The notes under the pieces: model-generated | Seen by the model: only the letters and a program-made list of their open reading frames with translations | Told to the model about the DNA's origin: nothing | Database searches by the model: none | Program-made: the position numbers and the translations under genes | Shown here: positions 1 to 64,000 of the stretch, piece after piece | How positions within the stretch are numbered: position 1 is the stretch's first letter | Layout of the letters: every line of letters starts with the position of its first letter | DNA from: Thermodesulfobacteriota bacterium | GTDB lineage: Bacteria; Desulfobacterota; Desulfarculia; JACQYL01 | DNA length: 64,000 bases | Assembly (NCBI GenBank): GCA_963675595.2 | Contig: CAXXLZ010000002.1 | Coordinates: forward strand, 480,001-544,000 | Reading direction: 5' to 3'

Positions 1-386
1 GCTTTCAGGGGAACTCCGCGGAAACGGGAGTTCCCCCCACTGGAACCGCACCCGCTTCAGTAGTTCGCTATGCCTCTGCCCGTATGTTGTTACCGACCAG
101 CGGACTTGGGCGCGTTCCCTCGTTCCCGACCTTATTCGATCGTTTCTTTCTCACCGATAATCCCGTCTCCGTTATCCCCTCGGGAATCGTATTCTCGAAT
201 GTCCCAGAAGCCTCTCACCCCGTCCGGGTCACATCATGTGCCCGAACATGCCTCCCAAGAAGTCCACGGTCTCTGAAACGCCGTGAAATCTTGTTGCCCT
301 CGGCGAAGACCTTCCGTATATTCGCTGGATAGAGTAACTCCCTTCTCATTTTCTCGCATTGTCCCACATCCGAAAAGGAACCAATC

Positions 387-2219
387 ATGCGCAGACCCCT
401 GATGCTTTATGTAATCATCTGTTTGCTGCCGGCGCTGCTCATCGTCCAATGCGGTGATGATGATTCGTCGCATAAGCAACCATCCGGTGACACCGCCGTT
501 GTCAGTCAAGCCGGATTCATTTCCATCGAGAACGTCTCGTACTCGTTTCTCAATTCGAGTAATAGCGTGCAAACCTTGTCACCCGAACCGGTTCGAATAT
601 TCTATTCTTTTCAGAAAGCCGACGATACGAACTCCGACATCAAAGCCGTGGATTTGCCCGTATTGGTCCTCTTTAACGGGGGACCGGGTGCGGCAACATC
701 CGTCAACTTTATGAGCCTGAACACGGCGGATATTACTCTCTGCAAAGCAGTCACCGGTGAAGAGCTCTACAAGACAAATCCCTATAGTTGGAGAAAGATG
801 GCCAATATCCTCTATATTGATGCTCCATGGACCGGATTCTCGTACAATTATGGGTATCAGCTTCCTTGTTTTGAAGCCTTTGTCGGTTTAGTAAACGCAA
901 ATACCTTTAATCCGTTTGTTGACGCCGACCTCATGGTCAGAGCTCTGCTTCAAATTTTGAAGAAATGTCACGTTCAGAAGAACGAAACCGTCATTGTCGG
1001 TGAGAGCTATGGTGGGACTCGCGCAACCGTGATGCTGAACATGCTCCTTTTTCCGGACAATTATCATGGTACACCGGATACCAACCACCTGTTCAAAGAC
1101 AACGCCCTGGTTGACGAAATACGTGCTCACCATCTTGCCGTTCTTGGGACGGAAGACCTGACGCCAAAAGAAATCGCGGCGAAACAGTTCGGCAAAACCG
1201 TGCTGGTTCAGCCCCAACTCACGGGAGAATACTACAACCTGGAAGCCGGGGATCTATTTTCGGAAGAAGATTCAATCATTGATGCCTTATGGAAAGAGCA
1301 AAACCTTGAGAATGTGGGGAAATGGGATCGGAGCGGAGCGCGCGGTTCCGAGAGGAGCATGAGCGCAATCACGTATGTCAGAGACAAGCTCCTTCTGGAT
1401 CCGTATTTTGTGGAAAAAGAGTCGAAGTTCACGGATAAGATGGAATATCACGCCACAAGAGGCCTCCTGCGTGCGGATGTACTTGCTAAAGTCTTGAACC
1501 TGTCCGGTCCGGAGGCGATCAAGAATATCCCCGAGTTTCTTCCTGAGACTCGATCGCAAGCGGGAGCCTACAACAAATGTGTGAGTTCATCCTGTGACGA
1601 TCTCGCGGCTCTCATTCAGAAATTGTTTGGAGAAGAACCGGTCCCCGCGCCGGTGGCGGTAAGAATAGACGAAAACGATGATCTGGTTTATGACTTACCG
1701 CCTATCGAAGACGCGACCTACGATTTAAGAAAATATCTGGGCAGCACTTCCGGATGGTGTGACGAGTATTTCAAACCTTGGGATATCATGCTCTGCTTTA
1801 TTTATTATATCGATTCCATAGACAGCATTTTCACAAAACCCATAGGGAGACGATGGGCCCGTAAAATACATCCTGATTCGGTGATGTACGGGGAGATGTT
1901 TCTTCACAATCTCGCCGTTATGGATGTCATGATCACGAATGCGGACGAAGATCTAATGATATACTCGCCGGCGGTTCCGCCGTCTCTTGCACATTATGGA
2001 GAAATTGTCACAAAGGTTGATCCCGATGACGAGAACAGCACGTTCGTTGTGCACTATAAGGAAGGTTTTCTATCGACAATAGACTCTGAAAACACAGATC
2101 CCACAAGGACCATTTATCATCCCAAATATGAACACTGCGGACACGCCGTTTCAACGGCCAAGCCTGAAAAACTGCGTAACGACGTGGCGAGTTTTCTGGG
2201 ACTTCAGATCCTTCCATAA
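387..2219 (+). CDS. Exported S10-family serine carboxypeptidase-like protein (probable lipoprotein)
   Basis: 610 aa; FNGGPG, YIDAPWTGFSY, nucleophile GESYGG and C-terminal CGHAV; hydrophobic N-terminus ending LIVQ-C; AAGGA RBS; visibly lower GC than flanks. Confidence 0.85.
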   Translation: MRRPLMLYVIICLLPALLIVQCGDDDSSHKQPSGDTAVVSQAGFISIENVSYSFLNSSNSVQTLSPEPVRIFYSFQKADDTNSDIKAVDLPVLVLFNGGPGAATSVNFMSLNTADITLCKAVTGEELYKTNPYSWRKMANILYIDAPWTGFSYNYGYQLPCFEAFVGLVNANTFNPFVDADLMVRALLQILKKCHVQKNETVIVGESYGGTRATVMLNMLLFPDNYHGTPDTNHLFKDNALVDEIRAHHLAVLGTEDLTPKEIAAKQFGKTVLVQPQLTGEYYNLEAGDLFSEEDSIIDALWKEQNLENVGKWDRSGARGSERSMSAITYVRDKLLLDPYFVEKESKFTDKMEYHATRGLLRADVLAKVLNLSGPEAIKNIPEFLPETRSQAGAYNKCVSSSCDDLAALIQKLFGEEPVPAPVAVRIDENDDLVYDLPPIEDATYDLRKYLGSTSGWCDEYFKPWDIMLCFIYYIDSIDSIFTKPIGRRWARKIHPDSVMYGEMFLHNLAVMDVMITNADEDLMIYSPAVPPSLAHYGEIVTKVDPDDENSTFVVHYKEGFLSTIDSENTDPTRTIYHPKYEHCGHAVSTAKPEKLRNDVASFLGLQILP

Positions 2220-2369
2220 CAGGTTGGTGAAAAACGCGACCTGCGGCGTTGCACTTCATCCCTCGTCACTGCGGCGTACTTCTATGTACGCCGCAGTCCT
2301 CGGGATTTGCGCGCCTTGCACGTCATCGTTTTTCACCAACCTGTGGCAACCGGATTTTTCAACGGGCTG
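2220..2369. repeat. Family A MITE/REP-like element, copy 1
   Basis: Ends CAGGTTGGTGAAAAA ... TTTTTCAACGGGCTG; internal perfect inverted repeat ACAGGTTGGTGAAAAACG/CGTTTTTCACCAACCTGT; homologous copies at 14107, 17119, 49044, 56872, 61887. Confidence 0.85.
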
Positions 2370-2471
2370 TTATCCGCCGTTGGATTTGCAGAAGAGGCGG
2401 GATATTGAGAGCCGGAACCCGGAGATGAAATAACCGTCCAAGGGGACGCTGAGGCGTTCGGCCCCCCCCTG

Positions 2472-4631
2472 CTAGTACTTCAACCGGGCGTAAAGCGTTT
2501 TCTTCGAGGCCTGTCGCGCGTCCTTCAAAGTCACGATTCCCCGTTGCGCCAGCAGGGGGATGAGCTTCAGCAGAATCTCAGCCGTAACCAGAGCGTCGCC
2601 CAACGCCGTGTGCCGCCCGGTAACCCGGATCCCCATCCGTCCGGCCACCCCTTCGATCGTGTGGTCTTTCTGGTTGGGGTGCGCCACGGCAGACAGCAGC
2701 AGCGTGTCCACAACGGCGTTGTCGAATTTCACTCCGGTGCGAGCTTCGTTGACTTGCAGCAACCGCATGTCGAAGGCGGCGTTGTGAGCCGCGAGGACGG
2801 TATTCTCACAAAACCGTGAGAAGGCGGGAAGCACTTCCTCAATTCCCGGCTGTCCCTCGAGCATTTCCGGGAGGATCCCGTGAACTTTGATCGAGGCCTC
2901 CGGCACGGGTCGCCTGGGGTCCACCAGACGATCGAATACCTCGCTTCGCAACAACCTGCCGTTCAGGAGTCGCACCGCACCTATGGAAATGATCTCGTCC
3001 CCTCCCGAGGCGTCCAGGCCCGTGGTTTCCGTATCGAATACGGTATACGTCAGCTCCCCGAGGGGAACGTCGTCCACTTCCGGTCGCTGTCCGGGCTGAT
3101 TGAACAAATCGAAATCGTAAAATTCGGGACGACTCGCCACATGGAAATGCTCCCCTTGACTCTCGGAAAAATCCGGAAAAGGCGCGGAAGGGAACAGGAA
3201 GCGAAGGCAAGATACATCCGCAGCGTCGTCCCTCTGAGGCCAGATTTCCGCATTGTGCCGTTCGAGCACTTCTCCGAGCCTCAAAGGAAGCTCCTCGCCC
3301 GTAAGCGAAAGAGTCCGGCCAAGCCAATGCTTCAGCGTCTCCAGGGGAAGTGCGGAACCTTTCCAGCATAGATCCACGTTGACGAAACGACCCTCGGACC
3401 CCAAACGACAGAAAAATTCCTCCCCCAGCTTCCTTCCCTTAATCTCATTGAGCACGAACAGAAAGGCGAGCACCAATGCATAACTGTCCACCCTCAGGTA
3501 CACGTCTCGCCCGCCGGGTGCGGCATCCAGCTTCAACCCCAGCACCTGCCCGCATTTGTGCTTTATGGCGGTCAACAGGTCCGTTCCCGCCATTTCGTCC
3601 AGGGGCCATCCGGTCCGAAATTGACAGGCCTGCTCCCCCGCCACCTGATCCACATGGTCGCTCAACGCCATGGATTCCTGCAGAATGACCTGCTTGAAAC
3701 TCCTCTCCTGCTCATCCTCCATATTGGGATACTCGATCATGGCCTCGATGGCCGCCCGGATGCCTGCCAAAGACCGACGCAGACCCTCCGTGAGGGTCTG
3801 CAAAAGATAATCCCGCTTACACTCCGTCTCAACGCGCTCCGTGATATCGGCCAGAACCAGAATGAAGCCCCGCATCTCCTTAAGTTCGTGGAGTACGGGC
3901 ACCATTTGCACCCTCAGCAGGCGTCCTCCTCCCACCGACACCGCGAAGGAATGCACCAAGCGTCCTTCCCCGCGGCGTACCCTGCGATTCAGCGTATCCA
4001 GAGAGTGGATCACCAGGTTCCGATCCACCACCCCGAAAACCGAACGGCCCAATCCCACCAGTCCCTGGTCCGTGGAAGGCTTCCCCTCGCCGTTCTCTTC
4101 GTCCGACAGCAGCCGGCGGGCTTTGGCGTTATAGAGAAGAATCCTTCCCTCGGTGTTACATACCAGGACACCGTCGGTCAGTTCGGCCATCACTGCGGCC
4201 AGGATGTTTCTCTCTTCTTCGATGCGCGCTTTGGCCTGCTCGACGTGTGTACGCTCCCTGGTCTCCGCTTCTTCAAGCCGGACCGCGATGCGGTTGATGG
4301 TGTCGACCAATCGCAACACTTCTTTTCCACCTTCGATGTTGATGCGATGGGCGGGGTTCACCGTGGCGATCACCGCGGTTTCCTCTTCCAGTCGGTGCAT
4401 GGGGATCAGGTAATAATGCAGTAGTGCATCGATGGCGAGGACGATCCCGCCCACCCCCAGGAAGAGCGCGAGAAACACGTACGCAAAACGTTCTTTCAGT
4501 ATTTCGCTGATCACCGCCCGCTGATTGGGGTCAAGTCGGTCCCAGAACAACACCGAGACGATGGTAACGCCCACCACCAGCACCACCAGGGAAAGAGCCA
4601 CGAACAGCATAAATTTGTTTCTTAAAGGCAT
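2472..4631 (-). CDS. Membrane-anchored TM-HAMP-PAS-pseudokinase-DEDDh 3'-5' exonuclease (DnaQ/epsilon-like domain)
   Basis: Likely start ATG 4631 (TGATG overlap with receiver gene), 719 aa; two N-terminal TM helices; HAMP-like segment; PAS DGVLVCNTEGRILLYN; C-terminal ExoI FDTETTG, ExoII HNAAFD, ExoIII HTALGD. Confidence 0.88.
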   Translation of the reverse strand: MPLRNKFMLFVALSLVVLVVGVTIVSVLFWDRLDPNQRAVISEILKERFAYVFLALFLGVGGIVLAIDALLHYYLIPMHRLEEETAVIATVNPAHRINIEGGKEVLRLVDTINRIAVRLEEAETRERTHVEQAKARIEEERNILAAVMAELTDGVLVCNTEGRILLYNAKARRLLSDEENGEGKPSTDQGLVGLGRSVFGVVDRNLVIHSLDTLNRRVRRGEGRLVHSFAVSVGGGRLLRVQMVPVLHELKEMRGFILVLADITERVETECKRDYLLQTLTEGLRRSLAGIRAAIEAMIEYPNMEDEQERSFKQVILQESMALSDHVDQVAGEQACQFRTGWPLDEMAGTDLLTAIKHKCGQVLGLKLDAAPGGRDVYLRVDSYALVLAFLFVLNEIKGRKLGEEFFCRLGSEGRFVNVDLCWKGSALPLETLKHWLGRTLSLTGEELPLRLGEVLERHNAEIWPQRDDAADVSCLRFLFPSAPFPDFSESQGEHFHVASRPEFYDFDLFNQPGQRPEVDDVPLGELTYTVFDTETTGLDASGGDEIISIGAVRLLNGRLLRSEVFDRLVDPRRPVPEASIKVHGILPEMLEGQPGIEEVLPAFSRFCENTVLAAHNAAFDMRLLQVNEARTGVKFDNAVVDTLLLSAVAHPNQKDHTIEGVAGRMGIRVTGRHTALGDALVTAEILLKLIPLLAQRGIVTLKDARQASKKTLYARLKY

Positions 4632-5002
4632 CAGTCGTTCCCCAACACTTCCCGGACTTTTTCCACCAGCTCCCTGGTTCCAAAAGGTTTCATCACATAG
4701 GCGTCTCCCCCCATGGCCATTCCCTTGGTCACGTCCGTATCCCGACCTTTGGCCGTGAGGAAAACAATCTTGACATCCTTCCACTCCGGGTTCTCTCTGA
4801 CACTTTGACAGACTTCAAAGCCGTCTCTGAGCGGCAGCATGATGTCCAACAAGATCAAATCGGGACCGAATCCTTGAATCTTGTTCAGGGCTTCCTCCCC
4901 GTCTCGGGCGATTTCCACCGCATAGCCCGCCTTCTTCATGAGGAATTCGAGGGAAATCACGATGCTCGGATCGTCTTCCACAATCAGGATTCTCTGGGAC
5001 AT
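4631..5002 (-). CDS. Single-domain response regulator (receiver only)
   Basis: 123 aa; ILIVEDD, LLDIMLP phospho-Asp, FLTAK, KPF; no output domain. Confidence 0.95.
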   Translation of the reverse strand: MSQRILIVEDDPSIVISLEFLMKKAGYAVEIARDGEEALNKIQGFGPDLILLDIMLPLRDGFEVCQSVRENPEWKDVKIVFLTAKGRDTDVTKGMAMGGDAYVMKPFGTRELVEKVREVLGND

Positions 5003-5044
5003 GGTGTGCTCCCCACGCCTCGACCCGGTCGAGGATATCTCGCG

Positions 5045-7819
5045 TTAATCCGTCAATGATTCGGAGCGGAGCTTCTGCAACCGCTGTTCCGCTTTGAGAG
5101 GCAAAACAAAGGAAAATACCGACCCTTTGGATGGTACGCTGTCCACCCAGATGCGGCCTCCGTGAATTTCCACGATACGTTTGGTGATGGCGAGGCCGAG
5201 CCCGCTGCCTGCGGGACGTCCGCGCACGGCATCCTCCACTTGACGAAACTTCTCGAAAATAATGTTTTGCATGGCGGGACTGATACCGACCCCGTTGTCC
5301 CTTACGTCCACACGCAGGCTGTTTTTCTGGACCTTCACGGTAATGCCGATGAAGCCCCTTTCCGGATCGCAGAATTTCACCGCGTTGGAAACGAGATTCA
5401 TTACCACCTGAGTCAAGCGATCGTGATCCCCCTCGATCTTGGGCACTTGAACGGGGATTTCGAATTCGACCTCGATGCCCTTCTCTTCAATGATTCGTCC
5501 CAAAGAGGCGAACACTTCCTGAATCACCTCCCGGATATCCACCTGGGTGAAGTCCAAGGCCACCGCGCCCGACTCGACTTTCTGGAAGTCCAGCACCTCA
5601 TTGATCAGTCGGCTTAGACGTTCGCTTTCCCTAGTGACGATATCGAGAAACTCTTTCCGCTGGGCGACATCCATATCCGGGTTGTCGATGAGGATTTCGG
5701 CGAAAGCCCGAATGGAGGTCAGGGGAGTCCTGAGTTCATGAGTAATGGTTGAAATGAATTCGTCTTTCAGTTGGTCCAACTCCTGAAGTCTGGCGTTGGC
5801 CGCTCGAAGTTCCGCCGTGGCCTGCTCGAGCTGTCTCGATTTTCGCTCCAGTTCCCGGCTATACGCCTTGATCTGTCGGGCCTCATCCACAATGTGCATC
5901 ACTTCTTCAAGGCTGACGGGTTCCTCTTTGACCACGGAGGCCACCATGGCTCTCGCGGAAGCGGAACCGATGGCCCCCGCCAGAATCTTCTCCGCATAGT
6001 CCACAAGCCCGGGGTCCGCTTCCCATGACAGGCTCCAATCCACATTGTGTTGCTTGGCGTAGGCTGCGAAGATTTCGTCCGAACGTTTAGCGCCCAAAAA
6101 CCTGGCCAACAAAGATTTCAAATCCGGCACCAGGGCGCGCCCCTTCCAGATGGTGGATTCGGCCAACATGCCCGGGGGCCTGAACACATCCACAAACAGG
6201 TTTGCCTGGTTCAGCTCGATAACGGACGGGCGACTGAGAAGAGATCCGCCGACATACAGGGAAACATTGATCAACATGCTCCAGAACATGGCGTGAGAAA
6301 CCGGATCGAAGTGCTGAAGACCGAACAGATGATCGGGTCGGAGAATGCTGATGCCGAAGGGTCCCTCATCCAGCAGCGTCACCGGCAACAGGCCGGCGTG
6401 AGACAAAGAGGGCAGCACCAGCGTATAGGCCCAGATCAAGAAACCTCCGCTCAAACCGCACAGAGCGCCCCATCGGGTGCCCCCTTTCCAGAATATGCCC
6501 CCAAGGAGGGCCGGGGCGAACTGAGCCACCGCGGTGAAAGACACCAGCCCGATGGAGACCAGAGTGTAGAATTCCCCCACATAGCGGAAGTAAACGTAGC
6601 TGAGCAACAACACCAGTATGATGACGCCTCTTCGGATTCCCAGGAGAAGACCGCCCAGTTCCTTCCTTTGTAGAAGATTGGGCTCCGGGACCCTCAGCAA
6701 CACGGGCATGACCAGGTCGTTGCACACCATGGTGCTCAAAGCGATCGTCGCCACAATGACCATGCCCGTGGCCGCGGACATGCCTCCCAGGAAGACGAAG
6801 AGCGCCAACCACTCCTTTTTTTCGGCCATGGGCAGAGCCAGTACAAAGGAATCCGCCTCCACCGGTCCCCCCGCGAAATGGACCAATCCCGCGATGGTTA
6901 CGGGCAGGACGAAAAGGTTGATGGCCCAAAGGTACAGTGGAAACAACCAGATGGCTTTCCGTATATGATCCTCGTTCACGTTCTCCACAACGGCCACCTG
7001 GAATTGTCGGGGCAGCAGGATCACGGCAAGCATGGACAGGAACACCAGCCACGTCCAGTTTCCATAGGTCCCGTGGGCGTCTCCGAAATGAAACAGTTCC
7101 ATGAGGTTGGGCACGGTCTCCGCTTTGGTGAGGATATCCGAGAAACCGTTGTAAAGCCCATAAGTGACAAATATGCCCACGGCCAGGAAGGCGGCCAATT
7201 TCACCACGGATTCGAAAGCGATGGCCGCTACCAAGCCTTCGTGTCTTTCCGTTGCGTCCAAATGGCGGGTCCCGAAAAGGATCGTAAATGCGGCGAGCAC
7301 CAGGGCCGCATAGAACGCGGTGTCGTGAAAAATGGAAAGCTGCCCGGGATCCGTAGGCATTCGGATTTCCGGATATTCACTGATGACGAGAAAACTCGTG
7401 GATATGGCTTTTAACTGAAGAGAGATGTAGGGCACGATGCCCAAGACCGCGATGACCGTGGCGAGTCCGCCCAACAGGGTACTCTTCCCGTATCTGGAGG
7501 CGATGAAATCCGCGATGGAAGTGATGCGGTGTATCTTGCTGATCCTGACGATCTTCCGGAGGACGATCCACCATAGAGGCGCCAAGACGGTGGGCCCGAT
7601 ATAAATGGGGAGGAACCCCACGCCGGAATTGGCCGCCCGTCCCACGCTTCCGTAAAAGGTCCACGCCGTACAATATACCGTGAGTGAAAGCGCGTAGATG
7701 TATGGATTGGCGATAATGCTCCTGCCCGCATCGGCACGCTTATCACCGAAATACGCAATGGCGAACAAAAGGCCCAGATAGCCGAAGGAAACGGTGAGGA
7801 TAAACCCGCCCTGCAGCAT
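5045..7819 (-). CDS. SLC5/SSS-fused sensor histidine kinase (CbrA/CrbS-like, no PAS or receiver seen)
   Basis: 924 aa; N-terminal SSS fold (YCTAWTFYGSVG, LLPRQFQV), STAC-like segment (LAGAIGSASAR), H-box THELRTPL, N/G boxes NAVKF, DNGVGI, GSGLGL. Confidence 0.93.
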   Translation of the reverse strand: MLQGGFILTVSFGYLGLLFAIAYFGDKRADAGRSIIANPYIYALSLTVYCTAWTFYGSVGRAANSGVGFLPIYIGPTVLAPLWWIVLRKIVRISKIHRITSIADFIASRYGKSTLLGGLATVIAVLGIVPYISLQLKAISTSFLVISEYPEIRMPTDPGQLSIFHDTAFYAALVLAAFTILFGTRHLDATERHEGLVAAIAFESVVKLAAFLAVGIFVTYGLYNGFSDILTKAETVPNLMELFHFGDAHGTYGNWTWLVFLSMLAVILLPRQFQVAVVENVNEDHIRKAIWLFPLYLWAINLFVLPVTIAGLVHFAGGPVEADSFVLALPMAEKKEWLALFVFLGGMSAATGMVIVATIALSTMVCNDLVMPVLLRVPEPNLLQRKELGGLLLGIRRGVIILVLLLSYVYFRYVGEFYTLVSIGLVSFTAVAQFAPALLGGIFWKGGTRWGALCGLSGGFLIWAYTLVLPSLSHAGLLPVTLLDEGPFGISILRPDHLFGLQHFDPVSHAMFWSMLINVSLYVGGSLLSRPSVIELNQANLFVDVFRPPGMLAESTIWKGRALVPDLKSLLARFLGAKRSDEIFAAYAKQHNVDWSLSWEADPGLVDYAEKILAGAIGSASARAMVASVVKEEPVSLEEVMHIVDEARQIKAYSRELERKSRQLEQATAELRAANARLQELDQLKDEFISTITHELRTPLTSIRAFAEILIDNPDMDVAQRKEFLDIVTRESERLSRLINEVLDFQKVESGAVALDFTQVDIREVIQEVFASLGRIIEEKGIEVEFEIPVQVPKIEGDHDRLTQVVMNLVSNAVKFCDPERGFIGITVKVQKNSLRVDVRDNGVGISPAMQNIIFEKFRQVEDAVRGRPAGSGLGLAITKRIVEIHGGRIWVDSVPSKGSVFSFVLPLKAEQRLQKLRSESLTD

Positions 7820-8052
7820 CAGCGACCTCGCTCCTTGGATTTTCGGGAAGAACCCTTCACCGGGCCCCGGGTGACGATCATGAAAAGAACGATCATCACG
7901 GCCCAGATCGCGAAGAAATAGGCGACCAACAGGGGAATTCCCAGAACGTTCACGTCACTGTTGAATAGGGAGAGGATCGGGTAGTCGAAAAGCAGGGCAC
8001 CCAGAAGAAAGATGGCGATGAGCCACTGATTTCCTCGGTTTCCGGAGGGCAT
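7819..8052 (-). CDS. Small two-TM membrane protein coupled to the kinase (CbrX/DUF3311-like)
   Basis: 77 aa, two hydrophobic segments, GIPLLVAYFFAIW; its stop overlaps the kinase start (TGATG). Confidence 0.8.
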   Translation of the reverse strand: MPSGNRGNQWLIAIFLLGALLFDYPILSLFNSDVNVLGIPLLVAYFFAIWAVMIVLFMIVTRGPVKGSSRKSKERGR

Positions 8053-8217
8053 GGGCAGGCTGGTCTTTCACCCGGCCGGCGTCGGGATACGTGTCGGGGT
8101 TCGGGACGCCTTCAGGCGTTGGTCACGCTTTCCGCCGGAGCACGAGCATGGCGACGCGCCGATCCGCCGCCGAAAGCGGATGGGAATCGGCGCGCCTCAA
8201 GTTGCGTCAGGCCGGGA

Positions 8218-8304
8218 TTAACCGAACACTCCGGCTCCGAACAGAATCACCCAAAAGATGGAAAAAGCCACCAAACAAATCATGGTAATGTCTTCGGCTT
8301 TCAT
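8218..8304 (-). CDS. 28-aa single-TM micro-protein (not in ORF track)
   Basis: MKAEDITMICLVAFSIFWVILFGAGVFG*; AAAGGAG RBS 7 nt upstream of ATG; co-oriented between the SSS gene and the 77-aa gene. Confidence 0.7.
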   Translation of the reverse strand: MKAEDITMICLVAFSIFWVILFGAGVFG

Positions 8305-8414
8305 GAATGTACTCCTTTCGCACGCGGCGTGAGAAAGGCGCGTTGCCGCACCGTTCCAGGACGCCGAGGCGAGGTCGTGTCACCCTTCGCCCCGGGATCC
8401 AGCTGTTTGCCGGT

Positions 8415-10202
8415 TCAGGTGATCTCCTCCACCACGATGTTCTGCTCCTTTTCCGCGCGTGCGATCTGCTCATCCGTGATGGTGGACATTTCCGCTTTGA
8501 AACAGAGGCCCCACATCATGACGATGCCGACGATCCACCAAGCGATCTGCCAGGACCACACATGAGGGAACCCCGCGAAACTGAACGCGTTGTTCCCGAG
8601 GATACAAGCGGGACCGATGGCGAAGAAGTACCACGCGGGCACGATGAACTTCATGGCATTGCGCCATTTCTGACCCGCTTCACTGGGCTTTTCGATGCTG
8701 GCCAGCCACTCTCGGACCTCTCTCTGACGTTCGATGGTCTCGGGATTGTCCTTGAAGCCGAGTCCTTTGCAGAGATAGGCCACGATGAGGCCCACGCCCA
8801 CGCCCCAAGCCGCGGAGTGAATGGTGAGGGGATATTTGATGGCAGGGATTCCATACGTGACGTATACCGCCACCATGCCGGAGAGAATACCCAACACGGT
8901 GCCCATGGAAGGCCACTTCCACCCCCACAACACTCCGAGCAGGGGAATGTACATGACGAAGCCGAAGGCCGTGGCCAAGGCTCCCAGCATGACCAGGGCC
9001 GCCTTGGAGGTCATGCCCACGGCCAGGGCCGCAATGGTCAGGATGGTGGTGAACATGCGGTTGATCCAGATCTGCTCCGCATGACCGCCCTTCTTACCAC
9101 GCACGTACCGCCACCACACGTCCCGGAGGAGAATCGAGCCGCCGGTGCCGATGTAAGGCGCCGCCGTGGAGTGCATGGCGGCAATGGCCCCGATGAACAC
9201 GATCCCCAACATGAAGCCGGGTAGGTAGGTTTTCATCAAGAGCGGTACCACGTCGGAGTCCTTGGCCAGCGAGATCACCCCCTGGTCGGCCAGAATCCTG
9301 GCGGCCATGCCCTGGAACGCGGTGAAGAAGAACAGGGCGAAGCCCACCACAAAGGTGGACATAAAGGCCTGCTGCCAGGGAAAGGGCCTGGGATTCTTGT
9401 TGGCGAAGGCCCACAGGGTGAAGGCGGGAGAAGACTGAATTCCCATGAGAGCGAACATGTAGGTCAGGATCATGATGCCGGTCCAACGCGTCTTGCCGAC
9501 GGTGAAGTCGATGACCGAAGGCACCTCGAGATACTTGGCCTCCAGTCGGCCGACTTCCATGGACAGCTTGCTCCAGCCGCCGAAGTCGTAAAGCACGTAG
9601 GCCCCGAGGATGATGATGCCGCCCACGAGGAAGAGAAATTGCATCACCCCCACCCAGGTACTGGCGCGAAGACCTCCTGTGACCACGTAGAACCACACCA
9701 CAAAGGCCAGGAAGATGGCGCCGTAGGTGGCCGGCATACCGGTGACCCAGTGAAACAAGGCGCCGGATGCCATGAGCTGCACTGCGGAATAAAACATTCC
9801 ATAAAGAAAGGCCGTGATGACGACCAACCAACGTACGCCTTCGTTGTTGTAGTAATAGGCGTACATGTCGCCCGGCGTGATGAAGCCGTAGCGCTTGCCC
9901 ATAAGCCAAGTTCGCTTGGCAAAAAATGTTCCGGTAATGGGAATGGTGAGTACGTAGAATGACGCGAAGGCGTAAGCCAGACCGTCCCGCCAGATAAGAC
10001 CGGGATGGCCGATGAAGGTCCAGCCGCTGAAGGAAGCCGCGGTGGCCGCCATCAAAAAGGCGATCATGGGAATGGAACGTCCGCCGATGGTGTAGCCGGA
10101 GGACGTCTTTTCGGTGAAATACCCCTTAAGTCCCCAGTAGAAGCAGTAAATGATGTAAATACCGAGCATTATGTAAACCCAAGTACTTGTTCCTCCCTCC
10201 AT
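8415..10202 (-). CDS. Sodium:solute symporter family transporter (candidate acetate/monocarboxylate uptake)
   Basis: 595 aa polytopic; ATAASFSGWTFIGHPG, GGLRA, AAMHST motifs; AGGAGG RBS; divergent from acs. Substrate is inferred from context. Confidence 0.9.
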   Translation of the reverse strand: MEGGTSTWVYIMLGIYIIYCFYWGLKGYFTEKTSSGYTIGGRSIPMIAFLMAATAASFSGWTFIGHPGLIWRDGLAYAFASFYVLTIPITGTFFAKRTWLMGKRYGFITPGDMYAYYYNNEGVRWLVVITAFLYGMFYSAVQLMASGALFHWVTGMPATYGAIFLAFVVWFYVVTGGLRASTWVGVMQFLFLVGGIIILGAYVLYDFGGWSKLSMEVGRLEAKYLEVPSVIDFTVGKTRWTGIMILTYMFALMGIQSSPAFTLWAFANKNPRPFPWQQAFMSTFVVGFALFFFTAFQGMAARILADQGVISLAKDSDVVPLLMKTYLPGFMLGIVFIGAIAAMHSTAAPYIGTGGSILLRDVWWRYVRGKKGGHAEQIWINRMFTTILTIAALAVGMTSKAALVMLGALATAFGFVMYIPLLGVLWGWKWPSMGTVLGILSGMVAVYVTYGIPAIKYPLTIHSAAWGVGVGLIVAYLCKGLGFKDNPETIERQREVREWLASIEKPSEAGQKWRNAMKFIVPAWYFFAIGPACILGNNAFSFAGFPHVWSWQIAWWIVGIVMMWGLCFKAEMSTITDEQIARAEKEQNIVVEEIT

Positions 10203-10370
10203 TCCTTACCTCCTAACACGCGGTCCGGTTGCTTTGCGGAATGCCGCACATGTTTGTTGAATGACGTGGAACTCGGGTTTTCAGTCTGTCGCCGGTGTCG
10301 GAAATCCCTCCTTTCCCCTGAAAGGGGTACCCAATACGGGCCGCCGCCCGCCGGGAACGAGGTGCGGGAC

Positions 10371-10413
10371 AAAAAAATACCGGTTCCCGATTATACCGGT
10401 ACCGGTTCTTTTT
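10371..10413 (-). terminator. Imperfect hairpin plus T-run upstream of the SSS gene (possible attenuator)
   Basis: Minus strand ACCGGTACCGG-TATAAT-CGGGAACCGGT-ATTTTTTT; two mismatches in the stem. Confidence 0.4.
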
Positions 10414-11947
10414 CTTTGTTGGAACCCATCACTCATGAAGCGGATCACGTCCCAACCTCCCTTCCCTCGGGTTGCCCTCTTCGCCGTCCCGCCTGCCGGT
10501 CAATTGCCGGGAACAGGCAGTCGGCGCCTTCGGCCGATTCTTCCCTTGGAGCGTACACGGCATCGCAGGGTTACCCATTCATTGAACACTACGGCAAGAA
10601 CGGGTTGCTGATTGGGAAAATTTACAGAACAACACCACCGGTGACCATGCAACTTCATTAGGACTCACCGGGGCAGTCCCAAACCCTCTCAATCCCCCAC
10701 CCGACAAGCGCGGCCAAGTAAGGGACCTTGCGCCGGAGGCTCTGCAAAGGCTCCGGATTCTGCGAACCTAACCTTTTCCCTCTCACCTCCTTTCGCGCCC
10801 GGAAATGAACTACCACAGGAAACATCCTGAATATAGGCGGAAATTGTTATCCTTTCTCTCATAGTCCCCCGGCGACTGTCAAGAAGGAAAATTTCTTTCC
10901 CTGGAAGGATCACGCATGGAAGAGGCTAACTCACTGAGTTCCAACAGGAACCGACGGCGAAAGTCGAAACTTTTTGTGGCCATCCGGCGGAAATCGGACC
11001 AAGGCTTGGTTGCCACGCGAAGTTTTTTTAGTACCGGTCCGTGAACGTACGAAAGCCGTCGCTCCCTCAACACGCCCGACCGTTCTTAACTTGCTGATGC
11101 CACAATATATCGGACCGATTCGACCGTTCTTCCCGTACATGGCCGCAGCCTTTCAGAATTATGCTTTATTTTGCAGGAAAACTAGGGTAAGAGAAGAAGC
11201 TAGCCGTTACTTCCAATTCTCTACAGCGCGATGCGATGCCGGAATTGCGACTTCATCCCAATCTTTCGACGGACTCCATCCGGCGTGCGGCGATACGATT
11301 TCTCAACTAAGCCTATACGATAACAACGCCACTCAGGATTACGGATATCGAGATTACAGACGGGATGGAGAGGGGTACGTGATCCCCACACCCATTCGTC
11401 TGCATGTCGACACGGCGGATCGTTTTGTGTTCGCCGAACCCCAATGGAAAGGAGGGATGCCGTTCAGCGGTCTCCGACCGCTTCAGGCCGGTCGAGTTCA
11501 GGCCGACGTTTAGACGCCGACGGCGGGAGCTGTTCGAAACCCGCTTTGCCCGGCCCTCTCCGTCATGCCCTTAGAGCCTTCGATCGGTTCCGTTCGCCGG
11601 ACTTCTGCTCTGACGAAACCGGGAGGCTTGACTGTACGCATTAACCACCCTGTTTTCGAAGCAAAGAGCGATTTCCAACCGCTTAGTCGGTCATCCGGAA
11701 ACGTTGTTGTTCCCGGATAAGACCCTCTTAGGAGTACGCAACGGACCTATGTGCCGCTTCTTCACCCGCCACAACCATCCCCACGTCGGATGTAGAGAAG
11801 CCCCTCCGCAGGGCATCTCCTATCCAGGCTGTCTTTTTCTCCCCCACCCGACTTCAACCGTCGGACCAGGCCGTCTTTGCCGGACGATTCGGCGCAGTCG
11901 TATTCCGAGCAACTCCACCACCACCACAAGACAAGGAGGGTATTGTA

Positions 11948-13933
11948 ATGGCGGTTATTGAAAAGGATGGGAAGTTCTATCCCGACGAGCAGTTCGTCGC
12001 CCAAGCCCACGTCAAGAGCTTCCAGCAGTATCAGGAAATGTACAAGAGGTCCGTCGAAGACCCTGAGGGTTTCTGGATGGATGTGGCCAACGAGTTGTTC
12101 TGGTACAAGAAACCCGAAAAGGTCATGGAGTACAACTTCGATATCCGCAAAGGCAAGGTCTTTCACAAATGGTTCGAGGGCGGTGTCACCAACATGTGCT
12201 ACAATGCGATAGATCGGCACCTCGATACCCCCACCCGCAACCGTGCCGCCATCATCTGGCAAGGCGAACCCGACGAAGACACCAAAGTCTTGACGTATCA
12301 GACCCTCCATCGGGAAGTCTGTCGATTCGCCAACGTGCTCAAGAAGAAAGGCCTCAAACGCGGGGATCGTGTCAGCATCTATCTTCCCATGATCTGGCAG
12401 CTTCCCGTGGTCATGCTTTCCTGCGCCCGCCTGGGCCTCCCGCACAGCGTGGTTTTCGGCGGATTCTCCGCCGACGCCTTGGCCCATCGTGTGGAGGAGA
12501 GCGAATCCAAGCTCCTGATCACCACGGATCATTCCATCCGGGCCGGAAAACTGTTCAACCTGAAAGACAACGCCGATGAAGCCCTGAAGAGCTGCCCCAA
12601 ATGCGAATACGTCATTGTGGTGCAGAGGACCGGCAAGGACATCCCCTGGACCGAAGGTAGGGACTCCTGGTACCACGAGGAAATGGTCGCCGAAGACATC
12701 TCGGATGTCTGCGAGTGCGAGCAGATGGGCGCCGAAGACATGCTTTATCTGCTTTACACCAGCGGCAGCACGGGTAAGCCCAAAGGGCAGGTGCACACCA
12801 CGGGCGGATATCTGGTCTATACGTATCTGACCCAGAAGCTCGTCTTCGACCTGCAGCCGGAGAGCCTGTACTGGTGCATGGCGGACATCGGGTGGGTCAC
12901 GGGTCACAGCTACATCGTGTACGCGCCGCTGGTCAACGGCACCACCACTTTCATGTACGAAGGCACTCCCCTGTATCCCAAACCCGACCGTGCTTGGGAA
13001 CTGATTGAACGATACAAAATCAACATCTGCTACACCGCTCCCACGGCCATTCGGGCCCTGTCCCGCCAAGGCGAGGATTGGCCCCGAAACAGAGACATGT
13101 CCAGCCTCAGACTGCTGGGCACCGTGGGTGAGCCCATCAACCCCGAAGCCTGGCTCTGGTACCACGAAAACGTGGGTAAAGGAAACTGCCCCATCGTGGA
13201 TACCTGGTGGCAAACGGAAACCGGCGGTATCTGCATCACGCCGCTGCCCGGCGCTTGGCCCACCAAACCCGGCGCCGCCACCTTCCCCTTCTTCGGCATC
13301 ATTCCCAAGGTGACCGACCCCGGAGCGGAAGACGAGACCAAACGCGGTGAAGAAATGGCGGCCGGAAAAACGGGCCACCTCTGCATTGAAAAACCCTGGC
13401 CCGGATTGTCCCGTACCATCTACGGAGACCATGAGCGTTGGGAGCAGACCTACTTCGCCGATTATCCCGGCATGTATTTCACCGGCGACGGTTGCCTCAT
13501 GGACGAAGAGGGATATCACTTCCTCCAGGGCCGGGTGGACGACGTCATCAACATCTCCGGCCATCGCATCAGCACCGCGGAAGTGGAAAGCGCCCTGGTG
13601 CTCCATCCCTCCGTGGCGGAAGCCGCTGCTGCGGGCATGCCCCACGAAATCAAGGGGCAAGGCATTTACGTCTTTGTCACCCTCAAGATGGGCGTGGATG
13701 GAACCGATGAGCTGAAAAAAGAGCTCATCAACCATGTACGAAAAGAGATCGGCGCCATCGCCACTCCGGATAAGCTCCAGTTCGCCCCCGCCCTTCCCAA
13801 AACTCGAAGCGGCAAAATCATGCGTCGAATTCTGAGGAAAATCGCGGAGGACAAGACGGACGAACTGGGCGACGTTTCCACGCTGGAAGACTCCGAAGTG
13901 ATCACTCGCCTCGTGGCGGAGAGAATCGAATAA
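11948..13933 (+). CDS. acs: Acetyl-CoA synthetase (AMP-forming)
   Basis: 661 aa; YTSGSTGKPKG, DTWWQTETG, GRVDDVIN, acetylation motif PKTRSGKIMRR; AAGGAGG RBS. Confidence 0.96.
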   Translation: MAVIEKDGKFYPDEQFVAQAHVKSFQQYQEMYKRSVEDPEGFWMDVANELFWYKKPEKVMEYNFDIRKGKVFHKWFEGGVTNMCYNAIDRHLDTPTRNRAAIIWQGEPDEDTKVLTYQTLHREVCRFANVLKKKGLKRGDRVSIYLPMIWQLPVVMLSCARLGLPHSVVFGGFSADALAHRVEESESKLLITTDHSIRAGKLFNLKDNADEALKSCPKCEYVIVVQRTGKDIPWTEGRDSWYHEEMVAEDISDVCECEQMGAEDMLYLLYTSGSTGKPKGQVHTTGGYLVYTYLTQKLVFDLQPESLYWCMADIGWVTGHSYIVYAPLVNGTTTFMYEGTPLYPKPDRAWELIERYKINICYTAPTAIRALSRQGEDWPRNRDMSSLRLLGTVGEPINPEAWLWYHENVGKGNCPIVDTWWQTETGGICITPLPGAWPTKPGAATFPFFGIIPKVTDPGAEDETKRGEEMAAGKTGHLCIEKPWPGLSRTIYGDHERWEQTYFADYPGMYFTGDGCLMDEEGYHFLQGRVDDVINISGHRISTAEVESALVLHPSVAEAAAAGMPHEIKGQGIYVFVTLKMGVDGTDELKKELINHVRKEIGAIATPDKLQFAPALPKTRSGKIMRRILRKIAEDKTDELGDVSTLEDSEVITRLVAERIE

Positions 13934-13994
13934 ACGAACCGGATCCCAACTTCTTCGCGGCCCTCCTTCCTTGAAGGAGGACTGTCGGGAAAGC

Positions 13995-14040
13995 ATCGGA
14001 GGGGCCTTTTCGATGTGAGAAAAGGCCCCTCCGATTATTT
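13995..14040 (+). terminator. Rho-independent terminator after acs
   Basis: Perfect 17-bp stem ATCGGAGGGGCCTTTTC/GAAAAGGCCCCTCCGAT followed by TATTT. Confidence 0.75.
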
Positions 14041-14106
14041 GGGATGGCAACCATTCCGGACGGCTTGCGGGAGTCCGCCGGCAAGCGGCTTCCCCCCGGC
14101 CTCCAA

Positions 14107-14229
14107 CAGTGCCCCAAAAAAGTCGGATTGTTGCGGGCCGTTGAAAAACGATGAGATGCAAGGCGCCCAAATCCCGATCAACGAGGCGTACATGGAAGTA
14201 CGCCGCAGATTGCGTTTTTCCACGGGCTG
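14107..14229. repeat. Family A element, copy 2 (internally shortened)
   Basis: GGCCGTTGAAAAACGATGAGATGCAAGGCGCCCAAATCCCG...GCGTACATGGAAGTACGC...TTTTTCCACGGGCTG; abuts the cobO stop. Confidence 0.8.
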
Positions 14230-14766
14230 CTAAAACTCGATTCCCCTCTGCGCCTTGATCCCCTGTTTATGGTGATGTTTGACTTCCCGCATCTCGGTCA
14301 CCGTGTCCGCAGCGTCCATGATGGTCTGAGGCGCCCGCCTGCCGGTGAGTATCAAATTCACGGACGACGGCTTGTTTTTCAGCAGTTCCACCACTTCTTC
14401 CTCGCCGATGAAACCGTAATCCACGATGAGATGAATCTCATCCAGGACCACCAAGTCGTAATCCCCTGACATGACTTTGCTTCGAGCCGTTTCCCAGGCG
14501 GAGCGAGCCTGTTCCCTGTCCTTGTCGGAACTCTCGTGACGTTTCACCATGCCCAGGCCGAGCGGATGAATCTCCAGATTCGGCACGTGGCGAATCGATT
14601 CCAGTTCTCCATACTTCCAGGCTCCCTTGATGAACTGGATGATGATCACTCTGAGTCCCTGCCCCGCCGCGCGCAGCGCCGCCCCCAAAGCGGCCGTGGT
14701 TTTGCCTTTGCCGTTGCCCGTGTTCACCAGGATCAAACCCCGGTGTTCTTCCGATGTGGTTTTCAC
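14230..14766 (-). CDS. cobO: Cob(I)alamin adenosyltransferase, CobO/BtuR type
   Basis: 178 aa; TGNGKGKTTAA, QFIKG, LDE, LTGR, QRGIEF C-terminus. Confidence 0.93.
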   Translation of the reverse strand: MKTTSEEHRGLILVNTGNGKGKTTAALGAALRAAGQGLRVIIIQFIKGAWKYGELESIRHVPNLEIHPLGLGMVKRHESSDKDREQARSAWETARSKVMSGDYDLVVLDEIHLIVDYGFIGEEEVVELLKNKPSSVNLILTGRRAPQTIMDAADTVTEMREVKHHHKQGIKAQRGIEF

Positions 14767-14858
14767 TGAAGCCGGCCTCCGTTCGTTATTGATTCGTGGA
14801 AGTCATAAGCGTCAACACGGGAACAAGCGTCTGAACAAGACCCCGTGTCCGATGCGTT

Positions 14859-16862
14859 TTAGGATTGGTCCGTCACGTTCTCGGATTCGCGAAACCGGCG
14901 GTCCAAACGAGAAATTCGGTCCGGAGAGCCTAGAACATAGAGAAGGTCGCCGGATACCAGAGCGGTCTCCGCTCCGGGATTGGAGATGATCTCCGAGCCT
15001 CTGCGCACGGCCAACACGGTGACTTCGTGCTTTCTCCGAAGCTCCATCTCCCCCACGGTCCGCCCCTCGAATCTCGATTCGCCGGGCATGCGTAGGACGC
15101 CCACTTCCATATCCGGCAGGTCGACCTCCAACGGAAGCCGATCCGTCGTGTCCCCGGAGAGACTCCTCAACATTTCATAGCCTTCGGAACGGACCTCGCC
15201 TACCAGCTTCTCGATTTCGTCCCGAGGAACCAAATACCGAGACAACACCCTGGAAAAGATCTCCACTGAAGTTTCAAACTCCTCGGGAATGACCTCATCG
15301 GCCCCAAGCTTGCGGAGCGGCCCGATTTCTTCCAAGTAGCGGGTTCGCACAATCAGGTGGATTCTCGGATTGATCTGCTTGAAGGCATCGGTGATGCCTC
15401 GTGTGGCGGCGGGATCGTTGATGGCGACAACGGCAACGCGAGCCGCCTTCGCGCCGACGCAATCCAGAATGGCTTCCTGAGCCGCATCACCGTAGTGGAT
15501 CGGTTCTCCCTTTTCCTTTTGCCTGCGCACCGTTTCCGGGTTCATTTCCAGGATCACATAAGGGATACCGGCCAATTTGGCGGCCTTGGCCACGTTCCTA
15601 CCGTTGATTCCGAAACCTACGATGATCAGGTGATGCCTCATCCCCGAGTCCGCTTCTCCCGGAGGTGGAGCCCCGCCCTCCTTGAGCCGCGTGGGTAGAG
15701 GCAAACGCAGGCTGAAGTCCACGATTTTCGGCGACAAGGCGATGAACAAGGGAGCCGCGGCCATGCTGACGATGGAACAGGCCAGGAACATCTGCTGCTG
15801 CGCGGCGTCCAGAAGATGATGCTCCACGCCGGTATCGGCCAGGATAAAGGAAAACTCTCCGACCTGTCCAAGCGCCATGCCCGTCAGAATGGCCGTGCGC
15901 AACGGCATTCGCAAAATCAGGATGCCCCAGGACGCTCCCACCGCTTTGACGACCACGATTCCCAGCACGGCGGCGGGAACGACCAAGAAATGAGACACCA
16001 GGAAGCGCACGTCCAACAGCATCCCTATGGATACAAAGAAAAGGCTGGTGAACACATCCCGAAAGGGCAGTATGTTTCCTAAGGCTTGATGATTGTATTC
16101 GGACTCGGAGATGATCAGACCGGCAAGGAAGGCCCCCAAGGCCAGGGACAATCCCACGGCCTGGGTGAGCCAGGCCGCGGCCAGACAGATGACCACGATG
16201 GTCAGCAGGAACACTTCCCGGTTCCTCGTCTTCGCCACCTGATAAAGAATCAGAGGAACGACCCATTTGGTGGCCACAACGGCCGCCGCCACCAATCCCA
16301 CGCCTTTGGCGGCAATCAGCAGAAGGGAACCTTGGTCTCCGAATCCCCGCCCGGCGAGAACGGGCGTTACCAGCATCATGGGCACCACGATGATATCCTG
16401 GAAAATCAGAATTCCCAGCACCGCTCTTCCGTGGGGCGTGTCCACCTCCGCTCGTTCCTGAAGAATCTTCAGCACGATGGCGGTACTGCTGAGGGACACC
16501 AGGAATCCCCAGAACAACGCCTCCCTCGGTGAAAACCCCAAAAGATCGGCCACCCCGAAGACCGCCGCGATGGTCAGCATTACCTGGAGCGCGCCTCCCA
16601 CCAAAACCAGCTTCTTGATCTGGAGTAGATTCCTCAGGGAAAACTCCACCCCAATGGTGAAAAGAAGCAACACCACCCCGATCTCCGCCAACATCTCGAC
16701 TTCATGAACGGATCGAATCAGCGCCAAACCGTGGGGACCGGCGATGATCCCCGTAAACAGGAATCCCACGATCACCGGGACCTTGAATCGATGGGACAGA
16801 AAGATCACGGCGATGGACAAAGAAAACACCGTGACGATTTCAAACAGCAGCTTAATTTCCAT
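14859..16862 (-). CDS. CPA2-family (Kef-like) cation:proton antiporter with TrkA-N and TrkA-C domains
   Basis: LAEIGVVLLLFTIGVE, SSTAIV, QDI, LGAFLAG, IVGFGING, C-terminal RCK-C; start ATG 16862 (alternative GTG 16889). Confidence 0.92.
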   Translation of the reverse strand: MEIKLLFEIVTVFSLSIAVIFLSHRFKVPVIVGFLFTGIIAGPHGLALIRSVHEVEMLAEIGVVLLLFTIGVEFSLRNLLQIKKLVLVGGALQVMLTIAAVFGVADLLGFSPREALFWGFLVSLSSTAIVLKILQERAEVDTPHGRAVLGILIFQDIIVVPMMLVTPVLAGRGFGDQGSLLLIAAKGVGLVAAAVVATKWVVPLILYQVAKTRNREVFLLTIVVICLAAAWLTQAVGLSLALGAFLAGLIISESEYNHQALGNILPFRDVFTSLFFVSIGMLLDVRFLVSHFLVVPAAVLGIVVVKAVGASWGILILRMPLRTAILTGMALGQVGEFSFILADTGVEHHLLDAAQQQMFLACSIVSMAAAPLFIALSPKIVDFSLRLPLPTRLKEGGAPPPGEADSGMRHHLIIVGFGINGRNVAKAAKLAGIPYVILEMNPETVRRQKEKGEPIHYGDAAQEAILDCVGAKAARVAVVAINDPAATRGITDAFKQINPRIHLIVRTRYLEEIGPLRKLGADEVIPEEFETSVEIFSRVLSRYLVPRDEIEKLVGEVRSEGYEMLRSLSGDTTDRLPLEVDLPDMEVGVLRMPGESRFEGRTVGEMELRRKHEVTVLAVRRGSEIISNPGAETALVSGDLLYVLGSPDRISRLDRRFRESENVTDQS

Positions 16863-17118
16863 GAAAAGCTTACCGATCTCCCGAGACACTCAGGACCGTT
16901 TGTTCAGGCGAGGGCCACAGTGCGGGCTTTTTATCACGCGCGAAAATGCCCCCGCCGAGTTCTCCGGCCTCTATAGCATGTACGCCTTCACAACAAAATG
17001 TTTGAAGACTCTCGAAGGAGGTTTTTTCGAGGAAGGGCGGGGAAAGACAGGTAGGAAGCCGACCGGAGAGGTGGAGGAAAGCCCGTGTGACACGGACTTC
17101 CCTCTCACGATCTTTTGA

Positions 17119-17269
17119 CGGCCCGTTGAAAAAAACCGGTTGCAACAGGTTGGTGAAAAACGATGACATGCAAGGCGCGCAAATCCCGAGGAACGAGGCG
17201 TACACGGAAGTACGCAGCAGTCACGAGGGATGAAGCGCAACGCCGCAGGTCGCGTCTTTCAACGGCCTG
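17119..17269. repeat. Family A element, copy 3 (inverted relative to copy 1)
   Basis: Close reverse-complement match to 2220-2369; abuts the stop of the TPR gene. Confidence 0.85.
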
Positions 17270-18592
17270 TCAAGTGTGTTCTTCTTTGGAAGTCTTCTTT
17301 CTTTGAATAACCGTGGTCGCTGCCGTGACGCCGGATTTCGCCGGCGACACGCTCGGGCCCGTCTTTGCCTGAAGCCTTGCCTGCAGAGCCGCTTCCCTGG
17401 CGGCTTGGATGTCGAGCACCACCATCAGACCGCTCTCGGCCCAAGATTGATAGTCCTTAAAGGCCGTAGCTTCCGTAAAGGCTTTTCGCGCCAGTTCCCA
17501 GTTCTTCAGTTCCGTCGCGGAGAATCCCACCAGGAGGTAGGCCTTTCCCTGGTTGGGGTCCAACTCCAGACTGTGTTGCAGGCTCTCGACGGCCTTCTCG
17601 TAGTCCCGGTTCAGGTAATGGTACTTACCTTCGATAAAATGTCGCTCCGCGTTGGGCTGCACCTCCACGGCCGTCCGAATATGGTGCATGGCCTCCTCAT
17701 ATCGGAACGCGCGGGCGAGCAGCGAGGCGATCTTTTCATGCTCTTCCGCGGAAACGGCTCCCCGATGAGCTTTATTGAGGCTTTCCACAGCCCGCAGCGG
17801 GGCGTTGAGATAGCGGTACAGATCGGACAAGTCCTTCCAGTTGGTGAGTTCGGGTGGATCAAGACGGTAAGCCACTTCGAGCGCCGCAGCCGCTTCCTCG
17901 TAACTCTGCCGCCGAATCTTGATCTGGGCCAGGAGCTTCCAATAATCCGCTCTATCACGCACGTGGGGCATGAACTGAGAAAGCGATCCGTCGGCCTTTT
18001 CCCAGTCCTCCATTTGAACGTAGGTGTGGACCAACAGTTTCAGCCATTCGGCCTTTGGAGTCTCCTTCGTTTCCATCAGCATTGCAAGGGTGCTTTCGAC
18101 TTGCGTAAAGGCACGCCCGCTATAGTACGCGGAAGCCGCCTTATACAGTAAATCGGGTTCCTGAGCTTCCCCGGTCCGTTTCTGCAGTTCGTAGGCTTTG
18201 AGAAACGAGTTTCCCGAGTCGACGAAATCTTCCACATAGTAGCTCGAAACCGCAAAATTCAGGTGCAGGGAGACGTTCTCCGGGTGAAATCGAAGCCCCT
18301 CGGCATAGACGTTTCCGGCGCTCCGGTAATCTTCCAGCTGGTACCAAGCGTTGCCGAGCAGAAGGAATACCTCCACCGGAGGCGCTTCAGGCTTCTTCAG
18401 CAGGTATTTCTCCAACACTTTTACGGTGTCGTCGTATCTACCTTCCACAAAGGCCAATTGCGCCTTGTACAAGGCTTTGTGGGCATCCCTCGGAAGCGGG
18501 GACGGCGACGACGCCCCGACCGGGAGGCACCACAAAAAAAGGAAAGTAACCAACATCATGATTCGCAGGAATCCGTTTGCTCCGGGTTTCAT
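17270..18592 (-). CDS. Periplasmic TPR protein of the TonB2-like system (TtpD-like)
   Basis: Signal peptide, repeated TPR helices (LLLGNAWYQ, YWKLLAQ, AYLLVG); last gene of the TonB operon; start ATG 18592 preferred. Confidence 0.85.
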   Translation of the reverse strand: MKPGANGFLRIMMLVTFLFLWCLPVGASSPSPLPRDAHKALYKAQLAFVEGRYDDTVKVLEKYLLKKPEAPPVEVFLLLGNAWYQLEDYRSAGNVYAEGLRFHPENVSLHLNFAVSSYYVEDFVDSGNSFLKAYELQKRTGEAQEPDLLYKAASAYYSGRAFTQVESTLAMLMETKETPKAEWLKLLVHTYVQMEDWEKADGSLSQFMPHVRDRADYWKLLAQIKIRRQSYEEAAAALEVAYRLDPPELTNWKDLSDLYRYLNAPLRAVESLNKAHRGAVSAEEHEKIASLLARAFRYEEAMHHIRTAVEVQPNAERHFIEGKYHYLNRDYEKAVESLQHSLELDPNQGKAYLLVGFSATELKNWELARKAFTEATAFKDYQSWAESGLMVVLDIQAAREAALQARLQAKTGPSVSPAKSGVTAATTVIQRKKTSKEEHT

Positions 18593-18787
18593 AGGCTTAT
18601 CCACCTTTCCCTCTTTCTCGCGCCGGATGGAGCGACTTCCGCCCCATGCACGCATCCGGCGTTTCATCGTTTGCGGAACGGCCCGATTCGGCCCCGATCT
18701 TCCAAGCATCGCAATAACGAAACGCCTTTTGGGGCCATTTATGGGAATGGACCACCGTTAAGGCGTTGAGTTGAGCGGTATCTGCAG

Positions 18788-19480
18788 TTACGGCTTGAAC
18801 TGAATGGGAATCACCACCCAAGTCGGTACGGGTTTGCCCTCGAAGATTCCGGGCTTGAAGCGCCATTTGGAGATCGCTTCGACGGCTCTCTGTTCGAAGA
18901 TGCCCTTCGGATCCGCACGCACAACGGAGATGTCCTCCACCTTGCCCACTTCATTCACGAGAAAGCGAAGCACAAGCATGCCTTCAATGCGTTTCTTCAA
19001 AGCGTCATGCGGATACACCGGAGGGATCTTTCTCAGGACCTGAGGCGGACGATCCACCTCGTCCATTTCAAAAGCGGTTCTCGCCGCCTGCAAAGCCCTC
19101 TGGGCCGCCGATTGCCCCGGCGCGCCCACCGCCATGCCCTGGTCGACATCCAGATCCAGGGGGATTTCGAATTCCGGCACTTCGAAATCCATGTTGATCT
19201 GCTCAGGCCGGGATTCCTTCTCAAAGAAAGCGGCTTTTTCCGGGAGCTGATCCTTCGGACGTTCCGGTTCCTTCTTTATTTCCTGCTCTCGCAGTATCTC
19301 TTTTGGGTCCGGCGGCTTATCGAAAGACACCACCATGGCCCATTCCACATCCTCCACTCGAGGCTTTTTCGTCTCGGAAAGCAGGGGAATGGAAAGGAAA
19401 AGAGAAATATTGATCAGCGCCGTGGCCAAGACAACGATAACACGATCCCGAAAGGGTGCTCTGATTTCCTGGATGCTCAT
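18788..19480 (-). CDS. tonB: TonB energy transducer
   Basis: N-terminal TM, P/E/K-rich linker, TonB-C domain YP..A....IEG, WRFKPG. Confidence 0.92.
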   Translation of the reverse strand: MSIQEIRAPFRDRVIVVLATALINISLFLSIPLLSETKKPRVEDVEWAMVVSFDKPPDPKEILREQEIKKEPERPKDQLPEKAAFFEKESRPEQINMDFEVPEFEIPLDLDVDQGMAVGAPGQSAAQRALQAARTAFEMDEVDRPPQVLRKIPPVYPHDALKKRIEGMLVLRFLVNEVGKVEDISVVRADPKGIFEQRAVEAISKWRFKPGIFEGKPVPTWVVIPIQFKP

Positions 19481-19516
19481 CCGGCTTGTTTCTCAGTCGA
19501 TCGGTTCATATCCCCG

Positions 19517-19930
19517 TCACTCTTCTCTGCGCGCGGCAATGCTTAAATTCTGCACACCGGCCAAACGACAAGCATCCAACACTTGGATGAGAATGTCCGT
19601 GTAGCTCTTTCGGTCCGCGGCGATGACCACCGATCCTTTGGGCGTCTCAAGCAGATACTGCTCCATTCGAGATCGAACCGAGCGTACGTCGATGGGTTTG
19701 CCCTCGACGTACACCTCCCCCTTGGAGGTAATTCCCACGACCATGTTGGCTTGGTCTCGGGGTTTGGCGGAATCGGCCACAGGCCGGTCCACCTCGACGC
19801 CCGCCTCTCTGACGAAACTGGTGGTCACCATGAAGAAGATCAGGAGGATAAAGATCATGTCGATCAGCGGGGTCATGTTCAACTCGGCGGTTTTCGAACG
19901 CCTTTGCCGAACGTTGCGATAATAGCTCAT
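19517..19930 (-). CDS. exbD: ExbD/TolR
   Basis: NMTPLIDMIFILLIFFMVT motif. Confidence 0.94.
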   Translation of the reverse strand: MSYYRNVRQRRSKTAELNMTPLIDMIFILLIFFMVTTSFVREAGVEVDRPVADSAKPRDQANMVVGITSKGEVYVEGKPIDVRSVRSRMEQYLLETPKGSVVIAADRKSYTDILIQVLDACRLAGVQNLSIAARREE

Positions 19931-19948
19931 GATAAAGACTCCGTTGCC

Positions 19949-20557
19949 CTAGCCGATCTGCAACGTACGTTGAAGATTCAGGGTGAACCGCTCGACACGG
20001 CCTTTGGCGTTTTCGGCGCGGCGCCTGAGAAAATTGCCTATGAACAACCCCGGAACGGCCACGATGAGGCCGGTCTGGGTGGTGATCAGCGCTTCCGAAA
20101 TGCCGCCCGCCATCGCTCTGGCATTCCCCGTACCGAACTGGGAGATGACGTCGAACGTTTCGATCATACCGATGACGGTTCCCAGGAGCCCCAGAAGCGG
20201 GGACAGGAAGCTGAGCACCAGGATCGTGGAAACCGAGCGATCGAACCAGGCTTCCTGCTTTCGCACCACGGGCTCCAGCGTTTTCGGCTTGATCGGTCTT
20301 CCCGAACGACGCAGTTCCCAGAGGAGGCTCATGATCTCCTTTTGCCAGGGCGCCGCGGCGAAGTCCGGGTCTCCGAGATGCTCGATACATTCGGCGGAAG
20401 GCTTTTCCAGTTTGCGTGATCGTTGAAGCTCCAGCCATTTGCCGATAATCAGCCCCCACATCCAGAAGGAAATGAGGATAATGGGGATCAGCACGCCTCC
20501 GCCGCTTTGAAGGTAGTCCAGCGTATTGATGAAAAGGTCACGCAACACCGGGTTCAC
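19949..20557 (-). CDS. exbB: ExbB/TolQ proton channel
   Basis: PLLGLLGTVIGMI, GISEALITTQTGL. Confidence 0.92.
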   Translation of the reverse strand: MNPVLRDLFINTLDYLQSGGGVLIPIILISFWMWGLIIGKWLELQRSRKLEKPSAECIEHLGDPDFAAAPWQKEIMSLLWELRRSGRPIKPKTLEPVVRKQEAWFDRSVSTILVLSFLSPLLGLLGTVIGMIETFDVISQFGTGNARAMAGGISEALITTQTGLIVAVPGLFIGNFLRRRAENAKGRVERFTLNLQRTLQIG

Positions 20558-21974
20558 AACCTCCTCTTATGGCTCCTTCCTTCAGTATCTCCAGGGAGAA
20601 GGCGGTGCCTTTTTCATCGATATCGGCCACGATTTTGTCCACCCGGCGTTCGAGAAAGTGGTGCATCAGTATGATGGGGATGGCAATGGCCAAACCGAGC
20701 TGGGTGGTGACCAGCGCCTCGGAAATGCCTCCGGACATCATTTTGGGATCGCCCGTGCCGAAGATGGTGATCACCTGAAAGGTGTTGATCATGCCGGTAA
20801 CCGTGCCCAGAAGCCCCAACAGCGGGGCAACGGCCCCCAACACGGCGAGGGTGGGAAGGAACCGCTCCAGCCGCGGCACGATGGCCGAGATCCCTTCCTG
20901 GATCGAATTCTCGACGACTTCCTGGGAAGAACCGATGTGATCCAGGGCCGCGGCGAACACCCGGCACGTCGGAAACCGTTTGTTGCCGGTGCAGTAATCT
21001 CTGATTTTGTCGTACTCGCCTTTCTGAATGAGCCCACGTACAAAGGTCATCACTCGATCGGAATTGGATCGGATGGACAGGAGATAGAACAAACGCTCAA
21101 GAGCCAGAATCAACGCCAAGGCGCCTACGGCAAAAATGGGCCACACCAGAATTCCGCCGGAACGGATCCAGTCACCCAGGCTTTTTTCTTTGGTGATCCG
21201 TTTGAAAACCGTGCCTCCTGAGATGTCCACCGGCAGATGATCGGTTTCGCCCGACAAGTAATCCTCCAACCTGCCGATAACGCTCCAGGAAGGATCTCCC
21301 GGAATCGCGGCCAAAGTCCCCTCTTCCTGAACGTCGAGATAGCCCGTCTTGCCATCCGGAAGCCGGTACACCGCACAAATGGACCCGATGCGCACCACCC
21401 GGGCCTCCTGCTCCCTGCCTTCCTTCGTCAGGATGGAACCTTCGCGGGACACGATGTCCCCCGAGTCCCGCATTTCGCCCAGCAGCACGCCGACCACGGC
21501 TTGGATTCCTTCAATGCCCGGAAATCGCTCTTTTGAGAGGAGCGGCACCAGGGCCTCAAGTCGTTCGGGATGCTCGGCAGTGGCGGGGCTTCGATCCAGC
21601 AGGGTCCTCGCTTTGGAGGCGGAAGTGAACACCGCGTCCTCGATTTTTCTGATCTCGTCTTGCTGCGCTTCCAGAGCATTCCGAAGCTCATCCTCCTGGA
21701 ACAGGAGTGACTGAAGACGCTTCTGCCTGCCGTCCAACACGGACTGGGCTGCGTTGAGCTTTTCCTTGAGAGCCTTCAACTCGGCGGAGAGCCGCTCCTG
21801 ATCCATTTCGACCAATGCCGCCGTTTCCCTGGCCTGGGCCTCGGCAACCTCCGCGTCCTCACTCACTTCAGCCGCCGCCCCCTCCCACGTCTGTTCCGAG
21901 GCGGCGTAACCCGACAAGCACCAAACGACCAGGGCCGGGATCACGGCAATCTGAATCCAAAATTTCCTCTTCAT
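20538..21974 (-). CDS. Long ExbB-like protein with periplasmic coiled-coil (TtpC-like)
   Basis: Signal peptide, coiled coil, RIG motif, C-terminal PLLGLLGTVTGMI/GGISEALVTT. Confidence 0.9.
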   Translation of the reverse strand: MKRKFWIQIAVIPALVVWCLSGYAASEQTWEGAAAEVSEDAEVAEAQARETAALVEMDQERLSAELKALKEKLNAAQSVLDGRQKRLQSLLFQEDELRNALEAQQDEIRKIEDAVFTSASKARTLLDRSPATAEHPERLEALVPLLSKERFPGIEGIQAVVGVLLGEMRDSGDIVSREGSILTKEGREQEARVVRIGSICAVYRLPDGKTGYLDVQEEGTLAAIPGDPSWSVIGRLEDYLSGETDHLPVDISGGTVFKRITKEKSLGDWIRSGGILVWPIFAVGALALILALERLFYLLSIRSNSDRVMTFVRGLIQKGEYDKIRDYCTGNKRFPTCRVFAAALDHIGSSQEVVENSIQEGISAIVPRLERFLPTLAVLGAVAPLLGLLGTVTGMINTFQVITIFGTGDPKMMSGGISEALVTTQLGLAIAIPIILMHHFLERRVDKIVADIDEKGTAFSLEILKEGAIRGGCEPGVA

Positions 21975-22738
21975 CGAACCGGCCCTCCCACGGGAAGATC
22001 CACCAAATCCACCGCCTTCTTTTGTGCGGCCATGTTGATCGCGTCACGCACCGCGAGTGTGAAATCCTGCGAAAGCGGTTCCCAGGAGCCGGTCTCCTCG
22101 TTCCAACGCCCCAAATGTTTTCCATCACGGGAGCGGAAGAACATGGCCACTCGACCCACTCTTAAGATTTCGGCGCGAACCTTCTTGCCGTCGAAATCCA
22201 GAGTCTCCGTGGTCACGTCCACCGTCTGCCCGAACTTGGTTTCGACCTCCAGCGCTTCCAGCACCCGCTGCAGCTTGTCGCTCAAAGACAGATGGTAATT
22301 GTTCAAGGCATCCTTCATGAAACCGATGCGGCTTTCCCGTTCTTCCCGAAGGAAAGGGATGTCCTCCGAAACGAAGGTTCGAAGCTCCTCGACAACCCGG
22401 TCCAAATAAGGTTCCAGCGATCGCCTGATGTTGTCCATTTCCGCTTCTTTGCGACGAAGCTCCTTGAGCAGATCCTCTTCCTGGTCGATGTATGCGGCGT
22501 ATTTGTCGTTCTGATAATTGACCCACTCGAGGTTCGTGTCGATCTGCTGGATTTCCGCCAACAGGGCCTGTCGTTCTTCGCTCCAACGATCCGCCTTTTC
22601 CTGAACCTTGACCTGCTCCCGTATGGCGCCGGTCATCTTTTCGTGAACTTCCAAATCGCCTGCCGGGCCGTCGCAAACCGGACCCAGGGAAAACAGGCAG
22701 GCGGAAAACGTTATGATGAATGTCTTTCTCCAGATCAT
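21971..22738 (-). CDS. DUF3450-family periplasmic protein (TtpB-like)
   Basis: Signal peptide, coiled coil, DIPFLREER, LRVGRVAMF, VDLP; position in the TonB2-type operon. Confidence 0.85.
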   Translation of the reverse strand: MIWRKTFIITFSACLFSLGPVCDGPAGDLEVHEKMTGAIREQVKVQEKADRWSEERQALLAEIQQIDTNLEWVNYQNDKYAAYIDQEEDLLKELRRKEAEMDNIRRSLEPYLDRVVEELRTFVSEDIPFLREERESRIGFMKDALNNYHLSLSDKLQRVLEALEVETKFGQTVDVTTETLDFDGKKVRAEILRVGRVAMFFRSRDGKHLGRWNEETGSWEPLSQDFTLAVRDAINMAAQKKAVDLVDLPVGGPVR

Positions 22739-22782
22739 CGGCAATATCCTGTCCGAAGCCTTTTTGGCTCGGGAAATGGGTT

Positions 22783-22806
22783 GGGACGCCGCGGCCGCGA
22801 CGTCCC
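22783..22806 (-). promoter_or_regulatory. GC-rich intercistronic hairpin
   Basis: GGGACGCCGC-GGCC-GCGACGTCCC just downstream of the beta-helix gene; possible mRNA step-down element. Confidence 0.4.
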
Positions 22807-22843
22807 GACCGGACCGGACGAACCGGTTCCTTGGTGTTGATGC

Positions 22844-24496
22844 TTATTCCGTGCCCACGAACACGGGACCGGCGAGTTTCCATATCTTGTTGTTGGTAAG
22901 CCGGGCGTCGGATGTCATGTCGCCCGAGGCGATGGTGCAGGAACCGTCGCCGTTGTCCGTAACGGCCAGTCCGCCCATGGTGCTCGGGCAGGCGCTCGCG
23001 GTGTCGATCATATCGGGGCTCCAGATTCCCGCTTCGGCGCTGTTGCCTCCGTAGGGAATGGTCCAGCCGTCTTCCCAACCGCTTGCGGCGTTGGGATCAA
23101 AGGCGCCCACGAAATTCACGTTTTCGAAGAAGGCGTCCCCGATGATCGACGTGGAGGCGCCGGATTTCAGTGCTGCGGGAGAGGAGGCGGTCAGGTGCAG
23201 ATCCGTGCCCAACTGAGGATCCTGGGAAGCGATGTTGCTCTGGTTGTTGAACCAGTCGGAAACCAGGAACGGGTCCCCGTCTTCGTCCTCGAAGAGGGCT
23301 CCGCCCGCTTCGTACACCATGGAATTCACCATGGTGAGTTCCGTGGGAGAGGTGGCGTTGGGCGCGTTGGCAAAGGTCTCGTCGCTGTCGATATCGATCT
23401 GACCCTTTCCAAAACCGTCCACGATGAAGTTATAGAAATTACCTGCGGTTCCCCGGCGGAGCAGCATACCGAAACCGTTGCCCTCGTATCCTTTCAAAGT
23501 CATGTTGGCGATGACCGGGTGGGAGCGGGGCAGAGCGGTGTTGTCGGATTCCAGGTTGTCCGCTTCGATGCCCTGATCGCCGCTGAACTGATTCTTATGA
23601 ACGTGCACGAACTGAACCTTGCCGACCCAGCCGTCGGTCCAGTCAAGACTGTCGTCTTCGTTTTCGGTCAGGTAGACATGTTTGGCGTTCACCGTGCCGC
23701 CGAAAAACTCGACGCCGTCGTCTTTGTTCTTGTGTACCTGAATATAGTTCACGGTGGTGCCGGACCCCACGCCCTGGAAGGCGATCCCGTTCAACTCGGT
23801 TTCAGGGTCGAATGCGTAACCCGCGTGAGCCACCACCACGTACTGCAGGATGCCGCTACTGTCTTCGGGGTCCTCTCCGCCGTAGGTTCCGGTATCCGCT
23901 TCACCCAGGGCCGTAGCGCCACGGTTGATGGGAGCGTAACCGTTCAGGATCAAGCCGCCCCACTCTTCCGAGCCCGACTCCAGGGAACCGGTCATGAGGA
24001 TCGGATATTCCCGGGTACCCACCGCATAGAGACGCGCGCCCCGGCGAACGGCCAGAAAAGAGATGCCCTGTTCCTGAAGACCGACGACCTTGGTACCGGG
24101 TTCGATCACCAGGCTCACCGCACTGTCCGGAATCGAGGAGGCGGAAGCGCAATCGCCCATGAAGGCCCTCGTGAGAGCATAGGTTGTGGCTTGAGACTGG
24201 ATGTTCAAGATGCCGGTGGCGGAGGTGTCGTCGGCAAAGGCAATGGACAGGTAGGCGCGCATTCCGAACATGTCTGCGGCGAAAAAGCCGTCGCTGGTGT
24301 CCCCGTCGAGAAACACGTAGAACGTGGCGCCGTCCTGGGTCGCAATGGCGATGGCGGAGCCGGTGTCATAGGTTTGCACGTAGATGTTGATGCTTTGATC
24401 CGCCGGTTTCCAGATACCGGAAACGCCGGCGAAACCCACCCCGGATGCCAGTATCACGAGGGCGATTGCAAGAACGGCACTTATCGTCTTCTTCAT
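22844..24496 (-). CDS. Secreted acidic beta-helix-type protein associated with the TonB-dependent receptor
   Basis: 550 aa from ATG 24496; SPI signal; IEPGT, WGGLILNG, DSSGILQYV, ELNGIAFQGVGSGT, DDGVEFFGG, DDSLDW, GIEADN motifs. Confidence 0.85.
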   Translation of the reverse strand: MKKTISAVLAIALVILASGVGFAGVSGIWKPADQSINIYVQTYDTGSAIAIATQDGATFYVFLDGDTSDGFFAADMFGMRAYLSIAFADDTSATGILNIQSQATTYALTRAFMGDCASASSIPDSAVSLVIEPGTKVVGLQEQGISFLAVRRGARLYAVGTREYPILMTGSLESGSEEWGGLILNGYAPINRGATALGEADTGTYGGEDPEDSSGILQYVVVAHAGYAFDPETELNGIAFQGVGSGTTVNYIQVHKNKDDGVEFFGGTVNAKHVYLTENEDDSLDWTDGWVGKVQFVHVHKNQFSGDQGIEADNLESDNTALPRSHPVIANMTLKGYEGNGFGMLLRRGTAGNFYNFIVDGFGKGQIDIDSDETFANAPNATSPTELTMVNSMVYEAGGALFEDEDGDPFLVSDWFNNQSNIASQDPQLGTDLHLTASSPAALKSGASTSIIGDAFFENVNFVGAFDPNAASGWEDGWTIPYGGNSAEAGIWSPDMIDTASACPSTMGGLAVTDNGDGSCTIASGDMTSDARLTNNKIWKLAGPVFVGTE

Positions 24497-24923
24497 GTTG
24501 TCCCCTTTTGAGCCTTTTGGCCCCAACGAATGATGCGTTGGTTGCGCGCTTCGTTTACAGATTGTTCTCATCGGATTTCCGCAGACGGTTTCCCGTCGAC
24601 TTCAGGGTGCTCTTTCATGCTTTCCGAAAAAAGCCGCCCTTTCGGGTCCGCTTTCACTCACTCCAATACCGCCCGCGAATCAAGGAACTGCAAGCCTTTC
24701 GAACGGATTCCCTTATCACCTCCCGTCCATGCCACCCGAGGGCGGACCGTTGATCGGTTCAACCGGATATTGTTCGCTCCTCACAAAACTGAACGCTTTG
24801 AGCGAAACCGTTGCCGAACCCATTGACGTTTCCCGTTACGTCCCGATCGTCGTTGAGGTTTTTCCCTGCATGAAAGTCGGCCGGAAGCGCGGACGCCGAG
24901 TCTCCGGGAATCAAGCGTGAAGA

Positions 24924-27809
24924 TCAGAACAACGCGTACTCCAATCCCACGGTGAACTTTCTGCCTTTCCGAAAACTCCTGGTCGTTACGCCGCCTTGGG
25001 TATACTCGTCCCTAGGGTCCAACAGATTTTCCGCTTCAAATCGGATGGTAAGGTCTTCGGCGAGCTTGTAGCTGAGCACATAATCCAACTGGTAGAACGG
25101 TTCTCTAAACTGGTCGGGCAGGTCGTCGGTACCCACCGCGTCGATGGTCTTTCCCTGCACATTCAGCAGCAAAAGAGACAGCAGGCCGAGTCCCTGATCG
25201 TCATATCCGATCATGAAGTTCATCAGGTATTCGGGCTGTCCCTGAAGGGGATGCTTGTTGTTGGTGACGTCCACTTCCAGGTCCGATCTGCCCTCTCCCA
25301 CTTCGGCCTCGGATTTGATGTAGGTGAAGTTGGCCCCCACGAAGAAGTTGAACAAAGCGTCGTGAATGAAACTCAGATTCTTGTTGAGTTCGAGTTCGAA
25401 GCCGTAGAGGTAGGCGCTGTCCGCGTTGATGTAGGTTCGTTCCTCCTGAACGCTCTCCACCTGCACCCGCTCGATGGGGTTGGTGAAGGTCTTGTAGAAA
25501 ACGCTGATCGATGCGATCTCATCGGGCGAAAAGAAGTGCTCCAACCGGAGATCGTAATTCTTGATATGGGCTTCCTGAAGGTCGGGATTCCCTCGTACGA
25601 TACGCTTGGTTACCGGATCAAAGAAGGGGGCCCTGGAGAGTTCCTTGAAATCGGGCCGGCACAGGGTCTCCCCGTAGGCCGCCCGGAGCTTGGTTTCGTC
25701 GTCGATGAACCAAGTACCCGAAACGGCCGGGAGGTAGTCCCGGTTGTCCAAATCCTGGTCGATTTCCGTGCCGGCGAGTTCGAACGTATCGATGTTCAGG
25801 TGTGAATCCTCGAAACGGATCCCCCCGGTAATCCCGAACGCGTCGTTGATCCGTACATCGGCCATGCCGTAGACGGCGTTGATCCGTTCCAATGCGCTGT
25901 ATTTGTCCGACGGTTGGGTGGTCTCTCGAAGTTCGAAAATCCCGGCGTCGAAGTTTTCGTCCGTCAGAATGTCCTCGAGGGACTCTTCGCTTCGGATGAT
26001 TTCGTAGGCCTTCTGCAGGTCCTTGTGGGTAAATCGGAACCGGCGTATGGTCGAGTCTCTTTTCCGAAAAGTGTGCCTGTAGCCCGTCTTGAGAGTCAGT
26101 TCTTTGACGAAGCCCGGTTCCAGAGGCAAAGAGGCGTCGGCCGAAAAATCGTGGCTGTCGTCGTCCATGTTCTTGTAGTTTCGTTCATCCTGCCCGTACC
26201 CTCCAAACAGGGCCCATTCCTGTCGATCGTCTTCAAGAAAGTAGTGGGTGATTCTCTCGTCCGGAACGAAATATCTCCCATGAGCGTAGGTGTACGACCA
26301 GTCGATTCCAAGATCGGACGCTTCCGGAAACAGATGGGTCCCGGAAATCTGCTGAACCAGGAGGGAGCGCTCCACCCAACTCAAGCTGGTTTGACGGATG
26401 TACGCGTCCTCATCGTCGACGAAACCCACGTCGTCGCGCGCCGTGTCGGAAGTGTTCCGCAGGTAGAGCGTTGTCGTGCTGAGTTTGTGATCACGGAAGA
26501 GCTCCGTTCCGAGATTGAGGAGCCCGGAGGTGACGATTTTTCTTTCCGTCCAGTTGTAGTCCCAGTCGTCCCCGACTTCCACGCCGCTGTGGCCGAGATT
26601 CAGTTTCTTAAATATCTCGTCGGTTTGCGTCATCCAGCTTTGCTTGTATTTCAGGCCCATGGTGTAACCCAGAACAACGTCTCCGTCGGCCGCGTCGAAT
26701 CGGTCGCCGATGTTGAAGCCGAGGTCCAGGTCGGGTGGGATGGTCTTCTTCTCCACGTCGTAGATGTCGGAAAAGGACTTGCCGAACTCCTTCAGCTCAT
26801 CCGCGGTGTATTTCACCGTCTGAATCTTCTCGTCGGGGATGATCTCAGGCAAAGACCGGGTGCCGTCGTCGGCTCCAAGAAAATCCAAACCGCCTCCCTC
26901 GTAGCGATAACCGTCCTTGAACGTGGTGTTCGTCTGGTAGGCCGTGGATGCGGACAACGTGGCGAAGAAGCGGTCGGGATAGGTCTTGGTTCGCAGCAGG
27001 ATGTTGCCCCCGCCGAAAGCGCCCGGAAGATCCGGCGAGTAGGATTTCTGTATGACGGCCGCTTCCAGCACGCCGGTGGGGATCAAGTCCAGTTCGATAA
27101 CGCGGCGGTTGGGGTCCGTGCCGGCCAGATTCGCTCCGTTCAACAGGACGCTGGAATAACGCTCCCCCATGCCGCGAACGTAGACGTATTTGCCTTCGGC
27201 GAGATTCAGTCCGGTCACCCTGCGCAGCGCCTGGGCGATGTCCGAATCACCCGCTCTGGACATCTCTTCCGCGCTAAGTACGTCCACCACGGAGGGTGCG
27301 GCCCGTTTTTCCTCAAGAAGTGAAGGAATACTCCCGGCAATTTGCGAGCCGGACACCACCATCACCGACATTTTGTACATGTCCGTGAGCTGTACATTCC
27401 TCACCGTTGGTCGGTCTTCGACCACGGCCACGTCCCTGATCTTCTTGGGAAGGAAGTCCATGTGACTGAAGGAAAGTTTGTAGACACCAACGGGCAAAGT
27501 AAGCTCGAATCGGCCGTCGGAGTCGCTCACGGTATCGACTTGAGCTTCTTCAACGACAATGCCGACTCCGGCAATCGGCTCATTCGTCTTGTTACAGGTG
27601 ATCCTGCCGCTTAGCGTCCCAACTGAAGCCGATGTCGATCCTTTGAAATCCGACTTGATCTTTCGAATACCCGAGGACGCTGCTCTCTTTGGTGAGGCAT
27701 CTTCCGATCCCGCATGTCCTATCGTTGGAGCGTTTGCCCATGTTAAGGCGATCAATGCAAACGTAAGACACAAGTGGAAAAACTTGTTGGTATAGAATCG
27801 TATTATCAT
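24924..27809 (-). CDS. TonB-dependent receptor with N-terminal carboxypeptidase-regulatory-like domain
   Basis: 961 aa; plug motifs ALRRVTG, VRGMGERY, LDLIP, KSYSPD; barrel motifs RPDFKEL, GNPDL, ENLLD; terminal Phe. Confidence 0.94.
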   Translation of the reverse strand: MIIRFYTNKFFHLCLTFALIALTWANAPTIGHAGSEDASPKRAASSGIRKIKSDFKGSTSASVGTLSGRITCNKTNEPIAGVGIVVEEAQVDTVSDSDGRFELTLPVGVYKLSFSHMDFLPKKIRDVAVVEDRPTVRNVQLTDMYKMSVMVVSGSQIAGSIPSLLEEKRAAPSVVDVLSAEEMSRAGDSDIAQALRRVTGLNLAEGKYVYVRGMGERYSSVLLNGANLAGTDPNRRVIELDLIPTGVLEAAVIQKSYSPDLPGAFGGGNILLRTKTYPDRFFATLSASTAYQTNTTFKDGYRYEGGGLDFLGADDGTRSLPEIIPDEKIQTVKYTADELKEFGKSFSDIYDVEKKTIPPDLDLGFNIGDRFDAADGDVVLGYTMGLKYKQSWMTQTDEIFKKLNLGHSGVEVGDDWDYNWTERKIVTSGLLNLGTELFRDHKLSTTTLYLRNTSDTARDDVGFVDDEDAYIRQTSLSWVERSLLVQQISGTHLFPEASDLGIDWSYTYAHGRYFVPDERITHYFLEDDRQEWALFGGYGQDERNYKNMDDDSHDFSADASLPLEPGFVKELTLKTGYRHTFRKRDSTIRRFRFTHKDLQKAYEIIRSEESLEDILTDENFDAGIFELRETTQPSDKYSALERINAVYGMADVRINDAFGITGGIRFEDSHLNIDTFELAGTEIDQDLDNRDYLPAVSGTWFIDDETKLRAAYGETLCRPDFKELSRAPFFDPVTKRIVRGNPDLQEAHIKNYDLRLEHFFSPDEIASISVFYKTFTNPIERVQVESVQEERTYINADSAYLYGFELELNKNLSFIHDALFNFFVGANFTYIKSEAEVGEGRSDLEVDVTNNKHPLQGQPEYLMNFMIGYDDQGLGLLSLLLLNVQGKTIDAVGTDDLPDQFREPFYQLDYVLSYKLAEDLTIRFEAENLLDPRDEYTQGGVTTRSFRKGRKFTVGLEYALF

Positions 27810-27998
27810 TCGGATATCTATTATCGGAATATAGCAATGAGGTTGTTTGCGGAATAAGCTAATCGACTATATGATCGATTTACGAAGATGGATCATTTGA
27901 TCGGCATGTCGTCCTATCCCAAAAATACGGAATAATTCAGCGTAACAGAACCGACAAAAAGTCGTTGAATTCCCGCTTTTGTCCCGATAGGCATCTAG

Positions 27999-28016
27999 AT
28001 GAAATCGTGATGACAG
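27999..28016 (-). promoter_or_regulatory. Pho-box-like site (proximal)
   Basis: Minus strand CTGTCAT-cacg-ATTTCAT; 11-bp period as in PhoB boxes. Confidence 0.55.
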
Positions 28017-28055
28017 GATCGAGGTCGGATAATACGGCTTAAGAAGAAGATAAAA

Positions 28056-28084
28056 GTGACGAAAATATGAAATATAGGTCACAT
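28056..28084 (-). promoter_or_regulatory. Pho-box-like array (distal, three units)
   Basis: Minus strand ATGTGAC-ctat-ATTTCAT-attt-TCGTCAC; exact 11-bp period with AT-rich spacers. Confidence 0.5.
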
Positions 28085-28471
28085 GTTTATTCTTGGTCTT
28101 GGGGCAACCTTGGTAGCGGTCACTTCCGGGGAGTTTTCGGAACGGACGTCCGGAATCCGAGCCACAGACTCGTACCCGGTGCGCAGGGGCCGTGCCGGGC
28201 GTGTTTCCGCGGCAGGATCCCTCGGCGTATGGCTCGTACGAAGAACGCCGAGAGAGAGTCGGGCCGACTTTCGAAGTCCGACGCTAAGGAGAGAAAATTC
28301 GGAAAGAGACGGGAGCGTTCTTTAATCCCGGAAGTCCCTCTTACCCAAAGAAGAAATGGATTGAAGCCCGGGAATTCAGGGCGGGGAGGAGGCGGACGTG
28401 GGGCCGGAGAAGGTTCGTCCGGCATGCCCGACCCGCCTCAAAGGTAAGGTGCGCGGAGTATCGCGACGGGG

Positions 28472-28726
28472 TCAGCGGTACCGGATTCTCAAAATGAGCG
28501 CCGTGAGCACGAGCGTGAGGGTGACCGCGTTGGCCGCGATCACGGGCAAGGACCGGATGAGGATCCCGTAGACGGTCCAAAGGCTTACGCCGGTCAGAAA
28601 AATGGAAAGCATCAGGTACGAAACATCCTTGACGGATTTGGTCCTCCACATTCCGACCACTTGCGGAAGAAAGGCCGTGGTGGTCAGTGTTCCCGCCGCC
28701 ATACCTATGAAGTCGATCCAGCTCAT
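28472..28726 (-). CDS. SemiSWEET/PQ-loop transporter
   Basis: 84 aa from ATG 28726; TTTAFLPQV, KDVS, LWTVYG, PVIAAN. Confidence 0.9.
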   Translation of the reverse strand: MSWIDFIGMAAGTLTTTAFLPQVVGMWRTKSVKDVSYLMLSIFLTGVSLWTVYGILIRSLPVIAANAVTLTLVLTALILRIRYR

Positions 28727-28785
28727 GGATTTGCGCTCCCACGGGCGAATGAGGGGACCTCGTCGCCCGAGAAAAAGAACGTCCT

Positions 28786-29889
28786 TTACCGGAAGTCGTA
28801 GAACGTGTCGTCCCGGTTGAGCAGTTCCGCGCCGTTCTCCCGAATCACCACCATTTCTTCCAGGCGCACGCCGCCCCACTCGGCCAAATAGATGCCGGGC
28901 TCCACGGTGACCACCATGCCGGCTTTCAACTCCACGGGCTGGACCCGCCTCAAGCTGGGAGCCTCATGGACGGCCAGACCTACGCCATGCCCCAGTGAGT
29001 GCAGGAAGTAGTCCCCGTAGCCTCCCTCTTCGATGACTCGACGCGCCAGGGCATCCACCTCGTCCGTCGTCATGCCGGCCTTCATGTTGCGGATGGCGCT
29101 CAACTGGGCTTCGCGCACCAGTCCGTACACTTCCCGAAACTTTCCGTCGGTCCCCCCCAGACATATGGTTCGCGACATGTCGGAGCAATATTTATCTTTT
29201 TTCGCTCCGATATCAAAGATGACGGGTTCGCCTTCCCGAATTGCACGATCCGTGGGAACTGCGTGAGGGAGGGCGGCGTTGGGTCCCGAAGCCACAATGG
29301 ACTCGAACGCCGGTCCCTGGGCGCCGAGGTCCCGCATGGCGCGTTCGATGTTCAGCGCGGTTTCCATTTCCGTCATGCCCGGTTTGAGAGTCCCCACGAC
29401 CTCCCGAAAGGCGCTCTCAGTGACGCGCAGGGCTCCCACGATCCGATCCAATTCGCCTTCGGTCTTGACCTCCCTGATCGGCTCCACCAGTCCGTCGGTC
29501 TTGACCACTTCCACGCCTTTTTCCGCGAGGGCTTCGGTCAGGCGATCATAGAAGCGAACACTCAGATGCCGGCTCTCGATGCCCAGCCTTTTGGCGTTCA
29601 ACATGGTCACACCCTCTTGAAACACGGGCATCATGTCCGCCGAATAGACCATCACCCGGAAACCGGGGCATTCCCGGAGAGCCTGGGTATGGTATCTTCC
29701 GTCCGTAAGCACCAAAGCATCACGCCGTCCCACCAAGATGAACCCGCTGATCTCCATGATCATGGGGTCTTCCGCTTCAAATCCGCTCACGAAGTACCGA
29801 TTTTCGGGGATGGAAACGAGGAAGGCGTCCAAGTCCGATCCCGCCATGGCCTCACGCAGATTCTCCAACCGTTCGAAAAAAACGTTCAT
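28786..29889 (-). CDS. Xaa-Pro aminopeptidase (M24B)
   Basis: Creatinase-N (TDGRY); metal ligands [30 protein letters not shown]. Confidence 0.93.
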
Positions 29890-30046
29890 AAGAAACTCCG
29901 GTTCATGTATGTTGCATCGAGCAGTAAATCGGGACTTGCATTGCATTCGCGGCCCGAACTATGGTTTCGGCTCCACGTTGTCGAAGGAGCCCACAAGCAT
30001 TTCTCGATCCTACGGTTTTATTCTACCGTTCTCATAAAGGATTTTG

Positions 30047-30074
30047 TTGACACGATCAACAAAAGCCTTATCAT
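30047..30074 (+). promoter_or_regulatory. Sigma70-like promoter for hisB
   Basis: TTGACA-N16-TATCAT; the -10 overlaps ATG 30073, favouring the downstream GTG 30103 start. Confidence 0.5.
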
Positions 30075-30711
30075 GGAAAGTATCAACCATCAGGTACCGC
30101 TCGTGACAGAATCGCCGAATATTCCCAAAAGATATGCCGAGGTTTCCCGAAAAACACGGGAGACGGAAATCCAGGTTTCCATCCTCGTGGACGGGACCGG
30201 TTTTTCGGAAATCCGTACAGGCCTGCCTTTCATGGATCATATGTTGACCCTGACGGCCTCCCACGGTTTATTGGACTTGAAGGTCCACGCCCGCGGCGAC
30301 GTGGAAGTGGATTATCATCACACCCTCGAAGACACCGGAATCTGTCTTGGACAGGCGCTGAAACAGGCCCTGGGGGACTGTCGAGGCATCGTGCGGTACG
30401 GCCATGCCGTGGTCCCCATGGACGAGACTCTGGTGAGCGTGACGCTGGACGTCAGCAACCGATCTTATCTGGCGTTCAATTTGGCCCCCGTTCAGGGAGC
30501 CTACATGGATTTCGACGTACAGGTGATCAAGGAATTCATGCGCGCCTTTGCTTTTAACGGAGGGTTGACCCTGCACGTCAATCTGCTCTACGGGGAAAAC
30601 ACTCACCACATTTATGAAGCCTGTTTCAAGGCCTTGGGGAGGGCCCTGAGGCAGGCGGCTTCCTTTGATGATCGCAATCCGGGGATTCCCTCCACCAAGG
30701 GAGTCCTGTAG
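30073..30711 (+). CDS. hisB: Imidazoleglycerol-phosphate dehydratase
   Basis: RKTRET, FMDHML, DYHHTLED, PMDE, NTHHIYEACFKA, PSTKGVL; start ATG 30073 or GTG 30103. Confidence 0.96.
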   Translation: MESINHQVPLVTESPNIPKRYAEVSRKTRETEIQVSILVDGTGFSEIRTGLPFMDHMLTLTASHGLLDLKVHARGDVEVDYHHTLEDTGICLGQALKQALGDCRGIVRYGHAVVPMDETLVSVTLDVSNRSYLAFNLAPVQGAYMDFDVQVIKEFMRAFAFNGGLTLHVNLLYGENTHHIYEACFKALGRALRQAASFDDRNPGIPSTKGVL

Positions 30712-30861
30712 CGGCCCGTCGAAATCCGTAACCGCCGGTCGTAACGGCATGAGAGATCCCCTTCGCGCGGGGCGCTCCATGTCGGTCGAATCCGAGTCCG
30801 GGTTTCCGTCGTCGTCGACTGTTCTGGGGATCGACTCACTGAAGAAGAGAGAAGGGAACTC

Positions 30862-31560
30862 ATGTCCGCTACCAAATATCGGCAACGAATCCTGTCGGCC
30901 GTCGTCCTGATGGCCGTGCTTGCGGCCTGCGCCGCCCCGCGACTCGAGACGGAAAACCTCGATCCCATGGAGACCGTGAGTAGTTTTGCGGTGTTGCCTT
31001 ATCACGTCATCGCTCCCCCGGCCGGTGAGCAAGTGGCGCGCGCCTATTTCGGTGGGGCCACCTATCTATCCGCGCCGATTCAGGAAGGGGCTGCGCCCTA
31101 TTTGGACGACCTGCTTCGCAAACACCTCGTCGGCAAACCGGGCATCGTCTACATTACTCGTCCGGTGGGCGAAGAGATTTACAGGTCGCCGGGGCCCGAC
31201 GGCACGGCGGAAGAGCGCCGAATCTTTCTGGACAAGGTAGGCCGGACCTCGGGCGCGGACGCCATGCTGGCGGGGTTCGTGTATGCGTTCGAGGACAAGA
31301 AAGGCAGCGCTCTGGGCGTAGACCGGCCGGCATACGTAGCCTTCGATCTCTACATCATTCGATTGGCGGACGGTCGGATTCTCTGGAGAAACTCCTTCGC
31401 CCGCCGACAGAAGGATTTGACCCAAAGCATTCTCGAAGCCAAAGAGTTTTTCAAAGCCGGAGCCAAATGGCTGACGGCCGAACAACTGGCCTCTTTGGGC
31501 TTCGAGGAGATGATGAGTACCTTCCCGGTCCTGGGAAGCACGCCGGAGGCGACGCAATGA
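30862..31560 (+). CDS. Lipoprotein, CsgG/LpoB-like fold probable
   Basis: Lipobox LAAC; FAVLPY, GADAMLAGFV, DGRILW; stop overlaps hisA start (ATGA). Confidence 0.8.
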   Translation: MSATKYRQRILSAVVLMAVLAACAAPRLETENLDPMETVSSFAVLPYHVIAPPAGEQVARAYFGGATYLSAPIQEGAAPYLDDLLRKHLVGKPGIVYITRPVGEEIYRSPGPDGTAEERRIFLDKVGRTSGADAMLAGFVYAFEDKKGSALGVDRPAYVAFDLYIIRLADGRILWRNSFARRQKDLTQSILEAKEFFKAGAKWLTAEQLASLGFEEMMSTFPVLGSTPEATQ

Positions 31561-32297
31561 TCATCATTCCGGCCGTGGACATCAAGAACGGCAAATGTGT
31601 CCGCCTCTTTCAGGGCGATTTCGGAAAAGAAACGGTTTTTTCCGACCGACCGGCGGACATGGCGATACGGTGGGAACGGGAGGGTGCCGGCCGCCTCCAT
31701 GTGGTGGACCTGGACGGAGCGGTGGGCCGGAGCCCTCAAAATCGATCGGCCGTTGAAGATATTCTCAAATCGATTTCCATTCCGGTTCAACTCGGAGGCG
31801 GCGTTCGAGAACTGTCCACCATCGAGGCGTACCTGGATTTGGGGATCAACCAGGTGATTCTTGGAACCGCAGCCCAACAGAATCCCGCACTGCTGAAAGA
31901 CGCGTGCGCTCGTTTTCCCGGCCGCATCGTGGCGGGCATAGACGCCCGTAACGGAAAGGTGGCGGTTCAGGGATGGACGGAAACCACCGGGGATGATCCC
32001 TACGAGTTGGCCGCAAGAATGGAACAGGCGGGCGCCGCCGCGGTAATCTTTACGGACATCAACCGGGACGGAATGCGCACGGGCCCCAACATTGAGAGCA
32101 CATTGCGCATGTGCCGAACGGTGAAGATTCCGGTGATCTGCGCGGGAGGCGTCACTCGCCTCGACGATATCAAGGCCTTGCTTCCTTTGGCCTCCGAAGG
32201 GCTTGCGGGCGCCATCACGGGCCGAGCAATCTACGAGGGCACTTTGAATTTGGCGGAAGCCGCTGCGCTGTTGCGAGGAGAATCTGGTTCCGTTTGA
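31557..32297 (+). CDS. hisA: ProFAR isomerase
   Basis: MIIIPAVDIKNGKCVRL, HVVDLDGA, QLGGGVR, TDINRDG, AGG, GRAIY. Confidence 0.96.
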   Translation: MIIIPAVDIKNGKCVRLFQGDFGKETVFSDRPADMAIRWEREGAGRLHVVDLDGAVGRSPQNRSAVEDILKSISIPVQLGGGVRELSTIEAYLDLGINQVILGTAAQQNPALLKDACARFPGRIVAGIDARNGKVAVQGWTETTGDDPYELAARMEQAGAAAVIFTDINRDGMRTGPNIESTLRMCRTVKIPVICAGGVTRLDDIKALLPLASEGLAGAITGRAIYEGTLNLAEAAALLRGESGSV

Positions 32298-32350
32298 GGG
32301 AAGGGCAGCCGGCGCCCGGCGAACATGTCGGCATTTTTGAGAAGTATAGC

Positions 32351-32380
32351 TTGACATGCAATCGGGAATATCGTAATAAT
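32351..32380 (+). promoter_or_regulatory. Sigma70-like promoter of the rpsU operon
   Basis: TTGACA-N17-TAATAAT upstream of rpsU. Confidence 0.6.
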
Positions 32381-32426
32381 CTCTATTTCCGATGCTTACA
32401 CCTTATTGGGAGGGAGTGATTTTTTC

Positions 32427-32624
32427 ATGCCGGGCGTCCGGGTAAAGGAAGGCGAACCTTTTGAACTCGCCATGAGGCGCTTCAAGAAACAGTGCGAAAA
32501 AGCGGGGATTCTCTCGGAGATCAGAAAGCGCGAGCACTACGAGAAGCCCAGTATCAAGAAGAAGCGCAAAGCGCTCGCGGCCAAGAAACGCGCCATGAAG
32601 CGTATGAGACGAATGCACGGGTAA
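32427..32624 (+). CDS. rpsU: 30S ribosomal protein S21
   Basis: [26 protein letters not shown]. Confidence 0.97.
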
Positions 32625-32631
32625 TTATCCC

Positions 32632-33078
32632 ATGAGCCTCTCGCAAACCCTGGATACGGCCTTCAAGGAATCCATGAAATCAAAGGATTCCCTGAAGGTT
32701 TCCGTTCTCAGGATGATTCGCACCGCCGTCAAGAACAAAGAGGTGGAACTTCGGCGGTCACTCGACGACGATGAAATACTGAAGGTTCTTTCCACCCAGG
32801 CGAAGCAACGAAAAGAAGCCATTGAGCAGTTTCTGGCGGGGAACCGCCATGATTTGGCCGAGAAAGAACAAGCCGAGCTGAAGATTCTCCATGAGTTTTT
32901 GCCGCAGGCCCTCTCCAGGGAGGAAATGGAACGGGAGCTGGACGACCTCATTTCCGCTCTGGCGCCCGTGGGCCCCAAGGACATGGGGAAAGTGATGAAG
33001 GAGGCCATGCGCCGTTTCGCCGGACGAGCCGACGGCAAGGAAGTGAACGAACTGGTGCGGTCAAAGCTCGCCGGTTAA
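32632..33078 (+). CDS. GatB/YqeY domain protein
   Basis: AMK/SMK-like start, KQRKEAIEQF, FLPQAL, DMGKVM, GRADGK. Confidence 0.93.
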   Translation: MSLSQTLDTAFKESMKSKDSLKVSVLRMIRTAVKNKEVELRRSLDDDEILKVLSTQAKQRKEAIEQFLAGNRHDLAEKEQAELKILHEFLPQALSREEMERELDDLISALAPVGPKDMGKVMKEAMRRFAGRADGKEVNELVRSKLAG

Positions 33079-33388
33079 CCTATTTTGCTCTCGAAGCCCG
33101 GGAATCAAGTGTCTGATTCATCGCTCATGACAATCGGGACCTTCGATCCGTCAGACTATTCCCCCATCCGCGATCCCTTCGGTGAAAACCGTCACCGGAC
33201 GCACCATACCGTTTCGTTCCGAGCGATTCATCAAAACCCGTCCAATCCGGCAGGAGGGTGAGTGCGTTTTTCCCGGGCAATGGATATGTTGTTCATATTC
33301 GCAGCGAAACCGGGTGATCCCCGCCCGAGCATTCCCAGCTTGAAGGAGGACGCTTCCCGGGTCGAATCGTGTCGACCGGGGGCTTTCT

Positions 33389-35761
33389 ATGGATGATCAA
33401 ACCCTGGAGGTCCTTGAATACACCGCCCTGTTGAGGCACCTTGCCTCATTTGCCTCCACAGAGGTGGGACGGGAACGTTGTCTGGACCTCAAACCCTCTT
33501 CCGACGCCGAAAAGATTCGGCTTCTCCTCAGAGAAGTCACTGAAGCCGGCGATCTCATGGACCGGGGATCATCGTCTCCTCTGAGTTCTTTCGAAGAGGT
33601 GCGTCCGTTGCTCGAATACGCGGCGGTCCAGGGAACGATTCTCGAAGGAACCGAACTCACGGACTTGTTGTCCTTTCTCCGAGTCTCCGAATCCGCCCGC
33701 GCCTTCTTCTCCGATCAGGACATACGATACCCCCTGCTCTGTTCCCACGCGTATCGTCTGACACCCCAGGATGAGCTTCTGAATCGTATCGTCAAAGCCG
33801 TGGCGCCCGATGGGACGCTTCGAGACGACGCCAGTCCCGAGCTCTTACGAATCCGACGCAGGCTTCAACAGGAAAAGCGCACCGTGCTCCAACGCATGGA
33901 AGGGCTCCTGGGAAGAAACGATCTCAAGGAAGTCTGGCAGGACAAGGTCATCACTTTCCGCAACGACCGTTTTGTTGTTGCGGTCAAGTCCGGAGCGAGG
34001 CACGCTCTCCCGGGAATCATTCACGACATCTCCCAAAGTAAGGCCACGTGTTTCGTCGAGCCGGCGGAAGTGGTGGACCTGAACAACGAGCTCAGTCTTT
34101 TGGGGCGGATGGAGAAGGACGAAGTACGGCGGATCCTTGCGGAGCTCACCTCCGTGGTAAGGGAGGAACTCCCTCTTCTTCATGAAAACCTTGAGGTGGT
34201 GGCCGACATTGATCTCATTTGGTCCAAGGCCCGCATGAGTCGCTTCTTGGACGCCGTCGAGCCGGAGCTCGGAGAGGAAGGCCCCACATTTCACGATGCG
34301 GTCCACCCCCTGCTCTACTTTCGCTGGAAAAAGGGTAAAGGTCCCACGCCGAAACCCATTTATCTTTCTTTTCCGGACGACACCCGCGTCCTGGTGATCT
34401 CGGGTGCCAACATGGGCGGAAAAACTGCGGCCCTCAAGACGCTGGGGCTGCTCAGCCTCATGGCTCAGTCCGGCATGCACGTTCCCTGTCGAGAACCCGC
34501 CCGAGCGGTGGTCTTCGACCGAATTTTCGCGGTAATCGGCGATGAACAGGACCTGGTTCACGACCTGAGCACCTTTTCGTCCCAGATGAAAAGAATTATG
34601 ACCATCTTCAGCCGGGTGAACGAGCGTTCCCTGGTTCTTCTGGACGAGGTGTGCACCAATACGGACCCTGTGGAAGGCGGAGCCTTGGCCCTGGCCTTCC
34701 TGGACCGGCTGGGTCGAATGAAATGCAGGACCGTTGTGACGACGCATTACGGAAGTCTCAAGGCGTACGCCGTCACCAACGATCAGGCAATGAATGTTTC
34801 CGTGGAAACGGATGCCGAGACGCATCACCCCGCGTACACACTGAAATACGGGGTCCCGGGCGTAAGCAACGCGCTCGCCGTGGCGAGCCTTCTGGGCATG
34901 GACCGGGAGTTGATTCGAAAAGCCGAGGGGTTCTTGTCCCCGGCCGATCGGGAGGCTCTTAATCTGATTCAGGACCTGGATCGAACTCACAGCCGCCTGA
35001 AGGAAGAGGAGCGACGCGCCGCTCGAACGGCGGAGGAGCTGGAGCGGGCCAAGGCGGCCTACGAAGGGATGAATCGAGAGCTCCAGGCCGAAAGACAAAG
35101 AATTTTGGACGAGGAACGGCGGTCGGCCCAAGAGGTGGTCCGAAGGGCGGAGCAGAACTTCAGGAGGATTCTCCGTGAGGCCCGGAAACTTCGTCAAACG
35201 CCCAAACCGCAGGAAGAGCATCGACTGCATGCGGAAATAAAAGAAATCCGCAGAGAGGTCATCGGTAAGCTCACCCCTCCGGCGCCGAGATCGTACACAC
35301 CGCCGCCGGCGACGGCGAAACCCGGAGACCTGGTGCGATTGCGCGGATCGAACCAAGTCGGCGTGTTGATGAGTCTGGGAGGCAACGGCGAAGACGCCCA
35401 GGTCATGGTTAAAGGTATCAAGGTCAAGACTCGCAGCGATAAGCTCGAGTTCGTCCAAGCCGTCGTGGCGCCGGCTTCCGCGGAACATCGCGTGGACCTT
35501 CGTCCCTTCCCTCACCCTTCCCGCGAAGTCAAGGTCGTGGGCATGAGGGTGGAAGATGCGCTGGACGTTGTGGACAAGAGCATTGATGAGGCCGTCCTGT
35601 CCGGAGTGGGAGAAATCGAACTCGTACACGGCATTGGCACGGGGCGGTTGAAAGCCGCAATCAGCGGCTTTTTGAAAGATCATAGTGCGGTGAGGGGATT
35701 TCATCACAAAGACCCTCACAAGGGCGGTCAGGGAGTCACGGTGGTCGAGTTGTCGGCCTGA
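33389..35761 (+). CDS. mutS2: MutS2 with C-terminal Smr domain
   Basis: ISGANMGGKT Walker A, IGDEQ, LSTFS, LLDE, TTHY, Smr HGIGTG...GG.GVT. Confidence 0.95.
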   Translation: MDDQTLEVLEYTALLRHLASFASTEVGRERCLDLKPSSDAEKIRLLLREVTEAGDLMDRGSSSPLSSFEEVRPLLEYAAVQGTILEGTELTDLLSFLRVSESARAFFSDQDIRYPLLCSHAYRLTPQDELLNRIVKAVAPDGTLRDDASPELLRIRRRLQQEKRTVLQRMEGLLGRNDLKEVWQDKVITFRNDRFVVAVKSGARHALPGIIHDISQSKATCFVEPAEVVDLNNELSLLGRMEKDEVRRILAELTSVVREELPLLHENLEVVADIDLIWSKARMSRFLDAVEPELGEEGPTFHDAVHPLLYFRWKKGKGPTPKPIYLSFPDDTRVLVISGANMGGKTAALKTLGLLSLMAQSGMHVPCREPARAVVFDRIFAVIGDEQDLVHDLSTFSSQMKRIMTIFSRVNERSLVLLDEVCTNTDPVEGGALALAFLDRLGRMKCRTVVTTHYGSLKAYAVTNDQAMNVSVETDAETHHPAYTLKYGVPGVSNALAVASLLGMDRELIRKAEGFLSPADREALNLIQDLDRTHSRLKEEERRAARTAEELERAKAAYEGMNRELQAERQRILDEERRSAQEVVRRAEQNFRRILREARKLRQTPKPQEEHRLHAEIKEIRREVIGKLTPPAPRSYTPPPATAKPGDLVRLRGSNQVGVLMSLGGNGEDAQVMVKGIKVKTRSDKLEFVQAVVAPASAEHRVDLRPFPHPSREVKVVGMRVEDALDVVDKSIDEAVLSGVGEIELVHGIGTGRLKAAISGFLKDHSAVRGFHHKDPHKGGQGVTVVELSA

Positions 35762-35780
35762 ACAAGGAGTCCGGCGCAGG

Positions 35781-37544
35781 ATGAGTTCGGAAGCGGCTTT
35801 GGAACAGATCAGGCGGGCGGCGGACATCGTGGAGGTTATCTCCTCCGTGGTTCCCCTGAAAAAATTGGGGGCTTACTTCCGCGCGCCATGTCCCTTCCAT
35901 AAGGACTCGAACCCGTCCTTCACGGTGAATCCCACGACCCAGACCTTCTATTGCTTCGGCTGCCAGGAGGGGGGAGACGTCTTTTCCTTCTACATGAAGT
36001 ATCATAACCTGGGATTTCCGGAAACCGTCCGGGAACTGGCGGCGAAATTCGGCGTGAGCCTGTCCCGGGATTGGGGAGCAAGAAGCCGTGACCCCAAAGA
36101 GGACGCCCTGAAGGAGCGACTTTACGAACTGAACGAACAGGCCGCCGCTTATTACCATCGGACACTGCTCCATCCCGAAAGAGGCGGAAAGGCCCTCGAA
36201 TACCTGAAGCGGAGAGGAATCGACACCGAGATCATCCGAAAATTCAGGCTCGGGTATGCCCCGGCAGGCTGGACGAATTTGATAAACTTTTTCAGGGGAA
36301 AACGAGTCTCAGTCAAAGATTGCGAAACGGCGGGTTTGGTGATTCCCGGAAAGAACGGGAGCCACTACGATCGGTTCCGTGATCGAATCATCTTCCCCAT
36401 TATGGATACTCGGCATCGGGTGATGGGCCTGGGGGGGAGAGTGCTTGACCAAAGCCTTCCCAAGTATCTGAATTCGCCGGAAACTCCCATCTATCATAAA
36501 GGACGGGTCCTGTACGGGCTCCATACGGGGCTCGACGAGGGACGGCGAGCGGGCAAGACCCTTCTGGTCGAAGGATACATGGACTTGTTGGCTCTTTACG
36601 CCCACGGCGTCGGGAACGTGTTGGCCTCGTTGGGCACGGCGCTCACCCGAGATCAGGTCCGTCTCATGAAGCGCACGGGCGGGGCCGTGGTGGTGGCTTT
36701 TGATTCGGATGAGGCGGGCAGGAAAGCCGCCTTCAAAGCCGCGCCGCTGCTTCTCGAAGAAGGCGTGGCGTCCTACGCCGTCCAATTTGCCTCAGGCGAG
36801 GATCCCGACGACTACGTGCGCCGTGAGGGCGGGGATGCGGTGCGCACCCTGTTGGATGAGGCTCCCCCACTGGTGGACTTCTGTCTGGACTGGATATTGC
36901 GGAAACCCGTGCGGACCGCTTCCGACAAAGAATCCGCCCTGACCGAAGCCGCCCCTCTCGTTCGGGCGATTCCAAGCGAAATCGTCCGGCTCGAGGCCGT
37001 GCGTAAACTCTCCTCCGCTCTCCATCTGGACGAGGGGATCGTTTCGAGGACGGTCCAATCGTCGAGCAAGGCTTCGCTCAAGGAGCTTCCCAAGGGGCTG
37101 GTGCACGACGTCACCGTGAGAATGGAGGAACACCTGCTGGGTTTCCTGCTTCGGAACCCCGGCTTCATTCCAACTTTCATCAAAGACGAGTGCGTCGCCG
37201 AATTTGAGAGTGAGCACATAAAATCACTCGCCGTTTCTCTATTTGAGATTTTTGAGGATTCCGGGACTTCGGACACCGCCGTGCTCTTTTCCAGGTGCTC
37301 CGAGCCCCGAATGCAGAGTTTCATCGCCCGCCTCCTTACTGAGGAGCATCCGGAGGAAGCCGAAAACGCAGAAAAGATCGCCTTGGACTTCAGCAGAACG
37401 TATCGACGCCGAAGACTCCGAAGGCGGGAAGAGCGGCTGACCCAGCGAATCCAGGAAGCGGAGCAAACCAATAACATCGATCTCTTGCGTTCCCTGCTGA
37501 GGGAGCAACAAGAGCTGGTGTCACTAAGAACCCAAACGATTTAG
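35781..37544 (+). CDS. dnaG: DNA primase
   Basis: CPFH...CFGC Zn finger, [34 protein letters not shown]. Confidence 0.97.
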
Positions 37545-37558
37545 CCGGGGTACCGTGT

Positions 37559-39364
37559 ATGTCCAAGACAAACATGGATGAACTCAAGCGTTTGATTTCC
37601 ATGGGCAAAGAGAAGGGCTACATTACCTACGAGGAATTGAACGATTCCTTGCCCGAACACATCGTCTCGTCCGATCAAATCGACGACATGCTGATGATGT
37701 TCGACGAACTCGACATCCAGGTAGTGGACAATCCTCAACATTTCAAAGTCAAAACCACCAAGAAGGATGAGCCGCAGGAGCAGGAGGTCGAAGAACCATC
37801 CGAACCCAAGAGCTCGACCGATTTGTTGGAACCCGCAGGCAAGGTGTCCGACCCGGTAAAGATGTATCTCCGGGAAATGGGCATGGTTTCCCTGCTCACC
37901 CGCGAAGGCGAAGTGGAAATCGCCAAACGGATTGAAAAGGGACAGAAGATGGTTCTTGAGACCATCTTCACCAGTTGGCTTGGTTTGAACGAGCTCCGAG
38001 TCACCCGTGACCAGCTTCTTAGGGAAGAAATCAAGCCCAAAGAAGTCATTACGGGTATTGACGACGACGAAGACCCATACTCGGAAGCGGAAACCAAGCT
38101 GCGCCAGGACCTTCTGGAACGTCTCGACCGGGTGATGGCCATCGCTTCGGAGTACGAACAGCTCTACACCAAGCAGGACTTCCCGGATCCTTTGGGTTAT
38201 CTGAAATCCGACGATGCCTCCTGCGTGGAACCGGAAACGGACGACGACGATTTCTCCTGCGAAGAACTCGAGGCGTGTAATCAAAGGATATTGGAAGCGC
38301 TGGCCGACCTTAAATTCGACAATAAGCCCGTGCAACGTATTTCCGATGTATTCCGGGCGGAGGTGGAAAAGCTGAGAAAAGCGGAACGCGGGGTTCGAGG
38401 TTGCTGCGAACGATCCGGACGTTCCATCAGCAGCCTCGAAGAAAACGCTCCGGGCAACGGCGATAAGCTGGTCAACTATTGTGAATCCATGGGGATTTCC
38501 CAAACCGAGTTGCGGGAGGTGTGCGAGATTTTCTCGACTCATCGAGAAGTCATCGAAGAAATCCAGTCCCGGTGTCGAACCAGCGCGACGGAACTGAAAC
38601 AGAACTACCGGAGAATCCTGCGAGGCCAGGAGATCGCCAACAACGCCAAGCGCGAGTTGGTGGAAGCGAACCTCAGGCTGGTGGTCAGCATTGCCAAGAA
38701 ATATACCAACCGCGGTCTTCAGTTTCTGGACTTGATCCAGGAAGGCAATATCGGACTCATGAAGGCCGTGGACAAATTCGAATATCAGCGGGGCTACAAG
38801 TTCAGCACCTATGCCACTTGGTGGATACGTCAGGCCATTACCCGGGCCATTGCCGACCAGGCCCGGACCATTCGTATTCCGGTGCACATGATCGAAACCA
38901 TCAACAAGTTGGTGCGGACTTCCAGATACCTGGTCCAGGAATACGGCAGAGAACCTTCTCCTGAGGAGATTGCCGAGAAGATGGAGTTCTCTTTGGATAA
39001 GGTTCGAAAGGTTCTGAAAATCGCCAAGGAACCCATCAGCCTGGAGACTCCCATCGGGGAGGAGGAAGACAGCCATCTCGGCGACTTCATCGAAGACAAG
39101 AAAGTCATGTCCCCGTCGGAAGCGGTGATCAACCTCGACCTCAGCGAACAAACCCGTAAGGTACTGGCAACATTGACGCCGAGGGAGGAAAAGGTGCTGA
39201 GAAAGCGTTTCGGCATCGGCGAAAAGGCGGATCATACCTTGGAAGAGGTGGGCAAGGTCTTCGATGTCACGAGAGAGCGCATTCGTCAGATCGAGGCCAA
39301 GGCGTTACGCAAGCTCAGGCACCCCAGCCGGGCGCGTAAGCTCAAGGCGTTTGTTGAGAGCTGA
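37559..39364 (+). CDS. rpoD: Primary sigma factor RpoD
   Basis: Region 1.1, [45 protein letters not shown]. Confidence 0.98.
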
Positions 39365-39401
39365 GGATACGGCGCCGCTTTGCGGCCGGCCGTACATCAC
39401 A

Positions 39402-39426
39402 GGGGCCGAACGGCCCCGTATTCTTT
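39402..39426 (+). terminator. Probable terminator after rpoD
   Basis: GGGGCC-GAAC-GGCCCC followed by GTATTCTTT. Confidence 0.5.
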
Positions 39427-39507
39427 AACCGGGATCATACATGGTCGGTTTGTCCTGCACCGACCCCGGCGAACGGATCGACCGGCCGGATTCTTCCGGC
39501 TTTGGGC

Positions 39508-39537
39508 TTGACAGCGTTCGAGGACAGATCCTATGGT
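39508..39537 (+). promoter_or_regulatory. Sigma70-like promoter of the tRNA
   Basis: TTGACA-N18-TATGGT. Confidence 0.55.
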
Positions 39538-39553
39538 TTGGACAAGCAAGTCA

Positions 39554-39626
39554 GGGCCCATAGCTCAGTTGGCAGAGCCACCGGCTCATAACCGGAAGGT
39601 CCCAGGTTCGACCCCTGGTGGGCCCA
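39554..39626 (+). tRNA. tRNA with CAT anticodon (probably tRNA-Ile2; elongator Met not excluded); CCA not encoded
   Basis: GGGCCCA/TGGGCCC acceptor stem, TAGCTCAGTTGG D-arm, CCGG-CTCATAA-CCGG anticodon arm, GGTTCGA T-loop; paired first base excludes initiator. Confidence 0.93.
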
Positions 39627-39734
39627 TTAGTAGTCGAAACGCTTTGGAAAACGACATTGTTCATACAACGATCCCGAACCCATGAGGGCGCCCGAACCAG
39701 GTTTCGCCCTCATGGTCATTTCTGACAGGGAGAA

Positions 39735-40850
39735 ATGGTCCGCATACGGGACATAGTAAATTTCTTCGAGGAATGGGCGCCGGCCCATACCGCGGAGGAG
39801 TGGGACTCTGTGGGTCTGCACATCGGAGATCCGGAATGGGAGGTGAGCTCGGTGTTGCTGGCCCTCGATCCCACCGGCGACGCCCTCCAAAAAGCGGTCG
39901 AAACCCGTTCCGGCCTTCTCTTCACCCACCACCCCCTCTTTTTCAAACCGATCAAAAACCTCGTCTTCGGTAATCCCGCAACCACCCTCGTGGAAACAGC
40001 CCTGAGGCACCAAGTGGCGGTTTACTGCGCCCACACCAACCTCGATGCCGCCATGGGGGGTGTAAACGATGTATTGGCCTCTCTCCTGGACATCCGTGTG
40101 GAAGGAGATCTCTCCGAAAGTCCTCCGGATCGCATGTGCAAGGTCGTGGTGTTCGTTCCCCCGGATCATCTGGAAAAGGTTCGTTCCGCGATCTTTGAGG
40201 CCGGTGGCGGGGTGATCGGAAAGTATTCCGGATGCTCATTCAATCTGCAGGGCACGGGCACTTACCTGCCCGAGGAAGGAACACGGCCCTACTCCGGTCG
40301 TGTGGGCCGTCGGGAAGAAACGGACGAAGTTCGGGTGGAGGTCGTGGCGCCTCGGGACCGGGTGGAAGGGATCATCCGGAAGACCCGCGAGGTGCATCCT
40401 TATGAGGAACCGGCGTATGATGTCTATCCATTGATGAATCCCACTCACCGAGGAGGAATGGGACGGATCGGCCGCCTCCCCGAGCCCATGGCCATGAAAA
40501 GTTTTGCGGAGAAAGTGCGTGGGCGGTTGGGGCTGAATCGGATCAAGGTCGCAGGCGACCCGGAAAAACGAATCGAAAAAGTCGCCGTCTGTGGAGGTTC
40601 CGGAGGATCGCTTCTGGGCCACGCCTTTCGACATCAAGCGGATGCATTCATCAGTGGAGAGTTCGGATATCACCAGGCCCTGGACGCGGTGGCGCAGGGA
40701 CTGACATTGATCGATACGGGACACTTCCCTTCGGAGAAACCGGTGCTGGAAGAGGTAAAGCGCCGTCTGGAAAGCCGTTTTTCCGGTAACGACGGGAATT
40801 TGGCCGTTCAGGTGTTTCACGAAGAAAAGGACGTGTTTTACTTTGCTTAG
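39735..40850 (+). CDS. Nif3-like dinuclear metal centre protein with PII-like insertion
   Basis: WDSVGL, THHPLFF, HTNLD, HPYEEPAYD, AVCGGSG, DTGHFPSE. Confidence 0.94.
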   Translation: MVRIRDIVNFFEEWAPAHTAEEWDSVGLHIGDPEWEVSSVLLALDPTGDALQKAVETRSGLLFTHHPLFFKPIKNLVFGNPATTLVETALRHQVAVYCAHTNLDAAMGGVNDVLASLLDIRVEGDLSESPPDRMCKVVVFVPPDHLEKVRSAIFEAGGGVIGKYSGCSFNLQGTGTYLPEEGTRPYSGRVGRREETDEVRVEVVAPRDRVEGIIRKTREVHPYEEPAYDVYPLMNPTHRGGMGRIGRLPEPMAMKSFAEKVRGRLGLNRIKVAGDPEKRIEKVAVCGGSGGSLLGHAFRHQADAFISGEFGYHQALDAVAQGLTLIDTGHFPSEKPVLEEVKRRLESRFSGNDGNLAVQVFHEEKDVFYFA

Positions 40851-40859
40851 GGGGTAGTT

Positions 40860-41618
40860 TTGATAGAATCAATCAAACGACTGATCGAACTGGCAGGAGA
40901 AGATGAGCAGATCCGGAAGCTGGAAGCCAGGCACGCCTCAATTCCCGCGAAGCTCCAGGAGATGGAGCAGAAGTCGGAAACCTTGAGGCAGGAGCTTACG
41001 GAGAATGAACAACGACTCCAGGAATGCCGGACCCGCAAGTCTCAGTTGGAAAAGGAAGTCGAAGAAATTCGTTCCAACATTTCGAAGTCCAACTCCAAGA
41101 GGTCGAAAATCAAGACCAACCGGGAATACTGGGCCATGATGAAGGAGGTGGAAGACCTCAAAGTCCTGCTGAAAACCAAGGAGGACGAGATCATCGCGGC
41201 CATGGAGGAGTTGGAAGGCATCGAGAAGACCTGCGACTCTCTCAGACATAATATCGAGTCCGTTCTGAAGGAGTCTGAAGGCGAGGCTCAACAGCTGAAA
41301 GGAGAGCTGAAAGAGGCGGAAACGGACCTTGAGCGCCATAGAACGGTCCGCCTCGATATTGTCGCCCCCATCGACGAGGACCTGCTTTACCAATATAATC
41401 GCCTCCTCAAGGTCCGGGGTGGTGAAGCCATCGCCGGTGTCCGCGACGGGGTATGTATGGCCTGCAACATGATGATTCCGCCGCAGCAGTATAACGAGCT
41501 CCAACGCAGCGACCGGCTGATGAAATGTCCTCATTGCCAACGCATCATTTACTGGCTGGACCATAAGGAACTTCAGGACTATATTCCTCAGCAGTTTGTT
41601 CGAGCGGAGGAAGAATGA
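40860..41618 (+). CDS. Coiled-coil C4 zinc-ribbon protein (DUF164/CT398-like)
   Basis: Long coiled coil, CMAC...CPHC; TTG start. Confidence 0.9.
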   Translation: MIESIKRLIELAGEDEQIRKLEARHASIPAKLQEMEQKSETLRQELTENEQRLQECRTRKSQLEKEVEEIRSNISKSNSKRSKIKTNREYWAMMKEVEDLKVLLKTKEDEIIAAMEELEGIEKTCDSLRHNIESVLKESEGEAQQLKGELKEAETDLERHRTVRLDIVAPIDEDLLYQYNRLLKVRGGEAIAGVRDGVCMACNMMIPPQQYNELQRSDRLMKCPHCQRIIYWLDHKELQDYIPQQFVRAEEE

Positions 41619-41731
41619 CTTCTCCGCGTCCGTTTTCGAAGCTCTTCGAGAAAATACCTTGGGCGCCCGGGTTGACTCGTTGAGTTATTGATCCAACCAT
41701 TAAACACAAACCGACTTCGAATGGTCGTGTT

Positions 41732-42102
41732 GGAGTAGTCCGGGTGATCGCCGGCTCCTTTTGTGAGCGGGAGGAAAGTCCGAGCTCCTCAGGGCAGGGT
41801 GGTCCGTAACGCGGACTGGGGGTGACCCCAAGGAAAGTGCCACAGAAAGTAAACCGCCTCCTTTATAAGGAGGTAAGGGTGAAACGGTGAGGTAAGAGCT
41901 CACCAGGTCCGGCGGCGACGCCGGATGCTCGGTAAACCCCACCCGGAGCAAGACCAAATAGGAGGGGAGTATTGAGGCGGCTCGTCTCTGACCCTCGGGT
42001 AGGTCGCTTGAGGTTCCGGGCAACCGGAGCCCTAGATGAATGATCACCGTCCCTCCCGGGGTGACCCGGGAAGGAAACAGAACTCGGCTTACGGACTGCT
42101 CC
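41732..42102 (+). ncRNA. rnpB: RNase P RNA (bacterial type A)
   Basis: GAGGAAAGTCC, AGTGCCACAGAAA, GGTAAACCCC, ACAGAACTCGGCTTAC conserved regions; P1 helix GGAGTAG/CTGCTCC; T-run follows. Confidence 0.97.
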
Positions 42103-42401
42103 AACACTTTTTTTATTCTTTGTGGGAGGCTCATCAACAAACCCCTGAAAAATCCCGTCGCTTCAAGCCGGTGAGCAGGCACGACTCGTAACGCTCGCGA
42201 ATCCCGGGGAACGGCCGGCACACAAAGCGAGCCCCGGTGGAGGAAAGTGAAGCTCGGTCCCCGGCTTGCAGACGGAGGGTTTGTCAGGGAGCCCCACGCG
42301 GCGACACGTTCTCGGGCCCACGGGTTTTTCCCTCCCGAAGAAAAAGGCGTTTTCAACGGAGGCACGGCCGCCAAGCGGTTCTGTGCCTCGACTTTTGCGG
42401 T

Positions 42402-43121
42402 ATGGACATGACTTCCCCTGTTTCGACCACGGCCTGCTGTTTCGCGGTGATCCCCGCTGCGGGACAGGGAATCCGCATGGGTACCGAACTCCAGAAGCAG
42501 TTTCTGGACCTTCGAGGAAGACCCATCCTCGCCGTGACCCTCGGTGTCTTCCAGCGATGTGATCAAATCGAGGGGGTGGTGCTTGTGGTCCCGGAGGACC
42601 GTATCGGTTTTTGCCGTCGGGAAATCGTTGAAAGATACGGTTTCTCCAAAGTAGCCTCCGTAGTGGCCGGGGGCCCCGAGCGACAGGATTCCGTATATAA
42701 CGGTCTGATGATGGTGCCGGAATCCGTTGAACTGGTGGCGATTCATGATGGGGTTCGCCCTCTGGTGTCTCCGGAAATCATTCGTCGAACCGTTGAGGCC
42801 GCAACGGTTTCCGGGGCGGCTCTCCCGGTTCTCCCTGTCCATGAAACCGTGAAGATGACGGAGGACGGCGTCACGGTCAGCCGCACCCTGGATCGACGGC
42901 GCGTCTTTCTGGCTCAGACGCCTCAGACGTTCCGGCGAGAACTCATCATTCAGGCCCACGAATGGGCACGAAAAAAGGGAATTCTGGGAACGGACGACGC
43001 CATGCTCGTGGAACAGACGGGCAAGAAGGTACACATGGTGCCCGGTTCCGGTGAAAACATCAAGATCACAACACCGGCCGACCTCGCCGTGGCCCAGTTG
43101 TCGGCGCGAGGCGGGTCATAA
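42402..43121 (+). CDS. ispD: MEP cytidylyltransferase
   Basis: IPAAGQGIRM, KQF, GGPERQDSV, IHDGVRP, QTPQ, TDDA, NIKITT. Confidence 0.96.
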   Translation: MDMTSPVSTTACCFAVIPAAGQGIRMGTELQKQFLDLRGRPILAVTLGVFQRCDQIEGVVLVVPEDRIGFCRREIVERYGFSKVASVVAGGPERQDSVYNGLMMVPESVELVAIHDGVRPLVSPEIIRRTVEAATVSGAALPVLPVHETVKMTEDGVTVSRTLDRRRVFLAQTPQTFRRELIIQAHEWARKKGILGTDDAMLVEQTGKKVHMVPGSGENIKITTPADLAVAQLSARGGS

Positions 43122-43192
43122 GCCGACCCCCCCGTGGGACCGGCGGTCCGACGGGCGGAGCGGGTCGGACGACATACGAAGGAGCCTTGCCT

Positions 43193-43666
43193 ATGCGAAT
43201 CGGGATGGGATACGATAGCCACAGATTCGCAGACAATCGGAAGCTCGTTCTGGGCGGGGTGGAGATTCCCCATTCTCTCGGTCTGGCGGGCCACTCCGAT
43301 GCGGATGTTCTGATACATGCTCTTTGTGACGCGCTTCTCGGAGCGGCCGGATTGGACGATATCGGTACTCAATTCCCGGACACGGACCCGGTTCATCGGG
43401 ACCGGCCCAGCATCGAGTTCTTGAGGGCCGTTGCGGCAATGATCGAGAAGGCCGGGCTGAGAACCGTCAACGTGGACATGACGGTGGTCACCGAAGCCCC
43501 GAAACTCAGACCCCATGTGGCGGAAATAAAAAAAAACCTGGCCGAAGCCTTGGGGATCGCCCCCCAATACGTGGGCCTCAAAGCCAAGACCAATGAAAAG
43601 ATGGGATTCATCGGACGAGGAGAAGGCATGGCGGCTATGGCGGTCGCCTTGGTGGAACCTTTATAG
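43193..43666 (+). CDS. ispF: MEcPP synthase
   Basis: RIGMGYDSH, GHSDADV, DIG..FPD, KAKTNE, GRGEG. Confidence 0.97.
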   Translation: MRIGMGYDSHRFADNRKLVLGGVEIPHSLGLAGHSDADVLIHALCDALLGAAGLDDIGTQFPDTDPVHRDRPSIEFLRAVAAMIEKAGLRTVNVDMTVVTEAPKLRPHVAEIKKNLAEALGIAPQYVGLKAKTNEKMGFIGRGEGMAAMAVALVEPL

Positions 43667-43755
43667 TCCTGACGCCCGACGATTGAACGGCGTTTTTAGG
43701 GAAGGATCCCCCCGAGCATTCTTCCCGCCCGGCTCAAGGAAATGAGGATGTCGCA

Positions 43756-45252
43756 ATGAAATCCGACGAAGTGCGGGTAAGATTCGCGCCCAGTCCCACG
43801 GGACTACTCCACATCGGAAATGCCCGCACGGCCCTTTTCAACCTGCTGTTCGCACGCGGACACGGCGGTAGACTGGTTTTGCGCATCGAGGATACCGATT
43901 TGGACCGCTCCGCCCAACGGTTCGCGGACGCCCAGATGGAAGACTTAAGATGGCTTGGAATCCATTGGGACGAGGGGCCGGACACTGGTGGCCCGCACGC
44001 CCCCTACCGGCAGACCGAGCGCCTGGACCTGTATCATGAGTTCCTCGATCGTTTGAAAGACTCCGACTTGGCTTATCCCTGCTACTGTTCTCCGGAGGAG
44101 CTGGAACGGGAACGAAAGGAGCAACTCTCCAGGGGTTTGCCGCCGAGATACTCGGGCAGATGTCGACGCCTTTCCGCCACGGAACGGTCCAATTTGGAGA
44201 AACGAGGCATTGTGCCGACGCTTCGATTTCGCGTGGACGAACAGTCGGTCACCTTCGACGACGCGATTCACGGACCCATCACCACGCCTCCCCATACGCT
44301 GGGTGACTTCATCGTGGTCCGGTCCACCGGGATTCCCGCTTACAATTTCGCCGTGGTGGTGGACGACATCCTCATGAGGATATCCCACGTGATACGGGGC
44401 GAAGACCACGTAAGCAACACACCGCGCCAAATTCTGCTTTACCGTTTCTTCGGAAAAGAGCCGCCCGTGTTCGCTCACCATCCGTTGATTGTGGGTAAGG
44501 ATCGCGCAAAGCTGAGCAAACGTCACGGCGCCGTTTCCGTCACCGCGTTCCGGGAGATCGGCATTCTCCCGCAAGCTTTGGCCAATTATCTGGCCTACCT
44601 GGGAGGCCATTTCCCCGATTCGAGGGAAATCTATTCCCTGGAAGAACTGGCGCGGATTTTCGATCTAGGCATGCTGGGGAGGAAAAGCGCCGCCTTTGAT
44701 CCGGACAAGCTCCACTGGTTCAACGCCCAGTACTTGCGGGACATGAGCCCTTCGGACGCCCTGGAGGCTGTGAAGCCGTTTATTGATTCGGATGTTTGTT
44801 CCATGGAGCACCAGTCCCGGGAACAACTTGAAGCCGCGGTAGCCGCCGTGCTTCCCAACGCCGCGACCTTAAAGGAACTGGCCCAATTCCTCGAACCGTT
44901 TTTGGCGCTCCGCGTGGCCTTCACGTCTGAAGCCACCGCCGCACTGGCGGAAACGGGTTCCGAAGCGGCATTGTCCGCCGTGGCGGAGGCTCTCCAAGAG
45001 ATCGAGGTTCTGGACGAAGGAAATCTGAAAAGTCTGATGAAGAACGCCCAAAAAAAATCCGGACTTAAAGGCCCTGCGTTTTATCATCCATTGAGGGCAG
45101 CCCTAACAGGCTCCATGCGGGGTCCGGAACTGGACAAGGCCTTTCTCCTTTTGGGAAAGGAGAGAATCCTGGATCGAGTCCGTGAGGGGAGAGAGTTCAT
45201 CGCGCACGGCCCTTCTCACGAAGGAGAGAAGGCCGAACAAGTCTCGGAATGA
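43756..45252 (+). CDS. gltX: Glutamate-tRNA ligase
   Basis: RFAPSPTG, HIGN, RIEDTD, IRGEDH, KLSKR, anticodon-binding domain. Confidence 0.95.
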   Translation: MKSDEVRVRFAPSPTGLLHIGNARTALFNLLFARGHGGRLVLRIEDTDLDRSAQRFADAQMEDLRWLGIHWDEGPDTGGPHAPYRQTERLDLYHEFLDRLKDSDLAYPCYCSPEELERERKEQLSRGLPPRYSGRCRRLSATERSNLEKRGIVPTLRFRVDEQSVTFDDAIHGPITTPPHTLGDFIVVRSTGIPAYNFAVVVDDILMRISHVIRGEDHVSNTPRQILLYRFFGKEPPVFAHHPLIVGKDRAKLSKRHGAVSVTAFREIGILPQALANYLAYLGGHFPDSREIYSLEELARIFDLGMLGRKSAAFDPDKLHWFNAQYLRDMSPSDALEAVKPFIDSDVCSMEHQSREQLEAAVAAVLPNAATLKELAQFLEPFLALRVAFTSEATAALAETGSEAALSAVAEALQEIEVLDEGNLKSLMKNAQKKSGLKGPAFYHPLRAALTGSMRGPELDKAFLLLGKERILDRVREGREFIAHGPSHEGEKAEQVSE

Positions 45253-45386
45253 CCTTTCCCGTATCCCGGGCGAAGACCCGGGTTTCGGCCGGGGGAAACC
45301 CTGTCCGACGGGGTTCGAGTCGCACTATCCGCGGACGATTTAAAAACGATTCCCGGTGAGAGACGACGTTCTCCCCGGGCAAGGGA

Positions 45387-46874
45387 ATGCAGATCATGCC
45401 ATTGGTCGTATACAACTCCGCATCTCGGAAAAAAGAAGTCTTCACACCCTTGCACGATAACGTGGTCAACGCCTACGTGTGCGGCATTACCGCATACGAT
45501 TACTGCCACATCGGCCACGCGCGTTCGGCGGTGGTCTTCGACGCCATTGTTCGGACGTTGCGCCATCTGGGCTTCCAGGTTCGCTACATTCGCAATTTCA
45601 CCGACGTGGACGACAAGATCATCCAGCGCGCCGATCGGGAAAACAGCACCTGCCGGGAAATTTCCCTGAAATTTATCGAAGAGTTCCGGAAGGACATGCA
45701 CGCCTTGGGAGTCCTGGACCCTGATGCGGAGCCTCTGGCCACCGAATACGTGCCCACCATGGTCGAAACGATTCGACGGTTGGAAGAAAAGGGGTTCGCG
45801 TACGAGGTGGGCGGCACCGTCTACTTCGCCGTCGATAGTTTTCCCGGCTACGGAAAGCTCTCAGGTCGCGATACGGAGGAGATGATCGCCGGTGCCCGAG
45901 TGGAAGTGGATGAGCACAAGCGGAATCCTTTAGACTTCGCCCTCTGGAAAGCGGCCAAGCCGGGAGAACCTCACTGGTCGAGTCCCTGGGGGGAAGGCAG
46001 ACCGGGCTGGCACATCGAGTGTTCCGTAATGAGTACCACAATTCTGGGTGATACCCTGGACATCCACGGCGGGGGCAAAGACCTTATCTTCCCCCACCAT
46101 GAAAACGAGGTGGCTCAGGCGGAAGCGGCCACGGGCAAGCCCTTCGTCCGATACTGGCTCCACAACGGCTTCGTGAACATCAACAAGGAAAAGATGTCCA
46201 AATCTCTGGGCAACTTCGTCATGATCCGGGAGCTTCTGGAGCGCTACCATCCCGAAACCCTTCGTCTATTCCTGCTGTCCAAACACTACCGGAGCCCACT
46301 GGACTTCACCGATGAAAACATGGCGGACGCTCAGGCCGGCCTCGAACGCATATACGGGGCGTTGCAGCGAGTTGAAGAGGCGTGCGACACCGCCGGAGAC
46401 GACAGTACCGGAGAAGCCGACCTTTCCGAAGCCGCATCGGAACTGATCGAGAGGACGGAATCCCTCGAGGCCCGATTCATGGAGGCCATGCAGGACGACT
46501 TCAACACGGCCAAAGCCGTTGGTTTCCTGTTCGACATGACCCGCGCCATGAACCGGTTGCTGGACTCCGTTCCGCTTCCTCTACCCTTCCGCGAGGCTTC
46601 CGTTCTGAGGAAAAGCGCCGAGGAAACCCTTCGTATGGCGGCAATCCTGGGACTGCTCCTCACGGGCTGGAGGACTTTTTTCCGCTTTCGGACGGACCAG
46701 GCATTAAAGGAAAAAGGATTGTCCGGAGAGGAAATCGAACGGTTGATCATCGAGCGTACCGAAGCCCGCAAGACGAAGAACTGGGCCCGCGCAGATGAAA
46801 TTCGGGACTACCTCAAGGACCGGGGAATCCTTTTGAAAGACTCGGCGGAAGGAACCAGTTGGGGAGTCGCCTGA
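45387..46874 (+). CDS. cysS: Cysteine-tRNA ligase
   Basis: [32 protein letters not shown]; start 45387 or 45396. Confidence 0.97.
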
Positions 46875-47005
46875 TCACCGCGGCGGCCGCTTAGAGGCAC
46901 GCTTGGAATTTACGTTGTTGGAGACCGCTGAAAACCGACGAAGCGTAACCCGCCCTCGGCGGACGGATCAAGTCTTTCCGCAGTGCGTGAAGGAACCTCT
47001 CCGGA

Positions 47006-49021
47006 TTGGATAAACGCCTTTTCCGCATTCATTCCGACTTCACATTGAAGGGAGACCAGCCCCGGGCCGTGGAGCAATTGGTACGTGGTCTGGAAATAGG
47101 TCTTCCGCACCAGGTATTGCTCGGCGTCACGGGATCGGGCAAGACCTTCACCATGGCCAAAGTGGTGGAAACGGTTCAGCGCCCCACGGTGGTCGTCGCC
47201 CCCAACAAGACGCTGGCGGCCCAACTGTTCGGAGAATTCAAGGAGCTGTTCCCGGAAAACGCGGTCGAATATTTCATCTCCTACTACGATTATTACCAGC
47301 CCGAAGCCTACATTCCTTCCTCCGACACCTACATCGAGAAGGACAGTCACATCAATGAGCACATCGATAAGATGCGCCATTCAGCCACCCGGTCCTTGCT
47401 GGACCGGCGGGATGTCCTTATCGTCGCCTCCGTGTCGTGCATCTACGGATTGGGCTCCCCGGAAGCCTACTACGGCATGCTGCTGCTCCTGGAACCCGGG
47501 CTGGAAATTTCCAGAGACGCGGCCATCCGCAAACTCGTGGAAATCCATTACGAACGCAACGACTACGACTTTCACCGCGGCACATTCCGAGTCCGGGGAG
47601 ACGTGGTCGAAATATTCCCCGCGTACGAAGAAGACCGGGCGCTGCGCGTGGAGTTCTTCGGCGATGAAGTAGATTCCATGAAGCTGTTCGATCCTCTCAC
47701 CGGGAGAGTGATTTCTCCGGTGGAACGAGCGGCGGTGTACCCGGCCAGCCACTATGTGACCACTCGAGATCGGCTGCTGCAGGCCATCAAGAACATCCGC
47801 GAAGAAATGAAGGAGCGTGTCGAATATTTTCGTGAGAACCACCGCCTCATCGAAGCGCAGCGCATCGAGGAGCGAACCATGTTCGACATGGAAATGATGC
47901 AGGAGCTCGGCTTCTGCCACGGCATCGAAAACTACTCCCGACATCTCACGGGTCGGAAGCCGGGCGAACCCCCTCCCACGCTGCTGGACTTCTTTCCCCG
48001 GGATTTACTGGTCATTTTGGACGAAAGCCACATCACCGTCCCTCAACTGGCCGCCATGTACCGAGGCGACCGATCCAGGAAGGAAACTCTGGTGGAGTAC
48101 GGCTTTCGATTGCCTTCCGCTCTGGACAACCGCCCCCTGAACTTCGAAGAATTTGAGGGCTTGGTTCCTCAAGTCATCCACGCCTCCGCCACTCCGGGCC
48201 CCTATGAACTTCGCAAGGCCGAAGGGCGTGTGGTGGAACAGATCATTCGACCCACGGGACTCATCGACCCGGCCATTTCGGTGCGGCCCGCACAGAACCA
48301 GGTGGACGACCTGTACGGGGAAATCCGTAAACGTGTGGAACGCAACGAACGGGTTCTGGTCACCACCCTGACCAAACGCATGGCCGAAGACCTCACCGAA
48401 TACCTCGCCAATATGGGCGTTCGAGTGAACTACATGCATTCGGACATCAACACCCTGGAGCGAATCAATTTGATCCGGGACCTACGCCTGGGGAACTTCG
48501 ACGTGCTCGTGGGAATCAACCTGCTGAGGGAAGGACTCGATCTGCCGGAAGTCACCCTGGTCGCCGTTCTGGATGCGGATAAGGAAGGATTCCTGCGCTC
48601 GGAACGCTCCCTCATTCAGACCATCGGGCGCGCCGCCCGCAACGTGGACGGGCAAGTCATCCTCTACGCGGACAGGATCACGGACTCGGTACGGCGGGCT
48701 GTGGACGAAACCGAACGCAGACGAAGTCTGCAAACCTCCTACAACGCCGAACATCACATCACGCCGGAAACCGTGCGCAAGAAGATTTCCGACGTTCTTT
48801 CCACGGTGTACGAAGCGGATTACTATACGGTCCCCGTAACCCCCGCGGCCGGGATTTCCGAAGAACAGGCCGAGTATGCCTCCCGCAGGGACCTGGAAGC
48901 CCTCATGAAGGGTCTGGAGAAGAAAATGAAGGAAGCGGCGCGTGAATTGCGATTCGAAGAGGCCGCCCAGTACCGGGACCGGCTCAAAGAGCTTCAGCGC
49001 ATGGAGCTGGACGGCCTGTGA
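47006..49021 (+). CDS. uvrB: Excinuclease ABC subunit B
   Basis: [33 protein letters not shown]-terminal UVR domain; TTG start. Confidence 0.97.
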
Positions 49022-49043
49022 ACGACCGTGTATATCTTGCCAT

Positions 49044-49100
49044 ACCGTTGAAAAATGCGATCTACGGCGTTGCGCTTCGCCCCTCGTCACTGTTGCGGTA
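49044..49100. repeat. Family A element, partial copy
   Basis: ACCGTTGAAAAATGCGATCTACGGCGTTGCGCTTCGCCCCTCGTCACTG matches the first part of copy 1. Confidence 0.7.
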
Positions 49101-49365
49101 GAGAAAACCTCCTCGATTCCCTTCCCAAGGAGTGTCCGGAGGGGAAATCGTAAGAAGACCTAAAGGGCGTTAGAACCTTTCTTGTGGTATCAAAATGAGG
49201 CGCTTGAAAGGTCCGTGAGTAGCCTCGAGTTTTGGGAGGTAATCCGGCCGCCCGACGGACTGCGATCCGCACCTGGGAATACTCAGCGGAGTTTGGGAGC
49301 CCTAAAGGAGGCGGGAGGCGGGAAACAGTCCATGGATGATATTCCGGAAAGAGCGAAAATCTCCG

Positions 49366-49671
49366 ATGACCACGGACATCCATATCCCCAAAAAGAAGAT
49401 TGCCGGGTTTTGCATAAAACGTCACATCCGGACCCTCGCAATCTTCGGATCGGCGCTGCGTTCCGATTTTCATGCCGACAGCGATATCGATGTACTGGTC
49501 GAGTTTGAGCCGGACCACATTCCCGGTCTCTTTGGAATAGCGCGCATGGAGAGGGCGCTTTCCGGTTTGTTCGGCGGCAGAAAGGTCGACCTGCGAACGC
49601 CGGAGGATTTGAGCCCCTATTTTCGCCGGAGAGTGCTCCAACAGGCGAAGGTGCAGTATGCAAAAGGATGA
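49366..49671 (+). CDS. Minimal nucleotidyltransferase antitoxin (MntA-like)
   Basis: 101 aa; GS-x10-DID motif ([15 protein letters not shown]), KVDL. Confidence 0.92.
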
Positions 49672-49855
49672 CGTCATCCGCCTGCGTCATATGAGGGACG
49701 CAGCCGTTGAAGCCGTGACTTTCGCTCGGGGCCGCACGCGCTCGGACCCGACTTCGGACCGGATGTTGGTCTTGGCCCTGATCAAGGATATTGAAATCGT
49801 GGGCGAGGCCGCCTACCGTGTCTCCGAAACCACACGGAGCCGACTGTCGGACATT
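49658..49855 (+). pseudogene. HEPN/DUF86 (HepT-like) toxin, 5' fragment
   Basis: RLRHM...IEIVGEAA; homology ends at ...RLSDI, where an insertion starts. Confidence 0.85.
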
Positions 49856-49902
49856 CGTACCTGTTCACAGGGTTGCCGGGGGACCCCTGTTCCCCCGGAC
49901 CC

Positions 49903-51287
49903 CATAAGCGCTAACTTAAGCCTTTTGTTTTGGTGAGGTTTATGGTACCGTTGCCGCCAAAGGAGGTGGCAATGGAGCGTCTCGTTTTTTCCGAGGAAAT
50001 GGAAGACTGGGAAGTTCTCCAGGGTTTTCTTCCCGATGGCTGGCAATCCAAAGCAAGGGAACTTGGTGCCGTTGTCAGATACCGTAAGTTCGTGGACGCC
50101 GAAGGTCTGTTGCGAACGCTTCTGATCCATCTGGCGGAAGGTTGCTCACTTCGGCTGACGGCGGCCAAAGCCAGGTTCGGCAACATTACGTCGATTTCCG
50201 ACGTAGCTCTCCTAAAACGACTGAATAAATGCGGAGAGTGGTTTCGGTGGATGGCCTTAGGGGTCATGGAGAAATGGTTTCGAAAGCTGCCCGCCGTTGT
50301 TTTTGGAGAGAATTCACGCATCAGGTTGATCGATGCCTCCACCATTCAAGAACCTGGAAGTACCGGAACGACTTGGAGGGTCCATTATTCCATACAATTG
50401 CCTTCGCTGCGCTGCGACGAAGTCTATGTAACAGACCCCAAGATCGGAGAATCCTTCACCAATTTCAAAGTCCATGGCGGTGAACTTCTTGTAGCGGATA
50501 GAGCCTATTGCACACCAAGAGGAATTCACCATGTCATAGACAACGGCGGCGACGTCCTGGTTCGAATGAAACACCGTGTCGCCATGGTGGACAAGCAAGG
50601 GGAACGATTCCAATTACTCCCTCATCTAAGGACGTTACGTGTAAATAAGCTTGGCGACTGGGATGCATTCGTTCCATTTGAACAACGCTTGGTTGCAGGT
50701 AGAATCTGTGCCATCAAGAAGAGCAAAGACGCCACTGAAAAAGCTCGTAAAGCGATAGAAAAAGAGGCGAGGAAAAAAGGTCGCCAAGTTACTCCGGACA
50801 CCCTCGAAGCGGCGGCCTACATATTTGTTTTCACAACATTGGGCCGTGAAATCTCGCCCTCTCAGGTCCTCGAGATGTACCGAGGTCGATGGCAAATTGA
50901 ACTCGCTTTCAAGCGTCTAAAGTCCATTCTCGGTTTAGGCCATCTTAGAAAGACCGACATCGAAGGAGCCAAGGCCTGGATCCATGGGAAACTACTGGTG
51001 GCTTTCTTAGTGGAGGCCATGATCGCCGCAGGCGAATCTTTTTTTCCCTGGGGATACCCACTCCAAAAAGAACCACCGTAGAAATCGATGCTTCTGGAGA
51101 GAGACCATGTTTATGTTACACCTGCTGAAACAAGCCGTGAACCCTAAACTCGGCTTGGCCGAATGCATTGCCGGCTGGGATAACATATCTTTTTATTTGC
51201 GAGAACCGCCAAGGAAACGAGCACTTCAGCGGCTGATTCCTCAGACGGAAAGAAGCATAGCAAACAATGCTTAAGTTAGCGCTTATG
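49903..51287 (+). mobile_element. IS4-family, IS186-like insertion sequence (1385 bp)
   Basis: Perfect 19-bp TIR CATAAGCGCTAACTTAAGC; 11-bp target duplication CCCCCGGACCC at 49892-49902 and 51288-51298; lower GC. Confidence 0.95.
49972..51081 (+). CDS. IS4-family DDE transposase
   Basis: 369 aa from ATG with AAGGAGG RBS; IDAS, ADRAY, YRGRWQIELAFKRLK (YREK). Confidence 0.94.
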   Translation: MERLVFSEEMEDWEVLQGFLPDGWQSKARELGAVVRYRKFVDAEGLLRTLLIHLAEGCSLRLTAAKARFGNITSISDVALLKRLNKCGEWFRWMALGVMEKWFRKLPAVVFGENSRIRLIDASTIQEPGSTGTTWRVHYSIQLPSLRCDEVYVTDPKIGESFTNFKVHGGELLVADRAYCTPRGIHHVIDNGGDVLVRMKHRVAMVDKQGERFQLLPHLRTLRVNKLGDWDAFVPFEQRLVAGRICAIKKSKDATEKARKAIEKEARKKGRQVTPDTLEAAAYIFVFTTLGREISPSQVLEMYRGRWQIELAFKRLKSILGLGHLRKTDIEGAKAWIHGKLLVAFLVEAMIAAGESFFPWGYPLQKEPP

Positions 51288-51522
51288 CCCCCGGACCCCC
51301 TTGTGCGGGCTTCGTCCCGCTGAAGCGTGACGAAGCCGAACCAGGGAATTCCTTTTCCGATTCAGGAGATGGGGGGATCGTTGGAGTTACGCGAGGAGAC
51401 CTATTTCCGCCTCAGCCTCTCCGCCGAAGGCGGCGAGGCCTGTTTGAGGAGCTTTGGATAGGGGTACGGGGGAAGACTTACTCGAAAGTCTTCCCCCGTG
51501 AATGCAAGCGAATGTTTCATAA

Positions 51523-51666
51523 GACGACATCATCGGCATGCGCCACCGACTTGTCCACGCCTATTTCGGCATCAATTTGGACGTCCTTTGGATGACCGTG
51601 CAACACGATCTTCCCGCCTTGGCGGTGCTTTTGGAGCCTGCCATCCCACCCGATGAAGTCCTGTGA
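51523..51666 (+). pseudogene. HEPN/DUF86 toxin, 3' fragment (not in ORF track)
   Basis: Translates DDIIGMRHRLVHAYFGINLDVLWMTVQHDLPALAVLLEPAIPPDEVL*, with the R-x4-H-x-Y motif. Confidence 0.88.
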
Positions 51667-51719
51667 CTGCGGCCGCGACCGACCAAGATGGATTCCACGG
51701 AGCCTTCGCAGCAATTCCG

Positions 51720-52268
51720 CTATGCGGCGCCCTTCTGCAGCAGCTTTTCCACACCCCTGGGCCATTGGGCTTCTTCCACGCGCTGCATGAACGGCGAATC
51801 GTCGGCGTATCGCAAGCAACTGTTCTTCAAATCGGGACGGGCGAAAGTCCAGATCTTGAATAGCTGTTCCTCCGTAATACCCGGAAACATGCCGGTCAAC
51901 TCCGCGCGGGAAACGTGGTACTGAGCCTGGATCAACATGGTGAGTACGGTGCGGAACAGGTCTTTGAGCAGGAGGCAGGTGCCGTTCCTGCCTTCCCGAC
52001 TCAACTGGATTCCGGAAACGGCGTTTTGTCCCAACAGAGATTCTGCCAGTTCACGGGCTTCCGTGCAGAGGGGATCCGGTACGCCCGGCATTTCCAGCTC
52101 CACCTCTTTGATCTTGAGAGACGGATGATTGACCGTCATCCGGATGCGCATGTGGTGCACTTCGTCCTGCATCTCCGCTTCCACCTGAAAATGTCTGCCG
52201 CTCGGCAGCAAATAAACGGCCACATCCTGCTTTCTGTTGGTCACCAACCGACGTTCGGATCCGAGCAT
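51720..52268 (-). CDS. DUF2889-like protein
   Basis: 182 aa from ATG 52268; D..HHM, MP.VP...C, G..C..L, LKNSC; family call from memory. Confidence 0.7.
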   Translation of the reverse strand: MLGSERRLVTNRKQDVAVYLLPSGRHFQVEAEMQDEVHHMRIRMTVNHPSLKIKEVELEMPGVPDPLCTEARELAESLLGQNAVSGIQLSREGRNGTCLLLKDLFRTVLTMLIQAQYHVSRAELTGMFPGITEEQLFKIWTFARPDLKNSCLRYADDSPFMQRVEEAQWPRGVEKLLQKGAA

Positions 52269-52420
52269 TCCTCTTTCTCCTCTGTCATAGTCGTTCAGGA
52301 AACAAAAACTGCGCATGTGTTTACGGGACGAGAGCCGCCTTGGGCGGCTCTTTCATTCACCCGACGAAAGCGTGAAAAAAGCCTCTTCCGAGGCGCGGCG
52401 TACGTGCGGCACGACCCTTT

Positions 52421-53578
52421 TCAGGATTGCGTTTTTTTCGCTCTCTTGCAGAACTCCAGATATTGGGCCTTCAGTTCCGGGATTTTGGGCGGGCATCCGC
52501 GGATAAACGAAAAGCCGTTCTTCTTGGCCAGCTTGGCCGTGCAGTCTCCGATACCGAGGACTTGTCCCGCGCCTTCGGGCACACCCGGGAGCGCGCCCAT
52601 AACCACGTCCTTGCGGACGGACAGACCGCCGATCTTCATCACCTTCAACATGAACGGCAGATTGGACAGTGTCGGCGCATAGGCGATGGATGCGGATACC
52701 GCACACAAAGAACAGACCGTTTCGTCGAAATGAGAATAGACGTTGTTCTTGATCCACGGAGAAGGGTCGGGCCTCTTGAACGGCGTCACACATTGTTCGA
52801 TATTTTCGCCGACCACCGTGTAGTCCCCGAACTCCGGCAGATGAGGAATTTCCGATGGGGAAAATCCCATGATGCGGGCGGCGGCGTTGTCTATCGCATA
52901 GATATTCCGGGATCCGAGGATCAGATTCGTTCCCTTCTTGGTGATGCCCGGGGGAATGGGGCCGTTTCCTTCCACGGAAAGAATGCCGTCGATGAGGTTG
53001 AGGTCCGGCCGCACCGTCTCCGACAGGGCCCGGATGCAATCGTGCAGGTCCATCCTGCGATGGAAATCCTGCTTGACCTTTTTCCGGAGCAGACCCTTCT
53101 GGTTCTTGATGCACAGGGTCACCGTGGCCTGGGCGTGGGTTTTGAGCTTGGCGACGTTGATGTATTCATGGGTTTCCAGCAACTCGGGGAGATCGAGTTC
53201 GCCGTGCGCCCAGGAAAACTTTTTCCTGGGCAACTCGTCCAAACTCACCAACCGTACGCCGTAACGATCGGCAAACGAGCGGTATTTGGATTTTTCGAGC
53301 ACGTTTTCCCAGTGATCATGAACCGCGCAACCGTCTCCCACCACGATTTCGCTTCGCGGATAACGCTCTCTGAAGATGCGGACCAGGGCTTCCACAAAAG
53401 AAGGATGCGTAATATATCCGGTATTGGGGGCATAACTTCCCACCAGATTCGGCTTGATGAAAATGTTTTCTTTTTTCGGAGCGTATTCAAGATACTCCAG
53501 AATCTTGTTCAACCGATCATAGACATTCTTGTACGTGCTTCGCACCAGGGCAACCCGCGTTTCTCCGTCGTTGGACAT
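52421..53578 (-). CDS. DUF362-family Fe-S protein with Cys-rich C-terminal domain
   Basis: IKPNLV, THP, KLKTH, T.CIKNQKG, DGI..VEGNGP; C-terminal CSLC...GDC...GCPP. Confidence 0.88.
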   Translation of the reverse strand: MSNDGETRVALVRSTYKNVYDRLNKILEYLEYAPKKENIFIKPNLVGSYAPNTGYITHPSFVEALVRIFRERYPRSEIVVGDGCAVHDHWENVLEKSKYRSFADRYGVRLVSLDELPRKKFSWAHGELDLPELLETHEYINVAKLKTHAQATVTLCIKNQKGLLRKKVKQDFHRRMDLHDCIRALSETVRPDLNLIDGILSVEGNGPIPPGITKKGTNLILGSRNIYAIDNAAARIMGFSPSEIPHLPEFGDYTVVGENIEQCVTPFKRPDPSPWIKNNVYSHFDETVCSLCAVSASIAYAPTLSNLPFMLKVMKIGGLSVRKDVVMGALPGVPEGAGQVLGIGDCTAKLAKKNGFSFIRGCPPKIPELKAQYLEFCKRAKKTQS

Positions 53579-53668
53579 GTCCTCTCCCACTCAAAACTTT
53601 CCGGATGTGATTGGGGCAAACCGAGTCGAAGCCTCGGTTGTGACGAATCGGCCATTCCACGAGTGCCT

Positions 53669-53733
53669 ATAGTACGGCTTGCGCTGAATGAATAAAAGAG
53701 GCATTAATGACATAAAGAATGCGGAAACGGCCA
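53669..53733 (-). promoter_or_regulatory. Putative AraC/GlxA-activated promoter of the DUF362 operon
   Basis: Minus strand TGGCC...TGTCA half-sites 21 bp apart, then -10-like TACTAT. Confidence 0.5.
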
Positions 53734-53752
53734 TACCGAAACGGAGGCATCC

Positions 53753-54766
53753 ATGACTCGAATCACCCTGCTGGCGGAACCTGATTGCGTGTTCTCCGGG
53801 TTGTCCGCCGCCGTCGAATTCTTCAAACTCTGCAATCTCTATTTGTCCTACCCGAACATCGAAACGCCCCAAACCCACTTTCGTGCCGAAATCGTGACTT
53901 CCAAGGGACGGGAGGTGCCGTCGTTCGGGGGCATTCCCATTCCGGCTTCCGGGTCCATCCAAGACGTGCGACAAACGGATCTCATTCTGATCCCGTCCTT
54001 TCAACCGACCCTGGAGCTTCTGTATGAGATATCCCGGGACGTGTTGGAATGGATTCGATACCACTACGAACGTGGAGCCAGGATCGGGGCCGTGAGCGCC
54101 GGCGCCTTCCTGCTGGCGGAGACGGGCCTGCTCAACGGAAGGATCGCCACCACCAACTGGCTCTTTCTCAGACAATTCAAGACCCGGTATCCGGAGATCA
54201 AGCTGAAACCACAGCGAATCATCACGGAAGACAAAGGGTTGATCTGCACCTCGTCCAACAACTATACCGCCGACCTCTGCGCCTATTTTCTCCGGAACGT
54301 CGGCTATCAGGAGTTGGCCGCACAATTTTCCAAGGGTATGATGCTCCACCCCAACTGGGATCAGGAGTCTCCATGGACCATTTTCGAGGTCCAGAAAAAA
54401 CACCATGATCACAAGATCCTTGAGGCTCAGCAATGGATGGAGGACAACTATTCCCGAATCCGATCCATCGACGCCGTTGCCGACCGTTGTTCCATAAGTC
54501 CGCGTCACTTCAAACGGCGCTTCAAAGAAGCCACAGGGGATTCTCCTCTGAACTATCTGCAACGGCTTCGTCTGGAAGTCGCCAAATACAGGCTCGAAAC
54601 CACGAGGGACGCCTTTCACGACATCACCTGGCTCGTCGGGTACGAGGACATGAACTCTTTCCGAAGGTTGTTCAGGAAACATACCGGTTTGTCGCCCAAA
54701 GAATACCGAATGAGGTTTTCCAACATTATCGACAGCCCCCCTTTCGGATCGGGGGACTCATGGTGA
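53753..54766 (+). CDS. GlxA-family AraC regulator (DJ-1-like domain plus HTH)
   Basis: GAFLLAETGLLNGR.ATT.W; SPRHFKRRFK, VGYED..SFRRLF....GLSP..YR. Confidence 0.93.
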   Translation: MTRITLLAEPDCVFSGLSAAVEFFKLCNLYLSYPNIETPQTHFRAEIVTSKGREVPSFGGIPIPASGSIQDVRQTDLILIPSFQPTLELLYEISRDVLEWIRYHYERGARIGAVSAGAFLLAETGLLNGRIATTNWLFLRQFKTRYPEIKLKPQRIITEDKGLICTSSNNYTADLCAYFLRNVGYQELAAQFSKGMMLHPNWDQESPWTIFEVQKKHHDHKILEAQQWMEDNYSRIRSIDAVADRCSISPRHFKRRFKEATGDSPLNYLQRLRLEVAKYRLETTRDAFHDITWLVGYEDMNSFRRLFRKHTGLSPKEYRMRFSNIIDSPPFGSGDSW

Positions 54767-55079
54767 GCATTCAGAGGGTATCCGAGGGATACCCTCCAAA
54801 CTTCTTGCGGTATTTTGATGAGTTGTACGGTACATACTGCGCGTCTCGCGAATTCCGTAGGCGATTCGCAGGAGCGAAACGGGGTCCGTCCCTTTCGGGG
54901 GGAGGCCGAACTTGGGAGCTTCCTTGCCGGTTCAGCGGATGTAAAGACCGTTGGGAATGAGCGAGGAATCCTGATTCTTCCTCAGCCTCTTCGCCGAAGG
55001 CGGTGAGGCCCGTCCAACGTGCTTTGGGAGGGAGTTCCGGGGAGGACTTTCGGGAAAGCCCTCCCCCGTGAATGCTTAC
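54763..55079. mobile_element. Family B MITE-like element, apparently full length (317 bp)
   Basis: TIR GTGAGCATTCAG / GTGAATGCTTAC (10/12); several internal hairpins; overlaps the AraC stop codon. Confidence 0.7.
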
Positions 55080-55269
55080 GACTTGTGAGCAAACTACCGG
55101 GAACGGTCGATCCCGGCCGGAGATTCCGCGCCCGCGCGTCCGATTCCACAATCGAGTACGAGACCCATTGCGCTTGGGCGCACTTCGTGCGAGAATTTTC
55201 CAGCGCCTTAATGACGCCTTTGCTCAAGAACCGTCCCCACCGAATCATCCAATGGAAGGAGTAAACGTT

Positions 55270-55896
55270 ATGCGAATGAAACCATGGTATCCGTGCCTGA
55301 TCCTCCTTGTAGCCCTGGCCTTTGTATCCTGTGCCGCCGCCCCACCCAAGCTCCCCGTGGACAAGCATTCGGTGCCGGCCGGTTCCCAGGTCACCTTCAA
55401 GGGGAAAACCTTTCGCCTGCTTGGAGACCCCGTCTCCGTGGGAGACCCCCTACCCTCCTCCTTGCTCGTGGAATCCAAGGATATGAGTTCCGTGGACCTG
55501 TCCAAGATAAGGGACCGGGTGCTCTTTCTCAGCATCGTCCCTTCCATCGACACCAAGGTGTGTGAAGCTCAGACCCATGTGCTCGCGGAAGAAGGGGACG
55601 AAATGTCGAATATCGTGGAGCGCATTACCGTCAGCCGGGATACCCCCTTCGCTCAAATGCGGTTTGCCGAAGCGGCCGGTCTGGATGATGTTCGATACCT
55701 CTCGGACTACAAACAAGGGACTTTCGGCCGTTCCCTGGGCCTTCTGACCGACGATCTGATGCTGCTCGCACGCGCCGTAGTGCTTGTGGACAAATGGGGC
55801 ATTGTCCGCTACATTCAGGTAGTGCCCGAAATGACCCACCTTCCCGACATGGACGCCGCATTTAAGAAAGCCGCCGAGCTGGCCGTGGAGAAATAG
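55270..55896 (+). CDS. tpx: Thiol peroxidase (Tpx-like) with lipoprotein signal
   Basis: VTFKG, PSIDTKVC peroxidatic motif, S.DTPFAQ.RF, LLARAV, lipobox-like FVSC. Confidence 0.88.
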   Translation: MRMKPWYPCLILLVALAFVSCAAAPPKLPVDKHSVPAGSQVTFKGKTFRLLGDPVSVGDPLPSSLLVESKDMSSVDLSKIRDRVLFLSIVPSIDTKVCEAQTHVLAEEGDEMSNIVERITVSRDTPFAQMRFAEAAGLDDVRYLSDYKQGTFGRSLGLLTDDLMLLARAVVLVDKWGIVRYIQVVPEMTHLPDMDAAFKKAAELAVEK

Positions 55897-55904
55897 TCGT
55901 TATT

Positions 55905-55975
55905 CGGGCTCAACGGGGAAATCCTTCCGACGAAGGGTTTCCCGAGCCTTCCCCAAATTGGGGACCCCCGCCTGC
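55905..55975. repeat. Family B partial copy (reverse orientation)
   Basis: ACGGGGGAAATCCTTCCGACGAAGGGTTTCCCGAGCCTTCCCCAAA resembles the reverse complement of the family B right end. Confidence 0.5.
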
Positions 55976-56022
55976 GCTCTTCCGCAGTCGTGCCTGGAAC
56001 CTTTCACCGAGGGAGGTTTCTC

Positions 56023-56856
56023 GTGAGACAACACCTCATGCGACTCGCGCTTCTATCCCTGGTCTTAGCGGCGGCGGCATGCGCCCGCCCCGATCACAAT
56101 TCCCTGAACAGCACATTGTGGGTGCAGACTTCCGCCGAATACCGGGCCGTTGCCTTTGAAACCTATCAAACGGCCTGCGACAAGTTGGATGCGGCACTCC
56201 AGGACCGCACACGGACCGCGGCCGTCGAGCAGACGAACGACTATGAAACCCTGCCTCCGGCGGTGGTTCTGGATATCGATGAAACCGTACTGGACAATTC
56301 CGCCTATGAGGCCCGCCTCATCCTGAATCACACGGAATGGAACCCCCGCACTTGGGATGCCTGGATCGCACGCGCGGAGGCTTCCGCCGTTCCGGGCGCG
56401 CTCGAGTTCATCCGGGCGGCCAAGGAAAAAGGCGTCTCCGTGGTGTATATCACCAACAGGGAATGTTCCGAGCGACCGGAGGATTCCTCCCCGTGCCCGC
56501 AGGAGCGAGATACCCTGGAGAACCTGCGCAAGCTGGGGTTTCCCGAACCGGGTCCCGACGACGATATGCTTCTGCAAAACGAACGGGCCGAATGGACCTC
56601 GGAGAAGCAGTCAAGACGCGCCTATGCGGCTGAGACGCATCGGATCCTCATGCTTCTCGGCGACGACCTCGGCGATTTCCTGCCCAACGTCAAAAAGAAC
56701 GTCACCATGGAACAGCGAGCCCGATTGGTGGACGAGTACCGCGCATACTGGGGAGACCGATGGTTCATCCTGCCCAACCCCATGTACGGCTCCTGGGACA
56801 AGATATTGACCGGCTGCAAGGCCCGATATCTTCGAGGATACGATCAACCTGAATAA
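56023..56856 (+). CDS. Class C acid phosphatase / 5'-nucleotidase lipoprotein, e(P4) family
   Basis: Lipobox AAAC, W.QTSAEY, DIDETVLDNS, ITNR, GDDLGDF, LPNPMYGSW; GGAGG RBS before GTG. Confidence 0.93.
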   Translation: MRQHLMRLALLSLVLAAAACARPDHNSLNSTLWVQTSAEYRAVAFETYQTACDKLDAALQDRTRTAAVEQTNDYETLPPAVVLDIDETVLDNSAYEARLILNHTEWNPRTWDAWIARAEASAVPGALEFIRAAKEKGVSVVYITNRECSERPEDSSPCPQERDTLENLRKLGFPEPGPDDDMLLQNERAEWTSEKQSRRAYAAETHRILMLLGDDLGDFLPNVKKNVTMEQRARLVDEYRAYWGDRWFILPNPMYGSWDKILTGCKARYLRGYDQPE

Positions 56857-56871
56857 CATGGGCGGACCTTA

Positions 56872-57021
56872 GGAACCCTTTGAAAAAATTGGATGATTGC
56901 AGACCGTTGAAAAGCGATGACATGCAGGGCGGACAAGTCCCGACGAAGGGCGTACCTATAGACACTTTGCAGTGACGAGAAATGAAGCGCAACGCCGCGG
57001 TTCGCGTTTTTCAGCGGTCTG
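56872..57021. repeat. Family A element, copy 5 (diverged)
   Basis: GACCGTTGAAAAGCGATGACATGCAGGGCG...GCAGTGACGAG..ATGAAGCGCAACGCCGC...TTTTTCAGCGGTCTG. Confidence 0.8.
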
Positions 57022-57063
57022 TTGGGAACCGCGGAAACGAAACAAAGCTAGGGCGGGGGTACC

Positions 57064-60000
57064 ATGCGATCGTCCGGGAAGACCGTTGCGGCGCTTGCCG
57101 CCGCCGTTTGGATCGGAATCACGGCCGTGTCCGGGGATTTGACCAAAGGGTGGGCCAAAGGGCCCCCAAAGCCTCCGTCAATGAGCCGTGCTCCTTCCGA
57201 CCCTCGGCATGAGGCAATCCGTCCCGAACGCGACACCATCCCGTGGCCGGCGGACCGTCATTTCCCCAACGCCTCCGCGCTCCCATCGGCCCACTCGACG
57301 CTTTCGCCCCCCACTGCAAGCGCAACGCTCCACGATCCACGGAACGCCTGCTTCGTCTTTATCAGCTTCATCCCTCCCCCGAAAGCCCCCGGAAGCCCGT
57401 CAACTCGCACATTGCGTTCCATCGAGGCGGAAATCGCACCCACAGCCCGCATCCAAACGCTCTTCTCGAACCTGATCTCTTCCCGGAAAAAGCCGCTCAT
57501 CACCGTACTCGGCCCCATCGGCCCGCAAGACGCCAAGGGCGCCCCTGCGGAAGGGGCTCCGGCCCACTTCAGCCTTGATGATCCCGGCAAGCGCTCCCGC
57601 CGGCACGGATCACCTTTGCGCCCGGTCCATCTTCTGATCGTCCTTCTGGAATTCCTGGGATTGGGCGCGGGATACCGACTCGCAGGCTCGATCCTGGACA
57701 AAAAGGAGACATTGAACACCCTGAATAGCCTGCTCGAAACCTTGCCGATCCCCATGTTCTACAAAGACACGCAAGGCAGATATCTCGGGTGCAATCGGGC
57801 CTTCGAAACCTTCACAGGCAGGTCGAGGGAAGAAATCGTCGGGAAAACCGTATTCGAGGTAGCGCCGCCCGAGCTGGCCAAAAAATACCGCGCCATGGAT
57901 TTGGCCCTGCTTCAAGAGCCCGGAACACAGGCGTATGAAACCCAATTGCAGGACGCCCGCGGCGAATTCCACCAGGTGATTTTCCACAAAGCCGGTCTGT
58001 TGGACGCCCAGGGCAACATCATGGGACTCATCGGCGCGGTTTTCGACATCACCCAACGCAAGGAGGCCGAGGAAAAGCTCAGAGCCTCGCATCACAGGCT
58101 TCATCAGATCATCGAATTTCTGCCGGACCCCACGTTCGTCATCGACAAAGAGGGCCGCGTGGTGGCTTGGAATCGAGCCATTGAAGAGCTGACCGGTGTC
58201 AGGGCCGAGGACATGCTGGGCAAGGGAAATTACGAGTACGCCATCCCGTTTTACAGAAGACGCCGACCCGTCATGATCGATCTGGTAATATCCGACGACC
58301 ACTCCCTGGACCACATGTATGCCTATGTGACACGGGACGAGGGGCATTATGAATCCGAATCCTTCATTCCTCATCTGAGACCCGGGGGCGCTTATCTCTA
58401 TAATACGGCCAGGGCCCTCTATGACGCCGAGGGGAACCTGATGGGGGCCATCGAATCGATCCGGGACATCACCGAACAGAAAAGAGCCCATGCGGCCTTG
58501 GAGGAATCCCGAAGACAACTTGCCGAAATCATAGACGCCTTGCCGGATCCCTGTTTCGTCATCGATGCGGGGGGGCGGGTTGCCGCCTGGAACCGCGCCA
58601 TGGAAGACCTCACCGGCATCGGCGCCGAATCCATGATCGGAAAAGGCGACTACGAATACAGTCTTCCTTTCTACGGCGAACGGAGGCCCATCCTCATTGA
58701 TCTGGCCTTATCGCGTCACGAAGACTATCAAGACAAATACATCTCAATTACCAGGAGAGAGGATGGGGTGCTGGCCTCCGAGTCTTTTCATCCCAACCTT
58801 AAAGGGGGCATCTACCTGGCGGGCACGGCCCGAGTACTCCGGAACGCCCGTGGACAGACTCAATGGGCCATTGAAAGCCTCCGGGACATCACCTCGGTCA
58901 AGCAGGCCGAAATCGCCACGGAGGCTGCGCGAAAGGCGGCGGAGGAGGCCGACCGCGCCAAAGGTGATTTCCTGGCCAACATGAGCCACGAGATTCGCAC
59001 GCCCCTCAACGGGGTCATCGGCATGACAACGCTTCTCCTGGATTCGGATCTCACCGACCGTCAACGGCGTTGCGCCGAGATTGTGCGTAACAGCGGGGAA
59101 AGCCTCCTCCACATCATCAACGACATCCTGGATTTTTCCAAAATCGAAGCCGGCAAGCTGGAATTCGAGAAAATCGATTTCGATCTTTACAGCCTCATGG
59201 ACGATTTCGGCGCTACCTTCTCGGTCCGCGCCCACGAGAAAAATCTGGAACTGATCTGCGGCATCGACCCCGATGTACCGGCGCTGCTTCGAGGAGATCC
59301 CGGACGCCTCCGACAGATACTGACCAACCTCACCGGCAACGCCGTCAAATTCACCGAAAAAGGCGAGGTAGCCCTACAGGTTTCAGTTGAAAGAGACCGC
59401 GGCGAATCCCTCGTCTTGGGTTTCACGGTTCAAGACACCGGAATCGGCATTCCGAAAGACAGGGTGGTGTCGATTTTCGAGAAGTTCACTCAGGCCGATG
59501 CCGGCACCACGCGCCGGTACGGGGGTACGGGTCTGGGGCTCTCCATTGTCAAGCAACTGGTGGAACACATGGGAGGGCGAATCTGGGTGGAAAGCGAGGA
59601 GGGTCGTGGATCCATTTTCCGCTTCACCCTGCCTTTTTCCAGGCAACCCGAAGAAACCGGATTCACCCTGTTTCCCTCGGCGGATATCCGAGAACTCCGG
59701 GTTCTGGTCGTGGACGATAATGCCACCAATCGTGAAATCCTCACACGGCGCTTGGCCGCATGGGGGATGCGCCCCTCGGGAGCGATGGACGGCCCTACCG
59801 GTCTCGAAGCCCTTTCGCGTGCTCACGAAGAAGGAGACCCGTTCCACATCGTTCTGGTGGATATGCAAATGCCGGGTATGGACGGAGCGGACTTCTGCCG
59901 GGCCGCGAAGGCTCGCCCCCACCTACGAGAGATTCCTCTGGTTCTTCTGGCTTCTCTTGGCGTACGGGGCGAGGCGCGCAAGGTCCGGGAATTGGGTTTC

Positions 60001-60951
60001 GCGGCCTATCTGACCAAACCGGTAAGCCACTCCGACCTTTTTGAAGTGTTGAGTCAACTCCTCAGCGGCAAAGACTTCACAGCCGAATCCTTGATCACAC
60101 GCCACACGGTGCGGGAACTCAGGCGTTTGAAGAAGGCGGTGGGGGCACGCATCCTCGTGGTGGAGGACAACGCCACCAACAGGGAAGTGGTCCTGGGCAT
60201 CCTCGAAAAACTGGGACTCTCGGTTGACGCCGCGGAAAACGGCCTGGAAGCTCTGGAACATGTCAAATCCGCGCCTTATGATCTCGTCCTGATGGACGTA
60301 CAAATGCCCCTTATGGACGGACTCACGGCCACGCGCAAAATTCGGGAATCGGATTTCGATCAAAAAGACCTGCCCATCATCGCCATGACCGCACACGCCT
60401 TTTCCGCCGATCGCGAAAAATGCCTGGAAGCGGGAATGACCGATTATATCTCCAAACCGGTTTCGCCGCGGGGGTTGGCGGAGGTTCTGAGCCGTTGGCT
60501 GCCGGGCGGCCCCGATGTCGAAGCGCCGGATCCGGGCCCGACGCCGAGCGACACGACCCGAACGCTTGATTCATCCCCCGACCCTGCGATTTTCGATCCG
60601 ACCACTTTCATGGAACGGGTGCTGGATGATGAAACCCTCGGAAGGCGGGTCATCGACGCGTTTCTGGACGATATGCCTCGACGGATGGAAGCTCTGAAAG
60701 AATCCATCGAGAAGAAAGACGCCGAGGAAACGGCAAGGCGAGCCCATACCATCAAAGGGGCCGCATCCAACGTTTGTGCTGAAACCGCGGTCTCCCCGGC
60801 CGCAAGGATTGAACAGGCCGCAGAGGCTGAAGACTGGCCGTCGGTGGAATCCCTTGTTGTTCGTCTGGAAGCCGCTCATAAAACCGTTAGGGAAGCCTTG
60901 GAAGCCTTTCTCAGGGAACTGGAAGACCAACCAAAGGGAAAAGATTCATGA
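57064..60951 (+). CDS. Hybrid sensor kinase: 3xPAS-HisKA-HATPase-2xREC-HPt
   Basis: [18 protein letters not shown], two receivers (VDMQMP, MDVQMP), HPt AHTIKGAA; N-terminal start uncertain. Confidence 0.93.
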
Positions 60952-61559
60952 GAGTGCTGATCGCCGAAGATGATTCGACTTCCCGGGTCCTGCTCAGCGG
61001 GGCATTGGAGAAATGGGGATACGATCCCCTGGAAACCGCCGACGGCAACACGGCCTGGAGCATCTTGTGCCGGCCGGACGCTCCTTCCCTGGCTATCCTG
61101 GATTGGATCATGCCCAGGATGGACGGCATGGAGGTGTTACGCCGCGTCCGGGAGCTCGATACGGAGAACCCTCCTTATATCGTAATCCTGACCAGCAAGA
61201 AGGGGAAGAAAGATATTATCGCCGCGCTGGACGCCGGAGCCAACGATTACCTGATCAAACCCTTCGATCCTGATGAGCTTCGCGCCCGTGTCCAGGTGGG
61301 GCGCAGGATGATCGAGCTGCAAGAGGCCCTTACCGCCAAGATTACGGAACTGCGCCGAGCCCTCGATCAAATCAGAACCCTCCGAGGCATCGTGCCCATC
61401 TGTATGAGCTGCAAGAAGATTCGCGACGATCAGGGCTATTGGAAGCAGGTGGAAGCCTACGTGCGGGACCACACGGAGGCCGAGTTCAGCCACGGCCTCT
61501 GTCCGGAGTGCATGAAAAACATGTATCCCGATTTTGATCCGAACCGCTCCAAAGAATAG
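60948..61559 (+). CDS. Response regulator with C-terminal Cys4 motif
   Basis: LIAEDD, LDWIMP, KPF; tail PICMSCKKIRDD.GYW...FSHGLCPEC; ATGA overlap with the kinase. Confidence 0.92.
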   Translation: MRVLIAEDDSTSRVLLSGALEKWGYDPLETADGNTAWSILCRPDAPSLAILDWIMPRMDGMEVLRRVRELDTENPPYIVILTSKKGKKDIIAALDAGANDYLIKPFDPDELRARVQVGRRMIELQEALTAKITELRRALDQIRTLRGIVPICMSCKKIRDDQGYWKQVEAYVRDHTEAEFSHGLCPECMKNMYPDFDPNRSKE

Positions 61560-61886
61560 CCCAAACCCAAGTCCGGAAGGCCCCTTCCGTTCCCCTTCCG
61601 CCTGGGAGAAGCGAAGCGCACCCCGAATCCACCGCAGGACGAACATCACCGTAACCGATCCAACCCTCTGATTCCGCATCGTTATTTCCCATTTGACATG
61701 CCCGTACATCCGGGAGATAAACGCGTTTTGATAAACCAAATCCGCCCAGAGGCATTTATGATCGACGTCTTCGGCTTTATCTGACGCCTGTTACTTGGCC
61801 GACCGGGTTTGTCGGTCGAAACTCACAAGCCGAAATCCCGCACAACCCGCCTTCGACCCTTCAGTACCAGGCAGGAACAACCCTAG

Positions 61887-62020
61887 TAGACCGTTGAAGG
61901 ACGCCGCTTGCGTCGCTGTGACGTACTTTTTCCAAGTACGCCTCAGTTTTCGGAATTTGTGGGCCTCGCATATCGTCGTTTTTCGATAATCCGCCGGCAT
62001 CCGATCTTTTCAACGGCCTG
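61887..62020. repeat. Family A element, copy 6 (diverged)
   Basis: AGACCGTTGAAGG...CGTAC-loop-GTACG...TCGTCGTTTTTC...TTTTCAACGGCCTG. Confidence 0.7.
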
Positions 62021-62169
62021 AGAGGCGTTCGGATTCCTCTCGCGAGGAGACGGGTACTCGAACGCGGCCCGCCGGGAACCGCTTCGGCGCAGACCGTCGG
62101 GAGCGACGCTGCCGTCCGGCAATGCGCCGGCGGTGCGCCCCGATCCATACACCAATTGAGGAGAACATC

Positions 62170-63447
62170 ATGAGTGAAGACTATCGTTCCATGTGGGCGG
62201 ACCTGGGTTTGGACCTCGCGGCCCACGACGCCTTGCTGGGCGTGTTGGGACAAGCCTACGGGGACCTCTATCTGTCGCAAAAAGACCGCCCGGAAGGAAT
62301 GGGCTACTTCGACTTCGTCATGAGTGAAGTCCACGGCCTCCGCATCAAGGAACTTCTGGATGAGAAGAAAGCGGGCCGCAAGATCATCGGCTCCTACTGC
62401 GTGTTCGTACCCGAAGAAATCGTGCTGGCGGCCAACGCCACCCTGGTGGGACTTTGTTCCGGCGCCGATTTCGCCATGGAGGAAGTGGAAAAGCTGCTCC
62501 CCCGCAACACCTGCGCCCTGATCAAGTCGTCCTTCGGTTTCAAACTCGGCAAGGTCTGTCCCTACTTGGAAAGCGCGGACATGATCGTGGGCGAGAACAC
62601 CTGCGACGGAAAAAAGAAAGCCTACGAATCCCTGGGCAAACTGGTGGATCATCTGTACGTCATGGACCTGCCCCAGGTAAAATCCGACCAGGGTCGCGCC
62701 CTGTTGAAGGCTGAATATCAACGCTTCAAAGCGGCCGCGGAAGCCCTCACCGGCTCCCCCATCACCACGGAATCCCTGAAGGAGGGGATTCGCACGGTGA
62801 ACGCCAAGCGGGCGGCCGTACATCGCCTTTCCACTCTGCGCAAGGCGGACCCGGCCCCCATTTCGGGTCTGGACGCCCTCCTGGTCAACCAGGTGTTCTT
62901 CTACGACAATCCGGCTCGATTCACCGAATCCGTGAACAAGATCTGCGATGAACTGGAAAAGCGCATCGCAGACAAAAAGGGCGTCTTCCCGGAAAAGACG
63001 CCCCGACTCCTGGTTTCGGGCTGCCCCCAAGCGGTGCCCAATTGGAAACTCCCCTATATCGTGGAAACCTCGGGCGCGGTCATCGTGGGTGAAGAATCCT
63101 GTGTGGGGGAACGCGGTACCCGCAACCTCACCGACGAATCAGGCGAAACCGTGGAAGACATGATGGAAGCCATTGTGGACCGTTACTACAAAGTGGATTG
63201 CGCCATCTTCACCCCCAATCCGGACCGCCTGGAACACATCCGGGAAATGTTCTCCGAATACAAGGCCGACGGAGTGATCCACTACGGCCTCCAGTTCTGC
63301 CAACCCTATCTCATGGAATCCATCCCGGTGGAAAACGCCCTGGAAGACGGCAACATCCCCACGCTGCGCCTGGAAACCGACTACAGCATGGAAGACGTGG
63401 GCCAACTCAAAACCCGAATCGAAGCCTTTATCGAGCAATTACGGTAG
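62170..63447 (+). CDS. Double-cubane-cluster anaerobic reductase (2-hydroxyacyl-CoA dehydratase-like)
   Basis: 425 aa; W..LGLDL..HD.L, GSYCVFVPEE, GLCSG, NTCALIKS, TCDGKKK, EESCVG, DCAIF, FCQPY. Confidence 0.88.
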   Translation: MSEDYRSMWADLGLDLAAHDALLGVLGQAYGDLYLSQKDRPEGMGYFDFVMSEVHGLRIKELLDEKKAGRKIIGSYCVFVPEEIVLAANATLVGLCSGADFAMEEVEKLLPRNTCALIKSSFGFKLGKVCPYLESADMIVGENTCDGKKKAYESLGKLVDHLYVMDLPQVKSDQGRALLKAEYQRFKAAAEALTGSPITTESLKEGIRTVNAKRAAVHRLSTLRKADPAPISGLDALLVNQVFFYDNPARFTESVNKICDELEKRIADKKGVFPEKTPRLLVSGCPQAVPNWKLPYIVETSGAVIVGEESCVGERGTRNLTDESGETVEDMMEAIVDRYYKVDCAIFTPNPDRLEHIREMFSEYKADGVIHYGLQFCQPYLMESIPVENALEDGNIPTLRLETDYSMEDVGQLKTRIEAFIEQLR

Positions 63448-63469
63448 GGACTGCAGAGACTCCGGGGTC

Positions 63470-63548
63470 CTCCGCCGAAGGCGGGCGACCCCGCTCAAAA
63501 AGTTTGGGGAGGGGCTTGGGGAACCCTTTTTCAAAAGGGTTCCCCAAC
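63470..63548. repeat. Family B partial copy
   Basis: CTCCGCCGAAGGCGG hairpin plus TTTGGGAGGGGCTTGGGGAACCCTTTTTCAAAAGGGTTCCCC. Confidence 0.6.
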
Positions 63549-63579
63549 AAACGATAACGAAGCATCTCTTCAGGAGTGC

Positions 63580-64000
63580 ATGTTGACCACACGTTTTGCC
63601 GGAATCGACATCGGTTCGCGCACCATCGAACTGGTGGTGGTGGACGAAGCGGGAACAATCCTCGAAGGCCGCCGGGCGGACACGGGGTTCGACCCGGTGT
63701 CGGAGGCGGAAAACCTGGTCCGTGAGACGTCTTTCGACCGCATCATGGCCACCGGGTACGGCCGCAGTCTTTTCGAAATCTCTTTCGACGCGCCCACGGT
63801 CACGGAGATCAAGGCGCACGCCAGAGGCGCACGCGCCTACTTTCCCGAGGCGCGAACCGTGCTGGACATCGGGGGCCAGGACAGCAAGGCCATCGCCCTG
63901 TTTGACACGGGCAAGGTCAGGAAATTCGAAATGAACGACCGCTGCGCCGCCGGCACGGGAAAATTCCTGGAAATCATGGCCCGCACCCTGGGTTATGACA
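63580..64000 (+). CDS. ATP-dependent activase (HgdC/DCCP-R type), truncated by window end
   Basis: AGGAG RBS; GIDIGSRT, ATGYGR, TEIKAHA, LDIGGQDSK, MNDRCAAGTGKFLE. Confidence 0.93.
   Translation, partial: MLTTRFAGIDIGSRTIELVVVDEAGTILEGRRADTGFDPVSEAENLVRETSFDRIMATGYGRSLFEISFDAPTVTEIKAHARGARAYFPEARTVLDIGGQDSKAIALFDTGKVRKFEMNDRCAAGTGKFLEIMARTLGYD

Follow-up and report, generated by a model that had tools for sequence, protein, structure and literature searches.

A conserved operon joining an SLC5-STAC-type histidine kinase and a receiver-only regulator to a membrane-bound pseudokinase-exonuclease protein

What does a transporter-like sensor kinase act upon when the genes beside it encode an exonuclease and no transcription factor? 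The question is raised by a locus of a Thermodesulfobacteriota bacterium, studied here in a window of 64,000 nucleotides (the whole stretch of DNA that was analysed). Four co-oriented ORFs were located on the minus strand from 8052 to 2472, exactly where the original prediction had placed a single signalling unit. The features of the locus are as follows.

7819..8052, minus strand: membrane peptide of 77 aa with two hydrophobic helices (ORF list)
5045..7819, minus strand: SLC5-STAC-type sensor histidine kinase of 924 aa (HisKA and HATPase_c; 10ED match)
4631..5002, minus strand: receiver-only response regulator of 123 aa (Response_reg, residues 5–117)
2472..4631, minus strand: HAMP-PAS-pseudokinase-DEDDh exonuclease membrane protein of 719 aa (PAS_4, RNase_T, hhalign, AF2)
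3179..3842, minus strand: pseudokinase core inside the 719-aa protein, residues about 264–485 (hhalign against the operon kinase)
8221..8304, minus strand: hydrophobic micro-ORF of 28 aa (strong Shine-Dalgarno sequence; tblastn conservation)
8415..10202, minus strand: sodium:solute symporter family transporter of 595 aa (PF00474, E 1.9e-28)
11948..13933, plus strand: acetyl-CoA synthetase gene, acs (TIGR02188, 937 bits vs. a cut-off of 725)

Both expected TGATG stop/start overlaps were present, one between the genes of the 77-aa peptide and the kinase (gcTGATGctg at 7819) and the other between those of the receiver and the exonuclease protein (acTGATGcct at 4631). A gap of 42 nt separates the kinase stop from the receiver start. 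For the exonuclease ORF, the ORF lister gave a GTG start at 4784; the ATG at 4631 was adopted because the resulting 719 aa equal the length of an identical database protein (P0005) and of full-length relatives. Comparison with a variant strain over 2919–3987 indicated purifying selection on the coding frame, since 30 of the 35 differences listed fell in third codon positions (136 further differences lay beyond those listed). RNA-library contigs did not extend over the genes of the unit. As had been predicted, no DNA-binding regulator is encoded inside the unit, and a conserved DNA-binding gene was not detected in the related loci either.

Pfam recognized HisKA (residues 685–751, E 5.8e-19) and HATPase_c (residues 797–909, E 1.4e-28) in the kinase, and neither a PAS nor a receiver domain. 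SSF was not matched by Pfam, and the SLC5 label does not come from that source. The single sequence matched PDB entry 10ED_A over residues 8–484 (E 5e-70), and a profile of 17 orthologues aligned residues 5–626 with residues 8–589 of the 606 in 10ED (E 2.4e-99), so that the STAC part of the 10ED construct is covered. The SLC5 fusion is thus confirmed at the level of sequence through 10ED, although hhalign related the kinase to the window's own SSF transporter with a probability of only 0.5%. The kinase is predicted to consist of a transporter-like membrane domain, a STAC-like linker, and a DHp/CA core with His694. This core is complete: H694, N808, N812, D841, G843, G845, and G871–L876 are invariant among the 17 orthologues. 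Among 81 kinase-core matches in the genome, the operon kinase was the sole full-length match of its kind. The 77-aa peptide had no match in Pfam, NCBIfam, or PDB sequences; tblastn placed it ahead of the kinase gene in 26 of the 49 loci with full flanks. In position it corresponds to CbrX, which the 10ED report describes as translationally coupled to CbrA and bound to the SLC5 domain of CbrA in this CbrXA SLC5-STAC structure (PMC13488458).

The regulator carries Response_reg and no other Pfam domain. It belongs to the OmpR/PhoB receiver type, its top NCBIfam matches being the receiver halves of YycF, PhoB, and MtrA. The 29 aligned orthologues, each about 120 aa long, share D9, D10, D53, and K105, and all of them (29/29) are likewise receiver-only and lack a DNA-binding output domain.

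The 719-aa protein begins with two hydrophobic helices followed by a HAMP-like helix pair and a PAS domain at about residues 151–267 (PAS_4), in which C158, N159, G162, Y167, N168, G193, R196, and S197 are invariant. The middle part contains DHp-like helices without the His (264–333) and a CA-like domain without ATP motifs (345–482). A disordered linker with the invariant motif FYDFDLF (503–510) leads to the DEDDh exonuclease at about 525–719 (RNase_T 531–687, E 1.1e-32). The mean pLDDT of the AF2 model was 77.8. All the parts that had been predicted, namely the membrane anchor, HAMP, PAS, and exonuclease, were therefore found, and the dead DHp/CA core between PAS and exonuclease had been overlooked. 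The catalytic residues are intact, as expected: D533, E535, D621, H674, and D679 are invariant in sets of 18 and 47 aligned relatives. The exonuclease profile matched the Thermotoga maritima PolC exonuclease (2p1j, E 6.5e-47) and Escherichia coli epsilon (E 1e-24) in the PDB, Foldseek returned PolC, epsilon, and DinG exonucleases, and the domain model TIGR00573 scored 102.5 bits, above its cut-off of 71.5.

The overlooked core is related to the operon kinase itself (hhalign probability 96.2%, E 2.6e-9, 236 columns). Its profile matched VicK (E 1.5e-14), ThkA (E 3.8e-9), and HK853 in the PDB, and Foldseek recovered WalK, VicK, and LOV-kinases (E 1e-21 to 1e-14); kinase-core matches in the PDB include the DivL chain 4q20 and RetS chains. 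At the H-box, His694 of the kinase aligns with E282, a position that varies over 18 relatives and is mostly Q or E, with His retained in one of them (L098). N808 and N812 of the N-box align with F392 and E396, the G1 motif DxGxG is replaced by WxGxA with kinase D841 opposite the invariant W423, and the G2 box is lost. Lacking the phospho-acceptor His and the ATP motifs, the core is therefore a pseudokinase. It is conserved at 42–50% identity across phyla. When its DHp profile was searched against the 18,988 ORFs of the genome, the operon kinase was the top non-self match (42.3 bits vs. 18.0 for the next), and in four other genomes the neighbouring kinase scored 43.8–53.1 bits vs. 13.7–22.6 for the next. 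In the reverse search of the genome, the kinase DHp ranked the pseudokinase 38 of 118, after 37 domain matches in other ORFs. Kinase and core agree at only some of the canonical specificity positions that follow the His.

A survey of gene neighbourhoods bore out the linkage of the three genes. In the 69 loci that offer 500 bp or more of upstream sequence, the receiver gene immediately precedes the exonuclease gene on the same strand in 62. Of the 64 loci with 3.5 kb or more upstream, 51 have the SLC5 kinase gene directly upstream, and 54 have it at some place in the locus. A second, overlapping set of 160 loci gave an adjacent receiver in 128 of 145 near-full-length matches. The module was found in Betaproteobacteria, Gammaproteobacteria, Alphaproteobacteria, Desulfobacterales, SAR324, and Chloroflexota. 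Co-occurrence with cNMP/CBS/DUF294 nucleotidyltransferases, which had been suggested as a check, was seen in 63 of 80 related loci and 41 of 49 fully flanked ones, within 300 bp of the exonuclease gene in 22 of the 49; the DUF294 nucleotidyltransferase is the module's regular partner. Its gene swaps sides among loci. In this genome, it encodes 636 aa and lies on the opposite strand at a distance of 5.9 kb from the exonuclease stop, with an IS110 transposase and two other genes in between.

The 595-aa transporter gene lies directly upstream of the module, co-oriented with it and divergent from acs; in Desulfobacterales loci, orthologues 66–81% identical to it have acs on one side and the receiver gene on the other. 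Identification of this transporter as an ActP equivalog was rejected, the ActP model giving 27 bits vs. a cut-off of 750. With this result, and with acs present in no more than 20 of the 49 loci with full flanks, acetate is at most a candidate signal. The 28-aa micro-ORF starts exactly at 8304, in the interval that separates the genes of the transporter and the 77-aa peptide. Full-length tblastn matches to it (28 of 28 residues, 46–68% identity) occur at the same place in 11 loci of Desulfobacterales and SAR324, on 10 contigs. It fell into no Pfam or NCBIfam family and probably serves the transporter as an accessory peptide. The micro-ORF, the pseudokinase core with its DHp likeness to the operon kinase, and the regular DUF294 partner all go beyond the original prediction.

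Where could the receiver act? The likeliest site is the pseudokinase core. A structural model of the receiver with two copies of the core scored 0.32 (runs of 0.32, 0.34, and 0.29), compared to 0.01 for the best of three controls; the runs had at least 83% of contacts in common, and the partner pLDDT was at least 82. In calibration, this mark was passed by 116 of 157 solved complexes and 2 of 215 mismatched pairs, and the passes scoring 0.60 or under comprised 18 of the 157 solved complexes and both mismatches. The model, the one direct test of the predicted control of the nuclease by phosphorylation, lends weak support to docking of the receiver on the core. The docking score could also stem from the model's memory of the solved complexes HK853-RR468 and ThkA-TrrA.

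Caulobacter offers a precedent in DivL, a pseudo-histidine kinase that binds the phosphorylated single-domain receiver DivK. DivL retains a CA domain of the ATP-binding type and regulates the kinase CckA. The module may resemble this pair in combining a membrane-anchored PAS-DHp-CA protein devoid of the phospho-acceptor His with a receiver-only protein, the modelled contact being docking rather than phosphotransfer. Unlike DivL, its core has no ATP motifs, and the scaffold bears a DEDDh exonuclease of its own.

We tentatively propose, at somewhat less than an even chance, that in this two-component unit the receiver, once phosphorylated, binds to the pseudokinase and thereby gates the exonuclease, the latter working together with the DUF294 nucleotidyltransferase. 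The kinase would sense the state of its own transporter-like domain, a carboxylate being a plausible ligand, and then phosphorylate the receiver. By analogy to DivK~P on DivL, the receiver would dock on the His-less DHp helices of the core; the dimeric HAMP-PAS-DHp scaffold would then change its conformation and alter how active or how accessible the C-terminal exonuclease is. That enzyme would take off what the DUF294 nucleotidyltransferase puts on close to the membrane transport machinery, the candidates being a protein-bound nucleotide tag, a 3' extension, and a short linear nucleotide signal. The output is apparently an enzyme and not gene expression. Weighing against the proposal are the low docking score, the outcome of the reverse DHp search, the partial agreement at the specificity positions, and the distance of the DUF294 gene in this genome.

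Other targets for the receiver have to be weighed against this. It could act on the DUF294 protein, the transporter, or Acs, leaving the exonuclease under its own HAMP/PAS control and the linkage as a sign of one shared pathway. Relative L109 fits such a reading: it lacks the core (residues about 273–458) and still retains kinase and receiver within an acs-peptide-kinase-receiver-exonuclease-DUF294 array, so that the core is not obviously needed for the receiver link. A core-less paralogue in the genome studied here has no receiver or kinase adjoining, which makes one case each way. Nine loci with a full pseudokinase have no receiver inside the fetched flanks, and the invariant PAS residues suggest a ligand for the exonuclease protein's own sensor. 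In these nine loci, the DHp is not more relaxed than HAMP-PAS or CA (identity to the consensus 0.485 vs. 0.543 for DHp, 0.485 vs. 0.549 for HAMP-PAS, and 0.475 vs. 0.577 for CA; the means include locus L108, wrongly flagged as receiver-less). We consider a target elsewhere rather unlikely, because the receiver gene immediately precedes, and often overlaps, the exonuclease gene while DUF294 changes sides, and because a dead core kept across phyla calls for a cause, the known one being receiver docking. Alternatively, the pseudokinase may act on the kinase through DHp hetero-oligomers in the membrane, tuning it or letting it gate the exonuclease, with the receiver as a phosphate sink or directed to some other target. 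RetS forms hetero-oligomers with GacS, and RetS chains are among the PDB relatives noted above; both proteins of the module are membrane proteins of one unit, and the DHp profile put the operon kinase far above every other kinase in each of the five genomes in which both genes lie side by side. The position of the receiver gene between the kinase and exonuclease genes in the large majority of loci and the receiver-on-core model, which beat its controls weakly, argue against this arrangement, and it seems to us quite unlikely.

The kinase could also signal mainly through a DNA-binding regulator elsewhere, CrbR/CbrB-like or PhoB-like, that serves acs and the transporter, with the operon receiver only modulating phosphate flow. 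Known SLC5-STAC kinases (CbrA, CrbS/MxtR, and RpuS) use DNA-binding partners. The receiver's nearest paralogue in the genome (46% identity) is part of a 258-aa ORF with room for an output domain, and the kinase next to it has the DHp most similar to that of the operon kinase. That paralogue thereby has an adjacent kinase of its own, though, and the operon kinase, itself without a receiver domain, stands beside a receiver-only gene in most loci, in which no DNA-binding gene is conserved; we regard the main output through such a regulator as improbable. Very improbable is the reading of the last gene as a plain DNA polymerase III epsilon-like proofreading or repair exonuclease with an incidental sensor part. 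Databases do name the relatives 'DNA polymerase-3 subunit epsilon,' and the closest structural relatives are the PolC, epsilon, and DinG exonucleases. The dnaQ equivalog cut-offs were, however, not reached (TIGR01406, 99.3 vs. 222.7 bits; PRK05711, 97.6 vs. 196), the membrane anchor and HAMP-PAS-pseudokinase fusion span the full length in all of the 120 matches listed, and the gene is linked to kinase, receiver, DUF294, acs, and transporter genes instead of replication genes. Fold and DEDDh catalytic residues are shared with the epsilon/PolC proofreading domains, from which the protein differs in its membrane tether, the lack of a polymerase context, the invariant FYDFDLF linker, and a family-specific C-terminal tail (...ARL.Y).

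Gating of the exonuclease by the receiver, our preferred reading, would set the module apart from its closest known counterparts, the CbrX/CbrA-CbrB and CrbS/CrbR (MxtR/ErdR) systems of Pseudomonas and Vibrio, whose kinases join SLC5 and STAC to a DHp/CA kinase, as the operon kinase is predicted to do. As with cbrX, a gene for a small two-helix membrane peptide overlaps the kinase start, although the 77-aa peptide, unlike CbrX, has no detectable PDB sequence match; as in the CrbS/R regulon, the genes lie near acs and a solute symporter. The kinase lacks the PAS domain of CbrA and the receiver domain of the hybrid CrbS, and its 123-aa partner, unlike CbrB, CrbR, or RpuR, carries neither a DNA-binding nor an AAA+ domain, the output apparently being an enzyme. 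A second likeness is to PP_0353/PP_0354 (PA3232/PA3233), a DnaQ-type exonuclease and cNMP/CBS/DUF294 pair near acetate/carboxylate uptake genes. Two reports place this pair among the genes most dependent on MxtR/ErdR and assign it no function (PMC9927547; bioRxiv 10.64898/2026.09.07.749794), in agreement with the statement of the original prediction that DnaQ-like genes of acs/actP clusters have no assigned role. According to those reports, its exonuclease is a small soluble protein under transcriptional control of ErdR, whereas the module's is a membrane fusion with its own kinase and receiver. One Pseudomonas genome has the module and, besides it, such a pair, in which the DUF294 gene precedes the gene of an exonuclease with 32% identity to the module's. 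In our proposal, the enzyme pair would be the same as PP_0353/PP_0354, controlled after translation rather than through CrbR/ErdR transcription.

No published description of the module was found, and we regard it as a real, widely conserved, and unstudied bacterial signalling cassette. In its fullest form the proposal is doubtful: carboxylate flux sensed by the transporter-like domain would act, with no transcriptional output, via docking of the receiver on a dead kinase, and thereby on a membrane exonuclease that erases a nucleotide mark or short nucleotide signal written by the cNMP/CBS-gated DUF294 protein, providing hundreds of bacterial species with a reversible write/erase switch on organic-acid uptake or activation. 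If true, the same write/erase nucleotidylation would account for the orphan PP_0353/PP_0354 pair.

Four closely packed ORFs were found on the minus strand (8052-2472) in the ORF listing, with Pfam domains as expected for a kinase, a receiver and an exonuclease, which agrees with the co-oriented four-gene unit of the original prediction:

8052-7819, minus strand: peptide with two hydrophobic stretches, 77 aa
7819-5045, minus strand: kinase, 924 aa, Pfam HisKA and HATPase_c
5002-4631, minus strand: receiver, 123 aa, Pfam Response_reg alone
4631-2472, minus strand: membrane protein with C-terminal exonuclease, 719 aa, Pfam PAS_4 and RNase_T

Both junctions at which stop/start overlaps had been predicted read TGATG, and the gap between the kinase and receiver genes is 42 nt. 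The ATG at 4631 is the start of the 719-aa protein, and an identical database entry is also 719 aa long; the 770-aa frame given for this gene by the ORF lister begins at an upstream GTG within the receiver gene. In a variant strain from a public run, 30 of the 35 differences from the window listed for 2919-3987 were at third codon positions (136 more were not displayed), which argues that the exonuclease gene is under purifying selection. No Rfam family reached the gathering score in 1-14500. Scanning for promoters yielded 3 sites, with 3.5 expected. Terminator-like sites numbered 19, with 11.5 expected, and one of these, at 2448-2435 on the minus strand, comes directly past the exonuclease stop.

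The membrane half of the kinase had no SSF match in Pfam and was not recognised by NCBIfam, and when its profile was set against that of the SSF transporter encoded in the window (595 aa, 8415..10202, minus strand), hhalign yielded 0.5% probability. Despite the silence of Pfam and NCBIfam, the predicted SLC5-fused kinase was borne out by chain 10ED_A of the PDB structure of CbrXA SLC5-STAC. Kinase residues 8-484 matched this chain as a single sequence with E 5e-70, and a profile of 17 kinase orthologues matched it at 2.4e-99 (5-626 vs 8-589 of 606); the SLC5 assignment comes solely from this match. An Atlas look-alike search with the membrane domain led at 0.97 to a cluster labelled 'Sodium/solute symporter', 18% of whose members have PF00474; this counts as no more than a lead. 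Judged by its sequence, the kinase is a CbrA-type 'transceptor', although CbrA has a PAS domain and hybrid CrbS a receiver domain, both of which the present kinase lacks. CbrX is described as a membrane peptide that forms a helical hairpin and binds the CbrA SLC5 domain, with cbrX overlapping cbrA (PMC13488458). The 77-aa ORF, with its two hydrophobic helices, has the same position and the same overlap with the kinase gene; the peptide had no meaningful sequence match in PDB.

The 719-aa protein had been predicted to be a TM-HAMP-PAS protein ending in an intact DEDDh exonuclease. The intact exonuclease was confirmed, with residues D533, E535, D621, H674 and D679 unchanged throughout two alignments, of 18 and of 47 relatives, but a pseudokinase core (residues about 264-485, with DHp-like and CA-like parts) intervenes between PAS and exonuclease. 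The NCBIfam kinase models WalK, NblS and PnpS align to residues 34-330, and the family profile matched VicK (PDB 4i5s, E 1.5e-14, residues 239-488), ThkA (3a0r, 3.8e-9, 142-482), HK853 and others. Residues 246-485 were aligned by hhalign to residues 643-911 of the kinase from the same operon with 96.2% probability and E 2.6e-9. In the kinase alignment, the phospho-acceptor His694 falls on E282, a position variable across the family, the N-box asparagines on F392 and E396, and the G1 aspartate on W423, which is invariant; no G2 glycines are left. The AF2 model of the protein (mean pLDDT 77.8) consisted of two helices, a HAMP-like pair with a long helix, a PAS fold, DHp (dimerisation/His-phosphotransfer) helices at 264-300 and 306-333, an alpha/beta domain at 345-482, a disordered linker at 487-507 and the exonuclease. 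Its best Foldseek matches were WalK, VicK and LOV-kinases, followed by PolC, DinG and epsilon exonucleases. The kinase-core alignment and the structural model together give the order TM-HAMP-PAS-pseudokinase-DEDDh.

The disordered linker before the exonuclease contains the motif FYDFDLF (window 3102-3125, minus strand; residues 503-510; pLDDT <50), of which D506, F507, L509 and F510 were invariant in 47 sequences. The motif resembles the beta-clamp-binding pentapeptides (QL[SD]LF); a role in docking DUF294 or the CA-like domain is just as possible.

The full-length architecture was common: 350 proteins matched at E <=0.001 among 7,999 scored candidates, and among the 120 matches listed all covered at least 89% of the query with 42-50% identity. 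Relatives of the 719-aa protein are encoded in at least 564 of 596 pattern-matched stretches from species-representative genomes. Carriers of the module include the polyphosphate- or glycogen-accumulating wastewater bacteria Accumulibacter, Competibacter, Dechloromonas and Zoogloea; control of acetate uptake is a key physiological trait of such accumulators. The survey of gene neighbourhoods showed conserved linkage. Among the best 80 loci, a co-oriented receiver gene lay immediately upstream in 62 of the 69 with enough flank, and the SLC5 kinase lay directly upstream in 51/64 and anywhere in the locus in 54/64; acs, the acetyl-CoA synthetase gene, was present in 20 of the 49 fully flanked loci. 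Of the seven exceptions for the receiver, one locus (L038) has a receiver missed by the distance filter, another (L060) has it adjacent and inverted, and five (L013, L046, L056, L077 and L078) have none. The arrangement recurred in a second set of 80 loci, which overlaps the first in part. With duplicates kept, the 160 loci of both sets gave 145 near-full-length matches, of which 128 have an adjacent receiver.

Other features were observed around the unit. Directly past the SSF transporter gene lies a 28-aa hydrophobic micro-ORF (MK.ED..MI...; window 8221-8304, minus strand) with a strong Shine-Dalgarno sequence. It belongs to no Pfam or NCBIfam family. Full-length matches of 46-68% identity occupy the corresponding position in 11 Desulfobacterales and SAR324 loci (10 contigs), and the product is probably an accessory peptide of the transporter that annotation has missed. 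The contigs of run X10, from an RNA library (16% of words), covered only 8232-10266, the region of the transporter and the micro-ORF, and overlap the latter; none lay over the kinase, receiver and exonuclease genes, a gap that carries no weight as evidence. The transporter and acs genes here diverge and are 1.7 kb apart (window 10203-11947), and the stretch separating them had no Rfam match and no ORF assigned to a family. Related Desulfobacterales loci have the two genes near each other in the same orientation. The window also has an ordinary cluster of TonB/ExbD/ExbB, two DUF3450 proteins and a TPR protein (17270-22744, minus strand), unrelated to the four-gene unit.

Co-occurrence with CBS/DUF294 nucleotidyltransferases, proposed as a check, was frequent. 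A DUF294 gene was present in 63 of the 80 loci of the first set and in 41 of the 49 fully flanked ones; its product usually has CBS domains as well, and often cNMP-binding ones. The DUF294 gene lay either directly after the exonuclease gene (22/49 within 300 bp) or immediately ahead of the genes for the peptide and the kinase. In the source genome, a 636-aa cNMP-CBS-DUF294-DUF294_C protein is encoded on the other strand just beyond the window edge, 5.9 kb past the exonuclease stop, in the following stretch:

G000:C2:474651-480386 (L091 8651-14386), left of the window, and window 387-2219: own DUF294 gene and the intervening genes

Three genes intervene: one for an IS110-family transposase, one of 540 aa that matches no family and one of 610 aa that is S10-peptidase-like. 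Since the DUF294 gene is inverted relative to related Desulfobacterales loci and separated by the transposase and two unrelated genes, its placement suggests an insertion in, or a rearranged copy of, the usual array. A Dechloromonas locus (L018 12162-15828) has the exonuclease gene followed by two DUF294 genes, encoding a 355-aa sensor-less protein and a 658-aa cNMP-CBS protein; past these lie an ORF of 208 aa that matches no family and the gene of a 761-aa SSF transporter.

The source genome holds at least 81 kinase cores. A DHp profile of 79 columns from 47 family members, searched against all 18,988 of its ORFs of at least 120 aa, gave 102.7 bits for the protein itself, 42.3 for the operon kinase, and 18.0 and 17.1 for the next two. 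An independent profile of 27 sequences, A6, was applied to other genomes. In four of these, from three classes, the kinase 1.7-1.9 kb upstream scored 43.8-53.1 bits and the next kinase 13.7-22.6; in a fifth, where the locus has no SLC5 kinase, the best match was a distant ORF at 37.0 bits. We read this likeness, seen in sequence profiles, as descent from, or co-adaptation with, the receiver-recognising part of the partner kinase. It is equally compatible with hetero-oligomerisation of the kinase and pseudokinase DHp domains. In the reverse search with the kinase DHp as a single query, the pseudokinase ranked 38th of 118 domain matches, and the CA-like profile showed no link to the operon kinase in the genome search (best non-self match 13.8 bits).

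Two further DHp observations were made. The genome of Accumulibacter phosphatis (G004, of locus L132) has two pseudokinase-exonuclease paralogues (C1:292777-293013 and C1:3612615-3612848) scoring 111.9 and 83.2 bits with the DHp profile, and an SLC5 kinase was seen adjoining only the second. In a Noviherbaspirillum relative (L098 6772-7008) the H-box position still reads His-Glu (LTHETR). A receiver but no SLC5 kinase is present at this locus, and the best DHp relative in the genome is a 707-aa ORF 2.4 Mb off.

Beyond the observed parts list and linkage, each step of the best-supported signalling chain is one that we infer. The signal would be sensed by the transporter-like domain of the kinase, which would then phosphorylate the receiver. 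The phosphorylated receiver would dock on the His-less DHp of the pseudokinase, for which the DivK-DivL principle is a precedent. The scaffold would in turn alter the activity or access of the exonuclease, which would undo the action of DUF294. A complex model of the receiver with two pseudokinase cores scored 0.32 (runs 0.32, 0.34 and 0.29), the best of three controls scoring 0.01, which the modelling tool rates as weak support for docking of the receiver on the core; the score may also reflect memory of, or likeness to, solved kinase-receiver complexes. In the receiver-less loci, of which 10 were flagged, one of them wrongly (L108, with its receiver split into two matches), the core was kept, with no DHp-specific drop in conservation.

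Core-less forms also occur. The source genome has a second exonuclease/DUF294 set outside the window (G000:C2:1061314-1065669; L094 7314-11669). Its 538-aa exonuclease protein (G000:C2:1062812-1064428) joins TM-HAMP-PAS straight to the linker and exonuclease and is 39% and 55% identical to the two ends of the 719-aa protein. Its neighbours are a 472-aa Cache-domain protein and, in convergent orientation, a 385-aa DUF294 that lacks sensor domains; no kinase or receiver adjoins it. A search for short forms with this paralogue as the query revealed one core-less relative among 80 loci, in Burkholderiales (L109 5995-7506), where the protein is without residues about 273-458, the pseudokinase core. 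This locus nevertheless keeps the array acs-peptide-kinase-receiver-exonuclease-DUF294.

The SLC5-STAC kinases CbrA and CrbS/MxtR are central carbon-metabolism regulators, and to our knowledge their known outputs are all transcription factors. In Pseudomonas putida, MxtR/ErdR (CrbS/CrbR) directly targets PP_0353 (an RNase_T-type exonuclease) and PP_0354 (a cNMP-CBS-nucleotidyltransferase), both of which depend on it strongly, and deletion of these genes causes mild, unexplained defects on pyruvate and propionate (PMC9927547; bioRxiv 10.64898/2026.09.07.749794). Propionate induces PA3232-PA3235 (PMC9765439). One Pseudomonas genome has both the four-gene unit and a PP_0353/PP_0354-type pair, whose exonuclease is 32% identical to that of the 719-aa protein. 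Since PP_0353/PP_0354 are MxtR/ErdR targets and the exonuclease/DUF294 set here comes with its own kinase unit, the pair is apparently under two kinds of SLC5-kinase control, transcriptional in the studied species and post-translational here. Literature searches, with subscription-only papers outside their scope, returned no published description of the pseudokinase-exonuclease or the four-gene system. In the proposed wiring, the SLC5-STAC family would be connected to an enzyme via a pseudokinase, which is a different two-component logic. The module also offers a handle on the long-orphan pair of DnaQ-like exonuclease and DUF294 in the acetate/propionate regulon of Pseudomonas and Vibrio, as its fused, regulated form, unlike the small soluble one, suggests clear-cut experiments in biochemistry.
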